Shown here: in pieces, positions 1-64,000 of the stretch | How positions within the stretch are numbered: position 1 is the stretch's first letter | Layout: each line of letters begins with the position of its first letter | Assembly: GCA_963721715.1 (NCBI GenBank) | Contig: CAVRKI010000004.1 | Coordinates: 1,283,876 to 1,347,875, forward strand | Length of the DNA stretch: 64,000 nt | From: an uncultured Acidobacteriota bacterium | GTDB lineage: Bacteria > Acidobacteriota > Vicinamibacteria > Vicinamibacterales > UBA2999 | Direction of reading: 5' to 3' | Translations under genes and position numbers: made by a program | The notes under the pieces: generated by a model | Seen by the model: the letters and a program-made list of their open reading frames with translations, nothing else | Database searches by the model: none | Told to the model about the DNA's origin: nothing

Positions 1-1
1 G

Positions 2-1957
2 AGCGCCGCGGGCGATCCCCTGATGCAGTGGAGCCACACGTGGCTCGATCCCTGGATCGCGGGCGCGTTTCCCTGGCTCTATGCCATCGACACGCGCTGG
101 CTGATCGGCATCCTGGCGGCGCTCACCACGGGCGTGATGGCCTGGGCCGGGCGCCACTTCTACACACGGGCGTGGTCGGCCTTCCGGCACCACGCCGCCG
201 ACATGAACACGCTGGTAGCGGTCGGCACGGGAGCAGCGTTTCTCTACTCGCTCGCCGCCACGCTGGCGCCGGAGGCGTTTCTATCGAGGGGCCTGGCCCC
301 GGACGTCTACTACGAGGCGGTCCTCTTCATCATCGCCCTCATCCTCGTCGGCAACATGTTCGAGGCCCGCGCCAAGCGCGAGACGTCCACCGCCCTCCGC
401 GCGCTGGCCAACCTGCAGCCTCTGACAGCGCGCATCGCCCGCGGCGGCGGCGACGTGGACGTCCCCCTGTCGGAGGTGGTGACCGGCGACATCGTCGTCG
501 TGCGGCCGGGGGAGCGACTGCCGGTGGACGGCGTGGTGGTGAGCGGAGCGACTGCGGTGGACGAGTCGATGGTCACGGGCGAAAGCGTGCCGGTGTCCAA
601 GCGGGAGGGCGATGCCGTGATCGGCGGCACCATCAACCGCACGGGCGCCCTGCGCTACCGCGCCCGCAACCTCGGAGCCGACAGCGTGCTCAGCCAGATC
701 ATCCGCCTGATGCGCGACGCACAAGGGTCGCGCGCGCCCATCCAGCGGCTCGCCGACCGCATCAGCGGCGTCTTCGTCCCCGTCGTCCTGTCCCTGGCCG
801 TGGCCACATTCGTGGTGTGGTTCGTCGCCGTGGACGAGGCGCCGCTCGTTCGCGCGTTTGCCGCGGCAGTGGCGGTGCTCATCATCGCCTGCCCGTGCGC
901 CATGGGCCTGGCGGTGCCCACCGCTGTAATGGTGTCGACTGGCCGCGGTGCACAGCAAGGGGTGCTCATCAAGGGCGGCGAGGCGCTGCAGCGCGCGGGC
1001 AATGTCACCACCGTGGTGCTCGACAAGACCGGCACCATCACCGAGGGTCGCCCCACGGTGACGCGCATCGCCGTGGCCCACGGCGCGGCGGATGAAGCCG
1101 GCACGCTGTCACTCGTGGCCAGCCTCGAGGCCGCCTCCGAGCACCCGCTGGCCGATGCGCTCGTCCGCGCGGCAGAGGCGCGGCAACTGTCGCGTTCTCC
1201 CGTGTCGGGGTTCCGGTCGATCACCGGCCAGGGCGCAACCGGCCGCGTCGACCGTCACGATGTCGCAGTCGGCAATGCGTCGCTGATGACCAGCCTTGGC
1301 GTCGATGTGTCACCGCTGCGCGACACCGCGGACGCCTGGGCGGCGCAGGCGGAGACCCCCGTCTTCGTCGCGGTGGACGGGCTGCTGGCCGCGGTGGTCG
1401 CCATCGCGGACCCGGTGAAGCCCGGTGCCCGCGATGCCGTTCGACAGCTCCGGGCCTTGAAGCTGGACGTGGTCATGCTGACGGGCGATCATCAAGCCAC
1501 GGCCGAGGCCATTGCGCGGGCGGCCGGCATCGAACGAGTAGTGGCCGACGTGCGCCCCGAGGGGAAGGTGGCCGAGGTGCGGCGCCTCCAGGCCATGGGC
1601 CAGGTGGTGGCCATGGTCGGGGACGGCATCAACGACGCCCCGGCGCTGGCGCAGGCGGACGTAGGAATGGCCATCGGCACCGGGACGGACATCGCCATGC
1701 AGGCGAGCGACATCACGCTGATGCGCGGCGACCTGGCGGGCGTCGCGGCAGCCATTCAGCTGTCGCGCCGCACGATGCGGACGATGAAGCAGAATCTGTT
1801 CTGGGCGTTTGCGTACAACGTGCTGGGCATCCCCATCGCGGCCGGGGTGCTCTACCCCGCCTTCGGGCTGCTGCTCAGTCCCATCCTGGCCAGCGCGGCG
1901 ATGGCCGTCAGTTCGGTCAGCGTGGTCTCGAACAGTCTGAGGTTGCGACAGGGATAG
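2..1957 (+). CDS. copA: Copper-translocating P1B-type ATPase, 5' partial (N-terminal metal-binding domains lie upstream of the window)
   Basis: Reading frame stays open to base 2. Motifs [11 protein letters not shown] (CPC), [21 protein letters not shown]. Stop TAG at 1955-1957. Confidence 0.95.
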
Positions 1958-1986
1958 GGAGCAGGGATCAGGGAGCAGGGAGCAAA
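1951..1986 (+). repeat. Heptad-phased G-rich array (GGATAGG GAGCAGG GATCAGG GAGCAGG GAGCAAA) spanning the copA stop and the copZ SD
   Basis: Direct reading. Five GGG runs at 1951, 1957, 1964, 1971 and 1978, separated by 3-4 nt. Period 7. Confidence 0.85.
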
Positions 1987-1988
1987 CC

Positions 1989-2237
1989 ATGAGTGAGTCA
2001 GCGGTTACCAAGTCCTTCACCGTCACGGGCATGACCTGTGGCAACTGCGAGCGGCACGTGCGTCAGGCGGCCGAGAAGCTGGCCGGCGTGGCCAGCGTGC
2101 AGGTCGATCGGCCCGGCGGGCGCGCGACCGTGTCGTTCGATCCGACGCAGACGAACCCGGCGGCCATCGCCGCCGCGATCACCGACGCCGGCTACGAGAC
2201 GACCGAGTCGACGGGCGGCGCCACCGGACGATGGTGA
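1989..2237 (+). CDS. copZ: Heavy-metal-associated (HMA) copper chaperone
   Basis: 82 aa. GMTCGNCERHV metal-binding motif near the N-terminus. AGGGAGC SD-like sequence just upstream. Sits between copA and a sigma factor gene. Confidence 0.85.
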   Translation: MSESAVTKSFTVTGMTCGNCERHVRQAAEKLAGVASVQVDRPGGRATVSFDPTQTNPAAIAAAITDAGYETTESTGGATGRW

Positions 2238-2800
2238 ACGACGACGCGGTGAAGGCGCTGGTCGAGAACCACCGCGCCTTCCTCCGTTTCCTGGAACGCC
2301 GCGTCGGCAGCCGCGAGATCGCCGAGGACATCCTCCAGGACGCGTTCGGACGCGCCCTGGAACGTCTCGACACGGTGCGCGAGGAGGAGTCGATCGTGGC
2401 GTGGTTCTACCGCGTGCTGCGGAACGCCGTCACGGATCACTACCGCCGGAATGCCACAGCGGCGCGGGCGCTGGAGAGCTTCGCCCACGAACTGGACGGG
2501 ACCGTGCCGCCAGACGATGTACAGGCGGAAATCTGCGCCTGCGTCGCGAGGCTGGCACGCACGTTGAAGCCGGAGTACGCGGAGGCCCTGCAGCGCATCG
2601 ACGTGGATGGGCTGCCCGTGAAGGCCTATGCCGCATCGGCGGGGATCTCGGCGAGCAATGCCGGCGTGCGTGTGTTCCGCGCGCGTGAGGCGCTCCGCAA
2701 GCAGGTGGTGGCGTCGTGCGGCACGTGCGCCGAGCATGGCTGCCTCGATTGCAGCTGCGGCCAGCCGGCGCGGCCGCGGCCCGGAGGCGGATCGGAGTAG
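2231..2800 (+). CDS. ECF sigma-70 family factor with C-terminal Cys-rich extension (CorE/ECF44-like)
   Basis: 189 aa. Region 2 (DILQDAFGRAL..WFYRVLRNAVTDHYRR) and region 4 (YAEALQRIDVDGLPVKAYAASAGISASNAGVRVFRAREALR). ICAC motif plus terminal SCGTCAEHGCLDCSCG. Start overlaps the copZ stop (ATGGTGA). Confidence 0.8.
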   Translation: MVNDDAVKALVENHRAFLRFLERRVGSREIAEDILQDAFGRALERLDTVREEESIVAWFYRVLRNAVTDHYRRNATAARALESFAHELDGTVPPDDVQAEICACVARLARTLKPEYAEALQRIDVDGLPVKAYAASAGISASNAGVRVFRAREALRKQVVASCGTCAEHGCLDCSCGQPARPRPGGGSE

Positions 2801-2815
2801 GCTGTAGCCTCCGCG

Positions 2816-4060
2816 ATGCGACCGGTCGATCTCAGCCCCATCAGTGCCGACGACCAGGTCCAGCGGCCCTTCGACCTGTTCCTCATCTTCGTCGGCGCGA
2901 ACATCGTCGCCACGACGCTGCAGGTGGGCGCGAGCCTGCCGCCGACGTTCAGCCTGTCCGTCGCGATGATGGTGATTGCGGTCGGCGCGGTCGGCGGTGC
3001 GGCGCTGACGGCCGCACTGGCGCCCATCGGCACGCGCCTGCGCGTGCCGTCCATCGTCGCCTCGAGGGCGGCGCTGGGGTTGTCAGGCGCGCAGACACTG
3101 GCGCTGCTGCTGTTCGTCACGAACTTCGCGTGGATTGCGCTCAACAACGTGATCGCGGCCTCGATCACGGCCCGGCTGACCAGCGTCGGCACGCCTGCGG
3201 CGTGGGCTGTGGGCCTCGGCCTCGCGGCCACGCTGATCGTGCTCGGCGGCCCGCGGGCCGCGGCGCTCGTCGATCGTGTGGCCGTGCCGATCCTGCTGCT
3301 CTCGGGCGCGGTGTTCACCTTCGCCTGCTGGCGGGCGCCTGCACCGTCGTGGCCGGACGGCCCGGTGCCACCGGCCGACGTCGTGCGCGGCCTCGACATC
3401 GTGACCGGGTATCAGGTGTCGTGGCTGCTGATGTTCGCCGACTATCCCCGATACGTACGCTCGGCCCGCGCGGCCGGCATCGCGGTGTTCTCGGGGCTGG
3501 CGCTCACCGCCTTGTGGTTCATGCCGCTCGGCCTGGTGGCCTCGACGCTGGCGCGCTCGGCCGACCCTGGCGACATGGTGCTCTCACTGGGCCTCGGCTG
3601 GTGGGGCGCCACACTGCTCGCGCTGGCAGCGCTCACCACCAACTTCGTCAACATCTACATGTCCGCCCTGGCCCTGAAGAGCCTGCGGCCGGCGCTCGGC
3701 GACAGCATGGTGATCTGGTTGATTGGCGGCATCGGGGCCGCGCTCGGCCTGATGTCCACGGCCTGGCTCGAGCAGTTCGCTTCGTTCACCCTGGTCCTGG
3801 CGGGGTCGCTGGTGCCGATTGGCGGCATCCTGCTCGCCCATTACTTCGTCCTGCGACGCCCGGTACAGGTGGCGGATTTGTACGACAAGGCAGGCCCCTA
3901 CGCACGACATCGCGGGTGGTCCATCGCCGGCATCTCGGCATGGGTCGTGGGTGCGGCCGTCTTCTACGCCGCGGGGAGCATCGGCGCGACGCTGCCCAGC
4001 CTGGCCGCGTCGATCCTCGCGTATGCCGTCATCACCCGGCTGCTGCAGGCGGGCCGCTAG
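2816..4060 (+). CDS. NCS1/cytosine-purine permease-like membrane transporter
   Basis: 414 aa, about 12 hydrophobic segments. The N-terminus (FDLFLIFVGANIVATTLQVGA) resembles CodB/CytX-type permeases. Confidence 0.55.
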   Translation: MRPVDLSPISADDQVQRPFDLFLIFVGANIVATTLQVGASLPPTFSLSVAMMVIAVGAVGGAALTAALAPIGTRLRVPSIVASRAALGLSGAQTLALLLFVTNFAWIALNNVIAASITARLTSVGTPAAWAVGLGLAATLIVLGGPRAAALVDRVAVPILLLSGAVFTFACWRAPAPSWPDGPVPPADVVRGLDIVTGYQVSWLLMFADYPRYVRSARAAGIAVFSGLALTALWFMPLGLVASTLARSADPGDMVLSLGLGWWGATLLALAALTTNFVNIYMSALALKSLRPALGDSMVIWLIGGIGAALGLMSTAWLEQFASFTLVLAGSLVPIGGILLAHYFVLRRPVQVADLYDKAGPYARHRGWSIAGISAWVVGAAVFYAAGSIGATLPSLAASILAYAVITRLLQAGR

Positions 4061-5314
4061 CGCAACAGCCCTTCGAGGGCGTCGGCGGCGCGCGAGGCGC
4101 CCCGTTCGGCCGCCACCACTGCCGCCACGTCACGGGCCCGCGCGGCGACGCGCTCGTCAGCGAGCAGTTCGCCGAGGGCCCGCTCGACTGCCGCCACCGT
4201 GTAACGCCGCGGATAGACCGTCCGCGAGATGCCCAACCGCTCCACGCGATGCGCGTTGTCCGGCTGATCGTGCGCGTGCGGCACCACCAGCGTCGGCCGT
4301 CCGGAGGCGAGCGCCTGATGCAGCGTTCCGGCACCGCCCTGATGGACGATGGCCGCCGCCCGGGGAAACAGCGCGGCATGCGGCGCATAGTCCACGGCCA
4401 GCACGTCCGCGTGTGCCACGCGCGGCCGGTTGTGGGAGTGACGCCCCACCAGCAACACCGCGCGGCGCGACAGCCGCCGGGCCGCCGCTGCACTCACCTC
4501 GTAGAACGAGCCCGCGGCTTCCACCGCCGACGTGCCGAGCGTGAACACGATCGGCGGCGCCCCTGCGGCGAGGAAGCGTTCGAGCTCCGCGGAGACCTCG
4601 GGCGTGGCGGCGCCATTGAAGAGGATGGGGCCCGCGAGCACGGTGTTGGCCGGCCAGTCCGGCTGGGGCTCGGCCAGCACGCGCGAGAACAGCGCGAGCA
4701 CGAGGGCCGGCGAGTGCTGCCCCGCGAGAATGGGGTTGTTCCCTTCAGGAAGCCCGAGGGACGTCCGGAATCGCTGCACCGGCCCTATCCATCGCCGCGT
4801 CACGCGGTCCGACAACCACACGAAGGCGCGGCTGACCGCTCGCGAGCGGACCATCAGCGGGTGCAGCCACGGCGCGGGAGGCGGCACCACGGGGTCCGAG
4901 ACCGAGAAGAACGACATTGGCGCCAGCACCGTCGAGGCCCAGGACATCCGCCGCTTCTGCGCGACGATGGGCCCGACCATCGAGGCCGGGTGTGTGACGA
5001 GCAGGTCCGCTCCTTCGACGGCCGCGGTGAGGTCGTCGTAGCTGGCCTGCAACTGCGGAATCAGCAACTCCGCGAAGATCGTCTCGGACCCCCTCGCCGG
5101 ATCCATGATCCGCGCGGTGAGCGCGGCATCGTCGGGGTCGAGGTCGGGGCGGATGGCGCGCAAACGCCAGGCCTTCGCGCTCGACGGATTCGCGGAAGAT
5201 GCCGGGCATCGCGAGCACCGGATGATGACCCCGGCGCTGCAGTTCCAGGCCCAGGCCGATGTAGGGATTGACGTCGCCGAACGAACCGAAGGTCGTGATG
5301 ACGATGCGGGACAT
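4057..5314 (-). pseudogene. GT1-family (MGT/UGT-like) glycosyltransferase with one +1 frameshift
   Basis: The N-terminal ~50 aa (MSRIVITTFGSFGDVNPYIGLGLELQRRGH, ATG at 5314) are in a different frame from the remaining 368 aa, which carry the GGAGTLHQALASGRPTLVVPHAHDQPDNA sugar-donor motif. The frames join in GCGCGCC at ~5156-5162. Confidence 0.75.
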
Positions 5315-5394
5315 GCGGTCAGTACAGCACACGGGCCGGGAGCGTGTGCCCCCGGCCCGGTGGTGAACGTGGTTCCAGATGTGCGTCGACGGAA

Positions 5395-6795
5395 TCAGAG
5401 CGCCGTCGACAGCGTGGCCGGCTTCAGCGCGTTCGCCACGTTGGTGAGCGCCTTCTCGAGCGTCTTGCGCGAGGTGCCGATGTTCATGCGCACATGGTTC
5501 TCGCCGCCCTTGCCGTAGCCGGCGCCCTGGTTCATGTGCACCTTGGCGTACTTCACCAGCCAGCGCTCGAGCATCTGCTCGGGCTTCAGCATGGGCTCGT
5601 TGACCGGTTTCGATTTGTTGTGCGCCTCGGCGAGCGCCTTGGTGTTGATCTTCTCGGCCAGGGCCGTCATGTTCAGCCACATCAGGTAGGTGCCCTGGGC
5701 CTTGGCGTAGGTCTTCACCATCGGGATGTTCTTCTTGATGAAGTCCAGCGCGAACTCGTGGTTGCCGTCCACGTACTCGACCGCCTGCACCAGCCAGTCC
5801 TCGCCTGACGGCGTATACGCGCCCTGGTTGGCGACAATGCCCAGCGTGTTCAGCTCGGCGCGGTGATTGACCTTGATGCGGGCGAGGTAGTCCGGGTTGG
5901 TCGTGTAGAACCAGGCGATCTTGTGGGCGGCCAGGCCGAACGACTTGCTCGCCGCCTTGAACGTGATGCTGTTGTTCACCACGTCCTTGTTGGGCAGGCT
6001 CGCAAACGGCGTGTACTTCTGCCCCTTGGTCACCCAGTCGCAGTGGATCTCGTCGGCCAGCACGACGACGCGGTGCTTCAGGCAGATCTCGCCGATGCGC
6101 AGCAGGTCCTCGGCGCTCCAGCAGTTGCCGGTGGGGTTCTGCGGGTTGCACAGGATGAACGAATTGGTGTCGACGCTGATCTGCTTCTCGAACGCCTCGA
6201 AGTCCATCTGGAAGGTGCCGTTGACCAGCTTGAGCGGCACTTCCTCGGCGAGGGTCTGGCTGGCCGTGAGGTCGCCGTAGAAGCCGTTGTAGGTCGGCGT
6301 CTGCAGGAGGACCTTGGTGCCCTTGGGCGAAAACGTCTTGAGCGTGGCAATCAGCCCCGGGTGGACGCCCATCGTGATCACCATCTGCGACGGCTCGATG
6401 GTGACGCCGTAGTGGCGCTTGTTCCAGCCGACGATGTTCTCGATGAACGACGCCGGCATATCGAGGTAGCCCCAGTTCTCGTGCTGCAGCCGGTCCTGGA
6501 GTGCCTTGGTGATGGACGGCGCCGCCTTGAAGTCGATGTCGGCGATGCCCATGCCGACTTCCACGCTGCCGGGGCCATACACACGAATCTGCTGGTCGTA
6601 CTTCACCGAGTTGGTGCCGAACCGGTTGTAGGGGGTATCGAAGTCGTACTTCGCGCTCGCGCCCTGCGCGAGTGTGCCGGTGGACGCCGCGAACGGCGTG
6701 GCGGCGAGGGGCGCGCCAGCCGCACCCGCGGCCAGTGCCGTCAATCCCGCGTTCCTCAGAAACGATCTCCGGTTCAGGCCTTCGTGCTGTGACAT
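5395..6795 (-). CDS. PLP-dependent aminotransferase-fold enzyme (MalY/PatB C-S lyase-like) with twin-arginine signal
   Basis: 466 aa from ATG 6795, with AGGGAG SD upstream. NRRSFLRNAGLTALAAGAAGA Tat-type leader. FILCNPQNPTGNCW and AASKSFGLAAHK (PLP-Lys) motifs. Confidence 0.7.
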   Translation of the reverse strand: MSQHEGLNRRSFLRNAGLTALAAGAAGAPLAATPFAASTGTLAQGASAKYDFDTPYNRFGTNSVKYDQQIRVYGPGSVEVGMGIADIDFKAAPSITKALQDRLQHENWGYLDMPASFIENIVGWNKRHYGVTIEPSQMVITMGVHPGLIATLKTFSPKGTKVLLQTPTYNGFYGDLTASQTLAEEVPLKLVNGTFQMDFEAFEKQISVDTNSFILCNPQNPTGNCWSAEDLLRIGEICLKHRVVVLADEIHCDWVTKGQKYTPFASLPNKDVVNNSITFKAASKSFGLAAHKIAWFYTTNPDYLARIKVNHRAELNTLGIVANQGAYTPSGEDWLVQAVEYVDGNHEFALDFIKKNIPMVKTYAKAQGTYLMWLNMTALAEKINTKALAEAHNKSKPVNEPMLKPEQMLERWLVKYAKVHMNQGAGYGKGGENHVRMNIGTSRKTLEKALTNVANALKPATLSTAL

Positions 6796-7107
6796 ACGCT
6801 GGGGCTCCCTGATGGCTGTGACACCCATCTGACCGGGACATACTACACCCGCACACGGCGCATGTAACGAATTGTTGTCAACGGCCGCGCCCAGCATGAT
6901 CCGGACCGATCGGGCCTGGAGGCGAGCCCGGAGACGGGTCAGAACCGGCTCGTCGGGAGACCGCCAGGGCCGCGCGAACTCAGTGATGGGGATGCGAAGG
7001 ATGCAGCGCCTGGCGGGAGCGTACAGCACACCCTGCTTCGCGCGGGGGGCGAGCGAAGAGAAGGAGGCGGGCGCGCCGGAAGCCGGCGCGCCGAACGGTG
7101 AAGGTCG

Positions 7108-7458
7108 TCAGGCCTGGGCGGGCGTGCCGAAGCTGGCGATGGCCTCGGCTTCCGTGTCGAAACTCTCGAACACCGTCACCAGACGGGTGATGGCCAGCAA
7201 ATCCTTGATGCGGTCGGTCGTCTGCGCCAGCTTCACCGTGCCGCCAGCCTTGCGGACCTTCGAGTAGCACGACACGACGTCGCCAAGGCCGCTGCTGTCC
7301 ATGTAGTTCATGTGGCCAAGGTTGAGCACGAAGTTGGTGTGGCCTTCCGTCAGCAGCCGCGCCACGCGCTCGGCGAGGATGCCGCCATCGGTCGACGTGA
7401 GCCGGCCCACCAGGTCCATGACAATTACGCCCTGCACGTCTCTGTGATTCAGTTCCAT
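7108..7458 (-). CDS. STAS-domain anti-sigma-factor antagonist (SpoIIAA-like)
   Basis: 116 aa. LNLGHMNYMDSSGLGDVV phosphorylatable-Ser region typical of STAS proteins. Confidence 0.8.
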   Translation of the reverse strand: MELNHRDVQGVIVMDLVGRLTSTDGGILAERVARLLTEGHTNFVLNLGHMNYMDSSGLGDVVSCYSKVRKAGGTVKLAQTTDRIKDLLAITRLVTVFESFDTEAEAIASFGTPAQA

Positions 7459-7497
7459 AAGAGGCTGACGATAGCAGAGTTTCGGGCGGCCGCTGTT

Positions 7498-7544
7498 CAA
7501 AAACGAACAAGCGGCGGGATTCGCGGCGAGATTTCCGCCCCGCC
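7498..7544 (-). terminator. Putative intrinsic terminator after the DUF305/LVIVD operon
   Basis: On the minus strand, a GGCGGG-GCGG...CCGC-gaat-CCCGCC interrupted stem is followed by GCTTGTTCGTTTTTG. Confidence 0.45.
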
Positions 7545-7589
7545 GGCGCCCAGGTGGAGCGCCGACGGGAGGCGACTGTGCGTCGGCGA

Positions 7590-9536
7590 CTACCGGAGGC
7601 GGGCAGCCCGGGTCCTGAGCGTGTCGGCGAGTGCCTTCAGCCGCATCTGGTCGCGGCCCGACGCCGACGCGGCGTCGGCGTCCAGCTGCGTCGCCAGGGT
7701 GCTCAGTTGATCGGCCGCGGCGCTCGCTCCGCGATCGCGCGGCGAGCGCATCTGTTCGGCCCGATCCATCGCCGTGACGACCGCCTTGGCGCGCTCGGGC
7801 TGAAGGCCCTTGCTGCGGTTCAGCTGGTCGACATACGCCTTGGCCACCACCGCCGTCGCCGGCCAGGTGACCTTGGGCTGCTGCTGCGGGTTGAACTCCT
7901 CGTGCCGCACCAGCATCGCGGCGTCGATCTCGTTCTGCGACAGGTGCTCGCTCGGCAGCAGGCGGAAGATGTCGATGCCGCGCGCGATCTCCGACGCATA
8001 GATGTTGCCGTTGTACCAGTAGGTGGACCAGTACCCGCCGGTGATCAGGTTCTTGGCGTCGAGGGGACCGCGATCGAAGAACGCCACTTCGACGGGCTTG
8101 GCCGAATCGGTGAAGTCGAACACCGACACGCCGCCCTGATACCAGCCCTGGACCATGATGTCGCGCCCGGGCACCGGAATCAGCGAGCCGTTGTGGGCCA
8201 CGCAGTTCTCCTGATCGGTCTGCGCCGCCGGCATCTTGTAGTAGCCCTTGAACTGCAGCTTCTTGTCGACGATGTCGAAGATCGCGTTGGCGCCCCAGTT
8301 CGGCAGGTCGGTCGCGCGGCAGCGCGGCCGCGTGCCGCCGCCCCACTCGTCGGTGAAGATGACCTTGGTGCCATCGTTGTTGAACGTGGCCGAGTGCCAG
8401 TAGGCGAAGTTCTTGTCGAACGCCGCATCGAGCCGCTTGGGGTGCACCGGATCCGAAATGTCCATCAGGATGCCGTTGCCCGAGCACGCACCGGCGGCCA
8501 GCCCGACCTCCGGGTACACCGTGATGTCGTGGCACTGGTTGGTCCGGCTGGTGCTCTGCGTGCCGGGGCCGTGGTCGCCGCCCTTCCAGAGGCCCGCGAT
8601 GTTCCCGGCCTCGTCGGCGAAGATGCGCGGCCGGTTGATGATCTTCGCGGTCTGCGGCGCCGCGAGCGGCACCTCGATCACGTCGATGCTGAAGAGCGCC
8701 GTATTCCCGTCCTTGTCCGGCTCCTCGCCCGAGCAGCCGTCGAGCTCCTCGCCCGAGCGCACCGAGCCGGTGCCCGAGCCGTAGATGTAGATGCGCGACT
8801 TGTCGTTCTGGTCCGGCACCAGCGTGTGCGTGTGCGAGCCACGGCAGGTCTGCACGGCCGCCACCTGGCGCGGCTTGCGGAGATCGCTGATGTCGAAGAT
8901 CCGGACGCCGCGGAAACGCTCCTTGCTCACCGTGTCGGTGATGCCCTGCACGCCGCAGTCGACGCGGCCGCGGGTCTGCTCCACCGACATGAACAGGAGG
9001 TTGCCGTGGACCGACACGTCACCCTGGCCGCCCGGGCAGACCACCGAGGCGAGCAGCTGCGGCTTGCGCGGGTTCTCGACGTCGTAGGTGTTGAAGCCGT
9101 GGAAGTTGCCCACCCACATGTTGGTGCCGGCAAACGCGATGTCGGAGTTCGCGAAGTCGAGGCCACCACCGCCCGGACGCGGCGGTGCGGGCTTGGCGCC
9201 GGCAGCCGGCGCGCCGGACGCCGCGGGTGGCGCGGGAGCCGCCGGAGCCGCAGCCCCGCTCGCTCCCTCGAGCGGCTTGCCATCCGCCGGCGGAGTGGTC
9301 CGTTCCGGTCCGGTCGGCTCGCCTGCCGGCTGCTTGGGATCGAAGAACCCCTCAGGCCGCGGCAGCGTCGCCGTCAGCTCCATGTTGCGCGCGGCCACGC
9401 CGGCATCGCGCAGGCCGGGCTTGAGGCCCACGCGCGGATCCTTCGGATCGGCCGGCGCCTGCTGAGCCGCTCCCACCAGCACGACGCCGCCCAGCAAGGC
9501 GGCGACCGTCCACACCCGTGTCGTCACAGACTTCAT
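7590..9536 (-). CDS. Secreted LVIVD-repeat beta-propeller protein
   Basis: 648 aa. Signal peptide, Pro/Ala-rich linker and repeated xxIFDISD-type strands (GVRIFDISD, GILMDISD, GVSVFDFTD, GIDIFRL). ATGA overlap with the upstream gene. Confidence 0.7.
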   Translation of the reverse strand: MKSVTTRVWTVAALLGGVVLVGAAQQAPADPKDPRVGLKPGLRDAGVAARNMELTATLPRPEGFFDPKQPAGEPTGPERTTPPADGKPLEGASGAAAPAAPAPPAASGAPAAGAKPAPPRPGGGGLDFANSDIAFAGTNMWVGNFHGFNTYDVENPRKPQLLASVVCPGGQGDVSVHGNLLFMSVEQTRGRVDCGVQGITDTVSKERFRGVRIFDISDLRKPRQVAAVQTCRGSHTHTLVPDQNDKSRIYIYGSGTGSVRSGEELDGCSGEEPDKDGNTALFSIDVIEVPLAAPQTAKIINRPRIFADEAGNIAGLWKGGDHGPGTQSTSRTNQCHDITVYPEVGLAAGACSGNGILMDISDPVHPKRLDAAFDKNFAYWHSATFNNDGTKVIFTDEWGGGTRPRCRATDLPNWGANAIFDIVDKKLQFKGYYKMPAAQTDQENCVAHNGSLIPVPGRDIMVQGWYQGGVSVFDFTDSAKPVEVAFFDRGPLDAKNLITGGYWSTYWYNGNIYASEIARGIDIFRLLPSEHLSQNEIDAAMLVRHEEFNPQQQPKVTWPATAVVAKAYVDQLNRSKGLQPERAKAVVTAMDRAEQMRSPRDRGASAAADQLSTLATQLDADAASASGRDQMRLKALADTLRTRAARLR

Positions 9537-10219
9537 TTCTGCAGCTCCTTCAGCAACGCGCCCATCCGATCGATCTCCATCTGCTGATCCGCCTCGACGT
9601 CCGAGGCGAACGCGAAAATGTCGCTGTCCTGCCCCGCCCCCGGCGAGCCGAACAGCTCCCGCACCATCGTCAGGGCGCCGCCGTGGTGCCGAATCATCCC
9701 TTCCAGGAACAGCCGATCGAACGCCACACCCTTGGCGGCGGCCAGCTGGGTCATCTGCTCCTGCGTCAGCATCCCGGGCATCAGCACCGCGTCGTGCTGG
9801 TGATGCGCGTGGAGATCCGGCAGGGTCTGGCCACGCCCTTTCAGCCATTCCTGCATCATCTGGATTTCGTCGAGCTGCGACACTTCGATGCGCTTGGCCA
9901 GCAGCTTCATGTCCTCGCGGCTCGTGCGGGTCGGCAGCAGCGCGGCCATTTCGATGGCCTGCTGGTGGTGCCCGATCATGCCTTGCATGAACTTCACGTC
10001 GGCGGGCGTGAATTGGACCTTGGAGAGGTCGGTGGCATCGGCCACGCTCACCGCGCGGCCGGCCTGTCCGGGGGCGCCGGGCTGGATGAGGCCGGGGCCG
10101 CCAGCCGCGGAACCGCCACTTGCGGGGCTGGCGCCAGCCGTGGGGCCGGCGGTGCGACACGCGGCGCCCGTGGTCACGAGCAGGCACAGGGCCGTGATGC
10201 GAAGGGTTTTGGTCGCCAT
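9533..10219 (-). CDS. DUF305-family lipoprotein (His-rich four-helix protein)
   Basis: 228 aa. Lipobox-like LLVTTGAAC. IGHHQQAIEMA and IRHHGGALTM motifs characteristic of DUF305. Confidence 0.75.
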   Translation of the reverse strand: MATKTLRITALCLLVTTGAACRTAGPTAGASPASGGSAAGGPGLIQPGAPGQAGRAVSVADATDLSKVQFTPADVKFMQGMIGHHQQAIEMAALLPTRTSREDMKLLAKRIEVSQLDEIQMMQEWLKGRGQTLPDLHAHHQHDAVLMPGMLTQEQMTQLAAAKGVAFDRLFLEGMIRHHGGALTMVRELFGSPGAGQDSDIFAFASDVEADQQMEIDRMGALLKELQK

Positions 10220-10336
10220 CTGTACCCTACAGAGTATCGCGATCTCGGCGACACCGGGCAGACGCCGTCCGATGGCAGTCCCGCGCGCCCACCGCCCTGG
10301 GGCGAGTGGTGGGACGCGCGGGGGATCGTGGGCTGC

Positions 10337-12070
10337 CTACCGGCCGGGGCCGGGGGTGGTGCGTCCGCCGCGCGGCTGCGGCGGGTTCTTCAGGAGCCGG
10401 TACTGGCTGATGCCGGCGTTCACCTTGAACTCGATGCCCATGCGCCCGATTTCGGCGGTGGCCTTCACCGGATCCCCGGTGACGCCCGAATCCTTCGGGC
10501 CTCCCCACGGGGTGATCTGACTCTTGCGCACACCAGCCGGATAGACGTGCAGCATCTGCGACGTGTCGCTGATCCCGGCGTGACTGCCGACGATGGTGTC
10601 GTCGTAGCCGAAGGCGGCCAGCATCCAGGCGCGATAGTGATCGCGGCCCCCCTCGTAGTAGTCCGTCAGCGCATAGACCTTCGCGCCGTCAGCCGCCCAT
10701 TCCTGATTGAGCTTCGTCGCCACGGCCGTCATGCCGGCCTGGTTGCCGCCGCTGTCGCCGATGAACAGGATCTCGGTGAAGCCGTGGGCCTTCAGGCTCC
10801 GCGCCGCGGCGTCGAGCAGCATGTCGTAGGCCGGAGACGGGAGCGAGATGGCGCCCGGATTCTGCCGGTCGGGATCGCCTTCCGGCACGTACTGGATGAC
10901 CGGCGCCACGAGCGTGTTGCCAAGGCGGCGCGCCATGATGTTGGCCGCGTGCGTGACCACGTAATTGTGCTTGCCGAGCACCATGTGGTACCCGTTCTTC
11001 TCGGTGCCGCCCGTCGGGATGATCGCGGTCCTCTTCCCAGCCTTCAGCGCGTCGCGCGTTTCTTCCCACGTCAGCTCGTCGATGAACACGGTGTCGGGGG
11101 CGTTGGTCGGGGTCTTCCCCGCTGGCGCCGTCTCCATCGTCGGCGGCCGCGGCCCCGACGGCACCGGCGGACGCGCGCCGCCCCGACCACCGCCGCCTGC
11201 GGCGGGCGCGGGCGGCACTGGCGGCTCGGCGCCGCTGGCCATGCGCTTGTACTGCGCCAGCGCGTTGTCGATCTTGATCTGCAGCAGCTGCCGGCCGACC
11301 TCGGGCGAGGACTTCGACTGGTTGATCCCGCTCACGCCGTTGTTCTCGTAGTCGTTGCCGACGAGACGATCGCGCCGGATGTGCTGAGGCGCCACGAACA
11401 GCAGCTCAGACGTGTCCAGAATGTTGGCATGGTTGCCCACCTGCGCCTCGGGCACGCCGAGGAACTTGGCGGCGAACACCTCCTGGTCGCGATGCGCCTT
11501 GGTGTAGTAGTCGTCCACCCAGTAGGCGGTGGCGCTTCCCTTCCACAGGGCATTCAGCTGCTCGGCCGCGGTGCGCATGCCGGTGCGGTTGCCGCCCGAC
11601 TCACCCAGGAACACGACCCTGGTGAACCCGCCGGCCTTGAGGCTGCGGCCGGCATTCACCAGCAGGTCGACGAAGCGCTCCTCGGGCAGCGTGATGGTGC
11701 CGGGCTTGCCCATGTGGCCGCCGACCGTCTCCCAGCTGCCTTCCGGCACATAGGTGACGACCGGCGCGACCAGCGTCCGGCCCATCCCGCGGGCAATCTT
11801 GTCGGCGGTGTAGGCCATGACGAACTTGTGCTCGCCGTCGACCATGTGCGGGCCCTTCTGTTCGGTGCCGGCGGTGCCGATGATGACGGTGGTCCACCCG
11901 TCCTTGACGAGGTCGCGGGCCTCGGCCCACGTCAGCTCTTCGAGCATCACGGTGTCGGGTGGCTTGCCGGATGGCGCGGTGGCGGGCGCATCGGCGGGGC
12001 GCTGCGCGGCCACGGTCATCGTGGTCAACAGGCAGGCACCGAGGAACGTGAACAAGGCGCGGTGATTCAT
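10337..12070 (-). CDS. Secreted protein with two tandem creatininase-family (creatinine amidohydrolase fold) domains
   Basis: 577 aa from ATG 12070 (GGAGAC SD). Signal peptide MNHRALFTFLGACLLTTMTVAAQ. Two homologous halves (LEELTWAEARDL..GTEQKGPHMVDGEHKFV and IDELTWEETRDAL..GTEKNGYHMVLGKHNYV) joined by a Pro/Gly-rich linker. Confidence 0.7.
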   Translation of the reverse strand: MNHRALFTFLGACLLTTMTVAAQRPADAPATAPSGKPPDTVMLEELTWAEARDLVKDGWTTVIIGTAGTEQKGPHMVDGEHKFVMAYTADKIARGMGRTLVAPVVTYVPEGSWETVGGHMGKPGTITLPEERFVDLLVNAGRSLKAGGFTRVVFLGESGGNRTGMRTAAEQLNALWKGSATAYWVDDYYTKAHRDQEVFAAKFLGVPEAQVGNHANILDTSELLFVAPQHIRRDRLVGNDYENNGVSGINQSKSSPEVGRQLLQIKIDNALAQYKRMASGAEPPVPPAPAAGGGGRGGARPPVPSGPRPPTMETAPAGKTPTNAPDTVFIDELTWEETRDALKAGKRTAIIPTGGTEKNGYHMVLGKHNYVVTHAANIMARRLGNTLVAPVIQYVPEGDPDRQNPGAISLPSPAYDMLLDAAARSLKAHGFTEILFIGDSGGNQAGMTAVATKLNQEWAADGAKVYALTDYYEGGRDHYRAWMLAAFGYDDTIVGSHAGISDTSQMLHVYPAGVRKSQITPWGGPKDSGVTGDPVKATAEIGRMGIEFKVNAGISQYRLLKNPPQPRGGRTTPGPGR

Positions 12071-12145
12071 GGGCAGGTCTCCGGTTTGACCCGCCAAGAC
12101 TACACGAAGGGAAGGATCCGGTGTCCGGAGTTCGCGCGGCAACTC

Positions 12146-12559
12146 CTAGGACGAGGGTGTGACGAGCACGACCTCGTCGACGACGATGGACCAGAGCAGG
12201 CCGGAGGAGTTCACCATCAGGTTGTACTGACGTGGATCGTCCTCGAAGTTGAAGGTGCCTTCGCCGACGCCACGCTGGTCCACCACTTCCTGCAGCGGGC
12301 GGCCGCTGACCGCGCTGTGCACGGTGAGATGGAACATGCCCGCGGGCCTCCCCGGCTCGGGACGCGTCGCCCAGCGGATGCGGAACTTGCCGGAGTTGCT
12401 GACGAATCCGATCGTGTGATCGCCGCTGCCTTCCCACGCACCCACTTGTTGTGGAATGCCGATCGGCGCGCGTGGAGGTGACGTGGATCGACGACAGTCA
12501 ACCCCGAGGGCGACTAAAGTCGCGACCCAGACGTAACACCACAGTTTTCGACGGGTCAT
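12146..12559 (-). CDS. Small hypothetical exported or lipo-protein
   Basis: 137 aa from ATG 12559. Hydrophobic N-terminus with Cys (LVALGVDC). No recognisable family. Confidence 0.45.
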   Translation of the reverse strand: MTRRKLWCYVWVATLVALGVDCRRSTSPPRAPIGIPQQVGAWEGSGDHTIGFVSNSGKFRIRWATRPEPGRPAGMFHLTVHSAVSGRPLQEVVDQRGVGEGTFNFEDDPRQYNLMVNSSGLLWSIVVDEVVLVTPSS

Positions 12560-12639
12560 CAGCACTGAAATCAACGATAGCCTATTCGCGCACGCTGTCG
12601 AGCACGGTATAGTTCTGCTCCAGGAGGCGCCTCCCCCCT

Positions 12640-13665
12640 TTGCGCGCACCACTTCCCGTTCGAGGTCCGTACTCTGTCGCCGTCGTGCAGGCGGCACCGG
12701 TCGCGTTCGATGTCGAACGCACGTTGCAGAAACTTGGCGATCTGACCGCCGACGCCGGCCGGCGCGGCGCACATCTCGCGCTGTTCCCGGAAGCGTTCGT
12801 GTCGGGCTATCCGCGCGGACTCGATTTCGGCGCGGTCGTCGGCTCGCGCACCGCCGAAGGCCGCGAGCAGTTCCGCCGTCACTGGGAAAGCGCGATCGAC
12901 GTCCCCGGCCCGCACGTCGATCGGATGGCCGGTCTCGCCCGCGCCAATCGCGCGCACCTGGTGGTCGGCGTGGTCGAGCGCAGCGGCGGCACGCTGTACT
13001 GCACCGTGATCTTCCTCGGCTCGGATGGCCGCTATCTCGGCAAGCATCGCAAGCTGATGCCGACGGCGTCCGAGCGCCTGGTCTGGGGCTTCGGCGACGG
13101 CTCGACACTCACCGTGGCCGACACCGACATCGGCCGCGTCGGCGCGGTGATCTGCTGGGAGAACTACATGCCGCTGCTGCGCGCGGCGATGTATGCCAAG
13201 GGCGTGGAGATCTACTGCGCGCCGACGGCCGACGCGCGCGCCACCTGGCTGCCGAGCATGCGGCACATCGCGCAGGAAGGCCGTTGCTTCGTGCTCTCGG
13301 CCAACCAGTTCGCCCGCCGCCGGGACTATCCCTCCGACTACCCGACCGAGTTCGGCGACGATCCGCAGACCGTGATCTCGCGCGGCGGCAGCTGCATCAT
13401 CGGACCGCTGGGCGAGGTGCTGGCGGGACCCGACTTCAGCGGCGAGACCATCCTCACCGCGGAGATCGACCTGCACGACATCGCCCGCGCGCGGATGGAC
13501 TTCGACGCGGTCGGCCACTATGCGCGTCCCGACATCTTCCAACTGCTGGTCGACGAGTCGAGCCGCACGCCGGTCACCTTCCACAGCGGACAGCGGCAAC
13601 CCGGGGCGGCGCCGAACGCGCGCGACGTGGATCGCCGCGCCGGCCCACGGCCGGCCGGCCGTTAG
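12640..13665 (+). CDS. Nitrilase / carbon-nitrogen hydrolase family protein
   Basis: 341 aa. Glu-Lys-Cys triad contexts [23 protein letters not shown]. Confidence 0.85.
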
Positions 13666-14126
13666 CCGCGCTGCTTGCGGTACGAGTTCTTCAAGGCGAT
13701 CTTCCCGCCCTGCAGCGTGAACACGTCGCAGCCGTTCACCTCGACCTTCGTGCCGTCCTTCATCGTGCCGGTGAAGGTCCACTCCGAGACCGCGCGATCG
13801 CCGGCGATGAAGTGCGTCGGGTGGTTCCACCGCGCGTCGGCGTAGGTCTCGAAGACCGCGGCATAGGCCCGGCGCACCGCGTCGCGCCCGACGTGCCGCG
13901 TCCCGTTCAGATCCCTGCCCGCGGCCGCCTCGAAGGCGCACTCGGGCGCCATGCAGGCCATCAGGCCGTCCACGTCGTGCCGGTTCCAGGCCGCGGCGAA
14001 CTGCTCGAGCATTGCCAGGGTTCCGGCGTCGGACGCCTGGCCGTTGAATGCCGCGCGGAGTCGCTTCGCCGCGAGCGTCGCCATCAGGCCGGCGATGGCC
14101 GCCGACAGCAGTTGTCGTCTCTTCAT
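13662..14126 (-). CDS. SnoaL/NTF2-like fold protein with signal peptide
   Basis: 154 aa from ATG 14126. [20 protein letters not shown] leader. Pattern [39 protein letters not shown] typical of SnoaL-like proteins. Confidence 0.6.
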
Positions 14127-14153
14127 GGGCGAATGTTGCCATAAACTCGGCGG

Positions 14154-14846
14154 ATGCCCCATCGCGAACGACATCGCACTGACCGCATCGGGTGGCTGCG
14201 CGCCGCCGTGCTCGGCGCCAACGACGGGATCGTGTCCACGGCCAGTCTGGTGGTCGGGGTCGCCGCCTCCGGCGCGGCGCAAGGCGAGGTGCTCGTGGCC
14301 GGCGCCGCGGGCCTGGTCGCCGGCGCACTCTCGATGGCCGCTGGTGAATACGTGTCGGTCAGCTCGCAGGCGGATACCGAGGGGGCCGACCTGGCGCGGG
14401 AGCGCGCGGAACTGGCGACGGACCGCCCGGCCGAGGAAGACGAGCTCACCAACATCTACGCGGCGCGCGGCCTCGACGCAGAACTGGCCCGCCAGGTGGC
14501 GCGCCAGTTGATGGCGCATGACGCGCTGGGCGCGCACGCGCGCGACGAACTCGGCATCACGGCGGAGCTGGCGGCGCGGCCCCTGCAGGCGGCACTGGCC
14601 TCGGCCGCCACTTTCGCCGTCGGTGCGGCGCTGCCGATGGCGGTGGTGGTGCTGGTGCCACCCGCGTCCGTGGTCATGGTGGTGGCGGGTTCATCGCTGG
14701 TCCTGCTCGCGGCGCTCGGCGCGATCGCGGCGGGTGTGGGCGGCGCCTCGGCGCTGGTGGGCGCGGCTCGCGTGGCTTTCTGGGGTGCCCTGGCGATGGC
14801 GGTCACCGCCGCCGTCGGCGCGCTGTTCGGGACGACGGTGGGCTAG
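14154..14846 (+). CDS. VIT1/CCC1-family iron/manganese transporter
   Basis: 230 aa. LRAAVLGANDGIVSTASLVVGV and SMAAGEYVSVSSQ motifs. C-terminal TM bundle. Confidence 0.8.
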   Translation: MPHRERHRTDRIGWLRAAVLGANDGIVSTASLVVGVAASGAAQGEVLVAGAAGLVAGALSMAAGEYVSVSSQADTEGADLARERAELATDRPAEEDELTNIYAARGLDAELARQVARQLMAHDALGAHARDELGITAELAARPLQAALASAATFAVGAALPMAVVVLVPPASVVMVVAGSSLVLLAALGAIAAGVGGASALVGAARVAFWGALAMAVTAAVGALFGTTVG

Positions 14847-14864
14847 GCGGGCGGGCACGGCCTT

Positions 14865-14969
14865 GGGGCTTGAGTCGTGGGGCTTGGGGCTTGGGGTTCT
14901 TGTCTCGGTTCCTGATCCGAGCACTAATCTCCAGTTCCTAGTTCCTAGTTCCTAGTTCCTGATCCCTGC
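14865..14969. repeat. Composite heptad-phased intergenic repeat: GGGGCTT-type array (14865-14899) plus TTCCTAG/TTCCTGA/TCCCTGC array (14935-14969)
   Basis: Direct reading. A 7-nt phase is kept across all 15 units between the convergent VIT and norR stops. On the minus strand the second array reads GAGCAGG GATCAGG AACTAGG x3. Confidence 0.9.
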
Positions 14970-14973
14970 TCTT

Positions 14974-16533
<1,560 letters not shown>

Positions 16534-16540
16534 GGTTGTC

Positions 16541-16551
16541 GTATCAGCAAC
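16541..16551. promoter_or_regulatory. Single candidate NorR box (GT-N7-AC)
   Basis: GTATCAGCAAC is the only GT-N7-AC match in the norR/ric intergenic region. Confidence 0.3.
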
Positions 16552-16614
16552 ACGAGAACGTTGTACGGATCATAACATCGCCTGCAAGTCATTGATTCGA
16601 TGAGGTCAACAACC

Positions 16615-16630
16615 CGGCATCGATACTGCT
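16615..16630 (+). promoter_or_regulatory. Sigma54 (-24/-12) promoter upstream of ric
   Basis: CGGCAT-N5-CTGCT, with GG at 16616-16617 and GC at 16628-16629 (GG-N10-GC). It lies 25 nt upstream of ATG 16654 and is divergent from norR. Confidence 0.6.
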
Positions 16631-16653
16631 CTGCTTCAGGGGCAGGAGCCATC

Positions 16654-17316
16654 ATGAACGCCGCCGCCACCACCCTGGCCGAACTCGCCGTCACGCACCC
16701 GGCCGCTGCCCGCGTCTTCTACCGCAATCGCCTGGATTTCTGCTGTGGCGGGCGACGCCCGCTGGCCGACGCCTGCCGCGACCGCGACCTCGATCCGCAG
16801 GACATCCTCGATGCGATCGAGGCCGAGAACCCGATGGTCGGCGAGCGCACCCACTGGGAGACCGCTCCGCTCGAGGCGCTGGTGACGCACATCGTGGAGA
16901 CCTATCACCACCGGCTGCGCCTCGCCCTGCCCGACCTGGTCGCGATGGCGCGCAAGGTGGAAGCCCGACACACCGCCAGGCCGGAGTGCCCCACGGGCCT
17001 CGCCGCGCACCTGGAAGGAATGCACGCTTCGGTGCTCGATCACCTGCGCAAGGAAGAACAGATCCTCTTTCCGATGATCGTGGCCGGCTTGGGCTCGCGC
17101 ACGTCGGCGCCGGTCCACGTGATGGAGCTCGAGCACGAGCACCACGGCGAAGACCTGCGGGCCATTCGCCGGTTGTCCAACGACCTGACGCCTCCGCTGG
17201 ACGCATGTCCGACATGGCGCGCGCTGTACCTGGGCCTGCAACAGCTGGAGGAGGAGTTGATGGAGCACATCCACCTCGAGAACAACGTGCTCTTCCGCCG
17301 GGCGCTGGTCTCGTAA
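16654..17316 (+). CDS. ytfE: Iron-sulfur cluster repair di-iron protein (RIC/YtfE/ScdA/NorA-like)
   Basis: 220 aa from ATG 16654 (AGGAG SD). N-terminal LDFCCGG motif. Hemerythrin-like His/Glu motifs (ETYHHRL, ELEHEHHGEDL, MEHIHLENNVLF). Confidence 0.85.
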   Translation: MNAAATTLAELAVTHPAAARVFYRNRLDFCCGGRRPLADACRDRDLDPQDILDAIEAENPMVGERTHWETAPLEALVTHIVETYHHRLRLALPDLVAMARKVEARHTARPECPTGLAAHLEGMHASVLDHLRKEEQILFPMIVAGLGSRTSAPVHVMELEHEHHGEDLRAIRRLSNDLTPPLDACPTWRALYLGLQQLEEELMEHIHLENNVLFRRALVS

Positions 17317-17333
17317 ACTGATCGGGGATATTC

Positions 17334-18815
17334 ATGTCGACGATACTTCGCACTCATGCCGTCCCGTATGTGGTGGCGCTCGCGCTGTCGTTCGCCGCGG
17401 ACGCCGCGGCCGGTCAGTCCGTGCCCACCCTGGCTGGCCCGCCTGGATCGCCCGCGGTGGCCCTGCGAGAGGCGGTCGATCGCAACCCCGATCCGGCCAT
17501 CGTCGAGATCGACCTCGAAGCGCGCCTTGCCGAGGTCGAAGTGGAAGCCGGTCTCAAGGTGAAGGCATGGACCTACGATGGCGGCCTGCCGGGTCCGCTG
17601 ATCCGGACCAAGGTGGGCGATCGGCTGATCGTGCACTTCAAGAACCAGCTCGCCGCGCCCACCACCATCCACTGGCACGGCGTCCGGGTGCCGATCGAGA
17701 TGGACGGCGTTCCCGGCATCTCGCAGCCCGAGGTGAAGACCGGCGACGCATTCACCTACGACTTCGTGGTGCGTGATGCCGGGCTGTTCTGGTACCACCC
17801 GCACGTGATGTCCGCGGCGCAGGTCGGCTTCGGGCTCTACGGCGCGCTGCAGGTGGACGACCCGGATGACGGGGTCGGCGTGAAGGACGAGCTGACCCTG
17901 GTACTGAGCGACATCGGCTTCGACAAGTTCGGCTCGCTCGAGCCCGCCGACAGCGGCGGCCCCGCCGGCGAGGTGTTCGGCCGCGAGGGGCAGTACGTGC
18001 TCGTGAACGGCAGGCGCAAGCCGACCATCCGGATGCGCGCCGGCGCGCCGCAGCGATGGCGGATCGTCAATGCCGCCAAGAGCCGATTCTTCCTGCTGGA
18101 CATGGACGGGCAACCGTTCACCACCATCGGCGTCGACGGCGGCCTGCAGGAAGAGCCGGTCACCAGCGGCACGCTGCTCATCACGACCGGCGAGCGCGTG
18201 GACGCGATCATCGCGCCCACCGGCAAACCGGGCAGCACCCTGGTGATCCGCGCGATGCTCTACAACCGCGGCTACGGCAGCGTGCAGTATCGCGATGTCG
18301 AGGAGTTGCTGACGATTCAATTCACCGACGAGCCGCCGCTGCCCGTCAAGAAGACACCCGTCACCGTACGCCGTACCATCGTGCCCGTCAGCTCCACTGG
18401 GGCGACGCGCGTGCCGGTCGTGCTGACCTTGCCGCCTGCCGGCAAGGATGGCAAGTCGGAGTTCCGCGTCAACGGCGTGCCCTACTGGGAGGCGGCGCCG
18501 TTTACCGCGGCGCTCGGCGAGACCCAGATCTGGGAGATCAAGAACGACACCGACTGGGATCACCCCTTCCACCTGCATGGCTACTTCTTCATGGCGCTCG
18601 ACGAGAAGGATCAGCCGCTGCGTCCGCTGGCGTGGAAGGACACGGTGAACATCCCGATGAAGACCACCGCGCGCTTCCTCATCCTGTTCGACGAGCGGCC
18701 GGGTGAGTGGATGTTTCACTGCCACATCCTCGATCACGCCGAGGGCGGGTTGATGGGCACGGTCATGGTGGGGCCAGGCACAGGGGTCGGGCATACGCAC
18801 CACAAGAAGCCATGA
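17334..18815 (+). CDS. Three-domain multicopper oxidase (CueO/CopA-like), Sec signal
   Basis: 493 aa. Cu motifs IHWHGVRVP, WYHPH, HPFHLHG, HCHILDHAEGGLMG. Only 17 nt downstream of ric. Confidence 0.85.
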   Translation: MSTILRTHAVPYVVALALSFAADAAAGQSVPTLAGPPGSPAVALREAVDRNPDPAIVEIDLEARLAEVEVEAGLKVKAWTYDGGLPGPLIRTKVGDRLIVHFKNQLAAPTTIHWHGVRVPIEMDGVPGISQPEVKTGDAFTYDFVVRDAGLFWYHPHVMSAAQVGFGLYGALQVDDPDDGVGVKDELTLVLSDIGFDKFGSLEPADSGGPAGEVFGREGQYVLVNGRRKPTIRMRAGAPQRWRIVNAAKSRFFLLDMDGQPFTTIGVDGGLQEEPVTSGTLLITTGERVDAIIAPTGKPGSTLVIRAMLYNRGYGSVQYRDVEELLTIQFTDEPPLPVKKTPVTVRRTIVPVSSTGATRVPVVLTLPPAGKDGKSEFRVNGVPYWEAAPFTAALGETQIWEIKNDTDWDHPFHLHGYFFMALDEKDQPLRPLAWKDTVNIPMKTTARFLILFDERPGEWMFHCHILDHAEGGLMGTVMVGPGTGVGHTHHKKP

Positions 18816-20320
18816 CCCGCCATTCGTCGTGGGTGGGACTCGGGCTCGCCCGGCTGGCGTGTGCGACGCTGGCGTGGACCATCGGCCTCCCGGCCCACGC
18901 GGCAGTCGCCCAGAGTGCGTCCGGGCAGACACCGCCGGCGCCGTCACCCGCGTGGCAGGCCTCGGTCTCGAACCTCACGCGGGTGGAATCGTGGCGCTAC
19001 TTCGAGCCGCAGCCAGCCGGGGGAGAGCCCGACTACACCTTCCTGGGCAACCGCCTCCGGATGGAACTGCGCGGCCGATGGTCGCGTGCGCAGGTGACAC
19101 TGGCGGCCCAGTACGTCGGCTTCATCAGCCTTCCGGAAAACGCATCCAACCCTGGCCCATTCGGCACCGGCGCCCTCTACTTCGACCAGGGCGGCCGCCA
19201 CCAGAATCAGCAGGAGCTCTACCTGCGGTACGCCCACGTTCGCTTCCCCGACGTGGTGCGAGGCGTCGATCTGCAGGTGGGCCGCATGGCATACACCTCG
19301 GGCGCCGAGGCCCCCAGCGGCGTGCCCAAGATCGAGGCCGTGAAGCGACAGCGCCTCGATGCCAGGCTGGTCGGTGAGTTCGAGTGGTCCATTGTCCAGC
19401 GCGGCTTCGACGGCGTGCGTGTCGACCTGACGCGCCCGGCATGGCGGGCCACCGGCATCGCGTTCATGCCCACCCAGGGCGGGTTCGCGCGCGTGGCCGG
19501 CCCCACCATCACCGACCTCATCGTCGCCGGCGCCACGGTCAGCTCGCGATCGAGTGGCGCCACGCCGCGGCGCACACAAGTGCAGGGCTTCGCGCTCGCC
19601 TACGCCGACCATCGGCCGGTGACGCAGCGCCCCGACAACACCGGGCTCTCCGCGACGGAGGCGGATATCGACCTGACGACGGTGGGCGGCGCCGTCATCG
19701 GCGCGTATCCCGCCGGGCCTGGCGAGGTGGACGTCTTCGGTTGGGCAACCTACCAGGCCGGTGACTGGTACGGCCAGGATCACCGCGCCTTCGCGCTGGC
19801 GGCCGAGACCGGCTATCAGTTCTCGCGCGCCGCCTGGCGTCCCTGGCTGCGGGGCGGCTTCTTTCACGCGTCCGGGGACGGGTCGTCCTCGGACAGCACG
19901 CATGGAACGTTCTTCCCGATCCTCCCCACCGTGCGTCGTTTCTCCCAGACCACGGTCTACAGCACGATGAACCTGAACGACCTGTTCGTCTCCCTCCAGG
20001 CGCGCCCGCGCGCCGCACTGGGCCTGCGCCTCGACGTGCACCAGCTCACGCTGGCTTCGGCCGCCGACCTCTGGTACGCGGGCAGCGGCGCCACGCTCGG
20101 TGCGGGAACCACGTTCGGTTACGCCGGACGCCGGTCGAATGGAAGTACCCGCCTGGGCACCTCAATCGAGACCTCGGCCGACTACGCCATCACGCCGCAA
20201 GTCGCGGTCAACGCCTTCCTCGGCACCATCGGGGGTGGCGGCGTGGTGACCGGCACCTTCCGGGGAGACCGGCTCTGGTTCGGCTACATCGAGACGGCGC
20301 TCAGCTTCGGTAGTCGGTGA
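18812..20320 (+). CDS. Putative outer-membrane beta-barrel protein
   Basis: 502 aa. ATGA overlap with the MCO stop. Signal peptide ending PAHAAVA. Alternating-hydrophobic, Tyr/Gly-rich strands. Family not identified with certainty. Confidence 0.45.
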   Translation: MTRHSSWVGLGLARLACATLAWTIGLPAHAAVAQSASGQTPPAPSPAWQASVSNLTRVESWRYFEPQPAGGEPDYTFLGNRLRMELRGRWSRAQVTLAAQYVGFISLPENASNPGPFGTGALYFDQGGRHQNQQELYLRYAHVRFPDVVRGVDLQVGRMAYTSGAEAPSGVPKIEAVKRQRLDARLVGEFEWSIVQRGFDGVRVDLTRPAWRATGIAFMPTQGGFARVAGPTITDLIVAGATVSSRSSGATPRRTQVQGFALAYADHRPVTQRPDNTGLSATEADIDLTTVGGAVIGAYPAGPGEVDVFGWATYQAGDWYGQDHRAFALAAETGYQFSRAAWRPWLRGGFFHASGDGSSSDSTHGTFFPILPTVRRFSQTTVYSTMNLNDLFVSLQARPRAALGLRLDVHQLTLASAADLWYAGSGATLGAGTTFGYAGRRSNGSTRLGTSIETSADYAITPQVAVNAFLGTIGGGGVVTGTFRGDRLWFGYIETALSFGSR

Positions 20321-20678
20321 CCGCACGAGCCGCTCGCGCGGCGACGACCGCGATGACGAGCCAGAGAACGGTCCGGAGGGTCATCGCGGCGAGGCTGTCG
20401 CTCGCGACATCTGCCCCGGCGAACCGCATCCCCACCAGCGCGACGAGCACGGCGGCGTGTGCGGTAGTCAGCAGGCGTGCCGCCGTCGGCCCCCAGGCTC
20501 GGCGGATCCACACCGCCGCGGCAGCCGCGACACCGGCCAGGCCAGCGATCACGTTGTAGACCACCAGCCACCGGAGCACGACGTAGTCGGGCCTGTCGAT
20601 ACCGGCCAGCACCCGCGTGCCGGCCAGCACGGACAGGAGCCCGAATGCCAGCCCCACCAGCGCCCAGAACTTCGACAC
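20301..20678 (-). CDS. Small integral membrane protein (about 4 TM), unknown function
   Basis: 125 aa, strongly hydrophobic. 12 nt downstream of the cytochrome c gene. Its 3' end overlaps the convergent barrel gene by 20 nt. Confidence 0.5.
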   Translation of the reverse strand: MSKFWALVGLAFGLLSVLAGTRVLAGIDRPDYVVLRWLVVYNVIAGLAGVAAAAAVWIRRAWGPTAARLLTTAHAAVLVALVGMRFAGADVASDSLAAMTLRTVLWLVIAVVAARAARAVTDYRS

Positions 20679-20690
20679 CAGCGTCGTCCC

Positions 20691-21101
20691 CTATTTCTGC
20701 ATCTTCTTCAGGTAGTCGGCGAGGGCCTGGATACGGATCTGCGCCGTGTCGCGATTGAGCGACCGGAAGAGGTCACCCCACATCGGCATGTCGCGCGATC
20801 CGTGCGCGGCCACCTCGTCGAGCCCTTCGATGTACCGCTTGACGCGTACGTCGGGGAAGGCGCCGCCGTTGCGCGCGCTGATCTTCGTGAGGTCGGCGGG
20901 CGCCTTGCCGAGCGCCGCGGCCGCCGGGCCGTTGCCGATACCGGTCGTCCCGTGGCAGGGGGCACAGTAGTTGGCGAACATCCCCGCAGCGTCCGACGCG
21001 GGCGTCTGCTTGATCGGAGCCTGTTCCACCTTGGTCTGGGCCTGGGCTGCCGAGACCGAAATGCCCACAAGGGCGAGAGTAACGAGCGCGTGCGCGAGCA
21101 T
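20691..21101 (-). CDS. Monohaem class-I cytochrome c (paralog 1)
   Basis: 136 aa. Signal peptide, CAPCH motif, DMPMWG Met-ligand region. Roughly three-quarters of residues match the 43302-43715 product by eye. Confidence 0.8.
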   Translation of the reverse strand: MLAHALVTLALVGISVSAAQAQTKVEQAPIKQTPASDAAGMFANYCAPCHGTTGIGNGPAAAALGKAPADLTKISARNGGAFPDVRVKRYIEGLDEVAAHGSRDMPMWGDLFRSLNRDTAQIRIQALADYLKKMQK

Positions 21102-21302
21102 GGCATCCCTCCTTCTGCCTCAAGCGGCAGTGTCGGCACTATGCGCCCCGAGCACCGCGGCCACTATGACCACGGTCATACGTCCGCAGGCCGGAGGCCC
21201 AATTCTTGCGGCCGACGCTCAGGCCGTGGCGCGTCACGCGCTCCGGCTGATTTCCGGACGCGCACGCCCACGCGGACGATGTGGCAGCCGCCGATCGCGA
21301 GC

Positions 21303-21710
21303 TCACCGCGGTGAGCCGGCGGGGGTGACGAGCGGAGCGTTGGTCTGCGGGACGTGACACGCGGTGCAGTTCCAGCGCGCGCCGGCCACTTGCGGACGCG
21401 CGACACCAGGCGCCTCGCGCATGTCGACGAAGTGGCTGGCCGAGGCCGGCGGCGGGCCGGTGGTGGCGCCCGCACGGCCGTGGCACCGGACGCACGCATT
21501 GTTCTTCGCGGTGATTGGTGTCAGTCCCCGAATGGCGTGCGGAATGAGCGGCGGTGCGCCCTCGAACTCGCGCGGCAGCCGCTGACTCTGACCGGGGCGT
21601 TGGTCGCCGTACTCGTAAACCGGTGGGTCGGCCGCCTGGCCACGAACCGCGGCGGGCGCGACCGCGGCCGCCAGCATGAGCACGAATGTTGGAATGCGCC
21701 GCATGATCAT
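21303..21710 (-). CDS. napB: Periplasmic nitrate reductase dihaem subunit NapB
   Basis: 135 aa. Signal peptide, PPLIPH motif, CVRCH and [12 protein letters not shown] overlap with the napA stop. Confidence 0.85.
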
Positions 21711-24482
21711 CCTCCGGCCACAGTGGCTGCGGCGCCCCGGCTCACCTTGACCGCGCATTTCTTGAAGTCGGTCTGCTTCGAAATCGGGCATGTCGCATCG
21801 AGCGTCACCAGGTTGATGAACACGCTCTCGTCGAACCAGGGCACGTAGACCATGCCGCGCGGCATCCCATAGCGGCCCTCCGTTTCCACGCGCAAGCGGA
21901 CCCGGCCGCGTCGCGATTCAATCCACGCCAGGTCGTGCCGCGCCAGGCCGCGCGCTTTCGCATCCTCGGGATGCATGAACAGCTGAGCCGACGGCACGGC
22001 GCGGTGCAGCGCGGGTACGCGCCGGGTCATGGTGCCCGAATGCCAGTGCTCGAGCACGCGGCCGGTGCTGAGCCACAGGTCGTAGGTCCGATCCGGCACC
22101 TCGGGCGGCACCGCATAGGGACGGAAGAAGATCTTGGCCTTGCCCGCCAGCGACACGGGCGCCCCCGGAGCGGGCCCATGCTGGTCGCCGGCCGGCAGGG
22201 TCTTCATCGCCGGCCCGTAGAAGTCGAAGGCGGCACCGGCACGCACGTACGGGTCGTGCTCGCCGTTGAACCGCCAGCGCGTCTCCTTGCCGTTCACCAC
22301 CGGCCACCGCAGCCCGCGCACATCGTCCGCCAGGTAGGCATCGAAGGGCGCGAGGTCGTGCGCGTGTCCGCGGCCGAACGAGGCGTACTCCTCGAACAGC
22401 GCCTTTTCTGGAAACCAGGCCTCGCCGAGATGCGTAACGGTGTCGTTCGCCCCCCCGTTCGCGATGGGATCTGGCCACACCACCTTGCGGTTGGCAGGCG
22501 TCGCGAACAGCACTTCGTAGAGCGTGGTCTCCGGACGGTGGCCGCGCGCTCTGGCCTTGCTCGACCACATCGGGGAGCCGGCCGTCCACGAACCCGGCGC
22601 TTGCCAGGCCCGGCACGCGCTGTTCGCCCCAGACGTCCGCGATGGTGAGGCGCTTCGAGAACTCGAGCATCTGCCACACATCCGAGCGCGCCTCGCCTGG
22701 AGCGGGCACCTGCTGCCGCCACAACTGGGTGCGGCGCTCGCTGTTCCCGTAGCCGCCCCACTTCTCGAAGATCATCGCGGAGGGCAGCACCAGATCGGCC
22801 ACGCGGGTGGAGATGCCTGGATAGACGTCGGACACCACGATGAAGGCGTCGAGCCGACGGGCGGCTTCCATCCAGTGATTGGCGTTGGCCGTGGACTGGA
22901 ACGGGTTGGTCACCTGCACCCACAGCCACTTGATGCGGCCGTCTTCGAGGTCGCGCATCATCTCGGTGATGTGGCTGCCCGGCTTCGGGTTGATGGTCCC
23001 CGCCGGCAGGGCCCAGATCTTCTCGGCCTCGCCGCGGTGCGCGGCGTTGTCCACGGTCAGGTCGGCAGGCAGGCGATGGCAGAACGTGCCGACCTCGCGG
23101 GCCGTGCCGCAGGCCGAGGGCTGACCCGTCAGCGAGAACGCGCTGTTGCCAGGCGAGGCGTACTTGCCCGTCAACAGGTGCGCCATATAGGCCTGCTCGT
23201 TGAGCCACGTGCCCCGCGTGCTCTGGTTGAACCCCATCGTCCAGAACGAGACGACCTTCTTCGCGCGGTCGGCGTAGACATCCGCCAGTTGCTGGAGTTT
23301 CGCCTTGAACTGGTCCAGCGGCTCGTCGGCGCGCCCACGCGCCAGTTCGGCCACGAAATCGAGCGTGTAGGGATCGACGGCCTTCTTGAAGCTGTCGAAG
23401 GTGATCAGCCAGTGGTCGTTCGGCTGTCCGCTCCGGGTCTGCCGGGCCGAGGTCCCCGCTTCGGCGGCGCGGCCCTGCCCGATCGCCTCCTCGCGCGTCA
23501 GGGTGTGCGCGCGCTGTTCGGCCCGCGTGTCCTTCTCCGCGGGATACATGCCGCGGTCGTCGTCTCGGAGGCCGTAGCCGATGTCGGTGTAACCGGCCGC
23601 GAACACACAGTGACGTTCGACGAAGGCGCGGTCCACCGCATCACGGGCGATGATTTCGCGCGCGATGTAGTTCCAGATCGCCAGGTCGGTTTGCGGACGG
23701 AACACGATTTCCAGGTCGGCCATCGCCGAGGTCGGCGTCGTGAAGGTGGTCAGGTGGACGATGCGGTAGTCCGGGCTGGCCAGCTTGCGCGCCGTGACGC
23801 GGGCCCAGAGCATGGGGTGCATCTCGGCCATGTTGGCGCCCCAGCTGACAATCGTGTCGGTGAGCTCGATGTCGTCGTAGCAGCCGGCGGGCTCGTCGAT
23901 GCCGAAGGTCTGCATGAACCCGGCGACGGCGGAGGCCATGCAATGACGCGCGTTCGGCTCGAGATTGTTGCTGCGCCAGCCAGCTTTGACCAGCTTCGCC
24001 GCCGCGTAGCCTTCCTGGATGGTGTACTGCCCCGACCCCATCACGGCGACGCCGGTCGGGCCCAGTTCCTGGTGCACGCGCTTGAACTGCGCCGCCATCT
24101 CGTCGAGTGCGCGTGCCCACGAGACGGGTGCGAACTCACCCTGCTTGTCGAACCTGCCATCCTTCATGCGCAGGAGCGGCTTGGTGAGACGGTCCGGGCC
24201 GTAGAGGATCTGGGCGTTGGCATACCCCTTCACGCATAGCAGGCCGCGATTGACCGGTGAATCGGGGTCGCCCTTGACGGCCACCACGCGGTTGTCGCGC
24301 GAGGCGATCTGGATGCCGCAGCCGGTGCCGCAGAAACGGCAGACGCCTTTGTCCCAACGCCAGCCCTCCTGGGCGTCGCGCGCGAGCGCCGCCAGGCTGG
24401 CCGGCAGCGGCAATCCCGCCGCGGCCGCCGTCACCGCGGCCGCACTGGCGCGAAGAAACGCGCGGCGACTGTGCCCGGTCAT
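21707..24482 (-). pseudogene. napA: Periplasmic nitrate reductase catalytic subunit NapA (paralog 1) with one +1 frameshift
   Basis: Tat leader [22 protein letters not shown] 4Fe-4S motif. NapA-like sequence runs throughout, but the frame changes between ..DVVEQGQSA and [13 protein letters not shown] at ~22543-22549 (extra C in GCGCGG). Confidence 0.85.
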
Positions 24483-24781
24483 GCCGCCGGCTCCGCGCCG
24501 GGCTCGTCCACGTAATGACAGACGAGGTCTACGGCCATCACGCCGGGCAGGCTGGCCAGGGCGGCATACCCCGCTTGCTGGCCGTCGAGCGTCGCCGTTT
24601 CGAGCGTCACAACCAGGCGCGCCCCGGCGTCGTCCCGGACGTGCACGTCCACGCCGGCCTGGTGCGCCAGGCGGCGCTCCACCGCATCGAGGGACCCCGG
24701 CTGCACGGCCACGAGCAGGCCGGACACGTGCATCTCGGCATCGAGGACGGTTCGCATCGGCTCGATTGTGAACTGGGTCAC
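24479..24781 (-). CDS. napD: NapA chaperone NapD
   Basis: 100 aa, GTG start. [14 protein letters not shown] ferredoxin-like pattern of NapD. ATGA overlap with the napA start. Confidence 0.75.
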
Positions 24782-24941
24782 AAGGCGGTCGACATGACAG
24801 CCGTCATACGCCCGCTGGTCGTGGAGTCCCGCAAACGAGGGCGCGCCAATCGGTGCCGGCCTGACGGCGGGCGACGGGCCTTAGGTGCATGAGCGTGGAC
24901 GCTGCGCGGCGACCCTCGCGGCGGCATGGACGGCTTCCAGG

Positions 24942-25481
24942 TCACTCCGGCACGTGACACTGACGGCACCGCACACGCTCCGGGTGCGTGGTCCGAATCT
25001 CCTCGCGCGCGGCCGGGCCGCCGTGGCAGGACAGGCAGTTCTCGCGGAGCTGGAGTGGGTGCGGGATGGTCGGCGGCGCGCCGGGGGTGGCACGGGAGCC
25101 CTTCCATGGTCCCTGCGCCAGGCCTGTGAACGACGACGCCACGAACAATGCACCCGTCTGAACGGGGACGTGGCATTGGCGGCAGCGCTGCATCGATCCG
25201 GCCGCCGCGGCCCCGCCGTGCGGGGAGGCCGGCGCAACGCCCACGCCCGCAATCGCAGCGCCCTCGTCGGTGTGGCAGGTGGTGCACGTGCCGAGCGTGG
25301 CGTCGTGAGGAACAGGAGGAGGCGCGCCGTCGTAGGCGCGAGTGGTGGCGCGCTCGCCCGTGGTGCGCGCCACGGCGGGGCCTGGCGCGGCGCTGCAGCC
25401 AACCCCGATCGACAGGGCCGCGATGGCCAGGGCCATCCGCCAGCGGACTCCGCCTCGTCGTCCTGTCGTCGTCTCGGTCAC
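24942..25481 (-). CDS. Tetrahaem cytochrome c made of two tandem NapB-like modules
   Basis: Four CxxCH motifs (CTTCH, CRQCHVP, CLSCH, CRQCHVP). Each module is preceded by an APPxxPH motif, as in NapB. The start is either GTG 25481 or ATG 25436 (lipobox-like SIGVGC). Confidence 0.7.
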   Translation of the reverse strand: MTETTTGRRGGVRWRMALAIAALSIGVGCSAAPGPAVARTTGERATTRAYDGAPPPVPHDATLGTCTTCHTDEGAAIAGVGVAPASPHGGAAAAGSMQRCRQCHVPVQTGALFVASSFTGLAQGPWKGSRATPGAPPTIPHPLQLRENCLSCHGGPAAREEIRTTHPERVRCRQCHVPE

Positions 25482-25482
25482 G

Positions 25483-27843
25483 TCACACCCGCTCGAGGCG
25501 CACCGCGCACTTCTTGTAGTCGGGCTGCTTGCTGATGTTGTCCATCGCATCGAGCGTGACGAGGTTGATGAGGCGGTCCTCGTCGAAGAACGGGACGAAG
25601 AGCGACCCGCGCGGCGGGCCGCCGCGTCCGCCTACCTCCACTGTCAACTCGACGCTTCCACGTCGGCTGGCCACCTTGACGCGATCGCCCTTCTTGATGC
25701 CCATCGATTCGGCGTCGGCCCGATTCACCTCGACATAGGCCGCTGGCACGGCCTGGTGCAGTTGCTTGATGCGACGCGTCATCGAACCCGAATGCCAGTG
25801 TTCCAGCACGCGCCCGGTGCACAGCCAGAACGGGTAGGCTTCGTCCGGTGCCTCGGCCGGCGGATGGTACGGGCGCAGCCAGAACGCCGCCTTCTCGCCA
25901 TAGCCCACGGCCTTGTAGAAGTGCGCGCCCGTCTTCTTCTTGACGTACGGATCGTAGCCGGCGGTGTAGCGGTAGGGCGTCTCCTTGCCGTTCACCACGG
26001 GCCACAGCATGCCGCGCGTCTGCTTCAGCTGCGCGTAGCTGGCGAGGTCCTTGCCGTGCCCGACGCCGAACTCCCGGTACTCCTCGAACATCGGCTCGTG
26101 CCAGTTGTCGTCGGGCCACGGGAAGAGATGGCCCATGCCCATCCGCTTCGCGACCTGGATGACGGCCCACGCGTCTTCGCGCGCCTCGCCCGGCGGCTCG
26201 ACCATCTTGTTCCACTGCTGCGTGCGGCGCTCGGTGTTGCCGAAGACGCCCTCGCGCTCCACCCACCCCGCCGCCGGCAGGATCAGGTCGGCCATGGCGG
26301 TGGTGGGCGTCGGGTAGATGTCGCTGACGACGACGAAGCGGCCGTCGTTCGGCGTGCGATCGAACCGCGAGCGGTTCGGCAGCGTCACCCACGGGTTCGT
26401 GGTCTGAATCCACAGCGCCTTCAGGTCGCCCCGCTTCAAGGCGCGGAACATGTCCACGGCGTGGTAGCCGGGGACGGCAGGAATGGTGCCGGCTGGCAGC
26501 TTCCAGATGCGTTCGGCTTCCGCCCGGTGCTCGGGGTTGGTCACCACCATGTCGGCGGGCAGCCGGTTGTTCGACGTGCCGACTTCGCGCGCGGTGCCGC
26601 AGGCGCTCGGCTGCCCTGTCAGGCTCAGCGGGTTGGCGCCCGGCCGGCAGATCTTGCCCGTAATCAGGTGCAGGTCGGTGATGAGGTTGTTCATCCACGT
26701 GCCGCGCACGTGCTGGTTGACGCCCATGCACCAGAGGCTCACGGTGCCTCGGGCCATGTCGCCGTAGATGTTGGCCAGCGCGCGAATCTGCTCCACGGGC
26801 ACGCCCGTGACCTCGCTGACGTGGGCAGGCGTGTAGTGCGCGAGGAACGTCCGCAGCTCGTCGAGCGAACTGGGCCTGGGCTGATCCTCGAACGTGTAGC
26901 GCTCGGCCTGGTCGCCGAAGCAGCCGTAGCCGATCTGCTTCACGTCCTCGATGCCGCGCCGGAAGACCACGTTCTCGTCGATGAACGGCGTGTGAATGCG
27001 GCCCTCGGCGACCAGCAGGTGGAGGATGCCGTTGGCGAGCGCCAGGTCGGTGCCCGGCTTGAAGAGCACGAACAGGTCGGCGTAGTCCGAGGTCGGCGTG
27101 CGGCGCGTGGCGATGTCGACGATGCGGGAGCCGGGCTTGACGCGGCGGGTCTCGAGGATGCGGCTGAAGAGCACGGGGTGCATCTCCGCCATGTTGTTGC
27201 CCCACAGCACGAAGTCGTCGCCGACGTCGAGGTCCTGGTAGCAGCCCATCGGCTCGTCGCTCTGGAACTGCGTGATGAACCCGGACACCGCGCTGGCCAT
27301 GCAGAGCCGGGCGTTCGGCTCGAGGTTGTTGCTCTTGAGCCCGCCCTTCACCCACTTCAGCGCCGCGTAGCCGTCGAACACGGTCCACTGTCCCGACCCG
27401 TACATCCCCACCGCGTCAGGGCCGTGCTGGTCCAGGGTCTCCTTGAACTTCGTCGCGATCAGGTCCAGCGCCTCGTCCCACGAGATGCGCGAGAACGATC
27501 CGTCGGCGTTGCGCTTCTGCGGGTAGAGCAGCCGGTCCTCGCCGTAGAGCATCCCCGGCAGGTGATAGCCCTTCACGCACAGCAGGCCCTTGTTGACCGG
27601 GCTGGCCTCGTCACCGCGCACGGCGACGACGCGTCCCTGCTCGACACCGACCATGACGCCGCAGCCGGTGCCGCAGAACCGGCACGGCGCCTTGTCCCAG
27701 GCAATCGAGGCGCGATCGACCGGCGCGCCGCCCGCCGCCAGCCGCGATGCCTCGTCCCGATCCGCGCACGAGTACGCCGCCACCGCCGGCGCCACGGCGG
27801 CGGCCAGCTTGAGGAATGCACGCCGCTTCAACTGCCCCTTCAT
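25483..27843 (-). CDS. napA: Periplasmic nitrate reductase-type molybdoenzyme NapA (paralog 2, intact, shorter)
   Basis: 786 aa from ATG 27843. Tat leader [23 protein letters not shown]. NapA-like throughout, but lacks the long insert seen in paralog 1. Confidence 0.85.
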   Translation of the reverse strand: MKGQLKRRAFLKLAAAVAPAVAAYSCADRDEASRLAAGGAPVDRASIAWDKAPCRFCGTGCGVMVGVEQGRVVAVRGDEASPVNKGLLCVKGYHLPGMLYGEDRLLYPQKRNADGSFSRISWDEALDLIATKFKETLDQHGPDAVGMYGSGQWTVFDGYAALKWVKGGLKSNNLEPNARLCMASAVSGFITQFQSDEPMGCYQDLDVGDDFVLWGNNMAEMHPVLFSRILETRRVKPGSRIVDIATRRTPTSDYADLFVLFKPGTDLALANGILHLLVAEGRIHTPFIDENVVFRRGIEDVKQIGYGCFGDQAERYTFEDQPRPSSLDELRTFLAHYTPAHVSEVTGVPVEQIRALANIYGDMARGTVSLWCMGVNQHVRGTWMNNLITDLHLITGKICRPGANPLSLTGQPSACGTAREVGTSNNRLPADMVVTNPEHRAEAERIWKLPAGTIPAVPGYHAVDMFRALKRGDLKALWIQTTNPWVTLPNRSRFDRTPNDGRFVVVSDIYPTPTTAMADLILPAAGWVEREGVFGNTERRTQQWNKMVEPPGEAREDAWAVIQVAKRMGMGHLFPWPDDNWHEPMFEEYREFGVGHGKDLASYAQLKQTRGMLWPVVNGKETPYRYTAGYDPYVKKKTGAHFYKAVGYGEKAAFWLRPYHPPAEAPDEAYPFWLCTGRVLEHWHSGSMTRRIKQLHQAVPAAYVEVNRADAESMGIKKGDRVKVASRRGSVELTVEVGGRGGPPRGSLFVPFFDEDRLINLVTLDAMDNISKQPDYKKCAVRLERV

Positions 27844-27916
27844 TGCCCGCTCCCGCCTTCCCTGCCGGCGTCCGTCTGCGCCATTCGTGGCCCCGATGTC
27901 CGCGTCATTCACGTCC

Positions 27917-29566
27917 CTATCGTCGCTCGGTCGGGGTCCCGTATCGGCGCGCCATCTCGCGGCTGATCGCGTCGGCTTGCGCCTCGGCGCCCTTCGACAG
28001 CCACTGGTGCTCGGGACGGGCGAGGATCTCGTCGATCACCGCGTCCACGCGCCGCGCGGCATCGGCCCGGCCGGTCTTCGCCGCCGCCGCCGTGATCTCC
28101 CGGGCCTGCGGGATCAGCCCCATGTAGAAGCGCTCGGCCACCTCGAACATCCCGTGCCACTGCGTGTAGTCGGGCGCCATCATCGAGGCGCCCATCCGCG
28201 CCCGCCGCCCCTCGTGATGCCAGAGGTAGTACCACGTCCACTCGATGTGGTCGTCGTACTGGGTCTTGGTGATCAGGCCGTCCGCCGCCAGGGCGTTCAT
28301 GATGGCTTGCCCGGGCTTGGCGAACTTCTCGTTGAAATGGATCACCAGATCGTCGTACTGCCGGTAGAACTGGTTGATGTAATCGGGGGTGTGGCAGTGC
28401 GAGCACACCTGTTTCATGCGATTGCGCTTCGCCTCGGACGTATCGGCGATCGCGGCGCGTCGCTGCTCGGGGTCGGTTTCGGTCACCACCGCATGATTGG
28501 CGTCGGTGTCCATCACCAGGCTCACTGGCGGCCGGTTGGTCCACGAGATGCGCTCGCCCGGGTCGTGGGTGACCTTCATGCCGTTCCGCGTGTTCGCGCT
28601 CATGTGGCACGTCGCGCACGTCGGCGCCGCGGTGTAGTCGCGACCGAGCACCCACGGGCGGGCGTCGAGGTTCATGTCGGCGGTCAGGTCGCGGAACGCG
28701 ACGCCGTGCTTCGACTCCTCGTAGATCTCCTTCTGGGGATGGTCGGGACCGAGGTGGCACTTGCCGCAGTTCTCGGGCTGACGCGCGCGGCGCGCCGAGA
28801 AGTCGTGGCGGCTGTGGCATGCGGCGCACGACCCCAGCGAGCCATCGAGGTTCATGCGGCCGATGCCGGTGTTCGGCCAGCTGGTGCTCGAGAGCAGCGG
28901 CTTGCCGCTCTCGTTCTTGACGATGCGACCGACCGCGTCCAGGTTGGTGGGCTGGCCGTTCTCGTCCGGCTTCAGGTCCCGCATGGTCACCACTCCGCCG
29001 TCGTTGGCCTGGAAGGCCACGAGCGATCCATGACACTGCTGGCAACCCGAATTGGCGGGCGCCATGCCGTTGACCACCTGCACCGCCTTGCCGGGCGTCG
29101 GTGAATGGGGACTGAACGCGACCCGCGAGCCCTCGACGGTTTCCGCCAGGAAGTTGTCGAGCGACGCCAGGATGTTGCCGGCCTTCGAGTGATGGCTGGC
29201 CGCGAACTGGGCCGACTCCGCCGGGTGGCACCGCGCGCAGTCGCGCGGCGTCACGATGGTGGCGATCTGGGCGCCGTAGTGCGTGAACACGTCGGCGTCC
29301 TTCGCCTCGGCCTTGTGGCAGTCCACGCATCCCACGCCCTTCTCGGCGTGGGTGGACCCGGTCCAATGATCGACGATGCCGCGCGACACCTGGGTGTGGC
29401 AGTCCACGCACTGGCGCGACGCCGCCGGTGTGGCGGCGGCCGAGGCCCGCCGGTCGCCGGTCTCGTGCGCCCGCCGCGAGACCTCGAGCCATTGCACGGC
29501 GACCAGCGAGAGCAGGAACAGCAGCCCCAGCCCGCCGATGACCCAGCGCTTCTGATCGAGTGTCAT
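27917..29566 (-). CDS. Membrane-anchored octahaem c-type cytochrome, hydroxylamine-oxidoreductase (HAO) family-like
   Basis: 549 aa from ATG 29566. N-terminal TM helix (WVIGGLGLLFLLSLVAVQWL). Eight CxxCH motifs (CVDCH, CVDCH, CARCH, CQQCH, CAACH, CGKCH, CATCH, CSHCH) and no CxxCK. C-terminal WTWYYLWHHEGRRARMGASMMAPDYTQWHG segment. Confidence 0.7.
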   Translation of the reverse strand: MTLDQKRWVIGGLGLLFLLSLVAVQWLEVSRRAHETGDRRASAAATPAASRQCVDCHTQVSRGIVDHWTGSTHAEKGVGCVDCHKAEAKDADVFTHYGAQIATIVTPRDCARCHPAESAQFAASHHSKAGNILASLDNFLAETVEGSRVAFSPHSPTPGKAVQVVNGMAPANSGCQQCHGSLVAFQANDGGVVTMRDLKPDENGQPTNLDAVGRIVKNESGKPLLSSTSWPNTGIGRMNLDGSLGSCAACHSRHDFSARRARQPENCGKCHLGPDHPQKEIYEESKHGVAFRDLTADMNLDARPWVLGRDYTAAPTCATCHMSANTRNGMKVTHDPGERISWTNRPPVSLVMDTDANHAVVTETDPEQRRAAIADTSEAKRNRMKQVCSHCHTPDYINQFYRQYDDLVIHFNEKFAKPGQAIMNALAADGLITKTQYDDHIEWTWYYLWHHEGRRARMGASMMAPDYTQWHGMFEVAERFYMGLIPQAREITAAAAKTGRADAARRVDAVIDEILARPEHQWLSKGAEAQADAISREMARRYGTPTERR

Positions 29567-29606
29567 GCGTGACCCCCACGTAGATTCACCACTTCGCTCT
29601 CCCCGC

Positions 29607-29649
29607 CTTGAACTCTTGAACGTTGAACGTTGAACCTTGAGCTTCCACC
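29607..29649. repeat. Heptad array CTTGAAC (t) CTTGAAC GTTGAAC GTTGAAC CTTGAGC in the cyt b / octahaem gap
   Basis: Direct reading. On the mRNA strand it reads GUUCAAC/GUUCAAG x4, 40-80 nt upstream of the octahaem start codon. Confidence 0.85.
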
Positions 29650-29660
29650 GGTTCCGCGCG

Positions 29661-30710
29661 TCAGTGCGCGACCAGCGCTTCCCACATCGTGAAGCCCATG
29701 ATCGTGAGCGCCCCGGCGACGCCAATCCAGACGCTGATGTCCGCATACTTGAAGCGGCGCACGAGCCAGTCGTCGATGAAGGGCCAGAAGAAGAAGATGA
29801 ACACGATCAGGCCCTGGGTGAGGACCGCCGTCGTGCCGGAGAACAACTTCAGCCAGCGGAACGCGGTGTAGAAGAACCACTCCGGCTTGATCACATCCGG
29901 CGTCACCAGCGGGTCCGCACGTGGGCCCATGCCCACCGGCAGCAGTGTCGCCAGCGCGCTCAGCAGGATCATCAGCGTGAGGCCGATGATGAGCTCGGTA
30001 TAGAAGTGCTCGGGGAAGAAGTTGAAGTAGCGCGCGGGCTTCTCTTCCTCGCCCTCGAACTTGAGTTCCGTCACCCCGTGCAGGCGCACCAGCCCGATGT
30101 GCATCATCAACACCAGGATGAGCACCACCGGCAGCACCGCGCCGTGCAGGATGAAGAACCGGGACAGCGTCCGGTCGTTGTAGACCTCGCCGCCGAGCAG
30201 CATCTGCTTCATCAGCGGCCCGACGACAGGCACCGAGTCGCTGATGTTGGCTCCGACCGTGGCTCCCCAGTAACTGAGCTGCTCGAACACCAGGCTGTAT
30301 CCGGTGAAGCCGAGCAGCAGGGTGCAGGTCAGCAGCGTCATGCCGATCATCCAGTTCAACTCGCGCGGTCGACGGTACGACCCGGTGAAGAACACCCGGA
30401 TCTGGTGCATCACCACCGCGGCGATCATCAGCGTGGCCCCCCACTTGTGGAGCCCGCGGAGATACCAGCCGAACGACGCATCTTCCGTGATGTAGCGCAC
30501 CGACTCGTAAGCCGTCGCCGGCGAGGGCTGGTAGTAGAACGCGAGGAGCACGCCGGTGACGATCTGCACGACGAACAGGTAGGCGGGCGTGCCGCCGAGC
30601 GCGAACCACCATCGCTTCAGGTGGTAGGGCACCGGCTCGTTGGACATCGCCGCCACGCCCTCGATCGAGACGGGCACGCGTTCGGCGATCCAGTCGCGGC
30701 TGGTGCTCAT
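29661..30710 (-). CDS. Cytochrome b (fused b6 + subunit-IV-like) of a Rieske/cyt b complex
   Basis: 349 aa. Haem-ligand His pairs in helices (LHKWGATLMIAAVVMHQIRVF and FFILHGAVLPVVLILVLMMHIGL). PEWFFY Qo-site motif. ATGA overlap with the Rieske stop. Confidence 0.85.
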   Translation of the reverse strand: MSTSRDWIAERVPVSIEGVAAMSNEPVPYHLKRWWFALGGTPAYLFVVQIVTGVLLAFYYQPSPATAYESVRYITEDASFGWYLRGLHKWGATLMIAAVVMHQIRVFFTGSYRRPRELNWMIGMTLLTCTLLLGFTGYSLVFEQLSYWGATVGANISDSVPVVGPLMKQMLLGGEVYNDRTLSRFFILHGAVLPVVLILVLMMHIGLVRLHGVTELKFEGEEEKPARYFNFFPEHFYTELIIGLTLMILLSALATLLPVGMGPRADPLVTPDVIKPEWFFYTAFRWLKLFSGTTAVLTQGLIVFIFFFWPFIDDWLVRRFKYADISVWIGVAGALTIMGFTMWEALVAH

Positions 30711-31333
30711 GCGGCGCCCTCTCCGTCGCTGCCGGGCGAACGGTGCTTCAGGCACGTCAGGCAGGGATCGTGCCCCGGCCCCTGCGGCGACACCACGTCC
30801 ACGACTCCCGCCTGCGAGGGCACGGACAGCTGCTCGGCGGGCACGTCGATGTAGAGCAACCCCTGCTGCACGTGGAGCGCGTACTGCGGCAGGGACAGCC
30901 CCGCGTCGCCGGGCGGACCGCCGGTCGCCTTGCCGGCCGGGTCGAACGTGCCGTTGTGGCACGGGCAGAAGTAGCGGTTGTTCTGCGGCTCCCACTGGAC
31001 CTGACAGCCGAGGTGCGGACAGGTGCTCGAGAGCGCGATGAAGTCGTCCACGGCGCCGGTCGCCGCCCGCCTCGTGATGTTCACCGTGCGGCCATCCGGC
31101 GTCTGATACAAGAGCGTGCCGCCCACCGCCAGGTCGCTGACACGCGCCACGAACAGCTGGTGCACCGCGCCGATGCGGGCCGGCAGCATGAAGCGCGCGC
31201 TCACCCAGGCGAACAGGCCATAGCCACCGGCGAGCCCGGCCACCATCAGCGCCGTCGACGACAGCCCAAGGGCATCGCGCCGCGAAGGTTCGGCGGCAGG
31301 TTCAACGTCCGGCTTCTGGTGATCGTGGGCCAT
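30707..31333 (-). CDS. Rieske 2Fe-2S subunit
   Basis: 208 aa. Tat/TM leader SRRDALGLSSTALMVAGLAGG. CPHLGC and CPCHNG cluster boxes. 11 nt downstream of cbaA. Confidence 0.85.
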   Translation of the reverse strand: MAHDHQKPDVEPAAEPSRRDALGLSSTALMVAGLAGGYGLFAWVSARFMLPARIGAVHQLFVARVSDLAVGGTLLYQTPDGRTVNITRRAATGAVDDFIALSSTCPHLGCQVQWEPQNNRYFCPCHNGTFDPAGKATGGPPGDAGLSLPQYALHVQQGLLYIDVPAEQLSVPSQAGVVDVVSPQGPGHDPCLTCLKHRSPGSDGEGAA

Positions 31334-31344
31334 CGTGCGACTCG

Positions 31345-32964
31345 TCAGAACGGCGAGAATCCCCGTGAGGGGAACCGCGCCATGGTATGCAGGTGATAGA
31401 GCGGCTGCGCGTAGGCCGCGAGGATCAGCAGGACCGCGACCGCGGTCCAGAGCCCGAACCGGTCCCAGACTGAGGAGCCTGCCACCGGCGCCACCATCGG
31501 CTCCGCGTACTCGATTTCTCCGAGCGCCCCACGCGGCATCACGAACATCGTGCCCAGGAGCACGAAGACGTAGCACATGGCCGAGACGAACAGGATCACG
31601 CCGCCCACGGCCGAGAGGTTGACGAGCGGGATCCACGCCGCGGCGGCCTCGTTGCCGTGGAACTCACCGGTGTAGACGCGCCGGGGCATGCCCATCAGGC
31701 CGGCGATGTGGCTCGGGATGCTGAAGAACTGCATGCCGACGAACCACAGATAGGGCTGCACCATGGCGACCCGCGGCCAGACCAGCGCCCGGCCGGTGAC
31801 GCGGGGCAGCATCCAGTAGCTGAAGCCCATGAAGCTGAGCGCCACGGCCGTGCCCACGGTCAGGTGAAAGTGCCCCTGCACCCAGGCCGTGTTGTGGATC
31901 ATCGCGTTCATCGCGTAGGCGGCGTTGATGGCGCCGCCGAAGCCGCCCAGCGCGAAGGTGATCATCGATAGCGCCACGCTGGCGAAGAACGGGTCGGCCC
32001 ACGGCAGCTTGCCGATCCAGCCGAAGGTCCCCGTGCCGCCACGCGCCCGCCCGGCGAACTCGAGCGAGGCGATCACCGTGAACGCGGTGACGAGGCTCGG
32101 GAACATGATGGCGTAGGTCGTGAACGTGTGGAGCAGCTTCCAGCCGCCGGCAATGCCCGGGTCCGTGAACTGATGATGGAAGCCGACCGGCGTCGAGAAC
32201 AGGATGAACTGGATGAAGACCACGCGCGTGAGCGCGTCGCTGAACAGTTTGCCGCCGGCCACCCGCGGGATGATGGTGTACCAGAGCACGTAGGCCGGCA
32301 CCAGCCAGAAATACGTGAGCGGGTGCCCGAACCACCAGAAGTAGGTGCGCGCCACGATCGGATCGATGCGGTCGACCAGGCCCACCGACCAGGGCAGGAT
32401 GAGCACCACCACCTCGATCGCCAGCCCGATGGTCGCCAGAATCCAGATGATGACCGTCGTCATCATGCCGTGCGCGGGCAGAGGCACGGGCGCGGACCGG
32501 TTGGCACGGCGCCACGCGACGAAGCTGGCGATCATCACGCCGCACCAGATCCACGATCCGACGACCAGCAGCGTGGCGCCGATGTAGAACGCGGGATGGG
32601 CCAGCAGCGGCGGGTAAAAGGTGTAGAGCACGGTGCTCGTGCCCGACAGAATGGCCACCGTCGTGATGACGGTCCCCACCACCGCCACCCAGTAGCCCGC
32701 CCACGCCCAGGCCTGCCCGGCGATGCGGCCGAGCGTGGTCTCGACCACCAGGTAACCGATGGCCATGATGAAGAACGTCGTGAAGACCAGCGCCAGCAGC
32801 ACGCCGTGCGCCGTGACCGACAGGTAATAAAGGCTGGCGGTGCCGAAGGGCAACTCGACGCCGGCCCGCGCCAGCGCCTGCATCACCGCCATCTGCGAGC
32901 CGATGCCGAAGGCGGCGACGGCCACCCAGAAGTGCGACAGGACCAGCCGGAGCGCGGGCGTCAC
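31345..32964 (-). CDS. cbaA: B-family (ba3-type) haem-copper oxidase subunit I
   Basis: 539 aa, GTG start in a GTGA overlap with cbaB. WWFGHPLTYFW (HPxxY His-Tyr), GFHHQF (CuB), QGHFHLTVG. Confidence 0.85.
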   Translation of the reverse strand: MTPALRLVLSHFWVAVAAFGIGSQMAVMQALARAGVELPFGTASLYYLSVTAHGVLLALVFTTFFIMAIGYLVVETTLGRIAGQAWAWAGYWVAVVGTVITTVAILSGTSTVLYTFYPPLLAHPAFYIGATLLVVGSWIWCGVMIASFVAWRRANRSAPVPLPAHGMMTTVIIWILATIGLAIEVVVLILPWSVGLVDRIDPIVARTYFWWFGHPLTYFWLVPAYVLWYTIIPRVAGGKLFSDALTRVVFIQFILFSTPVGFHHQFTDPGIAGGWKLLHTFTTYAIMFPSLVTAFTVIASLEFAGRARGGTGTFGWIGKLPWADPFFASVALSMITFALGGFGGAINAAYAMNAMIHNTAWVQGHFHLTVGTAVALSFMGFSYWMLPRVTGRALVWPRVAMVQPYLWFVGMQFFSIPSHIAGLMGMPRRVYTGEFHGNEAAAAWIPLVNLSAVGGVILFVSAMCYVFVLLGTMFVMPRGALGEIEYAEPMVAPVAGSSVWDRFGLWTAVAVLLILAAYAQPLYHLHTMARFPSRGFSPF

Positions 32965-33437
32965 CGTGCCGCCTCCACGATGATGGTGCCGTACATGTTG
33001 TGGTGCCCGAGCCCGCAGTACTCGTTGCAGACGACGAGGTACTCCCCCGGCTCGGTGAAGGTGGCGGTAGCCTCGCTCACATATCCGGGTGCGACCGTCA
33101 GGTTGACGTTCGTGCCGACGATCTGAAAGCCGTGCAGCACATCGGGGCTGGTGATACGGAAGCGGACGGACCGCCCAGCCGGCAGGCGCACCACGGCAGG
33201 CTTGAACACGTAGAACTCCGCCCGCATCACCACCGTGAGGCTGCCGTCTGGCGCCGTGACCACGCCGGGCGTCGCGAATTCGCCACTCAGGTCCAGCGTT
33301 TCAGGGTTGATGGTCTCCACGTGGCTCGGCGGGTGCGCCGACCCGGACACCGCCGTGATCACGATGGCGCCGAGGAACAGCACCAGCATGCCGGTCGCCG
33401 CCCACATCCAGTAGCGCTCGTAGCGGTCAACGTGCAT
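32961..33437 (-). CDS. cbaB: ba3-type oxidase subunit II (CuA)
   Basis: CuA motif CNEYCGLGHHNM. ITSPDVLHGF. Single N-terminal TM. ATG 33437 is preferred; GTG 33461 is possible. Confidence 0.85.
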   Translation of the reverse strand: MHVDRYERYWMWAATGMLVLFLGAIVITAVSGSAHPPSHVETINPETLDLSGEFATPGVVTAPDGSLTVVMRAEFYVFKPAVVRLPAGRSVRFRITSPDVLHGFQIVGTNVNLTVAPGYVSEATATFTEPGEYLVVCNEYCGLGHHNMYGTIIVEAAR

Positions 33438-33482
33438 GGCGGCCGTTCGCTTCCATGCCACCGGTTGGTCCGCGCGCGGCCA

Positions 33483-33626
33483 TCAATGGGTCCCCCTCGG
33501 CACGAACAGCCCGAAGAACAACAGGAGCCAGCCGAGCACCACCAGCACACCGAACGCCCCGACAATGGCGAGCGTACCGCGCGGTTCGGCGGCAGGAGGC
33601 GCCGTGGGGTCAGGTTGATCAGTCAT
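33483..33626 (-). CDS. cbaD: ba3-type oxidase subunit IIa (single-TM micro-subunit)
   Basis: 47 aa from ATG 33626. PRGTLAIVGAFGVLVVLGWLLLFFGLFVPRG resembles Thermus subunit IIa. Confidence 0.6.
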   Translation of the reverse strand: MTDQPDPTAPPAAEPRGTLAIVGAFGVLVVLGWLLLFFGLFVPRGTH

Positions 33627-33667
33627 CGACGCTCGACACAGTAACACCGTCCGGGGGTCTGACGGAG

Positions 33668-33694
33668 TTCCGTTGTTCAAGTGAGTCAACGGAA
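33668..33694. promoter_or_regulatory. Perfect 8-bp inverted repeat TTCCGTTG-N11-CAACGGAA upstream of cbaD
   Basis: Direct reading. Lies 42-68 nt upstream of the first gene of the respiratory cluster. The spacer contains TTCAAgtgaGTCAA (weak FNR/DNR-like). Confidence 0.35.
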
Positions 33695-33839
33695 TCGAAC
33701 CGCAAGAATGATTCCGCCATCACAGCCGCAGGAATATCGCGCCACTGACGCGGTCACCGCGCGCCATACGGACCGCCGCAGCCGGACGGCCCTGCCGCCC
33801 TGCCGACATTCCGACGGACCCGGGGAGCGCGGGCGGGGC

Positions 33840-34529
33840 TCAGGGCTTTGGCCGCGCCAGCGCTGCGTATCGTGTGTGGCAGTCGGCGCAGGCCGCGAGG
33901 AGTTGTCCGTAGAATGCGGCGCGTGCGGAGAGGTCGGTGGCTTCTGCCGCGCCGGCCGCGAGGCGATGCAGGCGTTCCTCGGTCGACGCCAACCGTGTGC
34001 GCACGGCCGCGTCGACCGGCAGTTCCGTCGCGTTGAGCGGCGCGGAGGCCAAGGCGCGAGCGCCGTTGCGCCACGTCGCATCCGACGGCACGACCAGGCC
34101 TTCCACGAGTTGCTGCACCGCCACCTGGTGCTCGAGCATATGCCCGGTCAGTCCCGCGCCGACTGGCTGCGCGGGGGCGGGAAAGGCAGGCGTGACGCCA
34201 GCCGCGCGATGACACCGCCCGCACGCCGACAGCATCCCGGCGGTGTCGACCGCCGCCTCGAGAATGGTCCTGGCCTGGGCAACCTGTCGCGCGCCCTCGG
34301 CCAACGCGGCCAGGGGCCTGGACGACGCGAGCGCCTGCGAGCCGGATTGGGACCGGGCGACCTCGTCCGCCAGCGCGCGTGCCGCGGGCCCCACCGCCGC
34401 CAGATCGCCCCGGATGACCGCGCCGTGCAGCACCAGCGCCTGATCGAAATGCGCGCGCATCTGAGCCTGGTCGGCGGGCTGTGCCGCCATCAGGACGATC
34501 AGCACGGCCACGCGAAGGTCCCTGTTCAT
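33840..34529 (-). CDS. Dihaem protein with two tandem class-II (cytochrome c'-like) helical modules
   Basis: 229 aa from ATG 34529 (GGGAGGA SD, ATGA overlap with the upstream stop). Signal-like N-terminus. Each ~110-aa Ala/Leu-rich half ends in CxxCH (CGRCH, CADCH). Confidence 0.5.
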   Translation of the reverse strand: MNRDLRVAVLIVLMAAQPADQAQMRAHFDQALVLHGAVIRGDLAAVGPAARALADEVARSQSGSQALASSRPLAALAEGARQVAQARTILEAAVDTAGMLSACGRCHRAAGVTPAFPAPAQPVGAGLTGHMLEHQVAVQQLVEGLVVPSDATWRNGARALASAPLNATELPVDAAVRTRLASTEERLHRLAAGAAEATDLSARAAFYGQLLAACADCHTRYAALARPKP

Positions 34530-35224
34530 ACCCGATCCTCCCGCGATCGCGTCTGACCGAGATGCCAATCACACCACTCCCGCGCCAGCCGTGTCACTTC
34601 GTCGAGCGTACCCAGTTCCTCGAACAGATGGGTCGCCCCCGGAACAATGGCCAGCGTGACCGGCGCGCGCATCAGGACTCTGGCCTGCTGGTTGAGCGCG
34701 ATGACATCCTCGTCATCCCCACCGACGATGAGTAGGGTGGGTGCGGTGACCGCTGGCAGAGCGTCGCCCGCCAGGTCCGGACGCCCGCCTCGCGAGATGA
34801 CCGCGCGCACCGCGGACGGACGCGCCGCGGCAGCGATCAAGGCCGCCGCCGCGCCGGTGCTGGCGCCGAAGCACGCGATGGGCAGCCCTTCCACACGCGG
34901 GTCCGCCGCCGCCCAGTCCACCGCCGCGACTACGCGGCGGCCCAGCCGCTCGATGTCGAAGCGGTACTCGCGGGTGAGTTCGTCAGCTGCTTCTTCCGGC
35001 GCCGTCAGCAGGTCCAGCAGCAGGGTGGCGAAGCCCGCGGTCCGCAGCGCCGCGGCCACGGCGCGATTGCGCCCGCTGAAGCGGCTGCTGCCGCTGCCGT
35101 GCGCGAAAATCACGAGACCCGCCGCATCCGCCGGAACCGCCAGATCTCCATCGATCACGACGTCGCCCGCGTGAATCCGCACCGCCGTCACCGGGGTGGC
35201 GTCCAAGCTGCCTCGTGCGTTCAT
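34526..35224 (-). CDS. Dienelactone hydrolase-like alpha/beta hydrolase
   Basis: 232 aa. VIFAHGSGSSRFS and CFGASTGAAAAL nucleophile-elbow-like motifs. Overlaps the upstream PRTase stop (TGATG). Confidence 0.7.
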   Translation of the reverse strand: MNARGSLDATPVTAVRIHAGDVVIDGDLAVPADAAGLVIFAHGSGSSRFSGRNRAVAAALRTAGFATLLLDLLTAPEEAADELTREYRFDIERLGRRVVAAVDWAAADPRVEGLPIACFGASTGAAAALIAAAARPSAVRAVISRGGRPDLAGDALPAVTAPTLLIVGGDDEDVIALNQQARVLMRAPVTLAIVPGATHLFEELGTLDEVTRLAREWCDWHLGQTRSREDRV

Positions 35225-35910
35225 CAACCGCCCCCCTGTTCTTCGAGCCTGGTGGCCCTGGCCAGCAGGTCCGCCACTTCTTCGTCACTCGTCTGGGGAA
35301 ACTCGCGATACCAGAGCCCGACTGCGGTAAAGGGTTCGGGCGTGCTAAGGCAGACCAGCTCATCGACGATCGCGCCAAGAACGGCAGAGGCCTGAACGGA
35401 GCCAACGGGCACGGCCACGACCACCCGCGCTGGATCCATCAGCCGCACCGCCTTCACCGCCGCCTGCATCGTGGTGCCCGTGGCGAGGCCGTCGTCAACG
35501 AGGAGGACCGTCCGTCCCTTCACGGGCGTCAGGGCGCGGTGGCCGCGGTACGCGCGCTCGCGCCGCTCCAGTTCGAGCTGTTCGGTGTGGGCGATCGCGT
35601 CGATGGTTGCGGGTGGGGGGAAGTACTCCGGCGGTATCTCGTCGTTCAGCACGCGGACGCCGCCGCTGGCGATGGCGCCCATCGCAAACTCGGCCTGACC
35701 CGGGAATCCCAGTTTGCGCACGACCAACACATCGAGAGGCGCGCACAGCGCGCGGGCGACCTCGAACGCAACGGGCACGCCGCCCCGTGGAAGCGCCAGC
35801 ACCACCACATCACGGCGGCCGGCATAGGCTGTCAGCCGCCGTGCCAGTGCCTCACCCGCCTCGCGGCGATCGGTGAACCGGAGGTCGTTTGGCCAGACGT
35901 GCGCCGTCAC
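35224..35910 (-). CDS. Phosphoribosyltransferase-family protein
   Basis: 228 aa. VVVLALPRGGVPVA and VLLVDDGLATGTTM PRPP-binding motif. Confidence 0.8.
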   Translation of the reverse strand: MTAHVWPNDLRFTDRREAGEALARRLTAYAGRRDVVVLALPRGGVPVAFEVARALCAPLDVLVVRKLGFPGQAEFAMGAIASGGVRVLNDEIPPEYFPPPATIDAIAHTEQLELERRERAYRGHRALTPVKGRTVLLVDDGLATGTTMQAAVKAVRLMDPARVVVAVPVGSVQASAVLGAIVDELVCLSTPEPFTAVGLWYREFPQTSDEEVADLLARATRLEEQGGG

Positions 35911-35928
35911 CTGTCACCTCCACCCTGG

Positions 35929-36390
35929 TCACGCGACGGAGACGTGCGCGGCCGGGTGGTGGTGGGCACAGATGCCCTGCAGGGTGTCCAGCACTTCGGC
36001 GCCCGCGGGGCCCTTCTTCGCCCCGGCAGCCAGCAACAGATCGTTGATCGACACCACGCCAAGCACGGTGCCGCCGAAGCCGGTCACTGGCACCCGCCGG
36101 ATCCGATGCTCCTTCATCATGGCCAGCACCGCGTGGACATCGTCATCCGGCACACAAGTCCAGACCGGGCTCTGCACGACCTCCCCAACAGTCATCTCGG
36201 ACGCCCGCAGGTTGCGGGTGGCCAGGGCGATGTACATGTCGCGGTCAGTCACCACACCCACCAGCGCATCCGAAGCCACCACCGGCAGGAGGCCGCAGTC
36301 CGCCTCGATCATCATGGCCGCCGCCTGCGCCAGCGTCGTTCCGGGTGTGCAAACCACCGGCGCCGCCGTCATCACATCCTTGATTTTCAT
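35929..36390 (-). CDS. CBS-domain pair protein
   Basis: 153 aa from ATG 36390. Two CBS repeats (IKDVMTAAPVVCTP..GLLPVV and VGEVVQSPVWTCVP..RRVPV). Confidence 0.8.
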   Translation of the reverse strand: MKIKDVMTAAPVVCTPGTTLAQAAAMMIEADCGLLPVVASDALVGVVTDRDMYIALATRNLRASEMTVGEVVQSPVWTCVPDDDVHAVLAMMKEHRIRRVPVTGFGGTVLGVVSINDLLLAAGAKKGPAGAEVLDTLQGICAHHHPAAHVSVA

Positions 36391-36672
36391 CGTGACCTCA
36401 CCTGAGGCACAGCCAGACCGCGGACGTCGCCGTGGCTGGTGGCACGACTGGCCTCCACGACGTCTGACCATGCAACTCCCGCGCCTCGGGGCCATGGGCG
36501 TTTCTGCTCCGGCGACCCGCATCCGCCCGCCGGACGCTGCCGACATCCCGACACCCGCCGCACATTCTGCGGAAAACCGACGCTCCTCTCCCGCCAAGAG
36601 GGCGAGTCCGCGTGCAGGCGAGGGCGGAATCCGCGGCACACTGATTGCTGTGTCAGCGGTGTGGCCTTCGCC

Positions 36673-38417
<1,745 letters not shown>

Positions 38418-38418
<1 letters not shown>

Positions 38419-39413
38419 TGAGCGCTGCACTGCCCTGATCGCGACCGCGCCCGCCGCCTGCTCTGGCAGATGGTGCGCATCCGCCGCTTCGAGGAGAAGT
38501 GCGTCGAGCTCTACAGCGCGCAGAAGATCCGCGGCTTCATGCATCTCTACATCGGCGAGGAAGCCGTGGCCACCGGCGTCATCGAGCACCTGACGCCCGA
38601 GGATGCGGTGGTCGCCACCTACCGCGAACACGGCCAGGCGCTGGCGCGCGGCGTGTCGCCGGGCGCGATCATGGCGGAGATGTATGGCAAGGTGGAGGGC
38701 TGCGCGCGCGGCCGCGGCGGCTCGATGCATCTCTTCGATGCAAGGCGACGCGCTTCTACGGCGGCAATGCCATCGTCGGCGGCGGCCTGCCGCTGGCCGT
38801 CGGGCTCGCGCTGGCGGACAAGATGCAGAGCCGCGACGGGCGTCGACCGTCTGCTTCTTCGGCGAGGGCGCGGTGGCCGAAGGCGAGTTCCACGAGTCGA
38901 TGAACCTGGCCGCGCTGTGGCAGCTGCCGGTGCTGTTCGTCTGCGAGAACAATCTCTACGCGATGGGCACGCGCGCTGCGCCATCACCGAGTCGCGTCAC
39001 CGACATCGCCAGCAAGGGCGCGGCCTACGACGTGGCCAGCGCCGTGGTCGACGGCATGGACGTGCTGGCGGTGAGCGAGGCGGCCGCGCCAGGCCGTCGC
39101 GGCCGTGCGCGAAGGCCGGCCCTACCTCCTGGAGTGCCGCACCTACCGCTTCCGCGCCGCACTCGATGTTCGATGCCGAGCTCTATCGGCGCAAGGACGA
39201 GGTGGCGCGAGTGGAAGAAGCGCGATCCCGATCACGACGTTCTTCGGCGCAGATGAAGGCGGCCGGCGTGCTGACCGACGCGGACTACGCCGACGATCGA
39301 GCGCGAGGTCGCGACGCGAGGTCGACGAGGCCGTCGCGTTCGCCGAGGCCGGCACCTGGGAGCCGGTCACCGACCTGACGCGCTTCGTCTATTCGGAGGG
39401 GGCACAGCCATGA
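38418..39413 (+). pseudogene. 2-oxoacid dehydrogenase E1 alpha (TPP) subunit, at least 10 frame changes
   Basis: Segments [99 protein letters not shown] and [13 protein letters not shown] are scattered over all three frames. Confidence 0.8.
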
Positions 39414-40412
39414 GCCGCCGACGCCGATCAGCCCGACGCGACGATGACCTTCCGCGACGCGGTGCGCGAAGGCCTGCGCGACGCGCTGCAGCGCCGATCC
39501 GCGCGTGTTCCTGATGGGCGAGGACGTGGGCCACTACGGCGGCTGCTTCGCGGTGAGCCGCGGCCTGCTGGCGGAGTTCGGCCCCGAGCGCATCCGCGAC
39601 ACGCCGCTCTCGGAGTCCGGCTTCGTCGGCGCCGGCATCGGCGCGGCGCTCGGCGGCATGCGGCCGATCGTCGAAGATCATGACCTGCAACTTCAGCCTG
39701 CTGGCGCTCGATCAGATCATGAACACCGCGGCCACGCTGCTGCACATGTCCGGCGGCCAGTTCAACGTGCCGCTCGTCATCCGCATGGCCACCGGCGGCG
39801 GCAAGCAGCTCGCGGCGCAGCATTCGCACAGCCTCGAAGGCTGGTATGCGCACATTCCCGGGCATCAAGATCGTCACGCCCGCCACGCTCGAGGACGGCT
39901 ACGGCATGCTGGCCACGGCGCTGGCCAGATCCCGATCCCGTGCTGATCTTCGAGAACCAGACGCTCTACAACATGGAGGGCGAACTCGCCGGCCGACGCC
40001 GGCCCGGTCGACCTCCGGCGCGCGGCCATCCGACGCCAGGGCAGCGACGTGTCCATCCTCACCTACGGCGCCAGCCTGCACAAATCGCTCGCAGGCGGCC
40101 GCCGACACTCGCGACGGAGGGCATCGAGGCCGAGGTGGTCGACCTGCGCGTGCTGCGTCCGCTCGACGACGCGACGATCATGGCGAGCGGTGGCAAGGAC
40201 GCACCGCGTGCTGATCGTGGACGAAGGCTGGCGCAGCGGCGGCATCTCCGCGGAGATCAGCGCGCGCATCCACGAGCAGGCGTTCTACGAACTCGATCGC
40301 CCGGTGGCGCGCCTGTGCACCGCCGAGGTGCCGATCCCCTACGCGCACCACCTCGAGGAGGCGGCACTGCCCCAGGTCGACAGCATCATCGCCGCCGTGC
40401 AGGCACTGGTGA
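39410..40412 (+). pseudogene. 2-oxoacid dehydrogenase E1 beta subunit, at least 8 frame changes (3' end uncertain)
   Basis: Segments [94 protein letters not shown] and [17 protein letters not shown] are spread across frames. ATGA overlap with the E1 alpha stop. Confidence 0.8.
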
Positions 40413-40416
40413 AGCC

Positions 40417-41577
40417 ATGGCTGACGTTCCTGATGCCCAGCCTCGGCGCCGACATGGAGGCGGGGACGCTCGTGAAGTGGCGACGTGGCCCCGGCGACAC
40501 GGTGAAGCGCGGCGACATCATCGCCGAGGTCGACACCGACAAGGGCGTCATCGACATCGAGTGCTTCGAGTCCGGCGTCGTCGAGCGACTCGTGGTCGAA
40601 GCCGGCGCGAAGGTACCGGTCGGCACCGTCCTGGCCGAGATCCGGCCGAAGGACTCGGCGGCGGTCTCCGCCGCCTGCAGCTGCCAGTTCCGGCGCCGCT
40701 CGCGCGCCGCACCGGCCGGAACCATGGCGACAGGCGCCGGAGCGGCACGTGCGCGTCTCGCCGCTGGCCCGGAAACGCGCGCCGCGAGCTGGGCATCGAT
40801 CTGTCTACCGTTCGCGGCACCGGACCCGGCGGCGCGATCCAGGTCGCGGACCTGGAAGGCATCTCGCAGTGCAGTGCCGCTCCGCGACATCTCCGTCCAC
40901 GCCGGCGCCGGCAGTCGCCATGCGCCGCGCCATCGCCGCCGCCATGGCCAGGTCGAAGCGCGAGATTCCCGCACTACTACCTGCAGACCCGCATCGACAT
41001 GAGCCAGGCCCTGGCGTGGCTGCGCGGCCGAGAACGAGAAACGCCCCATCGAGGAGCGCCTGCTGCCGGTCGTGCCGCTCCTGAAGGCGGTGGCGCGCGC
41101 CCTGCGCGACGTGCCGGAGCTGAACGGCTTCTGGATCGACGGCGAGCACCGCGTGTCCGACGCGATCCATGTCGGCTTCGCCATCGCGATGAAGGGCGGC
41201 GGACTCGTCGCGCCAGCCATCCACGACGTCGACCGTCGCTCCTGCGACGAGCTGATGGCCGCCCTGCGCGACCTGATCCCGCGCGCGCGGCGGGCCGCCT
41301 GCGCAGTTCCGAGATGACCGACAGCACCATCACCGTCACCAGTCTCGGCGATCGGGGGTGTCGAGAGCGTGTTCGGCGTCATCTACCCGCCGCAGGTGGC
41401 GCTCGTCGGCTTCGGCTCGCATCGTCGAGCAGCCGTGGGCCGAGAACGGCATGCTCGGCGTGCGGCCGGTGATCACGGCCTCACTCGCGGCCGACCATCG
41501 CGCCACCGACGGACATGTCGGCGCGCAGTTTCTCGACGCGCTGACCCGCCATCTGCGCGCCCCGGAGGGCATCATGA
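40417..41577 (+). pseudogene. Dihydrolipoamide acyltransferase E2, multiple frame changes (3' end inferred)
   Basis: Lipoyl domain ([31 protein letters not shown]), E3/E1-binding domain ([24 protein letters not shown]) and catalytic domain ([45 protein letters not shown]) lie in different frames. Confidence 0.75.
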
Positions 41578-41822
41578 CCGAAGCCGACCTCATCCGCGTC
41601 ATCGTCGACGGGCTTGCGCAGATCGCCCCGGAGTCCGATCCGGAACGCCTGCGCGGCGATCAACCGATCCGCGCCACGCTCGACATCGACTCGTTCGACT
41701 TCCTCACGTTCCTCATCGGACTGCACAAGTCTCTGGGCGTGGACATTCCCGAGGCCGACTACGGCCAGCTGAGCACGCTCGACAGCATGGTGCGCTATCT
41801 CCTGCCGAAGATGCCGCGGTGA
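41574..41822 (+). CDS. Acyl carrier protein-like (phosphopantetheine attachment) protein, intact
   Basis: 82 aa. DIDSFDFLTF Ser-attachment motif in a four-helix-sized protein. The ATG forms an ATGA with a TGA in another frame at the E2 C-terminus. Confidence 0.65.
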   Translation: MTEADLIRVIVDGLAQIAPESDPERLRGDQPIRATLDIDSFDFLTFLIGLHKSLGVDIPEADYGQLSTLDSMVRYLLPKMPR

Positions 41823-41846
41823 TCGCGGCTCGAGCCGCCACCGCCG

Positions 41847-43208
41847 TCAGGCGTAGCGCAGCAGCGTCATGAAGCCCATGTCCATGTGGAACTGCTGGTG
41901 ACAGTGGAACAAAGTGAGCCCAGGCTGCGTGGTCGGCACGTCTATTTCCACCTGCTTCCACGGGGGCACGACCACGACGTCCTTCCAGAGACCCGATGTC
42001 GGCGTATCGACCACTCGGACGAGTTCGAAGGTATGGCGGTGCAGATGGACCGGATGCGGATCCGCGCTCTGGTTGTCGAGCACCCAGCGATAGCGCTTGT
42101 TGGGCTCCACGACGATATGATCCGTCTTCGGGTAGGACTTGCCGTTGATCAGCCAGTGGTGGCCGTCTTCACGCGCGCGGAACGCCAGTGTCAGGCGCCC
42201 GTCAGGCTCCCGGGCGGGCGCGCTTCCGCCAAAGGCCGTGTAGTCCCAGACGAACGGCGACGGCGTCCGCCATTGGGGCGGTCCGCTTGCGCCGGCGTAC
42301 TCCACCACGATCCCGAGGCCGGCCTCCCGGCTGGCCGTCTTCACCCCGCCCAGCACCCACACACCCGGCTGGTTCATCGTCACCAGCGCGTCCACGCGTT
42401 CCCCGGGCGCAAGGTCCACGATCGGCACCGCCGATGGATTCGGCACCGGGTTGCCGTCCAGGGCCACGACCTGGAACTGGTGCCCCGGCAGCGCCAGCTG
42501 ATGCTGCAGCGTCGCGCTGGCGTTGACGATGCGGAAGAGGACGCGTTGCCCCTGGCGCACGCGAATGGGCTCGCCGCCGCCCAGCATCTTCCCGTTGATC
42601 GAGTGGTACTTGAACTCGACGTCGCGCGGGCCCCGGGTGGTGAAGTGCGGCTCCCATTCATGGAGCAGCAGCGGCACCTCCTGATCGTAGGCGCCCGGCT
42701 CGCCAGCGCCTTCGACCACGAGCATGCCGAACTGGCCGGTGTAGGTGCTGCGCTTCAGGTCGTTCCCCGCGTGATTGTGGCTGTGGTACCACCGGGTGCC
42801 GGCGGGATCGGGCACGAACGTATAGCGGCGATGCCCCCCGCGCGGCGGCACGCCAGGGGTTCCCTCTTCATAGGCGCCGTCCACATCCGACGGGATGTGA
42901 AGGCCGTGCCAGTGCACGATGTCTTCGTCCGCGGTGTCGTTCCACACCTCGACGTTGAAGGGCCGGCCCTGACGCGCGCGCAGCATGGGGCCCGGCGCCT
43001 GACCGTTGTAGGCGATGGTCTTGACGATCCGCCCCGGCGCGATTTCGAGGTTGACCGGGCCAATGCGAAGCGTCGCGTCCGGGGCGCCGGAAAACGCCTC
43101 CGGACCTCCTGGAGTCTGGGGATGAGGCGCGCCTTGATGCTGGCCGCGCGCCACCGCGGCGGTCGCGGCCCACGCCGCCGCAGAGGCTAGAAGTTCACGC
43201 CGGGTCAT
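41847..43208 (-). CDS. Multicopper oxidase (paralog 2), Tat signal
   Basis: 453 aa. TRRELLASAAAWAATAAVARG leader. HWHGLHIP, WYHSHNH, HPVHLHRH, FHCHQQFHMDMG copper motifs. Confidence 0.85.
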   Translation of the reverse strand: MTRRELLASAAAWAATAAVARGQHQGAPHPQTPGGPEAFSGAPDATLRIGPVNLEIAPGRIVKTIAYNGQAPGPMLRARQGRPFNVEVWNDTADEDIVHWHGLHIPSDVDGAYEEGTPGVPPRGGHRRYTFVPDPAGTRWYHSHNHAGNDLKRSTYTGQFGMLVVEGAGEPGAYDQEVPLLLHEWEPHFTTRGPRDVEFKYHSINGKMLGGGEPIRVRQGQRVLFRIVNASATLQHQLALPGHQFQVVALDGNPVPNPSAVPIVDLAPGERVDALVTMNQPGVWVLGGVKTASREAGLGIVVEYAGASGPPQWRTPSPFVWDYTAFGGSAPAREPDGRLTLAFRAREDGHHWLINGKSYPKTDHIVVEPNKRYRWVLDNQSADPHPVHLHRHTFELVRVVDTPTSGLWKDVVVVPPWKQVEIDVPTTQPGLTLFHCHQQFHMDMGFMTLLRYA

Positions 43209-43301
43209 CGTTCGAACCTAGCACACCAGCGGCCCAGGGAGAACGCGAGGAGCAGCAGATGGCCCACCACTCCCCGGACTTCATGCACACGCTTGGAAGT
43301 G

Positions 43302-43715
43302 CTACTTCGCCTGCATCCCCTTCAGCAGGTCGGACAGGGCCTGTATGCGGATCTGCGCGGTATCCCGGTTGAGCGACCGGAAGAGGTCACCCCACATCGG
43401 CATGTCGCGGGATCCGTGGGCAGAGACTTCGTCGAGGCCCTCGATGTAGCGTTTGACCTTGGTTTCCGGATAGGTCCCGCCGTTTCGGGCGGCGATCTTG
43501 GTCAGATCCGCGGGCGCCTTGGCGAGTGCCGAGGCCGCGGGGCCGTTTCCGACGCCGGTCTTGCCGTGGCAGACCGCGCAGTAGTTGTCGAACATCGCGC
43601 GCGCATCTGACGCCGGGACCTGTTTGATCGGTGCCTGGTCCACCTTCGTCTGTGCGGCGGCCGCACCGGCAGAAACGGCAACGGCTAGAAGTGCAGCGAG
43701 CACATGTCGAAGCAT
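43302..43715 (-). CDS. Monohaem class-I cytochrome c (paralog 2)
   Basis: 137 aa. AAGGAGG SD. Signal peptide, CAVCH, DMPMWG. The 3' half is roughly 85% identical in DNA (by eye) to 20691-21101. Confidence 0.8.
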   Translation of the reverse strand: MLRHVLAALLAVAVSAGAAAAQTKVDQAPIKQVPASDARAMFDNYCAVCHGKTGVGNGPAASALAKAPADLTKIAARNGGTYPETKVKRYIEGLDEVSAHGSRDMPMWGDLFRSLNRDTAQIRIQALSDLLKGMQAK

Positions 43716-43894
43716 CTGAGCCTCCTTGGAAGCGGGTGAATGAAGCTGACGTTAGTGAATAAAAGCAAAAAGGGTTCCAACCGGAGGGTCGAACATGGGC
43801 CGGGAATACGTGCGATTCTGCAGAATGGTGGGCCCAGCCGCCGGGATCTCGACAGGAACCAGAGGCAGGCTGGCGGAACAGCAGGGGGGAACGA

Positions 43895-43929
43895 GGGATA
43901 GGGATCAGGGATCAAGCCCCAAGCCCTAT
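43895..43929. repeat. Compact copy of the composite heptad repeat (GGGATAG GGATCAG GGATCAA GCCCCAA GCCCTAT)
   Basis: Direct reading. On the minus strand it reads GGCTTGGGGCTT then GATCCCTGATCCC, the same order as 14865-14969. It abuts the trxC stop. Confidence 0.85.
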
Positions 43930-44354
43930 TTCTCCGCGCGCTCGATCCAGGCGCGCATGTCGGCGCGGCGTGCCACGCCGGCCTGCTGAAAGACGAGTCG
44001 GCCGTTCTTCAGCACGACGAAGTTCGGGATGCCCTGGACGCCGTAGCGTGCGGCGAGCTCGGGATGGCGGTCGGTGTCCACCTTCAGCACAACGGCGCGG
44101 CCGGCCATGTCGGCCGCCACCCCCGCCACTTCCGGCGCCGCCATCCGGCACGGGCCGCACCACGCGGCCCAGAAATCCACCAGCACCGGCACCTGCGCGT
44201 GCTTGACGATGTCGTCAAACAGTGCGGGGTCGGCGTCCATGGGAGATGAAGGAGGCGGCAGCGCGGTCTTGCAGGCGCCGCAGCGAGCCTCATCCGCCAC
44301 GCGATCCACGGGCACGCGGTTCTTCCGGCCACACGACGGACAGGTGCGCAGCAT
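43926..44354 (-). CDS. trxC: Thioredoxin 2-type (N-terminal zinc finger)
   Basis: 142 aa. CPSCGRKN..CGACK zinc finger and WAAWCGPCRM active site. Confidence 0.9.
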   Translation of the reverse strand: MLRTCPSCGRKNRVPVDRVADEARCGACKTALPPPSSPMDADPALFDDIVKHAQVPVLVDFWAAWCGPCRMAAPEVAGVAADMAGRAVVLKVDTDRHPELAARYGVQGIPNFVVLKNGRLVFQQAGVARRADMRAWIERAEK

Positions 44355-44411
44355 CAGGCCCTCCCCACAGGCATGAGATGCAGGAATTCGCCATCTGGTG
44401 ACGCCTGGCGA

Positions 44412-44963
44412 TCAGTCGAGCGCGGATGAGCCGGCCGGCGCCGCGATCTCGAAGGTGTTCAGCGTCAGCGCGACCATGGTGTAGTAACCGACGAGGGCCA
44501 CCAGTTCCACCAGCGGCCGCACGCCGAGTTCGGCCACCGCCGCCTTGTAGAGGTCGTCCGGCACCCGTCCGGTGCTGACGAGCGCGGCAGTGAAGTCGAA
44601 AATCGCCTGCGCGGCCGCATCGTCGAAGGACGGAGGCCGCCGCTCGCGAATCGCCTCGATGACCGCGGCCGTCACGCCGGCGCGGGAGGCCTCGGCGGCA
44701 TGGACCGCCCATTCGTATCGCGCGCTCCAGTGCCGCGCCACGACCAGGATGGCCAGTTCCGAGTGATGGGGCGGAAGTTTCGTGTCGTAGCGCACGAACT
44801 CGCCCAGCTTCTGCGCCCTCGCCGCCAGATCCGGACTGTGCAACCAGACCAGCACGTTGGCAGGCACCGAGCCGCGGCGCCCCGCCACGGTCTGCGCGTA
44901 CACGGCGCGCTGTTCCGGTTTCATGTCGTCCAGTGTCGGCAAGGCAAGTCGGGCCATTGGCAT
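44412..44963 (-). CDS. Carboxymuconolactone decarboxylase (AhpD-like) family protein
   Basis: 183 aa. Overall similarity to CMD-family proteins (HSELAILVVARHWSARYEWAVH). Confidence 0.65.
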   Translation of the reverse strand: MPMARLALPTLDDMKPEQRAVYAQTVAGRRGSVPANVLVWLHSPDLAARAQKLGEFVRYDTKLPPHHSELAILVVARHWSARYEWAVHAAEASRAGVTAAVIEAIRERRPPSFDDAAAQAIFDFTAALVSTGRVPDDLYKAAVAELGVRPLVELVALVGYYTMVALTLNTFEIAAPAGSSALD

Positions 44964-44972
44964 CTCCCCAAT

Positions 44973-46421
44973 TCAACGAAGGCGAAGGCGGTGCACGGTG
45001 AGCTCGGCGGGGGTGCCGGCGGCGAATGGTTCGGCGGACGAACCGGATGGGTCCGGACCGCCGGTGATCAAAGACACGTCGTCGCCCGACACCGCCAGGG
45101 CGATGGGCCCAGCGGCCGCGTCGAAGCGGGTGTCGTAGCTGGTCGCCTGGCGAACCCGGCGGCCATTGGCGGTCAGTTCAAGGCGCACCACGCGACGTGA
45201 CCCGTCGGCATCGACCTGCAGGCCGACCAGGCCGCCGCGATACGGGCGCAGCCGTTCGAAGCCTGCCAGCAACACGTCTTTCGGGGCCCCGAGGCTGGTG
45301 ACCGCCCTGCTGGCGAGGTCCACGCGCGAGACGCCGTCCCGCGCGGCCACGAACACGACGCGCTCGCCGATTGCCGCGAAGCTGGTCGCGCCCTCCAGGT
45401 TGAGCGGCATCAGCGCCTCGGGCGTGGTGCTGCCGGGCCGAAGGCGCAGCAGCCGGCCACCACGGTCCAGCACCAGTACGGCGCCGCCTTCGGTGACCGT
45501 CAGGTCCACGGGCAAGAGCGGCAGCAGGTCCCCCGCCAGCGGCACCGCCTGGAGGGGGCGGCCCGACACCAGTTGCAGCCGATGCAACGTCGCGGCGCTG
45601 CCATTCTCGCTGCCGCTGACCACCCACAGGTCGCCACGCCGGGTGTCGATGTCGAGGGCCCGCACGTTGAAGAAACCAGCAGACTCCGCCCGGACCAGAT
45701 CCACGGCGTGGTCAAGCCCGACGCCGACCACCCGCAGTTTGCGGCCGTCGCGATCGCCGTACACGTACCGGTGAGACACGGCGTCGTAGGCCAGCCCAGC
45801 CGCGACGAACCGCTCCGCACTGAACCGCAGGGCTTCGTTCGCGCCCAGCGTCGTGGCGCTTCCCGCAGCCGGCGACGTGGGGCTATATGGAGCGCCGGGC
45901 GTTCCAGCACCGTCGCCAGAGTTTGCGCGCGCGGTCAGCGCCGAGGCTGCCGTTGCCGGCTCGGCCGTTCGCGCACGCGGCGGCTTTCCGGTCGAGGCTG
46001 CGGGCGAGGCGGGTATCGCGGGTTGGCCAGCGTTGACCCGCGCGACGATGGCCTCGGTCTCTGGCCACGCGTCCAGCGCCCGCATCCGCTCGAGGTCGGG
46101 ATGGGTGTCGGCCGCGGTGTGGGCGCCACGCTCGGCCAGCCGCCGGATCATGACCAGCGCATCGTGAGGTCGGCCGCTGCGGCTCTGGGCGCGCGCCAGC
46201 AGGAACATCAGGTCCGGATCGTCCTTCGGGCCACGTTGCACGGCCCGCCACGCCAGGTCCTGTGCGTGCTCGACTTCGCCGGTCTCCAGGGCGGTTTCCA
46301 CCAGTTGGCGACACTCGCGCCAGTCAGTGCAATCGGGGGCACGGAGGGGCTGGCCGTTCGCGGGTGCGCCCGGCTGCAGCAGTGCCGCACCAATCACGAA
46401 CAGGAATGCGCCGAACGCCAT
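44973..46421 (-). CDS. Secreted hypothetical protein (TPR-like N-terminus, low-complexity linker, beta-rich C-terminus)
   Basis: 482 aa. Signal peptide. No confident family assignment. Confidence 0.5.
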   Translation of the reverse strand: MAFGAFLFVIGAALLQPGAPANGQPLRAPDCTDWRECRQLVETALETGEVEHAQDLAWRAVQRGPKDDPDLMFLLARAQSRSGRPHDALVMIRRLAERGAHTAADTHPDLERMRALDAWPETEAIVARVNAGQPAIPASPAASTGKPPRARTAEPATAASALTARANSGDGAGTPGAPYSPTSPAAGSATTLGANEALRFSAERFVAAGLAYDAVSHRYVYGDRDGRKLRVVGVGLDHAVDLVRAESAGFFNVRALDIDTRRGDLWVVSGSENGSAATLHRLQLVSGRPLQAVPLAGDLLPLLPVDLTVTEGGAVLVLDRGGRLLRLRPGSTTPEALMPLNLEGATSFAAIGERVVFVAARDGVSRVDLASRAVTSLGAPKDVLLAGFERLRPYRGGLVGLQVDADGSRRVVRLELTANGRRVRQATSYDTRFDAAAGPIALAVSGDDVSLITGGPDPSGSSAEPFAAGTPAELTVHRLRLR

Positions 46422-46499
46422 CTCCCTTCATCCTTCCCGATCCGGGTGCCGGACCGCAAACGTTCATGACGGAAGGATGGCGGCCCGCTGGCGACGAAG

Positions 46500-46536
46500 G
46501 CGCGGGAGAGCCTCGATCGCTCGTGATCTCCCGCGC
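46500..46536 (-). terminator. Perfect 10-bp GC hairpin downstream of icd
   Basis: GCGCGGGAGA-N17-TCTCCCGCGC, 6 nt after the icd stop. No U-tract. Confidence 0.4.
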
Positions 46537-46541
46537 TCCGG

Positions 46542-47756
46542 CTACTGCATGCGGGTCTTCAGTTCCTGGTCAATCGCGTTCAGGAACTCGTCGGTGGACA
46601 GATAGGGATGATCCTCGCGGATGAGGATCGCCAGGTCCTTGGTCATGCGGCCCGATTCGACCACGTCCACGCACACCTGTTCGAGCGTCTCGGCAAACCG
46701 CACCACGTCCGGCGTGTTGTCGAAGCGTCCGCGGTACTGCAGGCCGCGGGTCCACGCATAGATCGAGGCGATCGGATTGGTCGACGTCGGCTTGCCCTGC
46801 TGGTGCATCCGGTAGTGACGCGTCACCGTGCCGTGCGCCGCCTCGGCTTCCACCGACTTGCCGTCCGGCGACATCAGCACGGACGTCATCAGCCCGAGCG
46901 AGCCATAGCCCTGCGCCACGGTGTCGGACTGCACGTCGCCGTCGTAGTTCTTGCAGGCCCAGAGATAGCCGCCGCTCCACTTCATGTTGGCGGCGACCAT
47001 GTCGTCGATCAGCCGGTGCTCGTAGGTCAGGCCCTTGGCGTCGAACTCGCTCTTGAACTCGGCATCGAACACTCGCTGGAAGGTGTTCTTGAAGGTGCCG
47101 TCGTAGACCTTGAGGATGGTGTTCTTGGTCGACAGGTAGACCGGGTAGCTGCGGCCGAGCGCGTAGGTGAAGCAGGCGCGGGCGAAGCCCTCGATCGAGG
47201 CGTCGAGGTTGAACATGCCGAGCGCGACGCCACTGCCCTTGGTCTTGATCACTTCACGGCTGATGGCCTCGCCGCCGCCCTCGGGCGTCCAGCTGAGGGT
47301 GATGGTGCCCGCACCCGGGAAGTGGAAGTCCTGCGCGCGATACTGATCACCGAACCCGTGACGGGCGACGACGACCGGCTTGTCCCAGTGGGCCACCAGG
47401 CGCGGCACGTTCTTGCAGATGATCGGCTCGCGGAAGATGGTGCCGTCCAGGATGTTGCGGATGGTGCCGTTCGGCGACCGCCACATCTGCTTGAGGCCGA
47501 ACTCCTTGACGCGGGCTTCGTCGGGAGTGATGGTGGCGCACTTCACGGCGACGCCGTACTCGCGCGTCGCGTTGGCCGAGTCGATGGTGATCTGGTCGTT
47601 GGTGCGATCGCGCGCTTCGATGCCGAGATCGAAGTACTTCAGATCGATGTCGAGATACGGGAGGATGAGCTGCTCGCGGATCTTCTGCCAGATGATGCGC
47701 GTCATCTCGTCGCCGTCCATCTCGACGACGGGGTTCTTGACCTTGATCTTCGCCAC
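46542..47756 (-). CDS. icd: NADP-dependent isocitrate dehydrogenase (eukaryotic-like homodimeric type)
   Basis: 404 aa. [24 protein letters not shown]-terminus and conservation throughout. Confidence 0.95.
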
Positions 47757-47848
47757 TCGTGGTGCTCCTTCAGTCAGCTGCCGCGCCTGCCGGCCGCGCG
47801 CGGGCGCGCTGGCAGGGACCGCGATGTTCGGGCCGGAATAAACAGCGA

Positions 47849-47854
47849 ATTATA
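47849..47854 (-). promoter_or_regulatory. Candidate -10 box (TATAAT) for icd
   Basis: Exact TATAAT on the minus strand, ~93 nt upstream of the icd ATG. The -35 region is weak. Confidence 0.3.
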
Positions 47855-47865
47855 GCGCGGGGCGT

Positions 47866-47907
47866 ACAAAACGAAAGGCGGCGGCCCGGTATACCCGGAC
47901 CGTCGCC
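47866..47907 (-). terminator. Rho-independent terminator
   Basis: On the minus strand: GGCGACGGTCCGG-gtata-CCGGGCCGCCGCC (13 bp, one mismatch, one G-U) followed by TTTCGTTTTGT. It lies ~220 nt downstream of the GT39-like gene stop. Confidence 0.65.
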
Positions 47908-48127
47908 CTTCTCGCACAGACCCGCCGGGGGAGCCGGCAGGTGAACAGCCCTGCTTCTGGTGGGGCCGGTCGTCGTGCGCCTGATTGCCGGTTGATGTGC
48001 AAGATCGCCGCCACACGACGAGGAGCCGGGATTGCGCGTGGTTTTCGGATGCTCGCGTGTTCCCGGAGGAGCACAGTCCGGGGAACTCCAGACATAAGTC
48101 ACCCTGCTGGCAGTCTTCACACCAGGC

Positions 48128-49627
48128 TCACGGGCACTCCAATCGCTGAAGCAGCCCGATCGACCGCGCGTGGTCCCAGACGTAGAGGTAGGTCGTGCGG
48201 TCCGGCAGCCTGGCGGCAGGCTCGCAGTGCTCGGTCTCGCCGAGGTCGAGGCCAAACAGCACGCCGCCGCTGTAATCGATGCCGTTGCGTGTGAGGTCGA
48301 GCGCCGCCATCGATCGCGCCGTGCCGACCCGGCCGCCGATCAGCACCAGCGCCGACCGCAGGCCCGCCGCCTGGGTGAACGGATCCATCCGCTGGCGAAT
48401 GACCCGCTGTTCGATCACGGCGTGCCCGGCGAACGAGACCGGCATCAGCGCCACGCTGATGACGGTCAGCCCGAACAGCCGCCGTTGTGACGCCGTCAGC
48501 GTCGGCGAGCCCGGACGGAACAGATGGCCGGCGACGAACACCGCCAGGAACAGGAAGACTTCATAGTGGAACCGCGGTCCGTACTGATTGCCGCCGCGCT
48601 CGACGTAGAAGTAAAGCGTGGCCACCATCAGCACGGGCATCCAGTCCAGCGCTCCCCGCCGTGCCTCACGGTCGCCGCGCCACAGGTAGTACAGGTAAGC
48701 GATGATCAGGACCGGCGGGGTCCACAGCAAGTGGCGCAACAGGTGGGTCGAGAGGATGTCGGCGCCGCGCAGGACGAAACCATCCGCGAACCAGAGCGAG
48801 ACCGTCAGCGGCGTCGTCGTCAGCGTCCAGGGGTTGCCGGACAACGCGCTGTTGTAGGCCATCAGCGCCACCACCCACGGCAGGCCGCCGAGCGCCACCA
48901 GCACGAGCGTGCGGACGTGCGCCACCCCGGGCCGGAGCAGCCAGAGCACGATGGGAATCGCGCACACCACGCCGGTGAAGTAGCGCGCCAGCACCGCCCA
49001 GCCAATCAGCGCGCCAACCGCGAGCGGCACCCACGCAGGCGTGCGATCGTCACGCGACGCGAGCCAGGCCGCGGCCAGCAGCAGCGCGCCGCACAGCGGG
49101 TGCGAGAAGTACGAGGCGGCATTGAACAGGAAGAACGGCGAGACCATGACCAGCCCGGCTGCCAGCACCCCGGCACGCGGGCCATACAGCCGTGCACCCA
49201 GGGCCCACATCAGCCCCACCGTGAGGGTCCCCAACAGGGGATTCACCAGCCACACGGGGACATGGAGCACCAACGCCAGCGCGAGCGCCAGCGGCCAGCC
49301 CGGGGGGAAGCTGCCGAAGGCACGACCCGGTTCCTGAACGAGGTAGTTCATCGCGAAGATGTCGGGCGAGGGCGGCGCCGCATTCCACAGCCGCCCGGCG
49401 GCCATGGTTTGCGCCTGATACAGGTAGACGTACTCGTCACCCGAGTTGGGAAAGTCCAACAGGACGATCTGGTTGATGGCGACCAGGGCCAGGGTCAGAA
49501 GCGGGGCTCCCACCAGGCACACGAGGAGACGGTGGGCGTGAACCCAGTCGGCCGCCCCCAGCACGCCGGCGTACAGGCGCTGGAGGGCGGCCATCCGATG
49601 CGCCGGGTCCGGTAGGGTTTGGTTCAT
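48128..49627 (-). CDS. GT39/ArnT-like membrane glycosyltransferase
   Basis: 499 aa, more than 10 TM segments. N-terminal DEYVYLYQAQTMAAGRLWN loop typical of PMT/ArnT-like enzymes. Confidence 0.6.
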   Translation of the reverse strand: MNQTLPDPAHRMAALQRLYAGVLGAADWVHAHRLLVCLVGAPLLTLALVAINQIVLLDFPNSGDEYVYLYQAQTMAAGRLWNAAPPSPDIFAMNYLVQEPGRAFGSFPPGWPLALALALVLHVPVWLVNPLLGTLTVGLMWALGARLYGPRAGVLAAGLVMVSPFFLFNAASYFSHPLCGALLLAAAWLASRDDRTPAWVPLAVGALIGWAVLARYFTGVVCAIPIVLWLLRPGVAHVRTLVLVALGGLPWVVALMAYNSALSGNPWTLTTTPLTVSLWFADGFVLRGADILSTHLLRHLLWTPPVLIIAYLYYLWRGDREARRGALDWMPVLMVATLYFYVERGGNQYGPRFHYEVFLFLAVFVAGHLFRPGSPTLTASQRRLFGLTVISVALMPVSFAGHAVIEQRVIRQRMDPFTQAAGLRSALVLIGGRVGTARSMAALDLTRNGIDYSGGVLFGLDLGETEHCEPAARLPDRTTYLYVWDHARSIGLLQRLECP

Positions 49628-49802
49628 GGCTCCCGCTGACGTCGAGCCCGCTGCACGGCCGACGGACGGTGAGCTGCTGGCGCCCTAAAGCTCAGCCGTT
49701 CCGGAATTCTACTCGGAATTCGAGGCTCACCTGGGCGCGTCCATGGCAATGGCCTTCATGGCCGCGTGATAACGTCGAGGCCACGTTTTCCCCCTTCATC
49801 CT

Positions 49803-51386
49803 ATGACGAACCCGTTCCGCTCTCCTCGGCTGGCCCTCCTGGCGTGGCTGGCCCTGGCGCCACTCGCCAGCTCGTGCGCCTCGGCCACCTCTTCGGCGCC
49901 GAGCGCGCCGGCCGCCACGACCCCCACCGCACCGGCTCGCGCCGCCGGCCCGGGACGCCAGCAATGGCTGGAGATGTTCGCCCGCGGCTACTTTCCCGGA
50001 CGCAGCGGTCAACTATTCGTGATTCCCCGCGAGGGCGATGTGATCACGGATCGGGATCCCCTCTACGGTTTCATGCACGGCTCGCCGTGGGACTACGACG
50101 TCCACATTCCCCTGCTGCTGCACGGCGCGCCGTTCGTGAAGTCCGGCGAGTATGGCGAGCCTGCGCTCCAGCAGGACGTCGCTCCCACACTGGCTGCCCT
50201 CATCGGGGCGACGGCGCCACCGACGATGATCGGGCGCGTGCTTCGCGAGGGCATCGCCGCCACCGCCACCCGTCCGCGCGTGGTGGTGCTGCTGGTGCTC
50301 GACGCCATGCGCGCGGACTACTTCGACAAATACGCCGACGTCATGCCGACGCTGTCGCGCCTGCGGCGTGAGGGCGCCTGGTTCTCGAACACGCGCATCA
50401 ACTATCTGCCCACCCTGACCAGCGTGGGGCATGCCACGATTGGCACCGGCACCGATCCCCGCTTCCACGGCCTGGCGGCGAACAGCCTGTTCAACCGCGT
50501 GACGCAGAAGCCGCAGCCAGCCTACAACGCCCTCGATCCCGGCGAGCTGATGGCCCTGACCCTCGCCGATGTCTGGAACCTGACCACCGATGGCCGCGCC
50601 ATCATCGTCGGCCAGGGCGGCGCCATCCGCGCCACGGCGGGACTGGTGGGCCGCGGCGCGTGCCTGGTGAACGGCCGTCGCGTGATCGCCGCCAGCTACA
50701 ACACGCGCGATGCGGGCTGGGAGACCAATCCGCAGTGCTATTCGATGCCCGACTACCTGAAAGCGGTGAACGGCGAGCGCTTCTGGAAGGACGCCGGCGG
50801 CACGTGGATGGGCCACGACATTTCCAACGGAAACGCCTTCCGCGCGTCGAGCCTGTTCCAGCGCTTCGAAGGCGAGGCGTTGGCGGCCGTGGCCGCCAAC
50901 GAGGCGTTCGGCGCAGACGAGGTCACCGACCTGCTGATGGTCAACATCAAGGGGCCCGACTACGTCAGCCACGCCTACGGCCCCGACGCGCTGGAGATGA
51001 GAGAAGAGATGGCCGAACTGGATCGCCAGACGGCGCGCCTGCTCGCGATCATCGACCAGAAGGCCGGGCCGAACGGGCGGCTGCTGGCCATCACCGCGGA
51101 CCATGGCATGCCCGGGGAACCCGCACCGGGGCGGCGGCACTACACCAACGACATCGTCGAGCGCATTCACGCGCGCTTCGACCCGACCGAGAAGAAGATC
51201 GTCACCTATTACGGCGACGCCGCGAACAATCAGATCTACATCGACACCGCGCGGCTGCGGACGCTGGGCTTCTCGCTGAAGGACGTGACGACGCTGCTCG
51301 AGGGCGAACCGTATCTGGTTGCCGCCTTCAGCGAAGACGAGGTGCGCGCTGCGCAGGCGCAGCTGCCCGGGAGCGCCAGGCGCTGA
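49803..51386 (+). CDS. Alkaline-phosphatase-superfamily phosphodiesterase/nucleotide pyrophosphatase
   Basis: 527 aa. Signal peptide. VLDAMRADYF, TLTSVGHATIGTG (nucleophile Thr region), ADHGM. Confidence 0.75.
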   Translation: MTNPFRSPRLALLAWLALAPLASSCASATSSAPSAPAATTPTAPARAAGPGRQQWLEMFARGYFPGRSGQLFVIPREGDVITDRDPLYGFMHGSPWDYDVHIPLLLHGAPFVKSGEYGEPALQQDVAPTLAALIGATAPPTMIGRVLREGIAATATRPRVVVLLVLDAMRADYFDKYADVMPTLSRLRREGAWFSNTRINYLPTLTSVGHATIGTGTDPRFHGLAANSLFNRVTQKPQPAYNALDPGELMALTLADVWNLTTDGRAIIVGQGGAIRATAGLVGRGACLVNGRRVIAASYNTRDAGWETNPQCYSMPDYLKAVNGERFWKDAGGTWMGHDISNGNAFRASSLFQRFEGEALAAVAANEAFGADEVTDLLMVNIKGPDYVSHAYGPDALEMREEMAELDRQTARLLAIIDQKAGPNGRLLAITADHGMPGEPAPGRRHYTNDIVERIHARFDPTEKKIVTYYGDAANNQIYIDTARLRTLGFSLKDVTTLLEGEPYLVAAFSEDEVRAAQAQLPGSARR

Positions 51387-51472
51387 CGTGACCGGGCCGC
51401 TGCGACATCGTGTCGCAGTGACAGCCCCCGGAGGGCCGCCTACAGTGGAGTAGCGGTCCCCTGGAGGCATTC

Positions 51473-53773
51473 ATGTTCTTGTTGCGGCGATACACGTCCC
51501 TGCTGGTGCTGTGCCTGGCATGGCCCGCCCTTCTCCAGGCGCAAACCGAGACTGCCTCGATCGCCGGGTCGATCGCGTCTCACGACGGCGCGCGCATTCC
51601 GTTCGCCACGCTCGTGCTCACCGACCGGGCCTCGGGGAGGACCACGCGCGTCGCGAGTGACGACCGCGGCAGCTTCCTGTTCGAGTACCTCCTGGCGGGC
51701 ACCTACGACCTGACGATCGACGCGGCCGGGTTCGAACGGCGCTCGGTGCCGTCGCTGGTCGTCCCACCCGGGGCCACGCATCGGATTGAAATCACGCTGG
51801 CGCCCGCCGCGCTGAGCGAGCACGTCACGGTTTCGGCCGCCATGCCGCGCGACAGCATGGAGAAGACCGAGGTGCGCGAGAGCGCGGCGCGTGACGTCGG
51901 CGAGGCGCTGGCGGAGACCGCGGGCGTGTGGCGGCTGCGCAAGGGCGCCATCGCCAGCGACGTCGTGCTGCGCGGGTTGCAGAGCCGCGACCTGAACGTG
52001 CTGATCGACGGCCAGCGCATCTACGGCGCGTGTCCCAATCGGATGGACCCGCCGGCGTTTCACGTGGACTTCTCGGAGGTCGAACGCGTGGAGGTGGGCA
52101 AGGGACCCTTCGACGTGCGTTACCAGGGCAGCATGGGCGGCCTCGTCAACATCGTCACGCGCCGGCCGCCGGACGGCTGGCACGCCTCGCCGGCCCTGTC
52201 GATCGGCTCGTTCGGGTTCGTGAACCCCTCGGGAACGGCGTCGTACGCCGGGCCGCGCGTGTCCGCGCTCGGCGGCTACTCGTTCCGGCGATCGGATCCC
52301 TACACCGACGGACGCGGGCAGCTGTTCACGGCGGTGGCGAACTACAAGCCCACCGAAGTGGATTCCGAGGCCTTCCGCGCCTCCACCGCATGGGGCCGGG
52401 CGGCCTGGCGGATCGAAGGCGGCGGCCAGCTCGAGGCGAGCTACACCCGGCAGATGGCCGACCACATGCTCTACCCCTACCTGCAGATGGACGCCGACTA
52501 CGACAACGCCGACCGGGCGGCGCTCCGGTTCGAGCAGCCGCGATCCGGCGCGCGCGTCTCGGCCATCCGCGCCGACGTCTACTGGTCGCGCGTGGATCAC
52601 TGGATGACCGACGAGCTGCGCGTCTCGTCCTCCACGGCTCCGCGCGCCTACTCGATGGCGACCGACGCGGCGACCAACACCGTGGGTGGCCGGGCCGAGG
52701 CCCAGATCGGCACCGGGACCACGGTGGGCGGCGAGGCGTTCCGGCGGAACTGGGACACCACCACCCTGCTCGCCGGCATGGCCTACGCGCCGCAGTACTC
52801 CATCCCGGACGTGGACCTCGACACCATCGGCTTCTTCGCCGAACACGCCCGATCGCTCGGCCCGAAGACGGCCATCGACTTCGGTGGGCGCCTGGACCGC
52901 ATCCAGTCGACCGCCGATCCGCAGAAGGCCAACCTGGCGCTCTACACCGCCTACCACGCAACCACCTCGACGTCCCGGACCGACGTGATCCCGGCGGGAC
53001 GCATCAAGGTGACCCACCGCCCGACCCAGGCCCTGCAGCTGGCCGTCGGCGTGGGGCACAACGCCCGCGTCGCCGAGGGCAACGAACGCTTCTTCGCGCT
53101 GCGGCGCATGGGCACCGACTGGGTGGGCAATCCCGAGCTGGCCCCGACGCGCAACACCGGCATCGATGGCTCGCTCACCGTCGAAGGCCAGGGGCGCTCG
53201 CTCTCCCTGAATGCCTTTGCCAACCGCATGGACAACTACGTGGCGGTCTACATGGCGCCCCGCGTGGAGATGGTGCCGGGCGTGATGAACACGACCGCGC
53301 GGTCCTATACCAACGTCGACGCGCTGCTGCGCGGTGTCGAGGTCACCGGCTCGACGCAGCTGCGCGCGCACCTGACGTTTTCTGGCGACGTGTCCTACAC
53401 GCGGGGCACGTTCGACCAGGCAGACATCGCCGGCGCGACGAGCAACAACCTGGCCGAGATGCCGCCCCTTCGGGCGCAGGCGCGGTTCCGCTTCGACAAC
53501 GGGCGCGCATTCGGGGAACTGGGCGGCATTGCCAGCGCCGCGCAGGAGAAGGTGGACAGCTCGCTTGGCGAGCAGACCACCCCCTCCTACTTCATCCTCA
53601 ACCTGCACACTGGCATGCGTGCCGGCGCCTTCGCGGTGAGCGTCGGAGTGGCCAATCTGCTCGATCACTACTATGTCGAGCACCTGTCCTATCAACGGGA
53701 TCCATTCCGCTCTGGCGTGCGGGTGGCCGAGCCGGGACGCAACCTGTTCATGAACGCCAGCTGGCAGTTCTAA
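51473..53773 (+). CDS. TonB-dependent receptor with N-terminal carboxypeptidase-regulatory-like domain
   Basis: 766 aa. Signal peptide. CarboxypepD_reg-like N-terminus, plug (VVLRGLQSRDLNVLIDG), C-terminal barrel ending NASWQF. Confidence 0.85.
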   Translation: MFLLRRYTSLLVLCLAWPALLQAQTETASIAGSIASHDGARIPFATLVLTDRASGRTTRVASDDRGSFLFEYLLAGTYDLTIDAAGFERRSVPSLVVPPGATHRIEITLAPAALSEHVTVSAAMPRDSMEKTEVRESAARDVGEALAETAGVWRLRKGAIASDVVLRGLQSRDLNVLIDGQRIYGACPNRMDPPAFHVDFSEVERVEVGKGPFDVRYQGSMGGLVNIVTRRPPDGWHASPALSIGSFGFVNPSGTASYAGPRVSALGGYSFRRSDPYTDGRGQLFTAVANYKPTEVDSEAFRASTAWGRAAWRIEGGGQLEASYTRQMADHMLYPYLQMDADYDNADRAALRFEQPRSGARVSAIRADVYWSRVDHWMTDELRVSSSTAPRAYSMATDAATNTVGGRAEAQIGTGTTVGGEAFRRNWDTTTLLAGMAYAPQYSIPDVDLDTIGFFAEHARSLGPKTAIDFGGRLDRIQSTADPQKANLALYTAYHATTSTSRTDVIPAGRIKVTHRPTQALQLAVGVGHNARVAEGNERFFALRRMGTDWVGNPELAPTRNTGIDGSLTVEGQGRSLSLNAFANRMDNYVAVYMAPRVEMVPGVMNTTARSYTNVDALLRGVEVTGSTQLRAHLTFSGDVSYTRGTFDQADIAGATSNNLAEMPPLRAQARFRFDNGRAFGELGGIASAAQEKVDSSLGEQTTPSYFILNLHTGMRAGAFAVSVGVANLLDHYYVEHLSYQRDPFRSGVRVAEPGRNLFMNASWQF

Positions 53774-53835
53774 AGACAACAGACGGCAGACGGGCAGGTT
53801 GAGCTGATTCTTCGGTAGGTGTCACAGTACCAGGT

Positions 53836-54645
53836 GTGGCGGTGCCCATCTGGCTCCAGTTCGTGGTCGGCTATGCCGTGTACCTGGTCGCCGTGGCATG
53901 GTCGGCGCCGGGCTTCGCGCGGGCGCGCGTCCCCGCGTTGGTCACGCTCGCGGCCAGTCTCGGTCTCGCGAGCGTGTGGCCGCGGCTGGTGTCAGGATCG
54001 GAGCTATCCGCAGCGGCGGCCTGGATCGCCGTGCCCGGACTGTTCGTGCTGGCGACCTACCGGGTGTCCGGAACGTTCTTCATCACCCCGAATCTCGCCC
54101 TCGAGCGTTGGCTGCTGCGCGTGGATCACGACGTGCTGGTGGGCACCGGCCTGCTGCGCGCCTACGGCGCGGTGAAGGCGATGCGCTCGACCTGCGAGTT
54201 GCTCTACCTGCTGGTGTACGCGATGGTGCCGGCGGGCGCGACGGTGCTGGTCATCGCGGCAAGGGCCGACTGGCTGCCGCGTTATTGGGCCGCCGTCTTC
54301 GCCGCCGAGCTGGCATGTTACGGCCTGCTGCCCTGGCTGCAGACGCGCCCGCCCCGCGCGATCGAACCCGCCGCTGCGACCGGCGCAGGAGACGCCTTGC
54401 GGCGACTGAACCTGGCAGTGCTGCAGCGTGGCAGCATCCAGGTGAACACCCTGCCGAGCGCGCATGCCGCCGGCGCGACCGCCCTGGCGCTGGTGATGGT
54501 GGACGCACTGCCGATGGTGGGCGGTGTGTTCCTCGCGGTCGCAATCGGCATCACCATCGCCACGGTGCTGGGCCGCTATCACTACCTGGTGGATGCCCTG
54601 CTCGGTGTGGCCGTGGGGGTGTCGACGTGGCTCTTGGTGGGATAG
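53836..54645 (+). CDS. PAP2-like integral membrane protein
   Basis: 269 aa, GTG start, multiple TM segments. LPSAHAAGATALAL resembles the PAP2 C-terminal motif. Confidence 0.4.
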   Translation: MAVPIWLQFVVGYAVYLVAVAWSAPGFARARVPALVTLAASLGLASVWPRLVSGSELSAAAAWIAVPGLFVLATYRVSGTFFITPNLALERWLLRVDHDVLVGTGLLRAYGAVKAMRSTCELLYLLVYAMVPAGATVLVIAARADWLPRYWAAVFAAELACYGLLPWLQTRPPRAIEPAAATGAGDALRRLNLAVLQRGSIQVNTLPSAHAAGATALALVMVDALPMVGGVFLAVAIGITIATVLGRYHYLVDALLGVAVGVSTWLLVG

Positions 54646-54646
54646 G

Positions 54647-54688
54647 ACCTGGGAACCAGGAGCCAGGAACCAGCGATCAGGGGATGGT
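54647..54688 (+). repeat. Heptad array ACCTGGG AACCAGG AGCCAGG AACCAGC GATCAGG GGATGGT
   Basis: Direct reading. Starts 2 nt after the PAP2-like stop. Shares the GATCAGG core with the other loci. Confidence 0.85.
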
Positions 54689-54724
54689 CGACGGCTACCG
54701 ATTGTCGTCAGCCGGATACCGATG

Positions 54725-56314
54725 CTAAGCCACCGCGAGCAGCTTCACATTCGGGTTCTCGCGCTCGGTGTATTGCACTTCCCAATCCGACTGGAACAGC
54801 AGCACGCGGCGCTCGTCGCGATCGACGCAGTCGAGCACGCCCTGCGGGAGTCGCATCTGCTGGCCCGCCGGATGCTCGACCCAGCGCGCGGCGACGTGCG
54901 GGAGCTTGTCCACCTGGCACTCGACGCCGTACTCGTTGCGCATCCGCGCCTCGACGATGTCGAACTGCAGCGCGCCGACGACCCCGAGAATCGGCTCACG
55001 CTTGCCGTAGATCGGGAACACCACCTGCATCAGCCCTTCTTCCTCGAGCTGGCGGATGCCTTCGTCGAACTGCTTGTACTTGACGTCGCGCAGGCGGAGC
55101 GCGCCGAAGAACTCGGCCGGGAAGTGCGGGATCCGCGGGTAGCGCACCTTGGTACCCGCATACAGCGTGTCGCCGATCGCGAAGCGGCCGGGGTTGACCA
55201 GCCCGACGACGTCGCCGGGGTAGGCCGTTTCCACCGTCTCGCGCTCGCGTCCGAAGAAGCGGCTGGGCCGCGACAACCGCACCGGCTCATCGAGCCTCGC
55301 GTTGCGCACCAGCATGTCCTTGGTGAGCACGCCCGAGCAGACGCGCAGGAACGCCACGCGGTCGCGGTGCCGCGGGTTCATGTTCGCCTGGATCTTGAAG
55401 ATGAACCCGCTGAAGTCCTCCGCCGCCGGCTCGACGATGCCGACGTCGGTCTCGCGCGGCTGCGGCGGCGGCGCCAGTTCGACCAGCGCGGCGAGGAACG
55501 ACTCGAGGCCGAAATTCGACAGCGCCGAGCCGAAGAACACCGGGGTCTGTTTCGCGGCGCGGTAGGCCGCGGGATCGAACCGCGTCCCGGCCGCTTCGAG
55601 CAGGTGCACGCCCTCCAGCAGTTCGGTTCGGCGCTCCTCGCCGATCAGCTCGCCGAGCTTCGGATCGCTGGCGCTGGCGACGGCCACAGGCGTGCGGCGG
55701 TCACCACGGCGATCGCCCCGCTCGTAGAACAGGACCGTGTGCTGCTGCAGATCGTAGACGCCGCGGAAGCGGTCACCGGTGCCGATCGGCCAGTTCATCG
55801 GCACCGCGGCCACACCCAGCACCCGCTCGATGTCGTCCAGCAGGTCCAGCGGATCCCGCGACGGCAGGTCGAGCTTGTTGATGAAGGTGAGCATCGGCAG
55901 CTGGCGCTGGCGGGCCACCTCGAACAGCTTGCGGGTCTGGCTCTCGATGCCCTTGGCGGCATCGATCACCATCACGACGCTGTCCACCGCGAGCAGCGTG
56001 CGATAGGTGTCCTCGCTGAAGTCCTTGTGCCCTGGCGTGTCGAGCAGCGTGACCCGGCGATCGAACAGGTCGAACTCGAGAGCCGCCGAAGTGATGGAGA
56101 TGCCACGCTCGCGCTCGATGTCCATCCAGTCGGAGACCGCGTGCCGCTGGGCCTTCTTGCCGCGGACCGCGCCGGCGAGCTCGATCGCGCCGGCGTACAG
56201 CAGCGTCTTCTCCGTAAGCGTCGTCTTGCCGGCGTCTGGGTGGGAGATGATGGCGAAGGTGCGGCGTTTCGCCACCTCGCGCGCAATGGCTTCTGAGGTC
56301 TGTCCTGCGGTCAC
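54725..56314 (-). CDS. prfC: Peptide chain release factor 3
   Basis: 529 aa. GTPase motifs AIISHPDAGKTT, DTPGH, NKLD. RF3-like throughout. Confidence 0.95.
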   Translation of the reverse strand: MTAGQTSEAIAREVAKRRTFAIISHPDAGKTTLTEKTLLYAGAIELAGAVRGKKAQRHAVSDWMDIERERGISITSAALEFDLFDRRVTLLDTPGHKDFSEDTYRTLLAVDSVVMVIDAAKGIESQTRKLFEVARQRQLPMLTFINKLDLPSRDPLDLLDDIERVLGVAAVPMNWPIGTGDRFRGVYDLQQHTVLFYERGDRRGDRRTPVAVASASDPKLGELIGEERRTELLEGVHLLEAAGTRFDPAAYRAAKQTPVFFGSALSNFGLESFLAALVELAPPPQPRETDVGIVEPAAEDFSGFIFKIQANMNPRHRDRVAFLRVCSGVLTKDMLVRNARLDEPVRLSRPSRFFGRERETVETAYPGDVVGLVNPGRFAIGDTLYAGTKVRYPRIPHFPAEFFGALRLRDVKYKQFDEGIRQLEEEGLMQVVFPIYGKREPILGVVGALQFDIVEARMRNEYGVECQVDKLPHVAARWVEHPAGQQMRLPQGVLDCVDRDERRVLLFQSDWEVQYTERENPNVKLLAVA

Positions 56315-56442
56315 GAACCTATGACAGTATCAGGAGTTCGGGCCCGGATGGTATATTAGGGCGTCCCCAGACCCAATCCGCGCCGTGACGGCGAGCCTCC
56401 ACCAAGGCTCACGGCCGAGCTTTCGTTCCTTCGTCCAGGGGA

Positions 56443-56985
56443 GTGTGCATGCGCCCGATTTGCCGACGTCAGTTCGTGGCCACGCTGGCCGCCGCCGTGC
56501 CCGTCCTCGCGTGTTCCCGCCCGCTCATGGCGGACAGCCGTGACGTGCGAGCGCTGGACTTCGTCCACACCCACACCGGCGAGAAACTCTCGGTGGAATA
56601 CGCGTCGGGCGACCGCTACCTGCCCGATGCCCTCGAGACCGTGAACCACTTCCTGCGCGACTTCCGCACCGGCGATGTGCATGCCATCGATCGCGGCCTG
56701 CTCGATCTGCTCCACGGCCTCACCCGGCTGACGGAGAGCCGCAGGCCGTTCCAGGTCATCTCCGGCTATCGTTCGCCCAACACCAACGCCATGCTCCGCC
56801 GCGCCAGCGAAGGCGTGGCCGGCCGCAGCCTCCACATGCAGGGCCAGGCGATCGACATCCGTCTCGCCGATGTCCCGCTCGGCAAGCTGCGCGCGGCCGC
56901 CCTCGCCGCCGGCCGCGGCGGCGTCGGCTACTACCCCGCTTCTGATTTCGTGCACGTCGACACGGGGCGCGTGAGGCACTGGTAG
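56443..56985 (+). CDS. DUF882/YcbK(MepK)-like M15 peptidase with Tat-type leader
   Basis: 180 aa. CRRQFVATLAAAVP leader. SGYRSPNTN, SLHMQGQAID, FVHVD motifs. Confidence 0.8.
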   Translation: MCMRPICRRQFVATLAAAVPVLACSRPLMADSRDVRALDFVHTHTGEKLSVEYASGDRYLPDALETVNHFLRDFRTGDVHAIDRGLLDLLHGLTRLTESRRPFQVISGYRSPNTNAMLRRASEGVAGRSLHMQGQAIDIRLADVPLGKLRAAALAAGRGGVGYYPASDFVHVDTGRVRHW

Positions 56986-57001
56986 GAACCTTCTGCCTTT
57001 G

Positions 57002-58702
57002 TCAGGGCAGCGTGAGCGCCTGTTGCAGCTTCCGATCGTGCCCGTAGATGTCGTCCGCGAACCGGACCGACCCGTCCCCCGGCATCACCACCGCTGTCAG
57101 GTAGAACAGCACCACCTGGATCGGCCGCGTCAGGTTGACGCGCTCGGAGGTGGTGCCCTGCATCGCGGCGACGATGCGCTCGCGCGTCCACTCGGGCCGA
57201 TCGCGCAACACCCACTCCGCCAGCATCACGGGATCGGCCACCCGCACGCAGCCGTGGCTGAAGTCACGACGGGCGCGCCCGAACAACTGCGGCGCGGGGG
57301 TGCCGTGCATGTAGATGTTGTCGTCGTTGGGGAACACGAACTTCACCAGGCCGAGCGAGTTCTTCGGCCCGGGCCGCTGGCGCACGCGGTAGCGGCCCTG
57401 CCGGAGCCCGGAGAGGCTCTCCTCGCTCATCGCCACGGGCGTGGCCTCGTCGCTCTGGCCCGAGACGATTTCCATGTCGTTGCGATCCAGATAGGTGGGG
57501 TCGCGCGCAATCGCCGGCAGGATCTCGCCGCGGAGGATGGACGGCGGCACGTTCCAGTACGGCCGGAAGATCAGGTGGCGCATCTGCTCGATGAACACCG
57601 GCGTCTGGGTGTTGAGCGCACGCCCGACGATCACCCCCAGGTCGAACACCGGCGCGCTCCGTTCGGGCGCGGTGTCCCACCCCCACAAGCGGAACATCGG
57701 GATATTGATGGCGAGAAACCCCTGCTCATCCAGATGGGGGAGCCAGCGCAGTCGCTCGAGGGCAAGTTCCAGTTGCCGAACCCGGCCATCGAGCGTCACG
57801 TTGAGGGCGGCCACCGTCGACCGCCCCATCGCGCCATCCGCATCGAGCCCGTGGCGCAGCTGAAAGTGCTTCACACCCTCGACGATGGCGCCTTCGTAGA
57901 GGCCATCTGCTGTTGAAACCGGGGCATCGGCTGGCAGATCACCCAGGAGCACCAGCCGCCGGTGGAGCGCCTCCAGGTCCTCCAAGGGCGCGCCGGGTTT
58001 TGTCGACGCCTTGGGAACGGGCAGCTGCAACGGCGTTGCCTGGTCGGCCAGGCCCCGGTACGTCGCCAGCGCCGCCACCAGCGCTCGATACAATGGCAAT
58101 GGCGGCCGTAACTCGTCGGTCGCGGCGCGGAGACGCTGCCTGCCGAGCGCGTCGCGGAGCATCGCCGGGAAATCGTGGTCGTCGACCGGCGCGTTCATCC
58201 GGAAGCCGATCGACCGCGGATCGACGCGTCCCATGTGCAATTCGCGCCAGTAGCGCAGCAGGTGAAGGCTCAGGCCCACGTCGAAGCGGGCAAGCGCCTC
58301 GGCATCGGACGCGCCCTCTCCCTCGAGCGCAGCGGCCCCGCGCGCAAGGGCGGCGCCCTGGTAATCCTCTGGATCCAACCCTTCGGATTCCGCGGTTTCG
58401 AGCTTGGTCAACGCGTCACGCGCGTCGGTGGTCGGACGTCCGGTGGCATCACTCCACAGGAACGACGCCTCTGGAGCGCCGTACAGGGACATCAGCTGCC
58501 GTCGCTCCACCGCCGTCCGCACGCCGAGCGCGAGATCGTCCTGCTCCAGTACCGCGCGGAGCGCGACAGCCCGCTCGTCCGGCGACACCTGCAGGAGCGG
58601 CTGCTCGTTCGGAACGGGCACCGGGACCGAGGAGGTGGAATCGTCGGCACAGGCCAGCAGCCCGCACATCGCCATCGCGCTCAGGAGCTGCCGGATCACC
58701 AC
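57002..58702 (-). CDS. YcbB/LdtD-like L,D-transpeptidase
   Basis: 566 aa. PG-binding-like repeat and YkuD catalytic motif NIYMHGTP..FSHGCVRV. Confidence 0.85.
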   Translation of the reverse strand: MVIRQLLSAMAMCGLLACADDSTSSVPVPVPNEQPLLQVSPDERAVALRAVLEQDDLALGVRTAVERRQLMSLYGAPEASFLWSDATGRPTTDARDALTKLETAESEGLDPEDYQGAALARGAAALEGEGASDAEALARFDVGLSLHLLRYWRELHMGRVDPRSIGFRMNAPVDDHDFPAMLRDALGRQRLRAATDELRPPLPLYRALVAALATYRGLADQATPLQLPVPKASTKPGAPLEDLEALHRRLVLLGDLPADAPVSTADGLYEGAIVEGVKHFQLRHGLDADGAMGRSTVAALNVTLDGRVRQLELALERLRWLPHLDEQGFLAINIPMFRLWGWDTAPERSAPVFDLGVIVGRALNTQTPVFIEQMRHLIFRPYWNVPPSILRGEILPAIARDPTYLDRNDMEIVSGQSDEATPVAMSEESLSGLRQGRYRVRQRPGPKNSLGLVKFVFPNDDNIYMHGTPAPQLFGRARRDFSHGCVRVADPVMLAEWVLRDRPEWTRERIVAAMQGTTSERVNLTRPIQVVLFYLTAVVMPGDGSVRFADDIYGHDRKLQQALTLP

Positions 58703-58747
58703 CCTCCCATTTTACGTTGCCCCGTGAATGCGGGGTTTCAGCAGGAC

Positions 58748-60286
58748 TCAATAGTTCCACTGGATCTGGAAACCGAGGCGGTTGGCGTCGCGGCTGGACT
58801 CGTACGGGAACAGGCTCGTACGGGTCCGCTCGAACGTCCGCGTGTAGATCATGGTCAACTCGAGCTCCGCCCAGCGCGCGAGCTCGAGGCCGAAGTCCAC
58901 CTCGTTGATGTGATCGCGCGGGGCGTTGCGGGCGAACTTGCGGGCGCCGTCGTAATACTGCCAGCGCACGAACGGGAACAGCGAGGCGGTCCCCTTCGCC
59001 CTCCGGTAGTTCACCTGCACATACCCGCCGTTCAACGATTTGCTGCTGATGCTCCGGTAGTCGTCGCTCAGTTCAGGGCCGCGGCCGACGGTCCACTCGG
59101 CCTCGATGCCGATCGGTTGCGGGTACCAGACCGCCGTCAGGGCCACGCGCTCGTCGGTCACACCACCTGCGGGGCTCGAGGGCGTGAACGTGGCCCCTCC
59201 AGTCGAGATCGCCTGCGTCGTCGTGACGAACTTCCCGTAATAGCCCTGTGCGCCAACCTCGAAGAACTGGCCGCTCGGGAGCTTGAAGGGATAGGCCCAG
59301 CGAGCGATCACGTGTGGGTCGCCGTTCTGATCCGATCGGTTCAGGCCCTGGCCGGAGTAGAGGCCGATGGTCGCCGAGCCATAATCGCCCGAGCCTTTCA
59401 GGCCCTGGCTGACAAGATCGCGATATCGCTGCCGCACCACCGGCGGTGCCCACATCAGGTACACCCCGTAGTCTCGTTCCCCTTCAACCGCGGAGTTGAG
59501 CGCGTCGGGACGTTCGGTCGGGCCACGATTCTGGCTCGACTGCAGGTTGACCCAGCCGTACGGCACCTTCGACTGACCGAGCCGGATCCGGAACGCCTTC
59601 TTCGCATCGAGGTTCACGTCGGCGTAGAGGTCGCGCATCTGCAGCGAGTAGTCGGCCGCGCCGGTGGAGGCGTTGAAGTCGGCCTGCGCGTACAGCGCAA
59701 GATGCTGGGAGACATCGCCGCTCACCACGAAGCGGCCGCGGCGGATCAGGAACGATTCGTTCTCGTTCACCGATCGATCCGCTGGCACTTCGAGGGTCGC
59801 CCCCTCACCCTGCGCCACCTCGGTGAACCGGAACTGGGTATAGCCGCGCAGGCCCAGGCGCTCGTACCACTTGTTGCTGAGCGCCCTCTTCACCGCGACC
59901 TCGGGGTCCTGGCTGGCCACCTGCGTCTCGAGTGCCTGCACACGGCTGCTGAGCGCCTGTTCGGTGCTGGACAGAACCTTCGTGGGCGCTTCCTGCGTCT
60001 GGAGAGCAGCCACGGTTGCGGGTGCCGGAGCGACCTGACCTCCTGCGGCCGCCGGGGCGGCCGGTGGGTCGGGCGCCTCCGCCGACAGGCGCAACTCGTC
60101 GTATTCCTCGGCGGTGATGGAGCCGCGATCGCGCAGGATACGCAGCAGCCTCAGCATCGTCTCGTTGGACGCGTGCGCGGGGGTGGCAGGCAGCAGCAGC
60201 CCCGCAGCCGTGCAGGCTGCCAGGCAAAAGGAGCGGAGCGTGATGGATCGCAGCACACCAGTGAGTGTGGCAAGCACAGATGACAC
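58748..60286 (-). CDS. Outer-membrane porin (OprO/P-like) with N-terminal coiled coil
   Basis: 512 aa. Signal peptide ..PAHA. Helical N-terminal region then a beta-barrel ending QIQWNY. Confidence 0.55.
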   Translation of the reverse strand: MSSVLATLTGVLRSITLRSFCLAACTAAGLLLPATPAHASNETMLRLLRILRDRGSITAEEYDELRLSAEAPDPPAAPAAAGGQVAPAPATVAALQTQEAPTKVLSSTEQALSSRVQALETQVASQDPEVAVKRALSNKWYERLGLRGYTQFRFTEVAQGEGATLEVPADRSVNENESFLIRRGRFVVSGDVSQHLALYAQADFNASTGAADYSLQMRDLYADVNLDAKKAFRIRLGQSKVPYGWVNLQSSQNRGPTERPDALNSAVEGERDYGVYLMWAPPVVRQRYRDLVSQGLKGSGDYGSATIGLYSGQGLNRSDQNGDPHVIARWAYPFKLPSGQFFEVGAQGYYGKFVTTTQAISTGGATFTPSSPAGGVTDERVALTAVWYPQPIGIEAEWTVGRGPELSDDYRSISSKSLNGGYVQVNYRRAKGTASLFPFVRWQYYDGARKFARNAPRDHINEVDFGLELARWAELELTMIYTRTFERTRTSLFPYESSRDANRLGFQIQWNY

Positions 60287-60340
60287 GTTCGTTACATCAA
60301 TGTTTCATGTGCGTTACATTCCCGTGATGCGGATGGCATC

Positions 60341-62764
60341 GTGACCATCCTTCAGGATCTCAGCACCGCACTGCGCCTGTGGCGCCGTCGTCCCGGGGTT
60401 CCGACACTGGCCGTGTTGTTCCTCGCCAGCGGGATGGGCATGGCCGCCGGCATCTTTGCGGTCGCCGATGCGGCCCTGTGGCGGAGCCTTCCGCTGCCTG
60501 CCGCCGACCGCGTGATCTGGGTGCAGTCGGTGGACCGGGGCGTCGCGGGCGACACCTCCCCGGGAGTCTTTGCCGCCTGGTCGGGTCGTGTGCGGACACT
60601 GAGCGACGTGGGAGCGCTCAGACCGGTCGCGGCCACACTGCGTGACGCGCGTGGAACCGAGCGCCTGGACGGCGCCCAGGCGACCGCAGGACTGTTCCGC
60701 GCCCTTGGCGTCACCGCGGCGCTGGGCCGGCCGCTCACCGCGGACGACGAACGGGCCGGCGCGGAGCCGGTGCTGGTGCTCACCCATCGGCTCTGGCAAT
60801 CGCGGTTTGGCGGTGACCCGTCCGTCATCGGAGGCCAGGTGGACCTCGACGGGCGTAGCCGCCGCATCGTCGGCGTCCTCGAGGCCAACGCCGACCAGTT
60901 GCCTGTCGGCGGCGACTGGTTCACGCCGCTGCCGTTGTCGCCCGACGCGTTGTCGGCCGGAGGGCCCCGCTACCTGAAAGTCGTGGGCCGAATGGTGGCG
61001 ACCAGTGAGATCTCCTCCGCCAGCCGTGAGTTGACGGACATCGCGCAGTCGATCGGCGCGGTCGGCAGCGATGGCGCGTTGCTCGGCGCCCAGGCACGGC
61101 CGCTCGGGCAAGCCTTCGCCGAGACCTCGGCGCGTCTGCTGCAGCCGCTGTTCATCACTTCGCTCATCGTGCTGCTGATCGCGGCGATGAATACCGCCAA
61201 CCTGTTGATCGCCGCGCAGCACACGCGCCGCTCGGAACTGGCCGTGCGGGCGGCGCTCGGCGCCGGCCGCGGCCGCCTGATTCGCCAGTTGCTCACCGAA
61301 TCGCTCCTCGTCACGGCAGTGGCGGGCCTCCTGGCGCTGCTGCTGGCGCAGTGGTTCACCGCCGGGCTGAGGGCGCTGCTGCCCACGGACCTGCCGCGCA
61401 TGGGCGCTGCCACCGTGGACGGGCGAACCGCCGCATTCGTTGGCGTCCTCGTCCTCGTCGTCACGGCGCTGGTGGGCGTTGCGCCGGCCATCGGGCAGAC
61501 CGGCGCCTCGCTCGCCGGTTCGATCGTCGGCACCGCGCGAGGGGTCGTCCGTGGTGACGATCGCTTCCGTCGCGCGTTCGTGATGGCACAGATCGCCCTG
61601 GCCATGACCCTGGGCACGGCCGGGCTCCTGATGTGGCAGACGACGCAGGCGCTGATACAGGCGCCGCGCGGATACTCGTCCGATGGCGTGTGGACGGCGG
61701 CACTGCGCCTGGCGGCCAGTGACTATCGCGGCCCCGCGGAGCTGGACGCCGCGCTGACGCGCGTGGTGTCCGCGGTTGCCGCCCTGCCGGGTGTCACCGA
61801 TGCCGCGGTGGCCTCGCGCGTGCCACTGGCCGGCGGCGCGCCGGGCTCGGACGTGGCGCTGGTGTCGGACGCGTTCACGCCCGGCACGGACCGCCAGGCC
61901 CGGATTCGTATCGTCTCACCGGGCTACTTCCGCACGGTTGGTGTCCCGATTCTCGAGGGCCGCGACCTGGGCACGGCCGACGGGGCGGGCGCGCTGCCGG
62001 CCGTCCTTGTCAACCAGACCCTGGCGGCGCGTCTGACACCTGGCCGATCGCCGGTCGGTCAGGCGGTGAAGTTCGCGGTCCGGGATTTCAGCGACGCCGC
62101 GGCCGCATGGCAGGTGGTGGGTCTGGTGGGTGACGCGAAGGACCGCGGCCCGCGCGAAGTGACAGAGCCCGAAATCTACATCAGTATCGGACAGACGCCG
62201 CCCGGCGTCTTCGAATGGATCGGACGCCAGGTCCTGCTGGTGGCGCGTTCAGCGCCTGGCGTGGTGCTGGCACCTGCTACCTTGCGACTGGCGGTGAACG
62301 CCGCTGACCCGCGAATCCCCGCGTTCGACGTGCTGTCGCTCGACCAGCGCCTGCAACGCCATCTCTCGGTCGAACGGCTGCTGTCCAACCTGCTGCTGCC
62401 GATCGCCGCCGCGGGCACGCTGCTGGCTGGCTTCGGCGTGTTCGCGCTGGTGATGCACATGGTGACGAGCCGGCGCCGCGAGATCGCCTTGCGCATGGTG
62501 CTGGGTGCCTCACCGGCCACGATCATGCACGACATGGGACGCACCGGGCTTCGTCTGGCGATGGGCGGCACCGTCTTCGGCTGCGGTGGCGCGCTGGTCG
62601 CCGACCGGCTGCTCGCCGCCAGCACGTTCGGCAGCCGGGCAGTCGATCCCGCCGTGCTGCTGTCGGTCGCCGTCCTCATGCTCGTAACGACGATGGTCGC
62701 GGTCTGGCTACCGGCACGGCGCGCCGCGCGGCACGATCCGGCAGAGGTCCTTCGCGCGCCGTAG
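60341..62764 (+). CDS. ADOP-family duplicated FtsX/MacB-type ABC transporter permease
   Basis: 807 aa, GTG start. [17 protein letters not shown]-terminus. Two MacB_PCD + FtsX halves. Confidence 0.8.
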
Positions 62765-62816
62765 GCGCCATCTCGCTGTGACACTCGTTCGCGATGTCTT
62801 CAAGGTAGAATCCGCC

Positions 62817-63317
62817 ATGGCTTTCACGCTGACGATCAACGGGAAACCGACCACGGTCGAGGTGCCCGACGACATGCCGCTGCTCTGGGTACTGCGGGAT
62901 GTGGTCAACCTGAAGGGCACCAAATACGGATGCGGCATCGGCGCGTGCGGCGCCTGCACGGTGCACGTGGACGGCAAGCCCGTCCGCTCCTGCCAGACCC
63001 GGGTGTCGGCGGTGAAGGCGCCAATCACGACCATCGAGGGGCTCTCGGCCGAAGGGTCGCATCCGGTGCAGAAGGCGTGGCTGGAGATCGACGTGCCGCA
63101 GTGCGGCTACTGCCAGGCCGGCCAGATCATGTCGGCCGCGGCGCTCCTCTCGCAGAAGCCCAAGCCGACCGACGGCGACATCGATCAGGCGATGAACGGC
63201 AATCTCTGCCGCTGCGCCACCTATCTCCGCATCAGAAAGGCCATCCACCGCGCCGCCGAACTGGCCGCGTCCACCACCAACACGGCGGCACCGCCGCAGC
63301 CCGGCGGAGAGGAATAG
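62817..63317 (+). CDS. Molybdo-hydroxylase small (2Fe-2S) subunit, IorA/aldehyde oxidoreductase-like
   Basis: 166 aa from ATG 62817. [11 protein letters not shown] and [18 protein letters not shown] cluster motifs. Confidence 0.85.
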
Positions 63318-63320
63318 ACC

Positions 63321-64000
63321 ATGGCGCCCACACTGGATCGCCGTTCGTTCCTTCGCGTCAGCGCGCTTGCCGGCGGCGGGCTCGTGCTGGCCACCGCAGT
63401 CGGTGATGTCGCCGGCGTCTTCGCGGCACAGCCGGCGGGCACGGCCTTCACGCCGAACGCCTTCATCCGCATCACGCCCGACGGGCTCGATCACCATCGT
63501 CGCCAAGAACCCCGAGGTCGGCCAGGGCGTGAAGACGTCGATGCCGATGCTGGTGGCCGAGGAGCTGAGTGTGGACTGGAAGGACGTCCGGCTCGTGCAG
63601 GCCGATCTGGACACCGCAGAAATACGGGCCGCAGAGCGCGGGCGGCAGCACCAGCACGCCGACGAACTGGGAACCGCTGCGCCGTGCCGGCGCCGCCGGC
63701 CGCCAGATGCTGATTGCCGCCGCGGCCGCAACGTGGGGCGTGCCGGCATCGGAGTGCACGGCCGCATCCGGTCGCGTGCACCATCGCACGTCGAACCGAT
63801 CGCTCGGCTACGGCGAGCTGGCGACCAGGGCCGCCGCCCTGCCGGCGCCCGATCTGCGCACCGTGGCGCTGAAGGATCCGAAGGACTACACCATCCTCGG
63901 CAAGCGCACCCCCGGCGTCGACAACGCCGCCATCGTCACCGGCAAGCCGATCTATTCGCATCGACTTCACGCTGCCCGGCATGCTCTACGCCGTGTTCGA
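63321..64000 (+). pseudogene. Molybdo-hydroxylase large subunit (IorB-like), 3' partial, three +1 frame changes
   Basis: Tat leader [15 protein letters not shown]. Recognisable runs [57 protein letters not shown] and [13 protein letters not shown] lie in successive frames, with jumps at ~63489, 63619 and 63959. Confidence 0.75.

Follow-up and report, generated by a model that had tools for sequence, protein, structure and literature searches.

Short tandem repeats with a 7-nt period adjoin stop codons in a 64,000-nt stretch of acidobacterial DNA (the window), probably of Vicinamibacterales origin, and the segment between positions 14,847 and 14,973 raises the question of what such arrays are: copies of one dispersed family, as a first-pass annotation had proposed, or repeats that arose separately at each gene end. 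Applying TRF to the window revealed period-7 arrays at 1956–1984 (4.1 copies), 14862–14896 (5.0 copies), 14933–14960 (4.0 copies, 100% identical), 43894–43914 (3.1 copies) and 54652–54673 (3.1 copies). These cover all four loci named in that annotation, which had missed a fifth array at 29606–29640. A scan of lags 2 to 15 gave four clusters of self-matches at lag 7 and at most one at each other lag from 2 to 13, while the two clusters at lag 14 were the same arrays as those at lag 7. These period-7 arrays are genuine and greatly exceed chance expectation: shuffling the window's intergenic sequence with dinucleotides preserved predicts 0.01 lag-7 arrays compared with 4 observed, a much stronger signal than in shuffled sequence, as had been anticipated.

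The period is less strict than first described, with one 6-nt unit at the 1951 locus and one 8-nt unit at 43.9 kb. A GATCAGG core is indeed common to all four named loci; across the window this heptamer has 19 matches (9.8 expected), 5 of them inside arrays. Pfam assigned the flanking genes to copA, an HMA (copZ-like) protein, the VIT family, a GAF/sigma-54 activator, cytochrome b, a multihaem cytochrome, thioredoxin-2, a PAP2 protein and prfC, which agrees with the earlier naming of copA, VIT, norR (the sigma-54/GAF activator), trxC (thioredoxin-2) and PAP2. Among the 54 genes called in the window, 20 end in TAG, 32 in TGA and 2 in TAA, TAG being unusually common for a 69% GC genome; because TAG already accounts for 37% of window stops, its excess beside arrays is only marginal. 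Elsewhere, positions 36400–39650 have weak or no confident gene calls from a codon-usage caller, and GC-rich repeats of period 10 and period 12 lie at 39080–39111 and 39453–39489.

The 14.8-kb locus consists of two arrays around a non-repetitive middle. On the + strand, five CTTGGGG/GGGGCTT units (14862–14896) start 15 nt past the VIT stop (TAG, 14844–14846); their four GGGG tracts are separated by loops of 10, 3 and 3 nt, and they make up the 5′ arm of a predicted + strand hairpin. The middle (14897–14932) forms the top of this hairpin, with a small stem of its own (CTCGG, 14904–14908; CCGAG, 14917–14921) and a lag-7 identity of only 0.41. The second array, on the − strand at 14933–14971, has the units GAGCAGG GATCAGG (AACTAGG)x3 AACTGG and, in the helix-turn-helix (HTH) frame of the sigma-54 activator, is translated as the final 8 codons; read on the + strand, TRF reports four perfect AGTTCCT units at 14933–14960. 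The idea that 15 units keep a common phase from 14865 to 14969 had to be abandoned: units 5–10 match their neighbors at only 2–4 of 7 positions, and no common phase can be defined because the two arrays differ in their units. The only true internal repeat at this locus is GTTCCTGATCC, whose copies lie 47 nt apart, a distance not divisible by 7.

The end of the activator gene also had to be revised. Its 3′ part is frameshifted in the ORF used for the first-pass annotation, and the frame that encodes the HTH has its TAG at 14945–14947, within the AACTAGG array; the ortholog in a close relative (L081) ends ...LKE-TAG where the window has CAG. The array therefore supplies the activator's stop codon. 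Arrays had been described as lying directly 3′ of stops, and they do abut the stops of the genes named, but the true norR stop is inside its array. The frameshift itself lies at 14945–15200 on the − strand, between the activator's AAA+ domain and the C-terminal HTH, the listed ORF having an out-of-frame tail (...ARFDSG, stop) and another frame encoding the conserved HTH end. Either the assembly is in error here or the gene is a true pseudogene.

At 1951–1985 (+ strand), the units GGGATAG GGAGCAG GGATCAG GGAGCAG GGAGCAA overlap the copA stop (TAG, 1955–1957) and fill the 31 nt that separate it from the HMA/copZ gene (ATG at 1989), the last unit (1979–1985) providing a GGGAG Shine–Dalgarno-like site at the right distance to be the copZ ribosome-binding site. 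The array at 29606–29640 (− strand), which can be written (TTCAAGG/TTCAACG)5 and has the units CTCAAGG TTCAACG TTCAACG TTCAAGAG TTCAAGG, is inside an operon; the stop of cytochrome b lies 20 nt upstream of it, and the multihaem cytochrome gene starts 39 nt downstream. A compact composite occupies 43884–43928 on the + strand (GGGGGG..GGGATAG GGATCAG GGATCAAG CCCCAAG CCCTA), its right end being the thioredoxin-2 stop (TAG, − strand, 43926–43928); it is, as had been recognized, a compact version of the 14.8-kb locus with the same unit order. In the convergent spacer between PAP2 and prfC, the array at 54639–54681 (+ strand; GGGATAG GACCTGG GAACCAG GAGCCAG GAACCAG CGATCAG) starts at the PAP2 stop (TAG, 54643–54645). 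The copA and PAP2 stops, both GGGATAG, are the first units of their own arrays. A two-unit proto-array (CCGGACA CCGGATC) also lies on the − strand at 12114–12128; at the orthologous L081 site there are ~6 units of CCGGATA.

Several small features border these arrays. A 53-codon ORF (MKLTLVNKSKKGSNRR...GGNEG, stop; 43729–43890, + strand) ends at the TAG of the GGGATAG that opens the 43.9-kb array, the same heptamer being present at the copA and PAP2 stops (1951 and 54639). The PAP2 array is separated from the prfC stop by a stretch with a stem-loop, GACGGC...GUCGUC, within GGUCGACGGCUACCGAUUGUCGUCAGCC (54682–54724), and a 14-codon ORF (MVDGYRLSSAGYRC, stop) begins just past the PAP2 array.

The wider sample combined several searches. 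RF3 searched against genome contigs gave L001 (an Acidobacteriota MAG, 85% identity in the RF3 comparison) and L002 (a Vicinamibacterales MAG, 66%) as useful relatives, the other 78 loci being unrelated controls. The N-terminal part of the activator, searched against metagenomes, gave 39 loci at 54–93% identity, several of them syntenic with window positions 7.6–24.8 kb, and 12 more loci in related MAGs came from a cytochrome b search with contig look-ups. The non-redundant set comprised 15 contigs (300.7 kb) that are partly orthologous to each other, with gene calls made in this analysis.

Intergenic arrays on the 15 contigs had periods of 7 (n = 18), 8 (n = 12) or 9 (n = 8), with a few others, while arrays within genes had periods of 6, 9 or 12 in 17 of 24 cases. 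All but one of the arrays with period 7 or 8 lay outside genes. Altogether the 300 kb held 30 arrays of period 7 or 8, plus three of period 14 or 16. Together with the 5 loci in the 64-kb window, this bears out the proposal that the arrays are dispersed and that those first noticed are not the sole copies. Intergenic dinucleotide shuffles for the clade predict 0.01–0.02 arrays, compared with 11 observed at lag 7 and 12 at lag 8. The density of period-7 arrays was 7.1 per 100 kb in the close relatives (the window and L081–L087, 142 kb), 0 per 100 kb in more distant relatives of the activator, norR (138 kb), and 0.73 per 100 kb in unrelated loci (1.37 Mb). The array trait is lineage-specific.

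Placement relative to genes and strand is non-random, as had been suspected from the way the window arrays adjoin stops. Arrays were present in 10 of 34 convergent, 15 of 163 co-directional and 4 of 32 divergent spacers; the convergent excess over co-directional spacers (Fisher p = 0.003) is to be read with the use of our own gene calls and with some loci being mutually orthologous. Where arrays lay within 25 nt of a stop, the sense strand was purine-rich in 21 of 26 (p = 0.0025). In co-directional spacers, a hand tally placed the array block nearer the upstream stop in 9 cases and nearer the downstream start in 2, with 4 blocks filling the spacer. What the wider sample contradicts is the notion of one sequence family: there are 37 different tandem 7- and 8-mers in 300 kb, almost every locus has its own unit, only AAGCCCC is common to two separate window loci, and arrays of period 8, 9 and 13 are found beside those of period 7.

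Comparison of orthologous junctions shows that the arrays expand, contract and swap units fast. The 3′ flank of the activator carries AACTAGG in the window, GGGATCA and (GTGATCTC)3 in L081, (GGAAATAGGAAGCAG)5 followed by ~10 GACCTCAA octamers in L083 and (GGAGGTA)6 followed by a 10-nt repeat in L087; no array was found at this flank in L082 or in orthologs of at most 78% identity. The junction between cytochrome b and the multihaem cytochrome measures 9–13 nt in L121, L123, L125 and L130, 94 nt in the window, with (TTCAAGG)5, and 306 nt in the closest relative, L120, where ~28 GAGTGCG units occupy positions 5064–5300 inside the cytochrome bc operon. For the convergent nitrilase-like (+) and SnoaL-like (−) genes, the two stops overlap in TTAG in the window (13662–13665) with no spacer, and the corresponding spacer is 95 nt of unique sequence in L081 and, in L083, 136 nt made up purely of arrays.

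Convergent MFS and PALP (PALP-CBS) genes are separated by 1 nt in L125; in L121 their junction holds a palindrome of arrays 217 nt long. This near-perfect palindrome (L121 5145–5354) has 7- and 13-nt units, among them AGTTCCT, which is also the window's unit, and its AACTGGA units match the 3′ coding end of the MFS gene, GGGAACTGGAATAG (last codons). With conserved flanks, (GCACCCGA)n is present in 4.6 copies in L126/L127, 7.6 in L125 and 11.1 in L121, spanning three related MAG lineages and answering the earlier suggestion to compare copy number between strains: it does differ. Array copy numbers ranged from 2.6 to 28, with no preference for four units. In L083, two 3′ flanks ~600 nt apart (11567–11728 and 12195–12333) have the same two-part layout: TAG, 10–12 GARNYAG heptamers, GACCCCAR and then 7–10 GACCTCAR octamers. 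This shared layout suggests copying between loci.

One reading of the placement is that the arrays are selected 3′-end RNA elements: a G-rich array and a C/U-rich one behind it would pair as a heptad-phased stem-loop, or the G-rich array would form a G-quadruplex, and either would halt transcription or shield mRNA 3′ ends, above all where genes converge. The excess of arrays in convergent spacers points in that direction. So does some of the predicted folding. The + strand of 14847–14973 reaches −51.3 kcal/mol (z = −1.7), its GGGGCU blocks pairing in register with AGUUCC through G–U pairs, and the 43.9-kb composite can form a hairpin on both strands. Inverted array pairs in relatives fold strongly, with z = −2.6 in L001, −4.4 and −5.7 in L002 and −5.6 in L120, and the L121 palindrome attains −124.8 kcal/mol (z = −14.9). 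The L120 pair, which lies between two co-directional genes, consists of inverted 9-nt arrays at 9425–9453, (CACGAAGGA)3, and 9537–9563, (CCTTCGTGT)3, bracketing ~80 nt and giving a 27-bp stem. The statement that the arrays have little hairpin potential thus does not apply to the + strand at 14.8 kb or to these inverted pairs. Against a 3′-end role, the − strand at 14.8 kb folds worse than shuffles (z = +1.4), the window hairpins have only a slight advantage over shuffled sequence (z = −1.7, −1.5 and −1.2), and the large L083 arrays are less structured than theirs (z = +1.5 to +2.6).

The evidence on G-quadruplexes (G4) is similarly divided. Canonical motifs occur at 1951–1973 and 43884–43910, and similar units form G4 in vitro, but without any regulatory role having been found for them (Rehm 2015, PMC4692102). 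At 14865–14896 the reported GGGG-N10-GGGG-N3-GGGG-N3-GGGG pattern is present, but it fits only a relaxed rule with loops of up to 12. G3 tracts are found in only about half of the window arrays; the AGGAACT, GGAACCA and TTCAAGG arrays have only GG runs and no G4 motif, which makes a quadruplex impossible there. Scanning 14000–16000 for consensus terminators and promoters found nothing, U-tract terminators included; in the L002 spacer, one intrinsic terminator lies between two arrays. Moreover, the same junctions are array-free in close relatives. We considered and rejected both the hairpin (the L083 arrays fold worse than shuffles) and the quadruplex (too few G3 tracts) as a unifying feature, and there is no single structure common to all arrays. 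Selected 3′-end elements are, on balance, an unlikely general explanation, although a 3′ hairpin, quadruplex or ribosome- or protein-binding role is possible for some arrays, and the sense-strand purine bias and the convergent-spacer excess could reflect selection for an RNA role.

The same purine-rich sense strand (21 of 26 arrays) would be expected if the arrays were tandem RNA sites for the anti-Shine–Dalgarno tail or for a CsrA-type GGA-binding protein, serving to hold or recycle ribosomes or to couple translation to the next gene. Many sense units contain AGGA, GGAG or GAGG (for example, AGGAACT, GGAGCAG, GGAGGTA and GGAAGTA), the unit at 1979–1985 is rightly spaced for copZ, and binding of S1, Csp or CsrA has been proposed for TAACTGA repeats (MacGregor 2015, PMC4679880). 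Yet most arrays are in convergent spacers or far from downstream starts, and the motif is absent from GGGGCTT, TTCAACG, GAGTGCG and GCACCCGA. Purine-rich 7-mers hold such 4-mers through composition alone, and neutral seeds drawn from stops and neighboring ribosome-binding sites would give the same unit content. We judge this reading very unlikely.

Highly improbable, too, is a reading in which small non-autonomous mobile elements of a MITE-like or REP-like type insert at stop codons, the arrays being parts of them. The recurrence of two-part composites at two loci in one genome (14.8 and 43.9 kb in the window; both flanks, A and B, in L083) would fit insertion, as would the 217-nt palindrome in L121 against the 1-nt junction in L125. 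However, we found no conserved non-repeat core, terminal inverted repeats or target duplications at the arrays, and no associated transposase; nearly all loci have distinct units, strains show graded copy numbers at the same site, and the L121 units match coding sequence at the end of the neighboring gene. We accordingly set aside a shared sequence family or mobile element as a candidate: units are almost all locus-specific, those of L121 derive from the neighboring coding end, and Rfam gave no match in the window. That the arrays are artifacts of assembly or sequencing is almost certainly wrong. At least one frameshift in the window, in norR, does suggest an error-prone assembly, but comparable arrays are present in independent JGI, ENA, NCBI and Logan assemblies, made from different samples with different assemblers, at orthologous and other junctions.

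We consider it probable that the arrays are long simple-sequence repeats, that is, bacterial microsatellites with 7-nt and sometimes 8-nt units, that are born by slippage and occasionally co-opted. Most likely they represent a known kind of fast-changing microsatellite of slippage origin and not a new functional element. Arrays would arise in place at gene 3′ junctions through replication slippage, seeded by sequence near the stop codon and, within operons, by the ribosome-binding site of the next gene as well, with inverted copies and palindromic forms coming from occasional template switching. They may persist at junctions because a unit that is not a multiple of three would be lethal within genes and repeats would be disruptive in promoter regions. 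In a tightly packed genome, a grown array would make up nearly the whole spacer and so would touch the stop codon. There would be no shared sequence-specific function, and individual arrays would be put to secondary use, as putative examples of which we count the stop codon of the sigma-54 activator, the copZ ribosome-binding site and the 3′ hairpins of paired arrays after VIT and trxC.

Two observations sit poorly with slippage. The 14.8- and 43.9-kb loci of the window share two unit types in the same order, and the L083 flanks, 600 nt apart, share TAG-(GARNYAG)n-GACCCCAR-(GACCTCAR)n. Such shared composites are not predicted by independent slippage from random seeds and need gene conversion, inter-locus copying or a common constraint. 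It is conceivable, though we think it improbable, that the arrays are instead self-renewing 3′-end elements on stops or the product of a lineage-specific templated process. Terminators in Acidobacteriota are poorly known. If the arrays were 3′-end elements, transcript ends would be defined or protected by purine-rich sense arrays, many of them with a complementary or C-rich array behind; if they came from a templated process, the recurrence of two-part composites at different loci of one genome would be accounted for.

On the preferred reading, slippage microsatellites, the puzzling excess of heptanucleotide repeats in bacteria now extends to Acidobacteriota, which are abundant in soil but have been little studied. 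Orthologous junctions give an unusually clear series, 0–13 nt in one relative corresponding to 94–306 nt of repeats in another, and this series shows that arrays originate at stop codons, have a rapid turnover and can supply a stop codon or ribosome-binding site. The arrays reveal no new mechanism. In practice, they can shift gene ends in annotation, they offer length-polymorphic markers for strain typing, and short-read MAGs are likely to collapse them.

Heptamer arrays have been encountered in several other bacteria, and we found no literature description of such arrays for Acidobacteria. The STRR heptamers of filamentous cyanobacteria comprise a few fixed units in high copy number: STRR1 CCCCA(A/G)T, STRR2 TT(G/T)GTCA and STRR3 CAACAGT. 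Like them, the arrays described here are tandem and non-coding, and the window's CCCCAAG is one base from CCCCAAT; otherwise, the window units differ from the STRR consensus sequences and are diverse, and the host is an acidobacterium. REP and BIME elements share the short 3′ intergenic spacers, and some paired arrays here can likewise fold as hairpins, but the present arrays are direct tandem repeats without a conserved palindromic unit or sequence family.

The TAACTGA repeats of Beggiatoaceae, cyanobacteria and Bacteroidetes (MacGregor 2015, PMC4679880) are intergenic tandem heptamers with a similarly patchy phylogeny, present in 2–6 copies per set. Their unit is a single fixed one, and they lie a few nucleotides 5′ of start codons, whereas the arrays reported here are stop-adjacent, have many units and include no TAACTGA. 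Geobacter metallireducens has heptanucleotide elements (GGGACCG x4 at 49 sites, and MTYCTGA x5; PMC2700814) that resemble ours in having four to five tandem heptamers dispersed through the genome; in contrast to our locus-specific, intergenic arrays, each is one multi-copy sequence, found by BLAST and present also in genes.

Placement is shared with the G-rich GGGNATC-type heptamers of Rehm 2015 (PMC4692102), such as GGGAATC in Xanthomonas and GGGGA(C/T)T in Nostoc. Those arrays lie on the coding strand, mostly no more than 50 nt past stops, frequently come as convergent (inverted) pairs, are rare between divergent genes, and differ in length and sequence between the same genes of related species. 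The arrays described here have the same post-stop placement, including overlap with the stop, and likewise include convergent pairs, with 4 of 32 divergent spacers occupied. Some units are also alike (GGGATCA and GGGAGCA here versus GGGAATC, and GGGGCTT versus GGGGAYT). The differences are that one unit there occupies ~185 loci per genome, compared with nearly one unit per locus in our 300-kb sample, that quadruplex G3 tracts are present in only about half of the window arrays, and that no four-unit preference is evident.

As summarized in later papers, Mrazek, Guo and Shah (2007) described long simple-sequence repeats with units of 5–11 nt, heptanucleotides being the most abundant, in large high-GC genomes; units that are multiples of three occur in genes and others are excluded from them, a slippage origin is proposed, and the footprint of DNA polymerase is offered as an explanation of the slippage and of the favored unit length. 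With that excess already described there, and the same placement in Rehm 2015, the first-pass impression that the arrays had no described equivalent in high-GC soil phyla cannot be upheld as a claim of novelty. Two differences stand out, namely that some relatives have 8-nt units almost as often as 7-nt ones and that arrays are shown here growing from junctions of 0–13 nt and overlapping stops. The likenesses to Mrazek 2007 are otherwise extensive: short units arranged head to tail (3–28 copies here), with 7 nt the commonest; an abundance above chance; exclusion from genes of units that are not multiples of three; a scattered, lineage-specific distribution among large, high-GC, free-living bacteria; and, as a slippage origin implies there, copy numbers that change between close relatives.

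Follow-up and report, generated by a model that had tools for sequence, protein, structure and literature searches.

A proposed quinol-oxidising complex with a catalytic eight-haem subunit, encoded in one gene string with a nitrate reductase and an oxygen reductase in a soil-type acidobacterium

The window, a 64,000-nt stretch of DNA from an uncultured Acidobacteriota bacterium, contains 13 genes on the minus strand between positions 20301 and 33626, which were assigned to families using Pfam, NCBIfam, and PDB searches. Their identities and spacings are as given in the first-pass annotation, which had listed 13 co-directional genes, although one of these, napA-1, is not a single open reading frame (ORF) but carries a +1 frameshift. 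That no opposite-strand gene interrupts the 13.3 kb, as was also claimed, is borne out, because the plus-strand ORFs within the block have low GC3 (0.63–0.76) and were rejected as shadow ORFs; GC3 is 0.81–0.94 in 13 of the 14 called segments, with the exception being the 47-codon cbaD (0.75). Within the cluster, spacers of 94, 73, 160, and ~200 nt could accommodate internal promoters; neither promoters nor terminators could be called, either way.

The block begins with three genes for a ba3-type oxidase. The 47-aa cbaD product (subunit IIa; 33483–33626) has one transmembrane helix and matched no Pfam model; a profile built from related sequences aligns along the full length of Thermus ba3 subunit IIa (1ehk_C/1xme_C; E=0.066), and the gene keeps its place upstream of cbaB at 10 loci. 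In turn, cbaB (32961–33437; PF00116 COX2, E=1e-9) codes for subunit II with its CuA centre, and the CuA motif read from its translation is CNEYCGLGHHNM; the product in relatives is called as 158 aa. This gene overlaps cbaA (31345–32964), which codes for a B-family (ba3-type) haem-copper oxidase subunit I matching that of Thermus thermophilus ba3 (E=1e-125), with GHPLTYFW, GFHHQF, and GHFHL each aligned to Thermus residues. The three subunits and their gene order (cbaD-cbaB-cbaA) are those of T. thermophilus ba3, and the likeness extends to all subunit I metal ligands and the His-Tyr motif, the CuA subunit II, and the single-helix IIa. The Thermus operon stands alone and its product takes electrons from soluble cytochrome c552, whereas here the ba3 genes lie immediately before a Rieske gene. 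The 8-bp perfect inverted repeat reported just upstream of cbaD, TTCCGTTG-N11-CAACGGAA (33668–33694; 42–68 nt upstream of the gene), does exist and may be an operator; however, 8-bp inverted repeats of this type occur at 1.47 per kb in the window, so ~0.3 would be expected in the 213-nt spacer upstream of cbaD, and this statistically unremarkable repeat has no counterpart in six relatives.

Eleven nucleotides after cbaA, a Rieske 2Fe-2S subunit (30707–31333; PF00355) is encoded with a twin-arginine leader (SRRDAL) and CPHLGC...CPCH motifs. Its gene overlaps by ATGA that of a cytochrome b of the fused b6/subunit-IV type (29661–30710; PF00033, PF13631, PF00032), which has H-x13-H and H-x14-H haem ligands and the Qo motif PEWF. 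A 94-nt gap follows, containing ~5 tandem copies of the heptamer GTTCAAS (29606–29640; TRF), and then an octahaem cytochrome c of the HAO family (27917–29566), with eight CxxCH motifs and an invariant N-terminal transmembrane helix as membrane anchor. In the related locus L008 the cytochrome b-octahaem spacer holds a 15-mer repeated 13.7 times; the other relatives' spacers are 3–36 nt.

The nitrate branch starts 73 nt after the octahaem gene with napA-2 (25483–27843), coding for a periplasmic nitrate reductase catalytic subunit that scores above the NapA equivalog cut-offs (967 bits against NF010055, cut-off 904; 944 bits against TIGR01706, cut-off 930.6) and has a Tat leader (KRRAFLK), a 4Fe-4S motif, and a Mo-ligand Cys context (NARLCMASA). 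Next is a tetrahaem cytochrome with a signal peptide and four CxxCH motifs (24942–25436), which is made of two NapB-like repeats; each half aligns at 32–36% with NapB, and the halves at 38% with each other. We propose this tetrahaem as the electron link to NapA-2. Pairing of NapA with a duplicated NapB inside a bc-type operon differs from canonical NapDABC or NapAB, as does the lack of napC and napGH from both Nap systems in the window; specifically, no ORF for a NapC/NirT-type tetrahaem turned up in the window, and the cluster has no NapC- or NapGH-like gene.

The second Nap system has the canonical napD-napA-napB arrangement. After a 160-nt gap, the chaperone gene napD (24479–24781; PF03927, E=1.8e-18) is followed by napA-1 (21707–24482; N-terminal part 944.6 bits against NF010055), in which a net +1-nt frameshift at ~22555–22571 places ~640 N-terminal and ~280 C-terminal codons in different frames. 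GC3 is undecayed in both halves and the orthologue in the relative L010 is unbroken; the frameshift is probably an assembly indel. Dihaem napB (21303–21710; PF03892, E=4e-24; two CxxCH motifs) precedes a ~200-nt structured spacer (fold z=−2.1), a monohaem class-I cytochrome c with a signal peptide (20691–21101; PF13442, PF00034), and a 125-aa membrane protein with four hydrophobic segments by hydropathy (20301–20678), which has no Pfam or NCBIfam match and no homologue in related loci. Among those loci, only L010 has such a cytochrome c near Nap-1. This system adjoins the core in just two of 80 species loci, with a porin gene in between, and is lacking from the closest relative, L008. Judged from sequence, it is probably a lineage-specific neighbour on a separate transcript, and the five genes would constitute a conventional NapAB add-on with its own promoter.

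Relatives of the upstream core are numerous. The octahaem has >7,700 homologues, and a pattern scan of species genomes found at least 576 that encode a relative, among the 600 matches listed. Of 72 related species loci, all have cytochrome b and 71 have Rieske upstream of and beside the octahaem gene, and the trio comes without any gene for a c1- or f-type cytochrome; we propose that the octahaem is both the c-type and the catalytic subunit of a Rieske/cytochrome b complex. In 29 of 67 loci, or roughly four in ten lineages, the gene after the octahaem is of the napA-2 type, and the NapB-NapB tetrahaem is present in 27 of 62. Other bacteria already share this core widely, and the earlier premise that bc complexes and Nap are normally encoded at separate loci leaves published work out of account. 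The trio is near-universal for this octahaem family, and Rieske/cytochrome b genes beside an octahaem are known from Nitrospira (PMC6606698, PMC12342949) and, in a cluster that also has Nap, from Caldithrix (PMC5317091).

The octahaem nitrite reductase ('ONR') and petBC genes of Nitrospira moscoviensis and N. japonica likewise have the order Rieske-cytochrome b-octahaem without a c1-type cytochrome, the Rieske/cytochrome b being co-expressed with 'ONR' in N. moscoviensis on nitrite, and the hypothesis raised there is the same as ours, quinol-driven periplasmic nitrite reduction (PMC6606698, PMC12342949). They differ in that no adjacent NapA, tetrahaem, or oxidase genes are reported and the role is considered assimilatory. 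Caldithrix abyssi napMAGH-Rieske-cytochrome b-epsilon-Hao also combines Nap, Rieske/cytochrome b, and an HAO-type octahaem without NapC, and the Rieske/cytochrome b is proposed to donate to both Nap and the octahaem with a gain in proton-motive force (PMC5317091). There, Nap precedes the trio and comes with NapM (c3-like tetrahaem) and NapGH. The cluster described here, in contrast, has no NapGH, its NapA-2 is followed by a NapB-NapB tetrahaem, and it carries an attached ba3 oxidase. By description rather than sequence, the Nitrospira and Caldithrix trios look like the one described here. An HAO-family octahaem, the HAO-like Kuste4574, belongs to the Kuenenia stuttgartiensis Rieske/cytochrome b complex R/b-3 (kuste4569-4574), with a proposed role as nitrite reductase (PMC12485887). 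Unlike the complex proposed here, R/b-3 sits in the anammoxosome membrane and has neither Nap nor an oxidase linked to it. It reportedly also has additional subunits.

We propose that in this soil-type acidobacterium a single gene string provides a quinol-oxidising complex, whose eight-haem subunit is catalytic, together with a nitrate and an oxygen reductase. In the best reading, which we regard as somewhat probable as a whole, the block would be a modular respiratory island around one conserved machine, in which Rieske/cytochrome b oxidise quinol and the octahaem passes electrons to nitrite, NapA-2 (nitrate), and ba3 (O2). Quinol would be oxidised at the Qo site of cytochrome b, and the high-potential electron would move from the Rieske centre into the octahaem haem wire, standing in for cytochrome c1. 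From there it could leave by three exits: the five-coordinate haem of the octahaem, reducing nitrite to ammonium or to NO; the tetrahaem and NapA-2, reducing nitrate to nitrite; or CuA of the ba3 oxidase, reducing O2. Ammonium has been proposed as the product for Nitrospira and Caldithrix, and formation of NO has been shown for Kuenenia HAOr (PMC8042395). If this is true, nitrate and nitrite reduction in the periplasm would contribute to proton-motive force, since electrons would enter via a Q-cycle enzyme.

Cross-link-free HAO enzymes are reductases (PMC8042395), and the octahaem is nearer to cross-link-free IhOCC (2e-43) and KsHAOr (3.5e-22) than to NeHAO (2e-15) in PDB matches. It retains the Asp-His pair of NeHAO (D275/H276) and has Arg345 at the position of NeHAO Tyr334, which would suit an anionic substrate. 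A simple reductase reading is argued against by Tyr467 (motif APDYTxW), invariant in 14 sequences of 70–86% identity, which in a profile-profile alignment falls, with low column confidence, on the NeHAO cross-link tyrosine (GGWTYTEGW); IhOCC has Trp at this position. An oxidative P460 enzyme could thus be envisaged, passing electrons from hydroxylamine or a related N compound to ba3 (O2) or NapA-2 (nitrate) in a hydroxylamine-oxidising or detoxifying chain of a non-nitrifier. We think this very improbable, as Arg replaces Tyr334, the window has no amo-like gene, and the obligatory quinol-oxidising Rieske/cytochrome b partner would have no obvious role in such a scheme.

The genes beyond the cluster bear on a further reading. 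Convergent with it on the plus strand is an outer-membrane porin of the alginate-export type (18812–20320; PF13372, E=6.5e-24), whose start overlaps by ATGA the end of a three-domain multicopper oxidase gene (17334–18815; Pfam); this follows YtfE/RIC (16654–17316; 260 bits, equivalog cut-off 254), and both are divergent from NorR (14974–16533, minus strand; 606 bits, equivalog cut-off 476). Of 81 loci, 20 have a porin of this kind, usually sharing the strand of the module, so that in relatives it is an in-line member. Within the best reading, these four genes suggest that the region operates under N-oxide or NO exposure. Alternatively, the module could be centred on NO, with the octahaem making NO from nitrite as Kuenenia HAOr does, the B-type oxidase mainly removing NO or being NO-tolerant, and NorR and YtfE handling leakage. 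Thermus ba3 has an NO-reductase side activity, the octahaem pocket motif CHLGPDHP matches CHMGPDHP of KsHAOr, and a hemerythrin and an Rrf2 regulator flank the cluster of the Gemmatimonas locus L005. An NO-centred role is nevertheless improbable: cbaA retains all O2-reductase hallmarks, including the His-Tyr motif, the trio has neither an oxidase nor NOR next to it in most loci, the clusters of relatives lack NorR and YtfE nearby, and expression data from Nitrospira favour ammonium as the product (PMC6606698).

Linkage of ba3 to the trio was seen only in Acidobacteriota among the loci examined, upstream of the trio in seven of 65 loci (L008–L013 and L085) and downstream of the tetrahaem in two of 56 (L034 and L039). 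An apparent tetrahaem-cbaD fusion ORF in L034 was rejected as an out-of-frame artefact. The order cbaD-cbaB-cbaA-Rieske-cytochrome b-octahaem-napA2-tetrahaem recurs in six other Vicinamibacterales-like species, and three less closely related Acidobacteriota also have ba3 joined to this module, with the genes in two different orders. The first-pass annotation had suggested a single co-regulated 13-gene module, possibly a supercomplex; the synteny search finds an eight-gene core conserved in six relatives but not the full unit, and from sequence the cluster is three nested modules rather than one invention.

With ba3 lacking in ~85% of trio loci, the trio does not need it, and the modules could be functionally separate neighbours: the trio, with or without NapA2, would reduce nitrite and nitrate, ba3 would work as an ordinary high-affinity oxidase, with soluble cytochrome c from another complex III as its donor, and adjacency would reflect shared low-oxygen regulation or clustering of respiratory genes rather than shared electron flow or a supercomplex. 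The block does encode a separate monohaem cytochrome c, and no fusion protein links the modules, yet we consider this explanation rather unlikely. The linkage has arisen anew, with the genes arranged differently in L034 and L039 and in a separate class in L085, and all nine ba3-linked loci have the full module version with napA2 and tetrahaem (nominal Fisher p 2e-4 for ba3 occurring with napA2, inflated because six of the nine are close relatives and only ~3 independent linkage events are represented).

The recurrent attachment of ba3 looks like the new element, and only the attached oxygen reductase looks undescribed. Quinol oxidase and O2 reductase genes side by side have precedents in actinobacterial qcrCAB-cta bc-aa3 and Flavobacterium alternative complex III-aa3, obligate III-IV supercomplexes encoded by adjacent genes, in which soluble cytochrome c gives way to a multi-haem c subunit bound to the membrane. 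These have A-family oxidases and non-catalytic c subunits, and we know of none with a nitrate reductase or a catalytic octahaem. The cbaA-Rieske spacer, which also speaks against separate neighbours, is 8–11 nt in the window and L003 and 56 nt in L001; across the eight core genes, all gaps are ≤31 nt or overlaps in L003 and ≤69 nt in L001.

The conserved unit in this region is an eight-gene core encoding a ba3 oxidase (cbaD, cbaB and cbaA), a Rieske protein, cytochrome b, an octahaem cytochrome, NapA-2 and a tetrahaem cytochrome, and the 13-gene string that the first-pass annotation suggested might be one respiratory module is specific to the arrangement in this genome. All 13 listed minus-strand genes are present between 20301 and 33626, one of them (napA-1) frameshifted, in a window of ~69% G+C throughout. 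Their spacing is as first described, with 11 nt before the Rieske gene, an ATGA overlap before cytochrome b, 94 nt before the octahaem gene, 73 nt before napA-2, 160 nt before napD, ATGA overlaps before napA-1 and napB, and then ~200 nt before the cytochrome c gene. By their G+C content at the three codon positions, the plus-strand ORFs in the block look like shadow ORFs, so no opposite-strand gene interrupts it. Families were assigned by Pfam, NCBIfam and PDB searches, and the synteny sample comprised 80 species-representative loci of relatives holding an octahaem homologue, together with seven contigs, onto each of which all window proteins were mapped. The second Nap system (napD, napA-1, napB, and the cytochrome c and membrane protein genes) is adjacent to the core at two of 80 loci, L010 and L013, at both with a porin gene in between, and it is lacking at L008, the locus of the closest relative (91% octahaem identity); the proposed single unit therefore reduces to a conserved eight-gene core with an unconserved neighbour. 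What had been observed is largely right and its interpretation is partly supported: the eight genes constitute a conserved, probably co-transcribed O2/nitrate/nitrite module, and a supercomplex is conjecture.

Central to the core are the Rieske gene (30707-31333), whose product has a Rieske 2Fe-2S domain (PF00355) with CPHLGC...CPCH motifs and a SRRDAL Tat motif, and the b6-type cytochrome b gene (29661-30710; PF00033, PF13631 and PF00032), with H-x13-H and H-x14-H haem sites and the Qo motif PEWF. Cytochrome b lies directly upstream of the octahaem gene at all 72 of 72 loci and Rieske directly upstream at 71 of the 72, in the order Rieske-cytochrome b-octahaem; at locus L003 neighbouring genes of the eight-gene core overlap or lie at most 31 nt apart. 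A dedicated mono- or dihaem cytochrome c1/f is absent from the operon, the window and the annotated relatives, with the octahaem in that position. No c1/f cytochrome ever accompanies the trio, and the membrane anchor of the octahaem is conserved; most simply, then, the octahaem would serve as c-type subunit in a complex of the bc type.

Several loci carry further features around the trio. An alginate-export-type porin gene lies within the gene string at 20 of 81 loci; in L005, L007, L009, L010, L013, L014 and others, this alginate-export/Porin_4-type gene is in line with the trio, either immediately before Rieske or immediately behind the octahaem or tetrahaem gene, and its product may serve the trio module as a substrate channel. 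The spacer between the cytochrome b and octahaem genes holds ~5 copies of a heptamer repeat, GTTCAAS, in the window (29606-29640) and 13.7 copies of the 15-mer TCGAAGCACGATGGT in L008 (9776-9991), and measures only 3-36 nt in other relatives; similar short repeats occur at 14862-14896 and 14933-14960 of the window and at 14836-14900 of L008. The Gemmatimonas-type module at L005 is flanked by genes for an Rrf2-family regulator and a hemerythrin-domain protein (6378-6890 and 15219-15791), which hints at NO or redox sensing around the module.

The octahaem gene (27917-29566) encodes a protein with an N-terminal transmembrane helix and eight CxxCH motifs, which by sequence similarity belongs to the HAO family: its PDB matches are IhOCC, a solved HAO-family structure (2e-43; 1e-50 with a profile), the Kuenenia enzyme KsHAOr (3.5e-22) and Nitrosomonas NeHAO (2e-15). 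More than 7700 homologues, at 65-91% identity, range over Acidobacteriota, Gemmatimonadota, Planctomycetota, Binatia, Chloroflexota and others, and a scan of species genomes returned at least 576 octahaem relatives among the 600 pattern matches listed; the scan also includes a MAG assigned to Planctomyces sp. SH-PL62, a named strain. Most are unnamed in their sources and the rest are called only "hydroxylamine dehydrogenase" or "multiheme cytochrome", so that N-cycle gene surveys probably miscount them.

A haem-cross-linking tyrosine (P460 cofactor) marks oxidative HAOs, and full hao genes were taken from metagenome contigs to test for this residue. The Asp267-His268 pair of NeHAO is kept as D275-H276 (aligned with ...SGVDH... 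of NeHAO), the motif CHLGPDHP is near-identical to its counterpart in the Kuenenia HAOr, and Tyr334 of NeHAO is replaced by an invariant Arg345 (N344-R345-P346 for N-Y334-P). Profile-profile alignment with hhalign sets an invariant Tyr467 (APDYTxW) opposite the NeHAO cross-link Y491 (precursor numbering; GGWTYTEGW), at low column confidence, and IhOCC has Trp in this column. Tyr467 and Arg345 together give the octahaem a mixed oxidative/reductive signature. Tyr467 is the one feature pointing to an oxidative P460 enzyme that would feed electrons to ba3 or Nap; the genomic context and the similarity to cross-link-free enzymes lead us to favour the reductive direction, tentatively in view of the conserved Tyr at the P460 position. 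Cross-link-free HAOs are reductases, and HAOr converts nitrite to NO (PMC8042395). An AlphaFold2 model of the octahaem built from a 14-sequence alignment was too poor (mean pLDDT 47.7) and was left out of the fold search.

Downstream of the octahaem gene lies the nitrate branch. The napA-2 product (25483-27843) scores 967 bits against a NapA cut-off of 904, and 944 against a cut-off of 930.6, and carries a Tat leader, an N-terminal 4Fe-4S motif and the Mo-ligand Cys context NARLCMASA. The tetrahaem protein (24942-25436; four CxxCH motifs) consists of two NapB-like repeats, each 32-36% identical to NapB and 38% to one another, the whole falling below the NapB Pfam cut-off. A NapA-2-type gene directly follows the octahaem gene at 29 of 67 loci, with the tetrahaem gene after NapA-2 at 27 of 62. 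The cluster genes include no NapC or NapGH, and the CxxCH-bearing ORFs of the window include nothing NapC-like, though NapG/H genes could lie elsewhere in the genome.

The second Nap system comprises napD (24479-24781; NapD domain), napA-1 (24482 to 21707), napB (21303-21710; NapB domain, PF03892, E=4e-24, two CxxCH), a monohaem cytochrome c gene (20691-21101) and a gene for a 125-aa membrane protein of no family (20301-20678). As a correction to the first description, napA-1 is split over two frames, with a net +1 nt between ~22571 and 22555, as placed by comparison with the intact orthologue at L010; its N-terminal part scores 944.6 bits against the NapA model. Codon bias is normal in both halves, an AMP-binding gene and E1 dehydrogenase genes at 36.8-41 kb of the window are likewise split over frames, and L013, from a long-read MAG, is riddled with similar frameshifts; for these reasons an assembly indel is more likely than a true pseudogene. 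Within 36851-41002, positions 19-94 and 156-374 of the AMP-binding profile are covered by separate ORFs, as are positions 3-94 and 122-205 of E1 dehydrogenase, and a C-terminal piece of a transketolase continues in frame into a lipoyl domain. This points to assembly indels or to several pseudogenes in a row, and it bears on the napA-1 frameshift.

The oxidase genes stand at the other end of the core. The cbaA product (31345-32964) matches Thermus ba3 subunit I (E=1e-125), with GHPLTYFW, GFHHQF and GHFHL aligned to Thermus residues, and retains all metal ligands (the haem and CuB histidines) and the HPxxY tyrosine of the helix-VI His-Tyr motif. The COX2 domain of CbaB (32961-33437; PF00116) has the CuA motif CNEYCGLGHHNM, read from the translation, a site indicating a cytochrome c oxidase rather than a quinol oxidase. 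With the CbaD sequence alone (33483-33626; 47 aa, one helix), the PDB gave chance matches to transmembrane helices only; a seven-sequence profile matches Thermus subunit IIa (1ehk_C/1xme_C) over the full length at a borderline E=0.066, and the upstream position and size fit this single-helix subunit.

Among relatives, ba3 genes lie upstream of the octahaem module at seven of 65 loci, belonging to six Vicinamibacterales-like species and a member of the Thermoanaerobaculia (L085), and downstream of the tetrahaem gene at two of 56 (L034 and L039). An apparent tetrahaem-cbaD fusion ORF at L034 was rejected since its upstream part is out of frame, and no fusion proteins linking the quinol oxidase with terminal reductases were found. 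The module is of the NapA-2 version at each of the nine ba3-linked loci (nominal Fisher p 2e-4, with only about three independent events behind this value). The ba3 genes and the trio module could instead be adjacent without sharing electron flow, a reading to which the lack of ba3 at most loci and the separate cytochrome c in the block both lend weight.

If the octahaem is the c-type subunit, quinol would be oxidized at the Qo site, and the Rieske centre would reduce the octahaem haem chain. Electrons could then leave by the octahaem catalytic haem to nitrite, by the NapB-NapB tetrahaem to NapA-2, a route proposed because the cluster lacks a NapC- or NapGH-like gene, and, where ba3 is present, by its CuA. 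We infer all of these steps, in line with published hypotheses. It seems to us improbable that the Rieske/cytochrome b-octahaem assembly is a three-outlet hub, physically coupled to ba3 and to NapA/NapB-NapB in one supercomplex, that passes Q-cycle electrons simultaneously to O2, nitrate and nitrite; were it so, reducing nitrate and nitrite in the periplasm would become proton-motive, and there would be a fixed link between aerobic and N-oxide respiration. In the usual view Nap is non-electrogenic, since NapC or NapGH bypass complex III. If instead a Q-cycle enzyme feeds it, the energy yield now credited to nitrate and nitrite reduction in the periplasm would change, and this in phyla that are very abundant in soils and sediments (Acidobacteriota, Gemmatimonadota and Planctomycetota); the ba3 attachment offers a concrete hypothesis in which O2 and N oxides are respired in combination at oxic-anoxic interfaces.

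The Rieske/cytochrome b-octahaem trio and its Nap linkage are already described or foreshadowed. In Nitrospira on nitrite, the octahaem nitrite reductase ONR is expressed together with the adjacent Rieske/cytochrome b genes (PMC6606698, PMC12342949), a Nap-Rieske/cytochrome b-epsilon-Hao cluster is described in Caldithrix (PMC5317091), and the HAO-like Kuste4574 of Kuenenia is part of the R/b-3 complex (PMC12485887). The gene order Rieske-cytochrome b-octahaem here matches the Nitrospira ONR-petBC and Caldithrix epsilon-Hao modules, the octahaem itself being a candidate orthologue of theirs. The literature searched yielded no NapB-NapB tetrahaem partner, no recurrent attachment of ba3 to the operon, as seen here in two gene orders within Acidobacteriota, and no operon combining ba3, Rieske, HAO and Nap.

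Regulatory signals do not discriminate one transcript from several. The 8-bp inverted repeat reported upstream of cbaD does exist, but it is not conserved in six relatives and is unremarkable, since such repeats occur at 1.47/kb in the window and ~0.3 would be expected in this spacer by frequency. Between 19.8 and 35.5 kb, a sigma-70 scan returned 0 promoters and intrinsic terminators were predicted at the rate of the shuffled control; sigma-54 consensus matches were fewer than in shuffles, with none near cbaD, napD or the cytochrome c gene. When the spacer RNAs were folded, the one separating napB from the cytochrome c gene was alone in exceeding shuffled controls in structure (z=-2.1); this ~200-nt spacer (21102-21302) folds into long, G+C-rich hairpins and may represent a terminator, a repeat element or a site of RNA processing.

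The neighbouring genes raise an NO-centred reading, in which the octahaem makes NO and ba3 removes it. At 14974-20320, converging on the cluster, a minus-strand NorR gene is divergent from a set that encodes YtfE/RIC, a multicopper oxidase of three domains and a porin of the alginate-export type, with an ATGA overlap between the oxidase stop and the porin start, in what looks like an NO-stress operon. NorR is bona fide (606 bits for a cut-off of 476) and YtfE/RIC scores 260 for a cut-off of 254, and having both next door, with the oxidase and porin, speaks for an NO-centred module; however, NorR and YtfE are not found beside the clusters of relatives. About 25 nt before the ytfE ATG (16654) there is a sigma-54-like element, cGGCAt-N5-cTGCT. 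On the far side of the block, 213 nt upstream of cbaD and on the same strand, an ORF (33840-34568) encodes a 242-aa protein with two CxxCH motifs and a weak resemblance to cytochrome c' (E=0.004); this dihaem ORF and a hydrolase gene (34526-35227) were rejected as cluster members, their homologues lying beside no relative's cluster. Farther along (41847-43751) come a second multicopper oxidase gene, for 453 aa, and behind it, in the same orientation, an ORF for a monohaem cytochrome c (43305-43751).

What the first reader, a model, noticed from the sequence alone, without database searches (positions are those of the whole stretch)
27917..31333. Rieske/cytochrome b complex genetically coupled to a membrane-anchored HAO-family octahaem outside anammox bacteria
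Seen: the Rieske (CPHLGC/CPCHNG) and cyt b genes overlap (ATGA). They are followed by a 549-aa protein with one N-terminal TM helix and eight CxxCH motifs, no CxxCK, and an HAO-like C-terminal region. No cytochrome c1/f-type gene and no NapC/NrfH, NapGH or cM552-type quinol dehydrogenase is present anywhere in the cluster. Established: HAO-family enzymes (including reductive epsilon-Hao) are usually linked to NapC/NrfH-type quinol dehydrogenases or c554. To my knowledge, Rieske/cyt b clusters containing HAO-like octahaems have been described for anammox planctomycetes. Inference: the octahaem may serve as the c-type subunit of the bc complex. That would give a quinol:nitrite/hydroxylamine/NO oxidoreductase, and possibly the missing quinol dehydrogenase for both NapA paralogs.
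Basis: partly seen in the sequence, partly recalled or inferred. Interest (0 to 1): 0.8.

Follow-up and report, generated by a model that had tools for sequence, protein, structure and literature searches.

The report
Quinol-oxidising complex with octahaem cytochrome partner
Three tightly packed genes encode a Rieske/cytochrome b quinol oxidase whose usual cytochrome c subunit is replaced by a membrane-anchored eight-haem enzyme of the hydroxylamine-oxidoreductase family; the trio is real and very widespread, but similar gene pairings outside anammox bacteria are already published.

Summary
Window 27917-31333 (minus strand) encodes a Rieske protein, a fused b6/subunit-IV-type cytochrome b with an ATGA overlap, and a 549-aa octahaem cytochrome (OCC) with an N-terminal membrane helix. 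The OCC has eight CxxCH and no CxxCK.

By sequence and predicted fold it belongs to the HAO family. Its closest solved relative is the Ignicoccus nitrite/hydroxylamine reductase IhOCC. The HAO distal Asp-His pair is kept (D275-H276, 80/80 orthologues).

The order Rieske-cyt b-OCC holds in all 80 related loci examined, from about ten phyla. At least 591 genome stretches matched. NapA plus a tandem-NapB tetrahaem follow directly in 37 of 76 loci. The window has no c1/f, NapC/NrfH or NapGH gene.

The OCC is therefore most likely the c-type subunit and terminal reductase of a menaquinol:nitrite (NO/NH2OH) oxidoreductase that also feeds Nap.

The "only in anammox" premise is outdated. Rieske/cyt b next to an HAO-family octahaem was described for Caldithrix abyssi (2017) and Nitrospira (reviews of 2018 and 2025 that cite earlier work). 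The module also differs from anammox R/b-3: no extra hexahaem, no NAD(P) reductase, fused cyt b.

Whether a cross-linking Tyr is present is unresolved (invariant Y467). Verdict: new member of a known, biochemically uncharacterised kind. Interest is moderate.

The parts
30707..31333 (-). Rieske [2Fe-2S] protein, 208 aa. It has a Tat-type SRRDALG signal/anchor and the motifs CPHLGC and CPCHNG (no Ser after CPCH).
   Evidence: Translation. Pfam PF00355. The closest solved relatives are b6f-type PetC Rieske proteins, e.g. 5cxm, E = 1e-12.
29661..30710 (-). Cytochrome b, 349 aa, a fusion of a b6-like part and a subunit-IV-like part. Haem ligand spacing is H-x13-H and H-x14-H. The Qo motif is PEWF. 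The Cys that binds haem ci in b6 is Ala here.
   Evidence: ATGA overlap with the Rieske stop codon. Pfam Cytochrome_B plus Cytochrom_B_C. Best PDB match is Chlamydomonas b6, 1q90_B, E = 1e-50, with FYCIGG aligned to WFALGG.
29567..29660 (-). 94-nt spacer between cyt b and the OCC, holding about four copies of a 7-nt unit (GTTCAAC/G).
   Evidence: Sequence. The closest relative, L001, has a 15-nt unit repeated about 14 times at the same place.
27917..29566 (-). Membrane-anchored octahaem cytochrome c (OCC), 549 aa, of the HAO family and IhOCC-like. It has a TM helix at about 3-35, eight CxxCH, the distal pair D275-H276, invariant R345 and invariant Y467.
   Evidence: Pfam PF13447. PDB profile search: IhOCC 4qo5 E = 1e-50, HAOr 6h5l E = 1e-28, NeHAO E = 2e-20. 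AF2 pLDDT 90.9. Foldseek top hits are all HAO-family. hhalign to NeHAO gives 99.9% probability. Conservation in 80 orthologues.
25483..27912 (-). NapA periplasmic nitrate reductase catalytic subunit. The likely true start is the Met before the RRAFLK Tat motif, near 27843.
   Evidence: NCBIfam NapA equivalog, 967 bits against a cut-off of 904. Directly downstream of the OCC in 37/76 related loci.
24942..25550 (-). Tetrahaem cytochrome made of two NapB modules in tandem. It has an N-terminal hydrophobic or lipoprotein-like segment. It is the probable wire between the OCC and NapA.
   Evidence: Each half aligns to the canonical NapB of this window (GAPPxIPH...CxxCH...CxxCHVP; E = 2e-8 and 6e-7). 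The halves align to each other at E = 2e-10.
24479..24880 (-). NapD chaperone.
   Evidence: Pfam PF03927, E = 4e-18.
21707..24482 (-). Second NapA paralogue, split by an apparent frameshift near 22560-22630.
   Evidence: tblastn of NapA1 matches frame 2 down to 22629 and frame 3 from 22399. Pfam domains are split over two ORFs.
21303..21710 (-). Canonical dihaem NapB.
   Evidence: Pfam NapB, E = 4e-24.
20691..21101 (-). Small monohaem class-I cytochrome c with a signal peptide, at the end of the same gene string.
   Evidence: Pfam Cytochrome_CBB3 and Cytochrom_C.
31345..32964 (-). Haem-copper oxidase subunit I. Its stop codon lies 11 nt before the Rieske start.
   Evidence: Pfam COX1, E = 1e-87. 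Junction sequence.
32961..33461 (-). Short CuA-type oxidase subunit II, 166 aa, with no cytochrome c domain.
   Evidence: Pfam COX2. Found upstream of Rieske only in the Vicinamibacterales/Acidobacteriota loci L001-L005 and L007.

Best explanation
The three genes encode one membrane complex. [quoted passage not shown] The place of cytochrome c1/f is taken by the membrane-anchored octahaem (OCC).

Proposed electron path:
- The Rieske cluster passes one electron per turnover to the membrane-proximal haem of the OCC. This is inferred to be haem 1, which directly follows the TM helix.
- The other electron takes the b-haem route.
- Periplasmic reductions therefore become coupled to proton release and a Q-cycle.

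Within the OCC the electrons have two exits:
1. The enzyme's own HAO-type active-site haem (haem 4, with Asp275/His276 and Arg345 in the pocket). It reduces nitrite, or NO or hydroxylamine, probably to ammonium or NO.
2. An outer haem that hands electrons to the tandem-NapB tetrahaem and NapA for nitrate reduction. In this lineage it may also feed the co-transcribed haem-copper oxidase.

Shown: gene content, motifs, family and fold membership, invariant synteny, and the absence of other quinol dehydrogenase genes in the window.

Inferred: physical complex formation, the direction of catalysis, the product, and electron transfer to Nap and the oxidase.
For: Synteny:
- Rieske-cyt b-OCC order in 80/80 loci from Acidobacteriota, Gemmatimonadota, non-anammox Planctomycetota, Anaerolineales, Binatia, Myxococcota, Krumholzibacteriota, Eiseniibacteriota and others.
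- ATGA overlap between Rieske and cyt b.
- Median gap of 27 nt from cyt b to the OCC.
- No other conserved gene family in the neighbourhood apart from NapA and tandem NapB.

Anchor rule:
- Membrane-anchored relatives at 46-52% identity also follow cyt b, and Rieske where the contig reaches.
- A soluble sister clade follows a multihaem/4Fe-4S/NrfD quinol-dehydrogenase module. Two other soluble relatives have no adjacent module.

Catalytic competence:
- HAO-family fold, with IhOCC, HAOr, HAO, HOX and HDH as the top hits.
- D275-H276 align with NeHAO Asp267-His268 and are 80/80 conserved, as is R345.
- 39/76 loci have no Nap after the OCC. There the OCC is the last gene of the module, which suggests it is itself the terminal enzyme.

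Nap link:
- NapA plus tandem NapB lie directly downstream in 37/76 loci.
- The window has no NapC/NrfH or NapGH.
- Literature precedent: Rieske/cyt bc-dependent Nap respiration in Campylobacter (Garg et al. 2018, cited in PMC6896113).

Context:
- A NorR-like regulator and a YtfE/RIC NO-stress protein lie nearby.
- A NarL-type two-component system and a porin lie upstream in relatives.
Against: - There is no experimental or structural evidence here for a physical complex.
- HAO-family proteins, including IhOCC, are described as trimers with oligomerisation helices, whereas Rieske/cyt b complexes are dimers. The stoichiometry is therefore unclear. AlphaFold3 could not place the HAO-like subunit on the anammox complex (PMC12954380).
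- The five-coordinate state of haem 4 cannot be read from sequence.
- An invariant Tyr (Y467) lies within about two residues of the position of the HAO cross-linking Tyr in one alignment. This leaves an oxidative P460-type chemistry formally open.
- Only 64 kb of the genome is visible. NapC, NapGH or a cytochrome c1 could be encoded elsewhere.
- Small soluble cytochromes c are present in the window and could carry electrons instead of direct docking.
Confidence: 0.62

Rival explanations
1. The octahaem is only an electron wire. It substitutes for c1/f and passes electrons to NapAB, the oxidase or soluble cytochromes. The HAO-type pocket is a structural relic with no turnover.
For: NapA plus tandem NapB lie directly downstream in about half of the loci. 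Oxidase genes are in the same operon in this lineage. Other membrane-anchored, cyt b-linked subfamilies have Gln instead of the distal His (P0125, P0131, P0132: GxDQP), so the His is not required for the Rieske/cyt b association.
Against: D275, H276 and R345 are invariant in 80/80 orthologues across about ten phyla. The GPDHPQ motif is kept in most of the wider family. In 39/76 loci nothing recognisable as an acceptor follows the OCC. All characterised relatives (IhOCC, HAOr, HAO) are enzymes according to the literature (PMC9250108; PMC8042395).
Confidence: 0.2
2. The genes are neighbours and co-expressed, but the OCC is not a subunit. The Rieske/cyt b pair reduces a soluble carrier, such as the monohaem cytochromes c of the window, which then serves the OCC, Nap and the oxidase separately.
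For: Monohaem class-I cytochromes c are encoded at 20691-21119 and 43305-43751. The trimer/dimer symmetry mismatch makes a fixed complex awkward.
Against: These small cytochromes are not conserved beside the module in other phyla. Every Rieske/cyt b-linked OCC examined keeps the N-terminal TM helix, and its soluble relatives are not Rieske/cyt b-linked. Several TM residues are at least 90% conserved: K6, I10, L13, F17, S20, Q25 and E28.
Confidence: 0.1
3. The OCC works oxidatively as a P460-type enzyme cross-linked through Y467. It would oxidise hydroxylamine, NO or hydrazine-like compounds. The Rieske/cyt b complex would take up or redistribute those electrons.
For: Invariant Y467 (79/80) sits in an APDYTxWHG motif. 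It falls within ±2 residues of NeHAO Tyr467 in a MAFFT alignment. Some sources annotate the protein as hydroxylamine dehydrogenase.
Against: The profile alignment to NeHAO ends at residue 434. The cross-link region is therefore not detectably homologous. Sister clades carry W or F at that position, including IhOCC, which has no P460 haem (PMC9250108). The closest solved relatives are the reductive IhOCC and HAOr. The genomic company is Nap, NapD and nitrate/NO regulators, not ammonia monooxygenase or hydrazine synthase. Electron entry from a roughly 0 mV donor into a Rieske centre and on to quinone would run uphill.
Confidence: 0.05

Closest known systems
Caldithrix abyssi nap cluster: Rieske (Cabys_2558), cytochrome b (Cabys_2557), octahaem epsilon-Hao (Cabys_2556) (Kublanov et al. 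2017, PMC5317091)
   Same: Same gene order, Rieske then cyt b then an HAO-family octahaem, next to Nap genes and with no NapC or cytochrome c1. The authors already proposed electron flow from the Rieske/cyt b complex to the octahaem and to Nap, and possible proton-motive coupling.
   Different: The Caldithrix cluster also has NapGH and a NapM tetrahaem. The window has neither, and has a tandem NapB instead. Whether Cabys_2556 is an orthologue of this clade, and whether it is membrane-anchored, was not tested here.
Nitrospira OCC/ONR with adjacent Rieske/cytochrome b (petBC) (reviews PMC6311188 and PMC12342949)
   Same: An octahaem cytochrome c co-localised with two genes for a Rieske/cyt b complex. 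The complex is proposed to link nitrite reduction to ammonia directly to the quinone pool.
   Different: In Nitrospira it sits in a nitrogen-assimilation gene region and is expressed without ammonium. Here it sits with Nap and oxidase genes. Orthology to this clade was not tested.
Anammox Rieske/cyt b complex R/b-3 (Kuste4569-4574) of Kuenenia stuttgartiensis
   Same: A b6-like Rieske/cyt b complex whose operon contains an HAO-like octahaem that lacks an assigned cross-link. It is proposed to reduce nitrite. Co-migration of all subunits was reported (PMC12954380; PMC12485887).
   Different: R/b-3 has an extra hexahaem cytochrome (Kuste4573) in the cytochrome f position, an NAD(P) oxidoreductase subunit and a split b6 plus SUIV. 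It is modelled with membrane c-type (cN) haems. The window has none of these extras, has a fused cyt b, and has Ala at the haem-ci Cys position. Kuste4574 is described as a close homologue of HAOr, whereas this OCC is nearer to IhOCC.
IhOCC (Igni_0955, PDB 4qo5), octahaem nitrite reductase (as named in PMC9250108) of Ignicoccus hospitalis
   Same: Closest solved structure by sequence (E = 1e-50) and by fold (TM 0.64/0.67). It shares the insertion between haems 4 and 5 (WPNxGxGRxNPDGSxGxC) that NeHAO lacks.
   Different: IhOCC has Asp-Val where this protein has Asp-His, and Trp where this protein has Y467. It is archaeal and only about 24% identical. No Rieske/cyt b link is known to me for IhOCC.
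Campylobacter jejuni Qcr (Rieske/cyt bc)-dependent NapAB respiration (Garg, Taylor and Kelly 2018, cited in PMC6896113)
   Same: A Rieske/cyt b complex, not NapC, as the quinol oxidase feeding periplasmic nitrate reductase, which makes Nap respiration electrogenic.
   Different: Qcr has its own dihaem cytochrome c subunit and is encoded away from nap. No HAO-family protein is involved.

Membership tests
HAO family of octahaem cytochromes c (Pfam PF13447; clade 1 of Soares et al. 2022: HAO/HDH + IhOCC) | Eight CxxCH motifs in the HAO order, with His (not Lys) as proximal ligand of the catalytic haem | tested here: met
   Eight CxxCH and no CxxCK. All eight motifs are invariant across a 65-sequence diverse alignment. 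hhalign to NeHAO gives 99.9% probability over residues 47-434.
HAO family of octahaem cytochromes c (Pfam PF13447; clade 1 of Soares et al. 2022: HAO/HDH + IhOCC) | HAO-type fold | tested here: met
   AF2 model with pLDDT 90.9. Foldseek ranks IhOCC, HAOr, NeHAO, KsHOX, BfHAO and HDH at E = 6e-20 to 4e-8. ONR and NrfA score E > 0.01.
HAO family of octahaem cytochromes c (Pfam PF13447; clade 1 of Soares et al. 2022: HAO/HDH + IhOCC) | Distal Asp-His pair above the catalytic haem (NeHAO Asp267-His268) | tested here: met
   GPD275-H276PQ aligns with GVD267-H268NN. Conserved in 80/80 orthologues. NeHAO Tyr334 aligns with invariant Arg345.
HAO family of octahaem cytochromes c (Pfam PF13447; clade 1 of Soares et al. 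2022: HAO/HDH + IhOCC) | Five-coordinate catalytic haem 4; homotrimer | not testable with these tools
   Haem ligation and oligomeric state cannot be read from sequence or from an apo monomer model.
Oxidative HAO/HOX/HDH subgroup (P460 enzymes) | Tyr that cross-links to the catalytic haem of the neighbouring subunit (NeHAO Tyr467) | tested here: inconclusive
   Invariant Y467 (APDYTxWHG) lies ±2 residues from NeHAO Tyr467 in MAFFT. However, phmmer and hhalign do not align this region to HAO. Sister clades, including the P460-free IhOCC, carry W or F there.
Rieske/cytochrome b complexes (bc1/b6f superfamily) | Rieske protein with CxHxGC and CxCH cluster motifs and a Tat signal/anchor | tested here: met
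   CPHLGC, CPCHNG and SRRDALG. Pfam Rieske. PDB matches to b6f and bc1 Rieske subunits.
Rieske/cytochrome b complexes (bc1/b6f superfamily) | Cytochrome b with two His pairs for haems bL and bH, and a PEWY-type Qo motif | tested here: met
   H-x13-H and H-x14-H pairs and PEWF are seen in the translation. E = 1e-50 to cytochrome b6 and about 1e-42 to bacterial cytochrome b.
Rieske/cytochrome b complexes (bc1/b6f superfamily) | A dedicated c-type cytochrome subunit (c1, f, or di-/multihaem c) encoded with the pair | tested here: met
   The only c-type cytochrome always adjacent is the OCC (80/80 loci). That it functions as the subunit is an inference from synteny and its TM anchor.
Cytochrome b6f / Firmicute-type complexes | Cys (b6 Cys35) that covalently binds haem ci/cn | tested here: not met
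   Chlamydomonas b6 FYC35IGG aligns with WFALGG, so the position is Ala.
Anammox R/b-3-type complex (Kuste4569-4574) | Additional hexa- or octahaem cytochrome in the f position, an NAD(P) oxidoreductase subunit, and split b6 plus SUIV | tested here: not met
   No further gene lies within the Rieske-cyt b-OCC trio, and no other gene family is conserved around it, in the window or in 80 loci. Cyt b is one 349-aa protein. Features of R/b-3 are taken from PMC12954380.
Nap periplasmic nitrate reductase system | NapA catalytic subunit, NapB-type dihaem partner, NapD chaperone | tested here: met
   NapA equivalog scores above the cut-off. A canonical NapB and NapD are present. A tandem NapB is present.
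Nap periplasmic nitrate reductase system | Quinol dehydrogenase NapC (tetrahaem NapC/NirT) or NapGH | tested here: not met
   No such gene in 64 kb: there is no TM tetrahaem other than the tandem NapB, and no CxxCxxCxxxCP motif. The rest of the genome is not visible.

The most novel reading that the evidence does not exclude
The octahaem is the sole c-type subunit of a simplified b6-type complex and acts as a branching hub. Q-cycle-coupled electrons would go to its own nitrite/NO/NH2OH-reducing haem, to NapA via a tandem NapB, and in Vicinamibacterales to a co-transcribed haem-copper oxidase.

This would give a widespread, so far uncharacterised, energy-conserving route for periplasmic nitrate and nitrite reduction. 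It would occur in soil and sediment Acidobacteriota, Gemmatimonadota, Planctomycetota and others. It would be invisible to nrfA/nirK/nirS surveys and is currently mislabelled 'hydroxylamine dehydrogenase'.
Probability: 0.35. Interest if true: 0.75.

Novelty: new member of a known kind. Interest (0 to 1): 0.5.

Why it matters
Periplasmic nitrate (Nap) and multihaem nitrite reductases are usually regarded as non-electrogenic, because NapC/NrfH-type quinol dehydrogenases conserve no energy. If the complex works as proposed, it would make these reductions proton-motive.

The module is not a curiosity:
- More than 7,700 proteins have E <= 1e-10.
- Identity is 65-91% across about ten phyla.

No member has been purified outside anammox bacteria.

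The protein is also labelled 'hydroxylamine dehydrogenase/oxidoreductase' by several sources. It may therefore inflate 'hao'/nitrification counts in metagenome surveys of soils and sediments, while a probable nitrite-reducing activity goes uncounted.

The conceptual step, a Rieske/cyt b complex as donor to an HAO-family octahaem outside anammox, is already in the literature.

Tried and rejected
1. The first AlphaFold2 run used 50 close homologues (at least 69% identity). It gave pLDDT 54 and was discarded. A 65-sequence diverse alignment gave pLDDT 90.9.
2. The Foldseek afdb50 library was not available. I could therefore not list named UniProt relatives such as the Nitrospira or Caldithrix proteins.
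3. I tried several ways to place the cross-linking Tyr. A phmmer search of the C-terminal 170 aa against the PDB found only IhOCC. MAFFT with NeHAO places Tyr467 one residue from Y467, but in a weakly aligned loop. The hhalign profile alignment stops at residue 434. This point is unresolved.
4. I considered whether the 4-haem protein at 24942-25550 is a NapC/NrfH quinol dehydrogenase, given its weak sub-threshold hits. I rejected this because it is two NapB modules in tandem.
5. The listing of cluster members on 20 distant representatives gave few organism names and none from Nitrospira or Caldithrix. Orthology with the published cases remains untested.
6. Dibrova et al. 2013 and Koch et al. 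2015 are not held in the library. ten Brink et al. 2013 was not looked for. Earlier mentions of such clusters may exist that I could not read.
7. I did not attempt a multimer model, because the structure tool takes one chain only.

Full report
**1. What is in the window**

The window is about 69% G+C. The region of the finding lies in a long string of minus-strand genes with very short or no gaps. In order:
- CuA-type oxidase subunit II (32961-33461).
- Haem-copper oxidase subunit I (31345-32964).
- Rieske protein (30707-31333).
- Cytochrome b (29661-30710).
- The octahaem (27917-29566).
- NapA (25483-27912).
- A tetrahaem cytochrome (24942-25550).
- NapD (24479-24880).
- A second NapA with an apparent frameshift (21707-24482).
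- A canonical dihaem NapB (21303-21710).
- A small monohaem cytochrome c (20691-21101).

Pfam and NCBIfam support these calls.

- CPHLGC and CPCHNG are in the Rieske protein.
- The Rieske stop and the cyt b start overlap as ATGA.
- The octahaem has 549 aa, eight CxxCH and no CxxCK.
- It has an N-terminal helix at residues 3-35 in a confident AlphaFold2 model (pLDDT 90.9).

A six-frame scan of the whole 64 kb finds CxxCH motifs only in six proteins. These are the OCC, NapB, the tetrahaem, two small class-I cytochromes c (20694-21119 and 43305-43751) and a dihaem c'-like protein (33843-34568). A seventh, single-motif ORF (60973-61722) has no Pfam match and is probably spurious. The scan finds no ferredoxin-type CxxCxxCxxxCP motif. 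So no c1/f, NapC/NrfH, cM552 or NapG/H/F gene is present in the window.

The tetrahaem gives weak sub-threshold NapC/NirT and NrfH hits. Each of its halves aligns with the canonical NapB of the same window (GAPPxIPH...CxxCH...CxxCHVP), and the halves align with each other. It is a tandem NapB, not a quinol dehydrogenase.

**2. What the octahaem is**

Family and fold:
- It matches Pfam PF13447, the HAO family.
- Against solved structures, a family profile gives IhOCC of Ignicoccus hospitalis (4qo5) at E = 1e-50, the reductive HAO-like Kustc0458 (6h5l) at 1e-28, and Nitrosomonas HAO at 2e-20. Octahaem nitrite reductase ONR scores only 3e-5.
- The model's Foldseek hits rank the same way: IhOCC with TM 0.64/0.67, then HAOr, HAO, HOX and HDH. 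ONR and NrfA are above E = 0.01.
- hhalign of a 65-sequence diverse alignment against NeHAO gives 99.9% probability over residues 47-434.
- The protein shares with IhOCC an insertion between haems 4 and 5 (WPNTGIGRxNxDGSxGSC) that NeHAO lacks.

Active site:
- The motif CGKCHLGPD275H276PQ aligns with NeHAO CATCHSGVD267H268NN, the distal Asp-His pair. The NeHAO numbering was checked against PDB chain 4fas.
- NeHAO Tyr334 aligns with Arg345.
- D275, H276 and R345 are present in 80 of 80 orthologues.

Cross-linking Tyr:
- This could not be settled. NeHAO Tyr467 lies in GGWTY467TEGW.
- The family has an invariant Tyr467 (79/80) in APDYTxWHG. MAFFT places it one residue away from NeHAO Tyr467.
- Neither phmmer nor hhalign aligns this region to HAO.
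- IhOCC, which has no P460 haem (PMC9250108), has Trp there. Other sister clades have W or F.
- I read this as an aromatic structural position rather than a cross-link, but it needs spectroscopy or mass spectrometry.

**3. The Rieske/cytochrome b pair**

- Cyt b is closest to cytochrome b6 (1q90_B, E = 1e-50) and continues into a subunit-IV-like part in one 349-aa protein.
- It has the H-x13-H and H-x14-H ligand pairs and a PEWF Qo motif.
- The Cys that binds haem ci in b6 is Ala.
- The Rieske protein has a Tat motif. It lacks the Ser after CPCH that, from general knowledge of Rieske proteins, goes with high-potential centres. This fits a menaquinol-oxidising complex (an inference).
- Its closest solved relatives are b6f-type PetC proteins.

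**4. Comparative genomics**

Abundance and spread:
- The OCC family is very large and very conserved. More than 7,700 proteins have E <= 1e-10, and the best 120 are all at least 70% identical.
- The whole family at 65% identity or more collapses into a single 50%-identity cluster.
- The best 80 loci are all metagenome-assembled genomes. Their labels include Acidobacteriota (Vicinamibacterales, Thermoanaerobaculia), Gemmatimonadota, non-anammox Planctomycetota, Anaerolineales, Binatia, Myxococcota, Krumholzibacteriota and Eiseniibacteriota.

Gene order:
- In all 80 loci cyt b lies directly upstream, and Rieske lies upstream of that wherever the contig reaches. The median gap from cyt b to the OCC is 27 nt.
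- Clustering of all neighbouring ORFs finds no other widely conserved partner except NapA and the tandem NapB.
- NapA follows the OCC directly in 37 of 76 loci that have enough downstream sequence. In the other 39 it does not. In one annotated example of these, L090, unrelated genes follow the OCC.
- The oxidase genes are upstream only in the Vicinamibacterales/Acidobacteriota loci closest to the window. They are downstream of Nap in two others.

Distant relatives:
- Two membrane-anchored relatives at 52% and 46% identity again follow cyt b. Rieske is visible upstream only in the first, because the second contig is cut.
- A soluble relative (49% identity; Planctomycetota/Brocadiaceae labels) follows a multihaem + 4Fe-4S + NrfD-type module.
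- Two other soluble relatives have no adjacent quinol dehydrogenase.
- So the membrane anchor and the Rieske/cyt b genes go together, and another quinol-dehydrogenase module can occupy the same genomic slot. This is the strongest indirect evidence that the Rieske/cyt b pair is the OCC's quinol dehydrogenase.

**5. Mechanism proposed**

- Quinol is oxidised at Qo, and one electron goes through the Rieske head to the OCC.
- Because the TM helix is followed after a short linker by haem 1 (C53), haem 1 is the likely entry point. This is an inference.
- From the haem chain, electrons can reach the HAO-type catalytic haem 4, where nitrite, NO or hydroxylamine would be reduced. They can also leave to the tandem NapB and NapA.
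- Direct donation to the short CuA subunit of the co-transcribed oxidase is possible in this lineage, but it is speculative.

Context fits N-oxide respiration:
- The window has a NorR-like sigma-54 activator and a YtfE/RIC protein.
- Relatives have a NarL-type two-component system and an alginate-export-type porin upstream of Rieske.

Arguments against, or open points:
- No physical evidence.
- The HAO-family trimer versus bc dimer mismatch.
- Soluble cytochromes c in the window.
- The rest of the genome is unseen.

**6. Comparison with the literature**

The premise that such clusters are known only from anammox bacteria does not hold.
- Kublanov et al. (2017) described Rieske (Cabys_2558), cyt b (Cabys_2557) and an octahaem epsilon-Hao (Cabys_2556) in the nap cluster of Caldithrix abyssi. 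They proposed electron transfer from the Rieske/cyt b complex directly to the octahaem and to Nap, with possible proton-motive force generation (PMC5317091).
- For Nitrospira, an octahaem cytochrome c co-localised with a Rieske/cyt b complex has been discussed as a quinol-linked nitrite reductase (PMC6311188; PMC12342949).
- Rieske/cyt bc-dependent Nap respiration is established in Campylobacter (Garg et al. 2018, as cited in PMC6896113).
- The anammox R/b-3 complex differs. It has an extra hexahaem cytochrome, an NAD(P) oxidoreductase subunit and a split b6/SUIV (PMC12954380). Its octahaem, Kuste4574, is described as a close homologue of HAOr (PMC12485887), whereas the present OCC is nearer to IhOCC.
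- I found no paper in the held library that describes the breadth of this module, the anchor rule or the tandem NapB. Several key subscription papers could not be read.

**7. Verdict**

The functional inference is well supported by synteny. The novelty premise is wrong.
- The finding is a new member, in Vicinamibacterales-type Acidobacteriota, of a known but biochemically uncharacterised kind of module.
- Interest is moderate (0.5). A specialist would not be very surprised. However, the module is abundant, probably misannotated as hydroxylamine dehydrogenase, and offers a testable route to energy-conserving periplasmic nitrate and nitrite reduction.

Noticed in passing
window 24942-25550 (-): The tetrahaem cytochrome after NapA is a tandem duplication of NapB. 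It has two GAPPxIPH...CxxCH...CxxCHVP modules and a hydrophobic or lipoprotein-like N-terminus. It co-occurs with NapA downstream of the octahaem in many phyla. A canonical dihaem NapB (21303-21710) serves the second NapA.
   Followed up: partly
window 21707-24482 (-), break near 22560-22630: The second NapA paralogue is split into two reading frames by an apparent single-base frameshift. This is either a pseudogene or a sequencing or assembly error.
   Followed up: partly
window 29590-29630; L001 5790-5990: The cyt b-octahaem spacer holds short tandem repeats. The window has about four copies of GTTCAAC/G. The closest relative, L001, has about 14 copies of a 15-nt unit (GGTTCGAAGCACGAT). Most other loci have a spacer of only about 27 nt. 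Function unknown.
   Followed up: no
window 31345-33461 (-): A haem-copper oxidase sits in the same tight gene string, 11 nt before the Rieske gene. It comprises subunit I and a short 166-aa CuA subunit II with no cytochrome c domain. This arrangement is seen only in the closest Acidobacteriota/Vicinamibacterales loci. In L029 and L034 the oxidase genes lie downstream of Nap. It hints at a shared complex or supercomplex for O2 and N-oxide reduction.
   Followed up: partly
window 14974-20320: A neighbouring set of NO-related genes: a NorR-like GAF/sigma-54 activator (14974-16569, -), a YtfE/RIC di-iron protein (16576-17316, +), a three-domain multicopper oxidase (17322-18815, +) and an alginate-export-type outer-membrane porin (18707-20320, +).
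   Followed up: partly
L088 4203-5426; L089 4937-6166; L090 5075-6337; also L008, L009, L018, L038, L042: An alginate-export-family (PF13372) porin gene lies directly upstream of the Rieske gene in several distant genomes (5 of 64 loci by tblastn, plus three annotated loci). It may be an outer-membrane channel for nitrate or nitrite.
   Followed up: partly
L083 3090-7479: A soluble sister clade of the octahaem (49% identity; Planctomycetota/Brocadiaceae labels) follows a multihaem cytochrome, a 4Fe-4S protein and an NrfD-type membrane protein instead of Rieske/cyt b. The same enzyme family is thus wired to a different quinol-dehydrogenase module.
   Followed up: partly
window 41847-43751 (-): A second multicopper oxidase (41847-43217) lies next to a second small monohaem cytochrome c (43305-43751).
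   Followed up: no
window 33840-34568 (-): A dihaem protein with two cytochrome c'-like four-helix halves (CGRCH and CADCH near the end of each half) lies about 380 nt upstream of the oxidase genes.
   Followed up: no
proteins P0001, P0002, P0010, P0062, P0108, P0111: Public sources name close homologues 'hydroxylamine dehydrogenase' or 'hydroxylamine oxidoreductase'. Given the Nap context and the IhOCC-like sequence, this label probably misleads nitrification gene counts in metagenome surveys.
   Followed up: no
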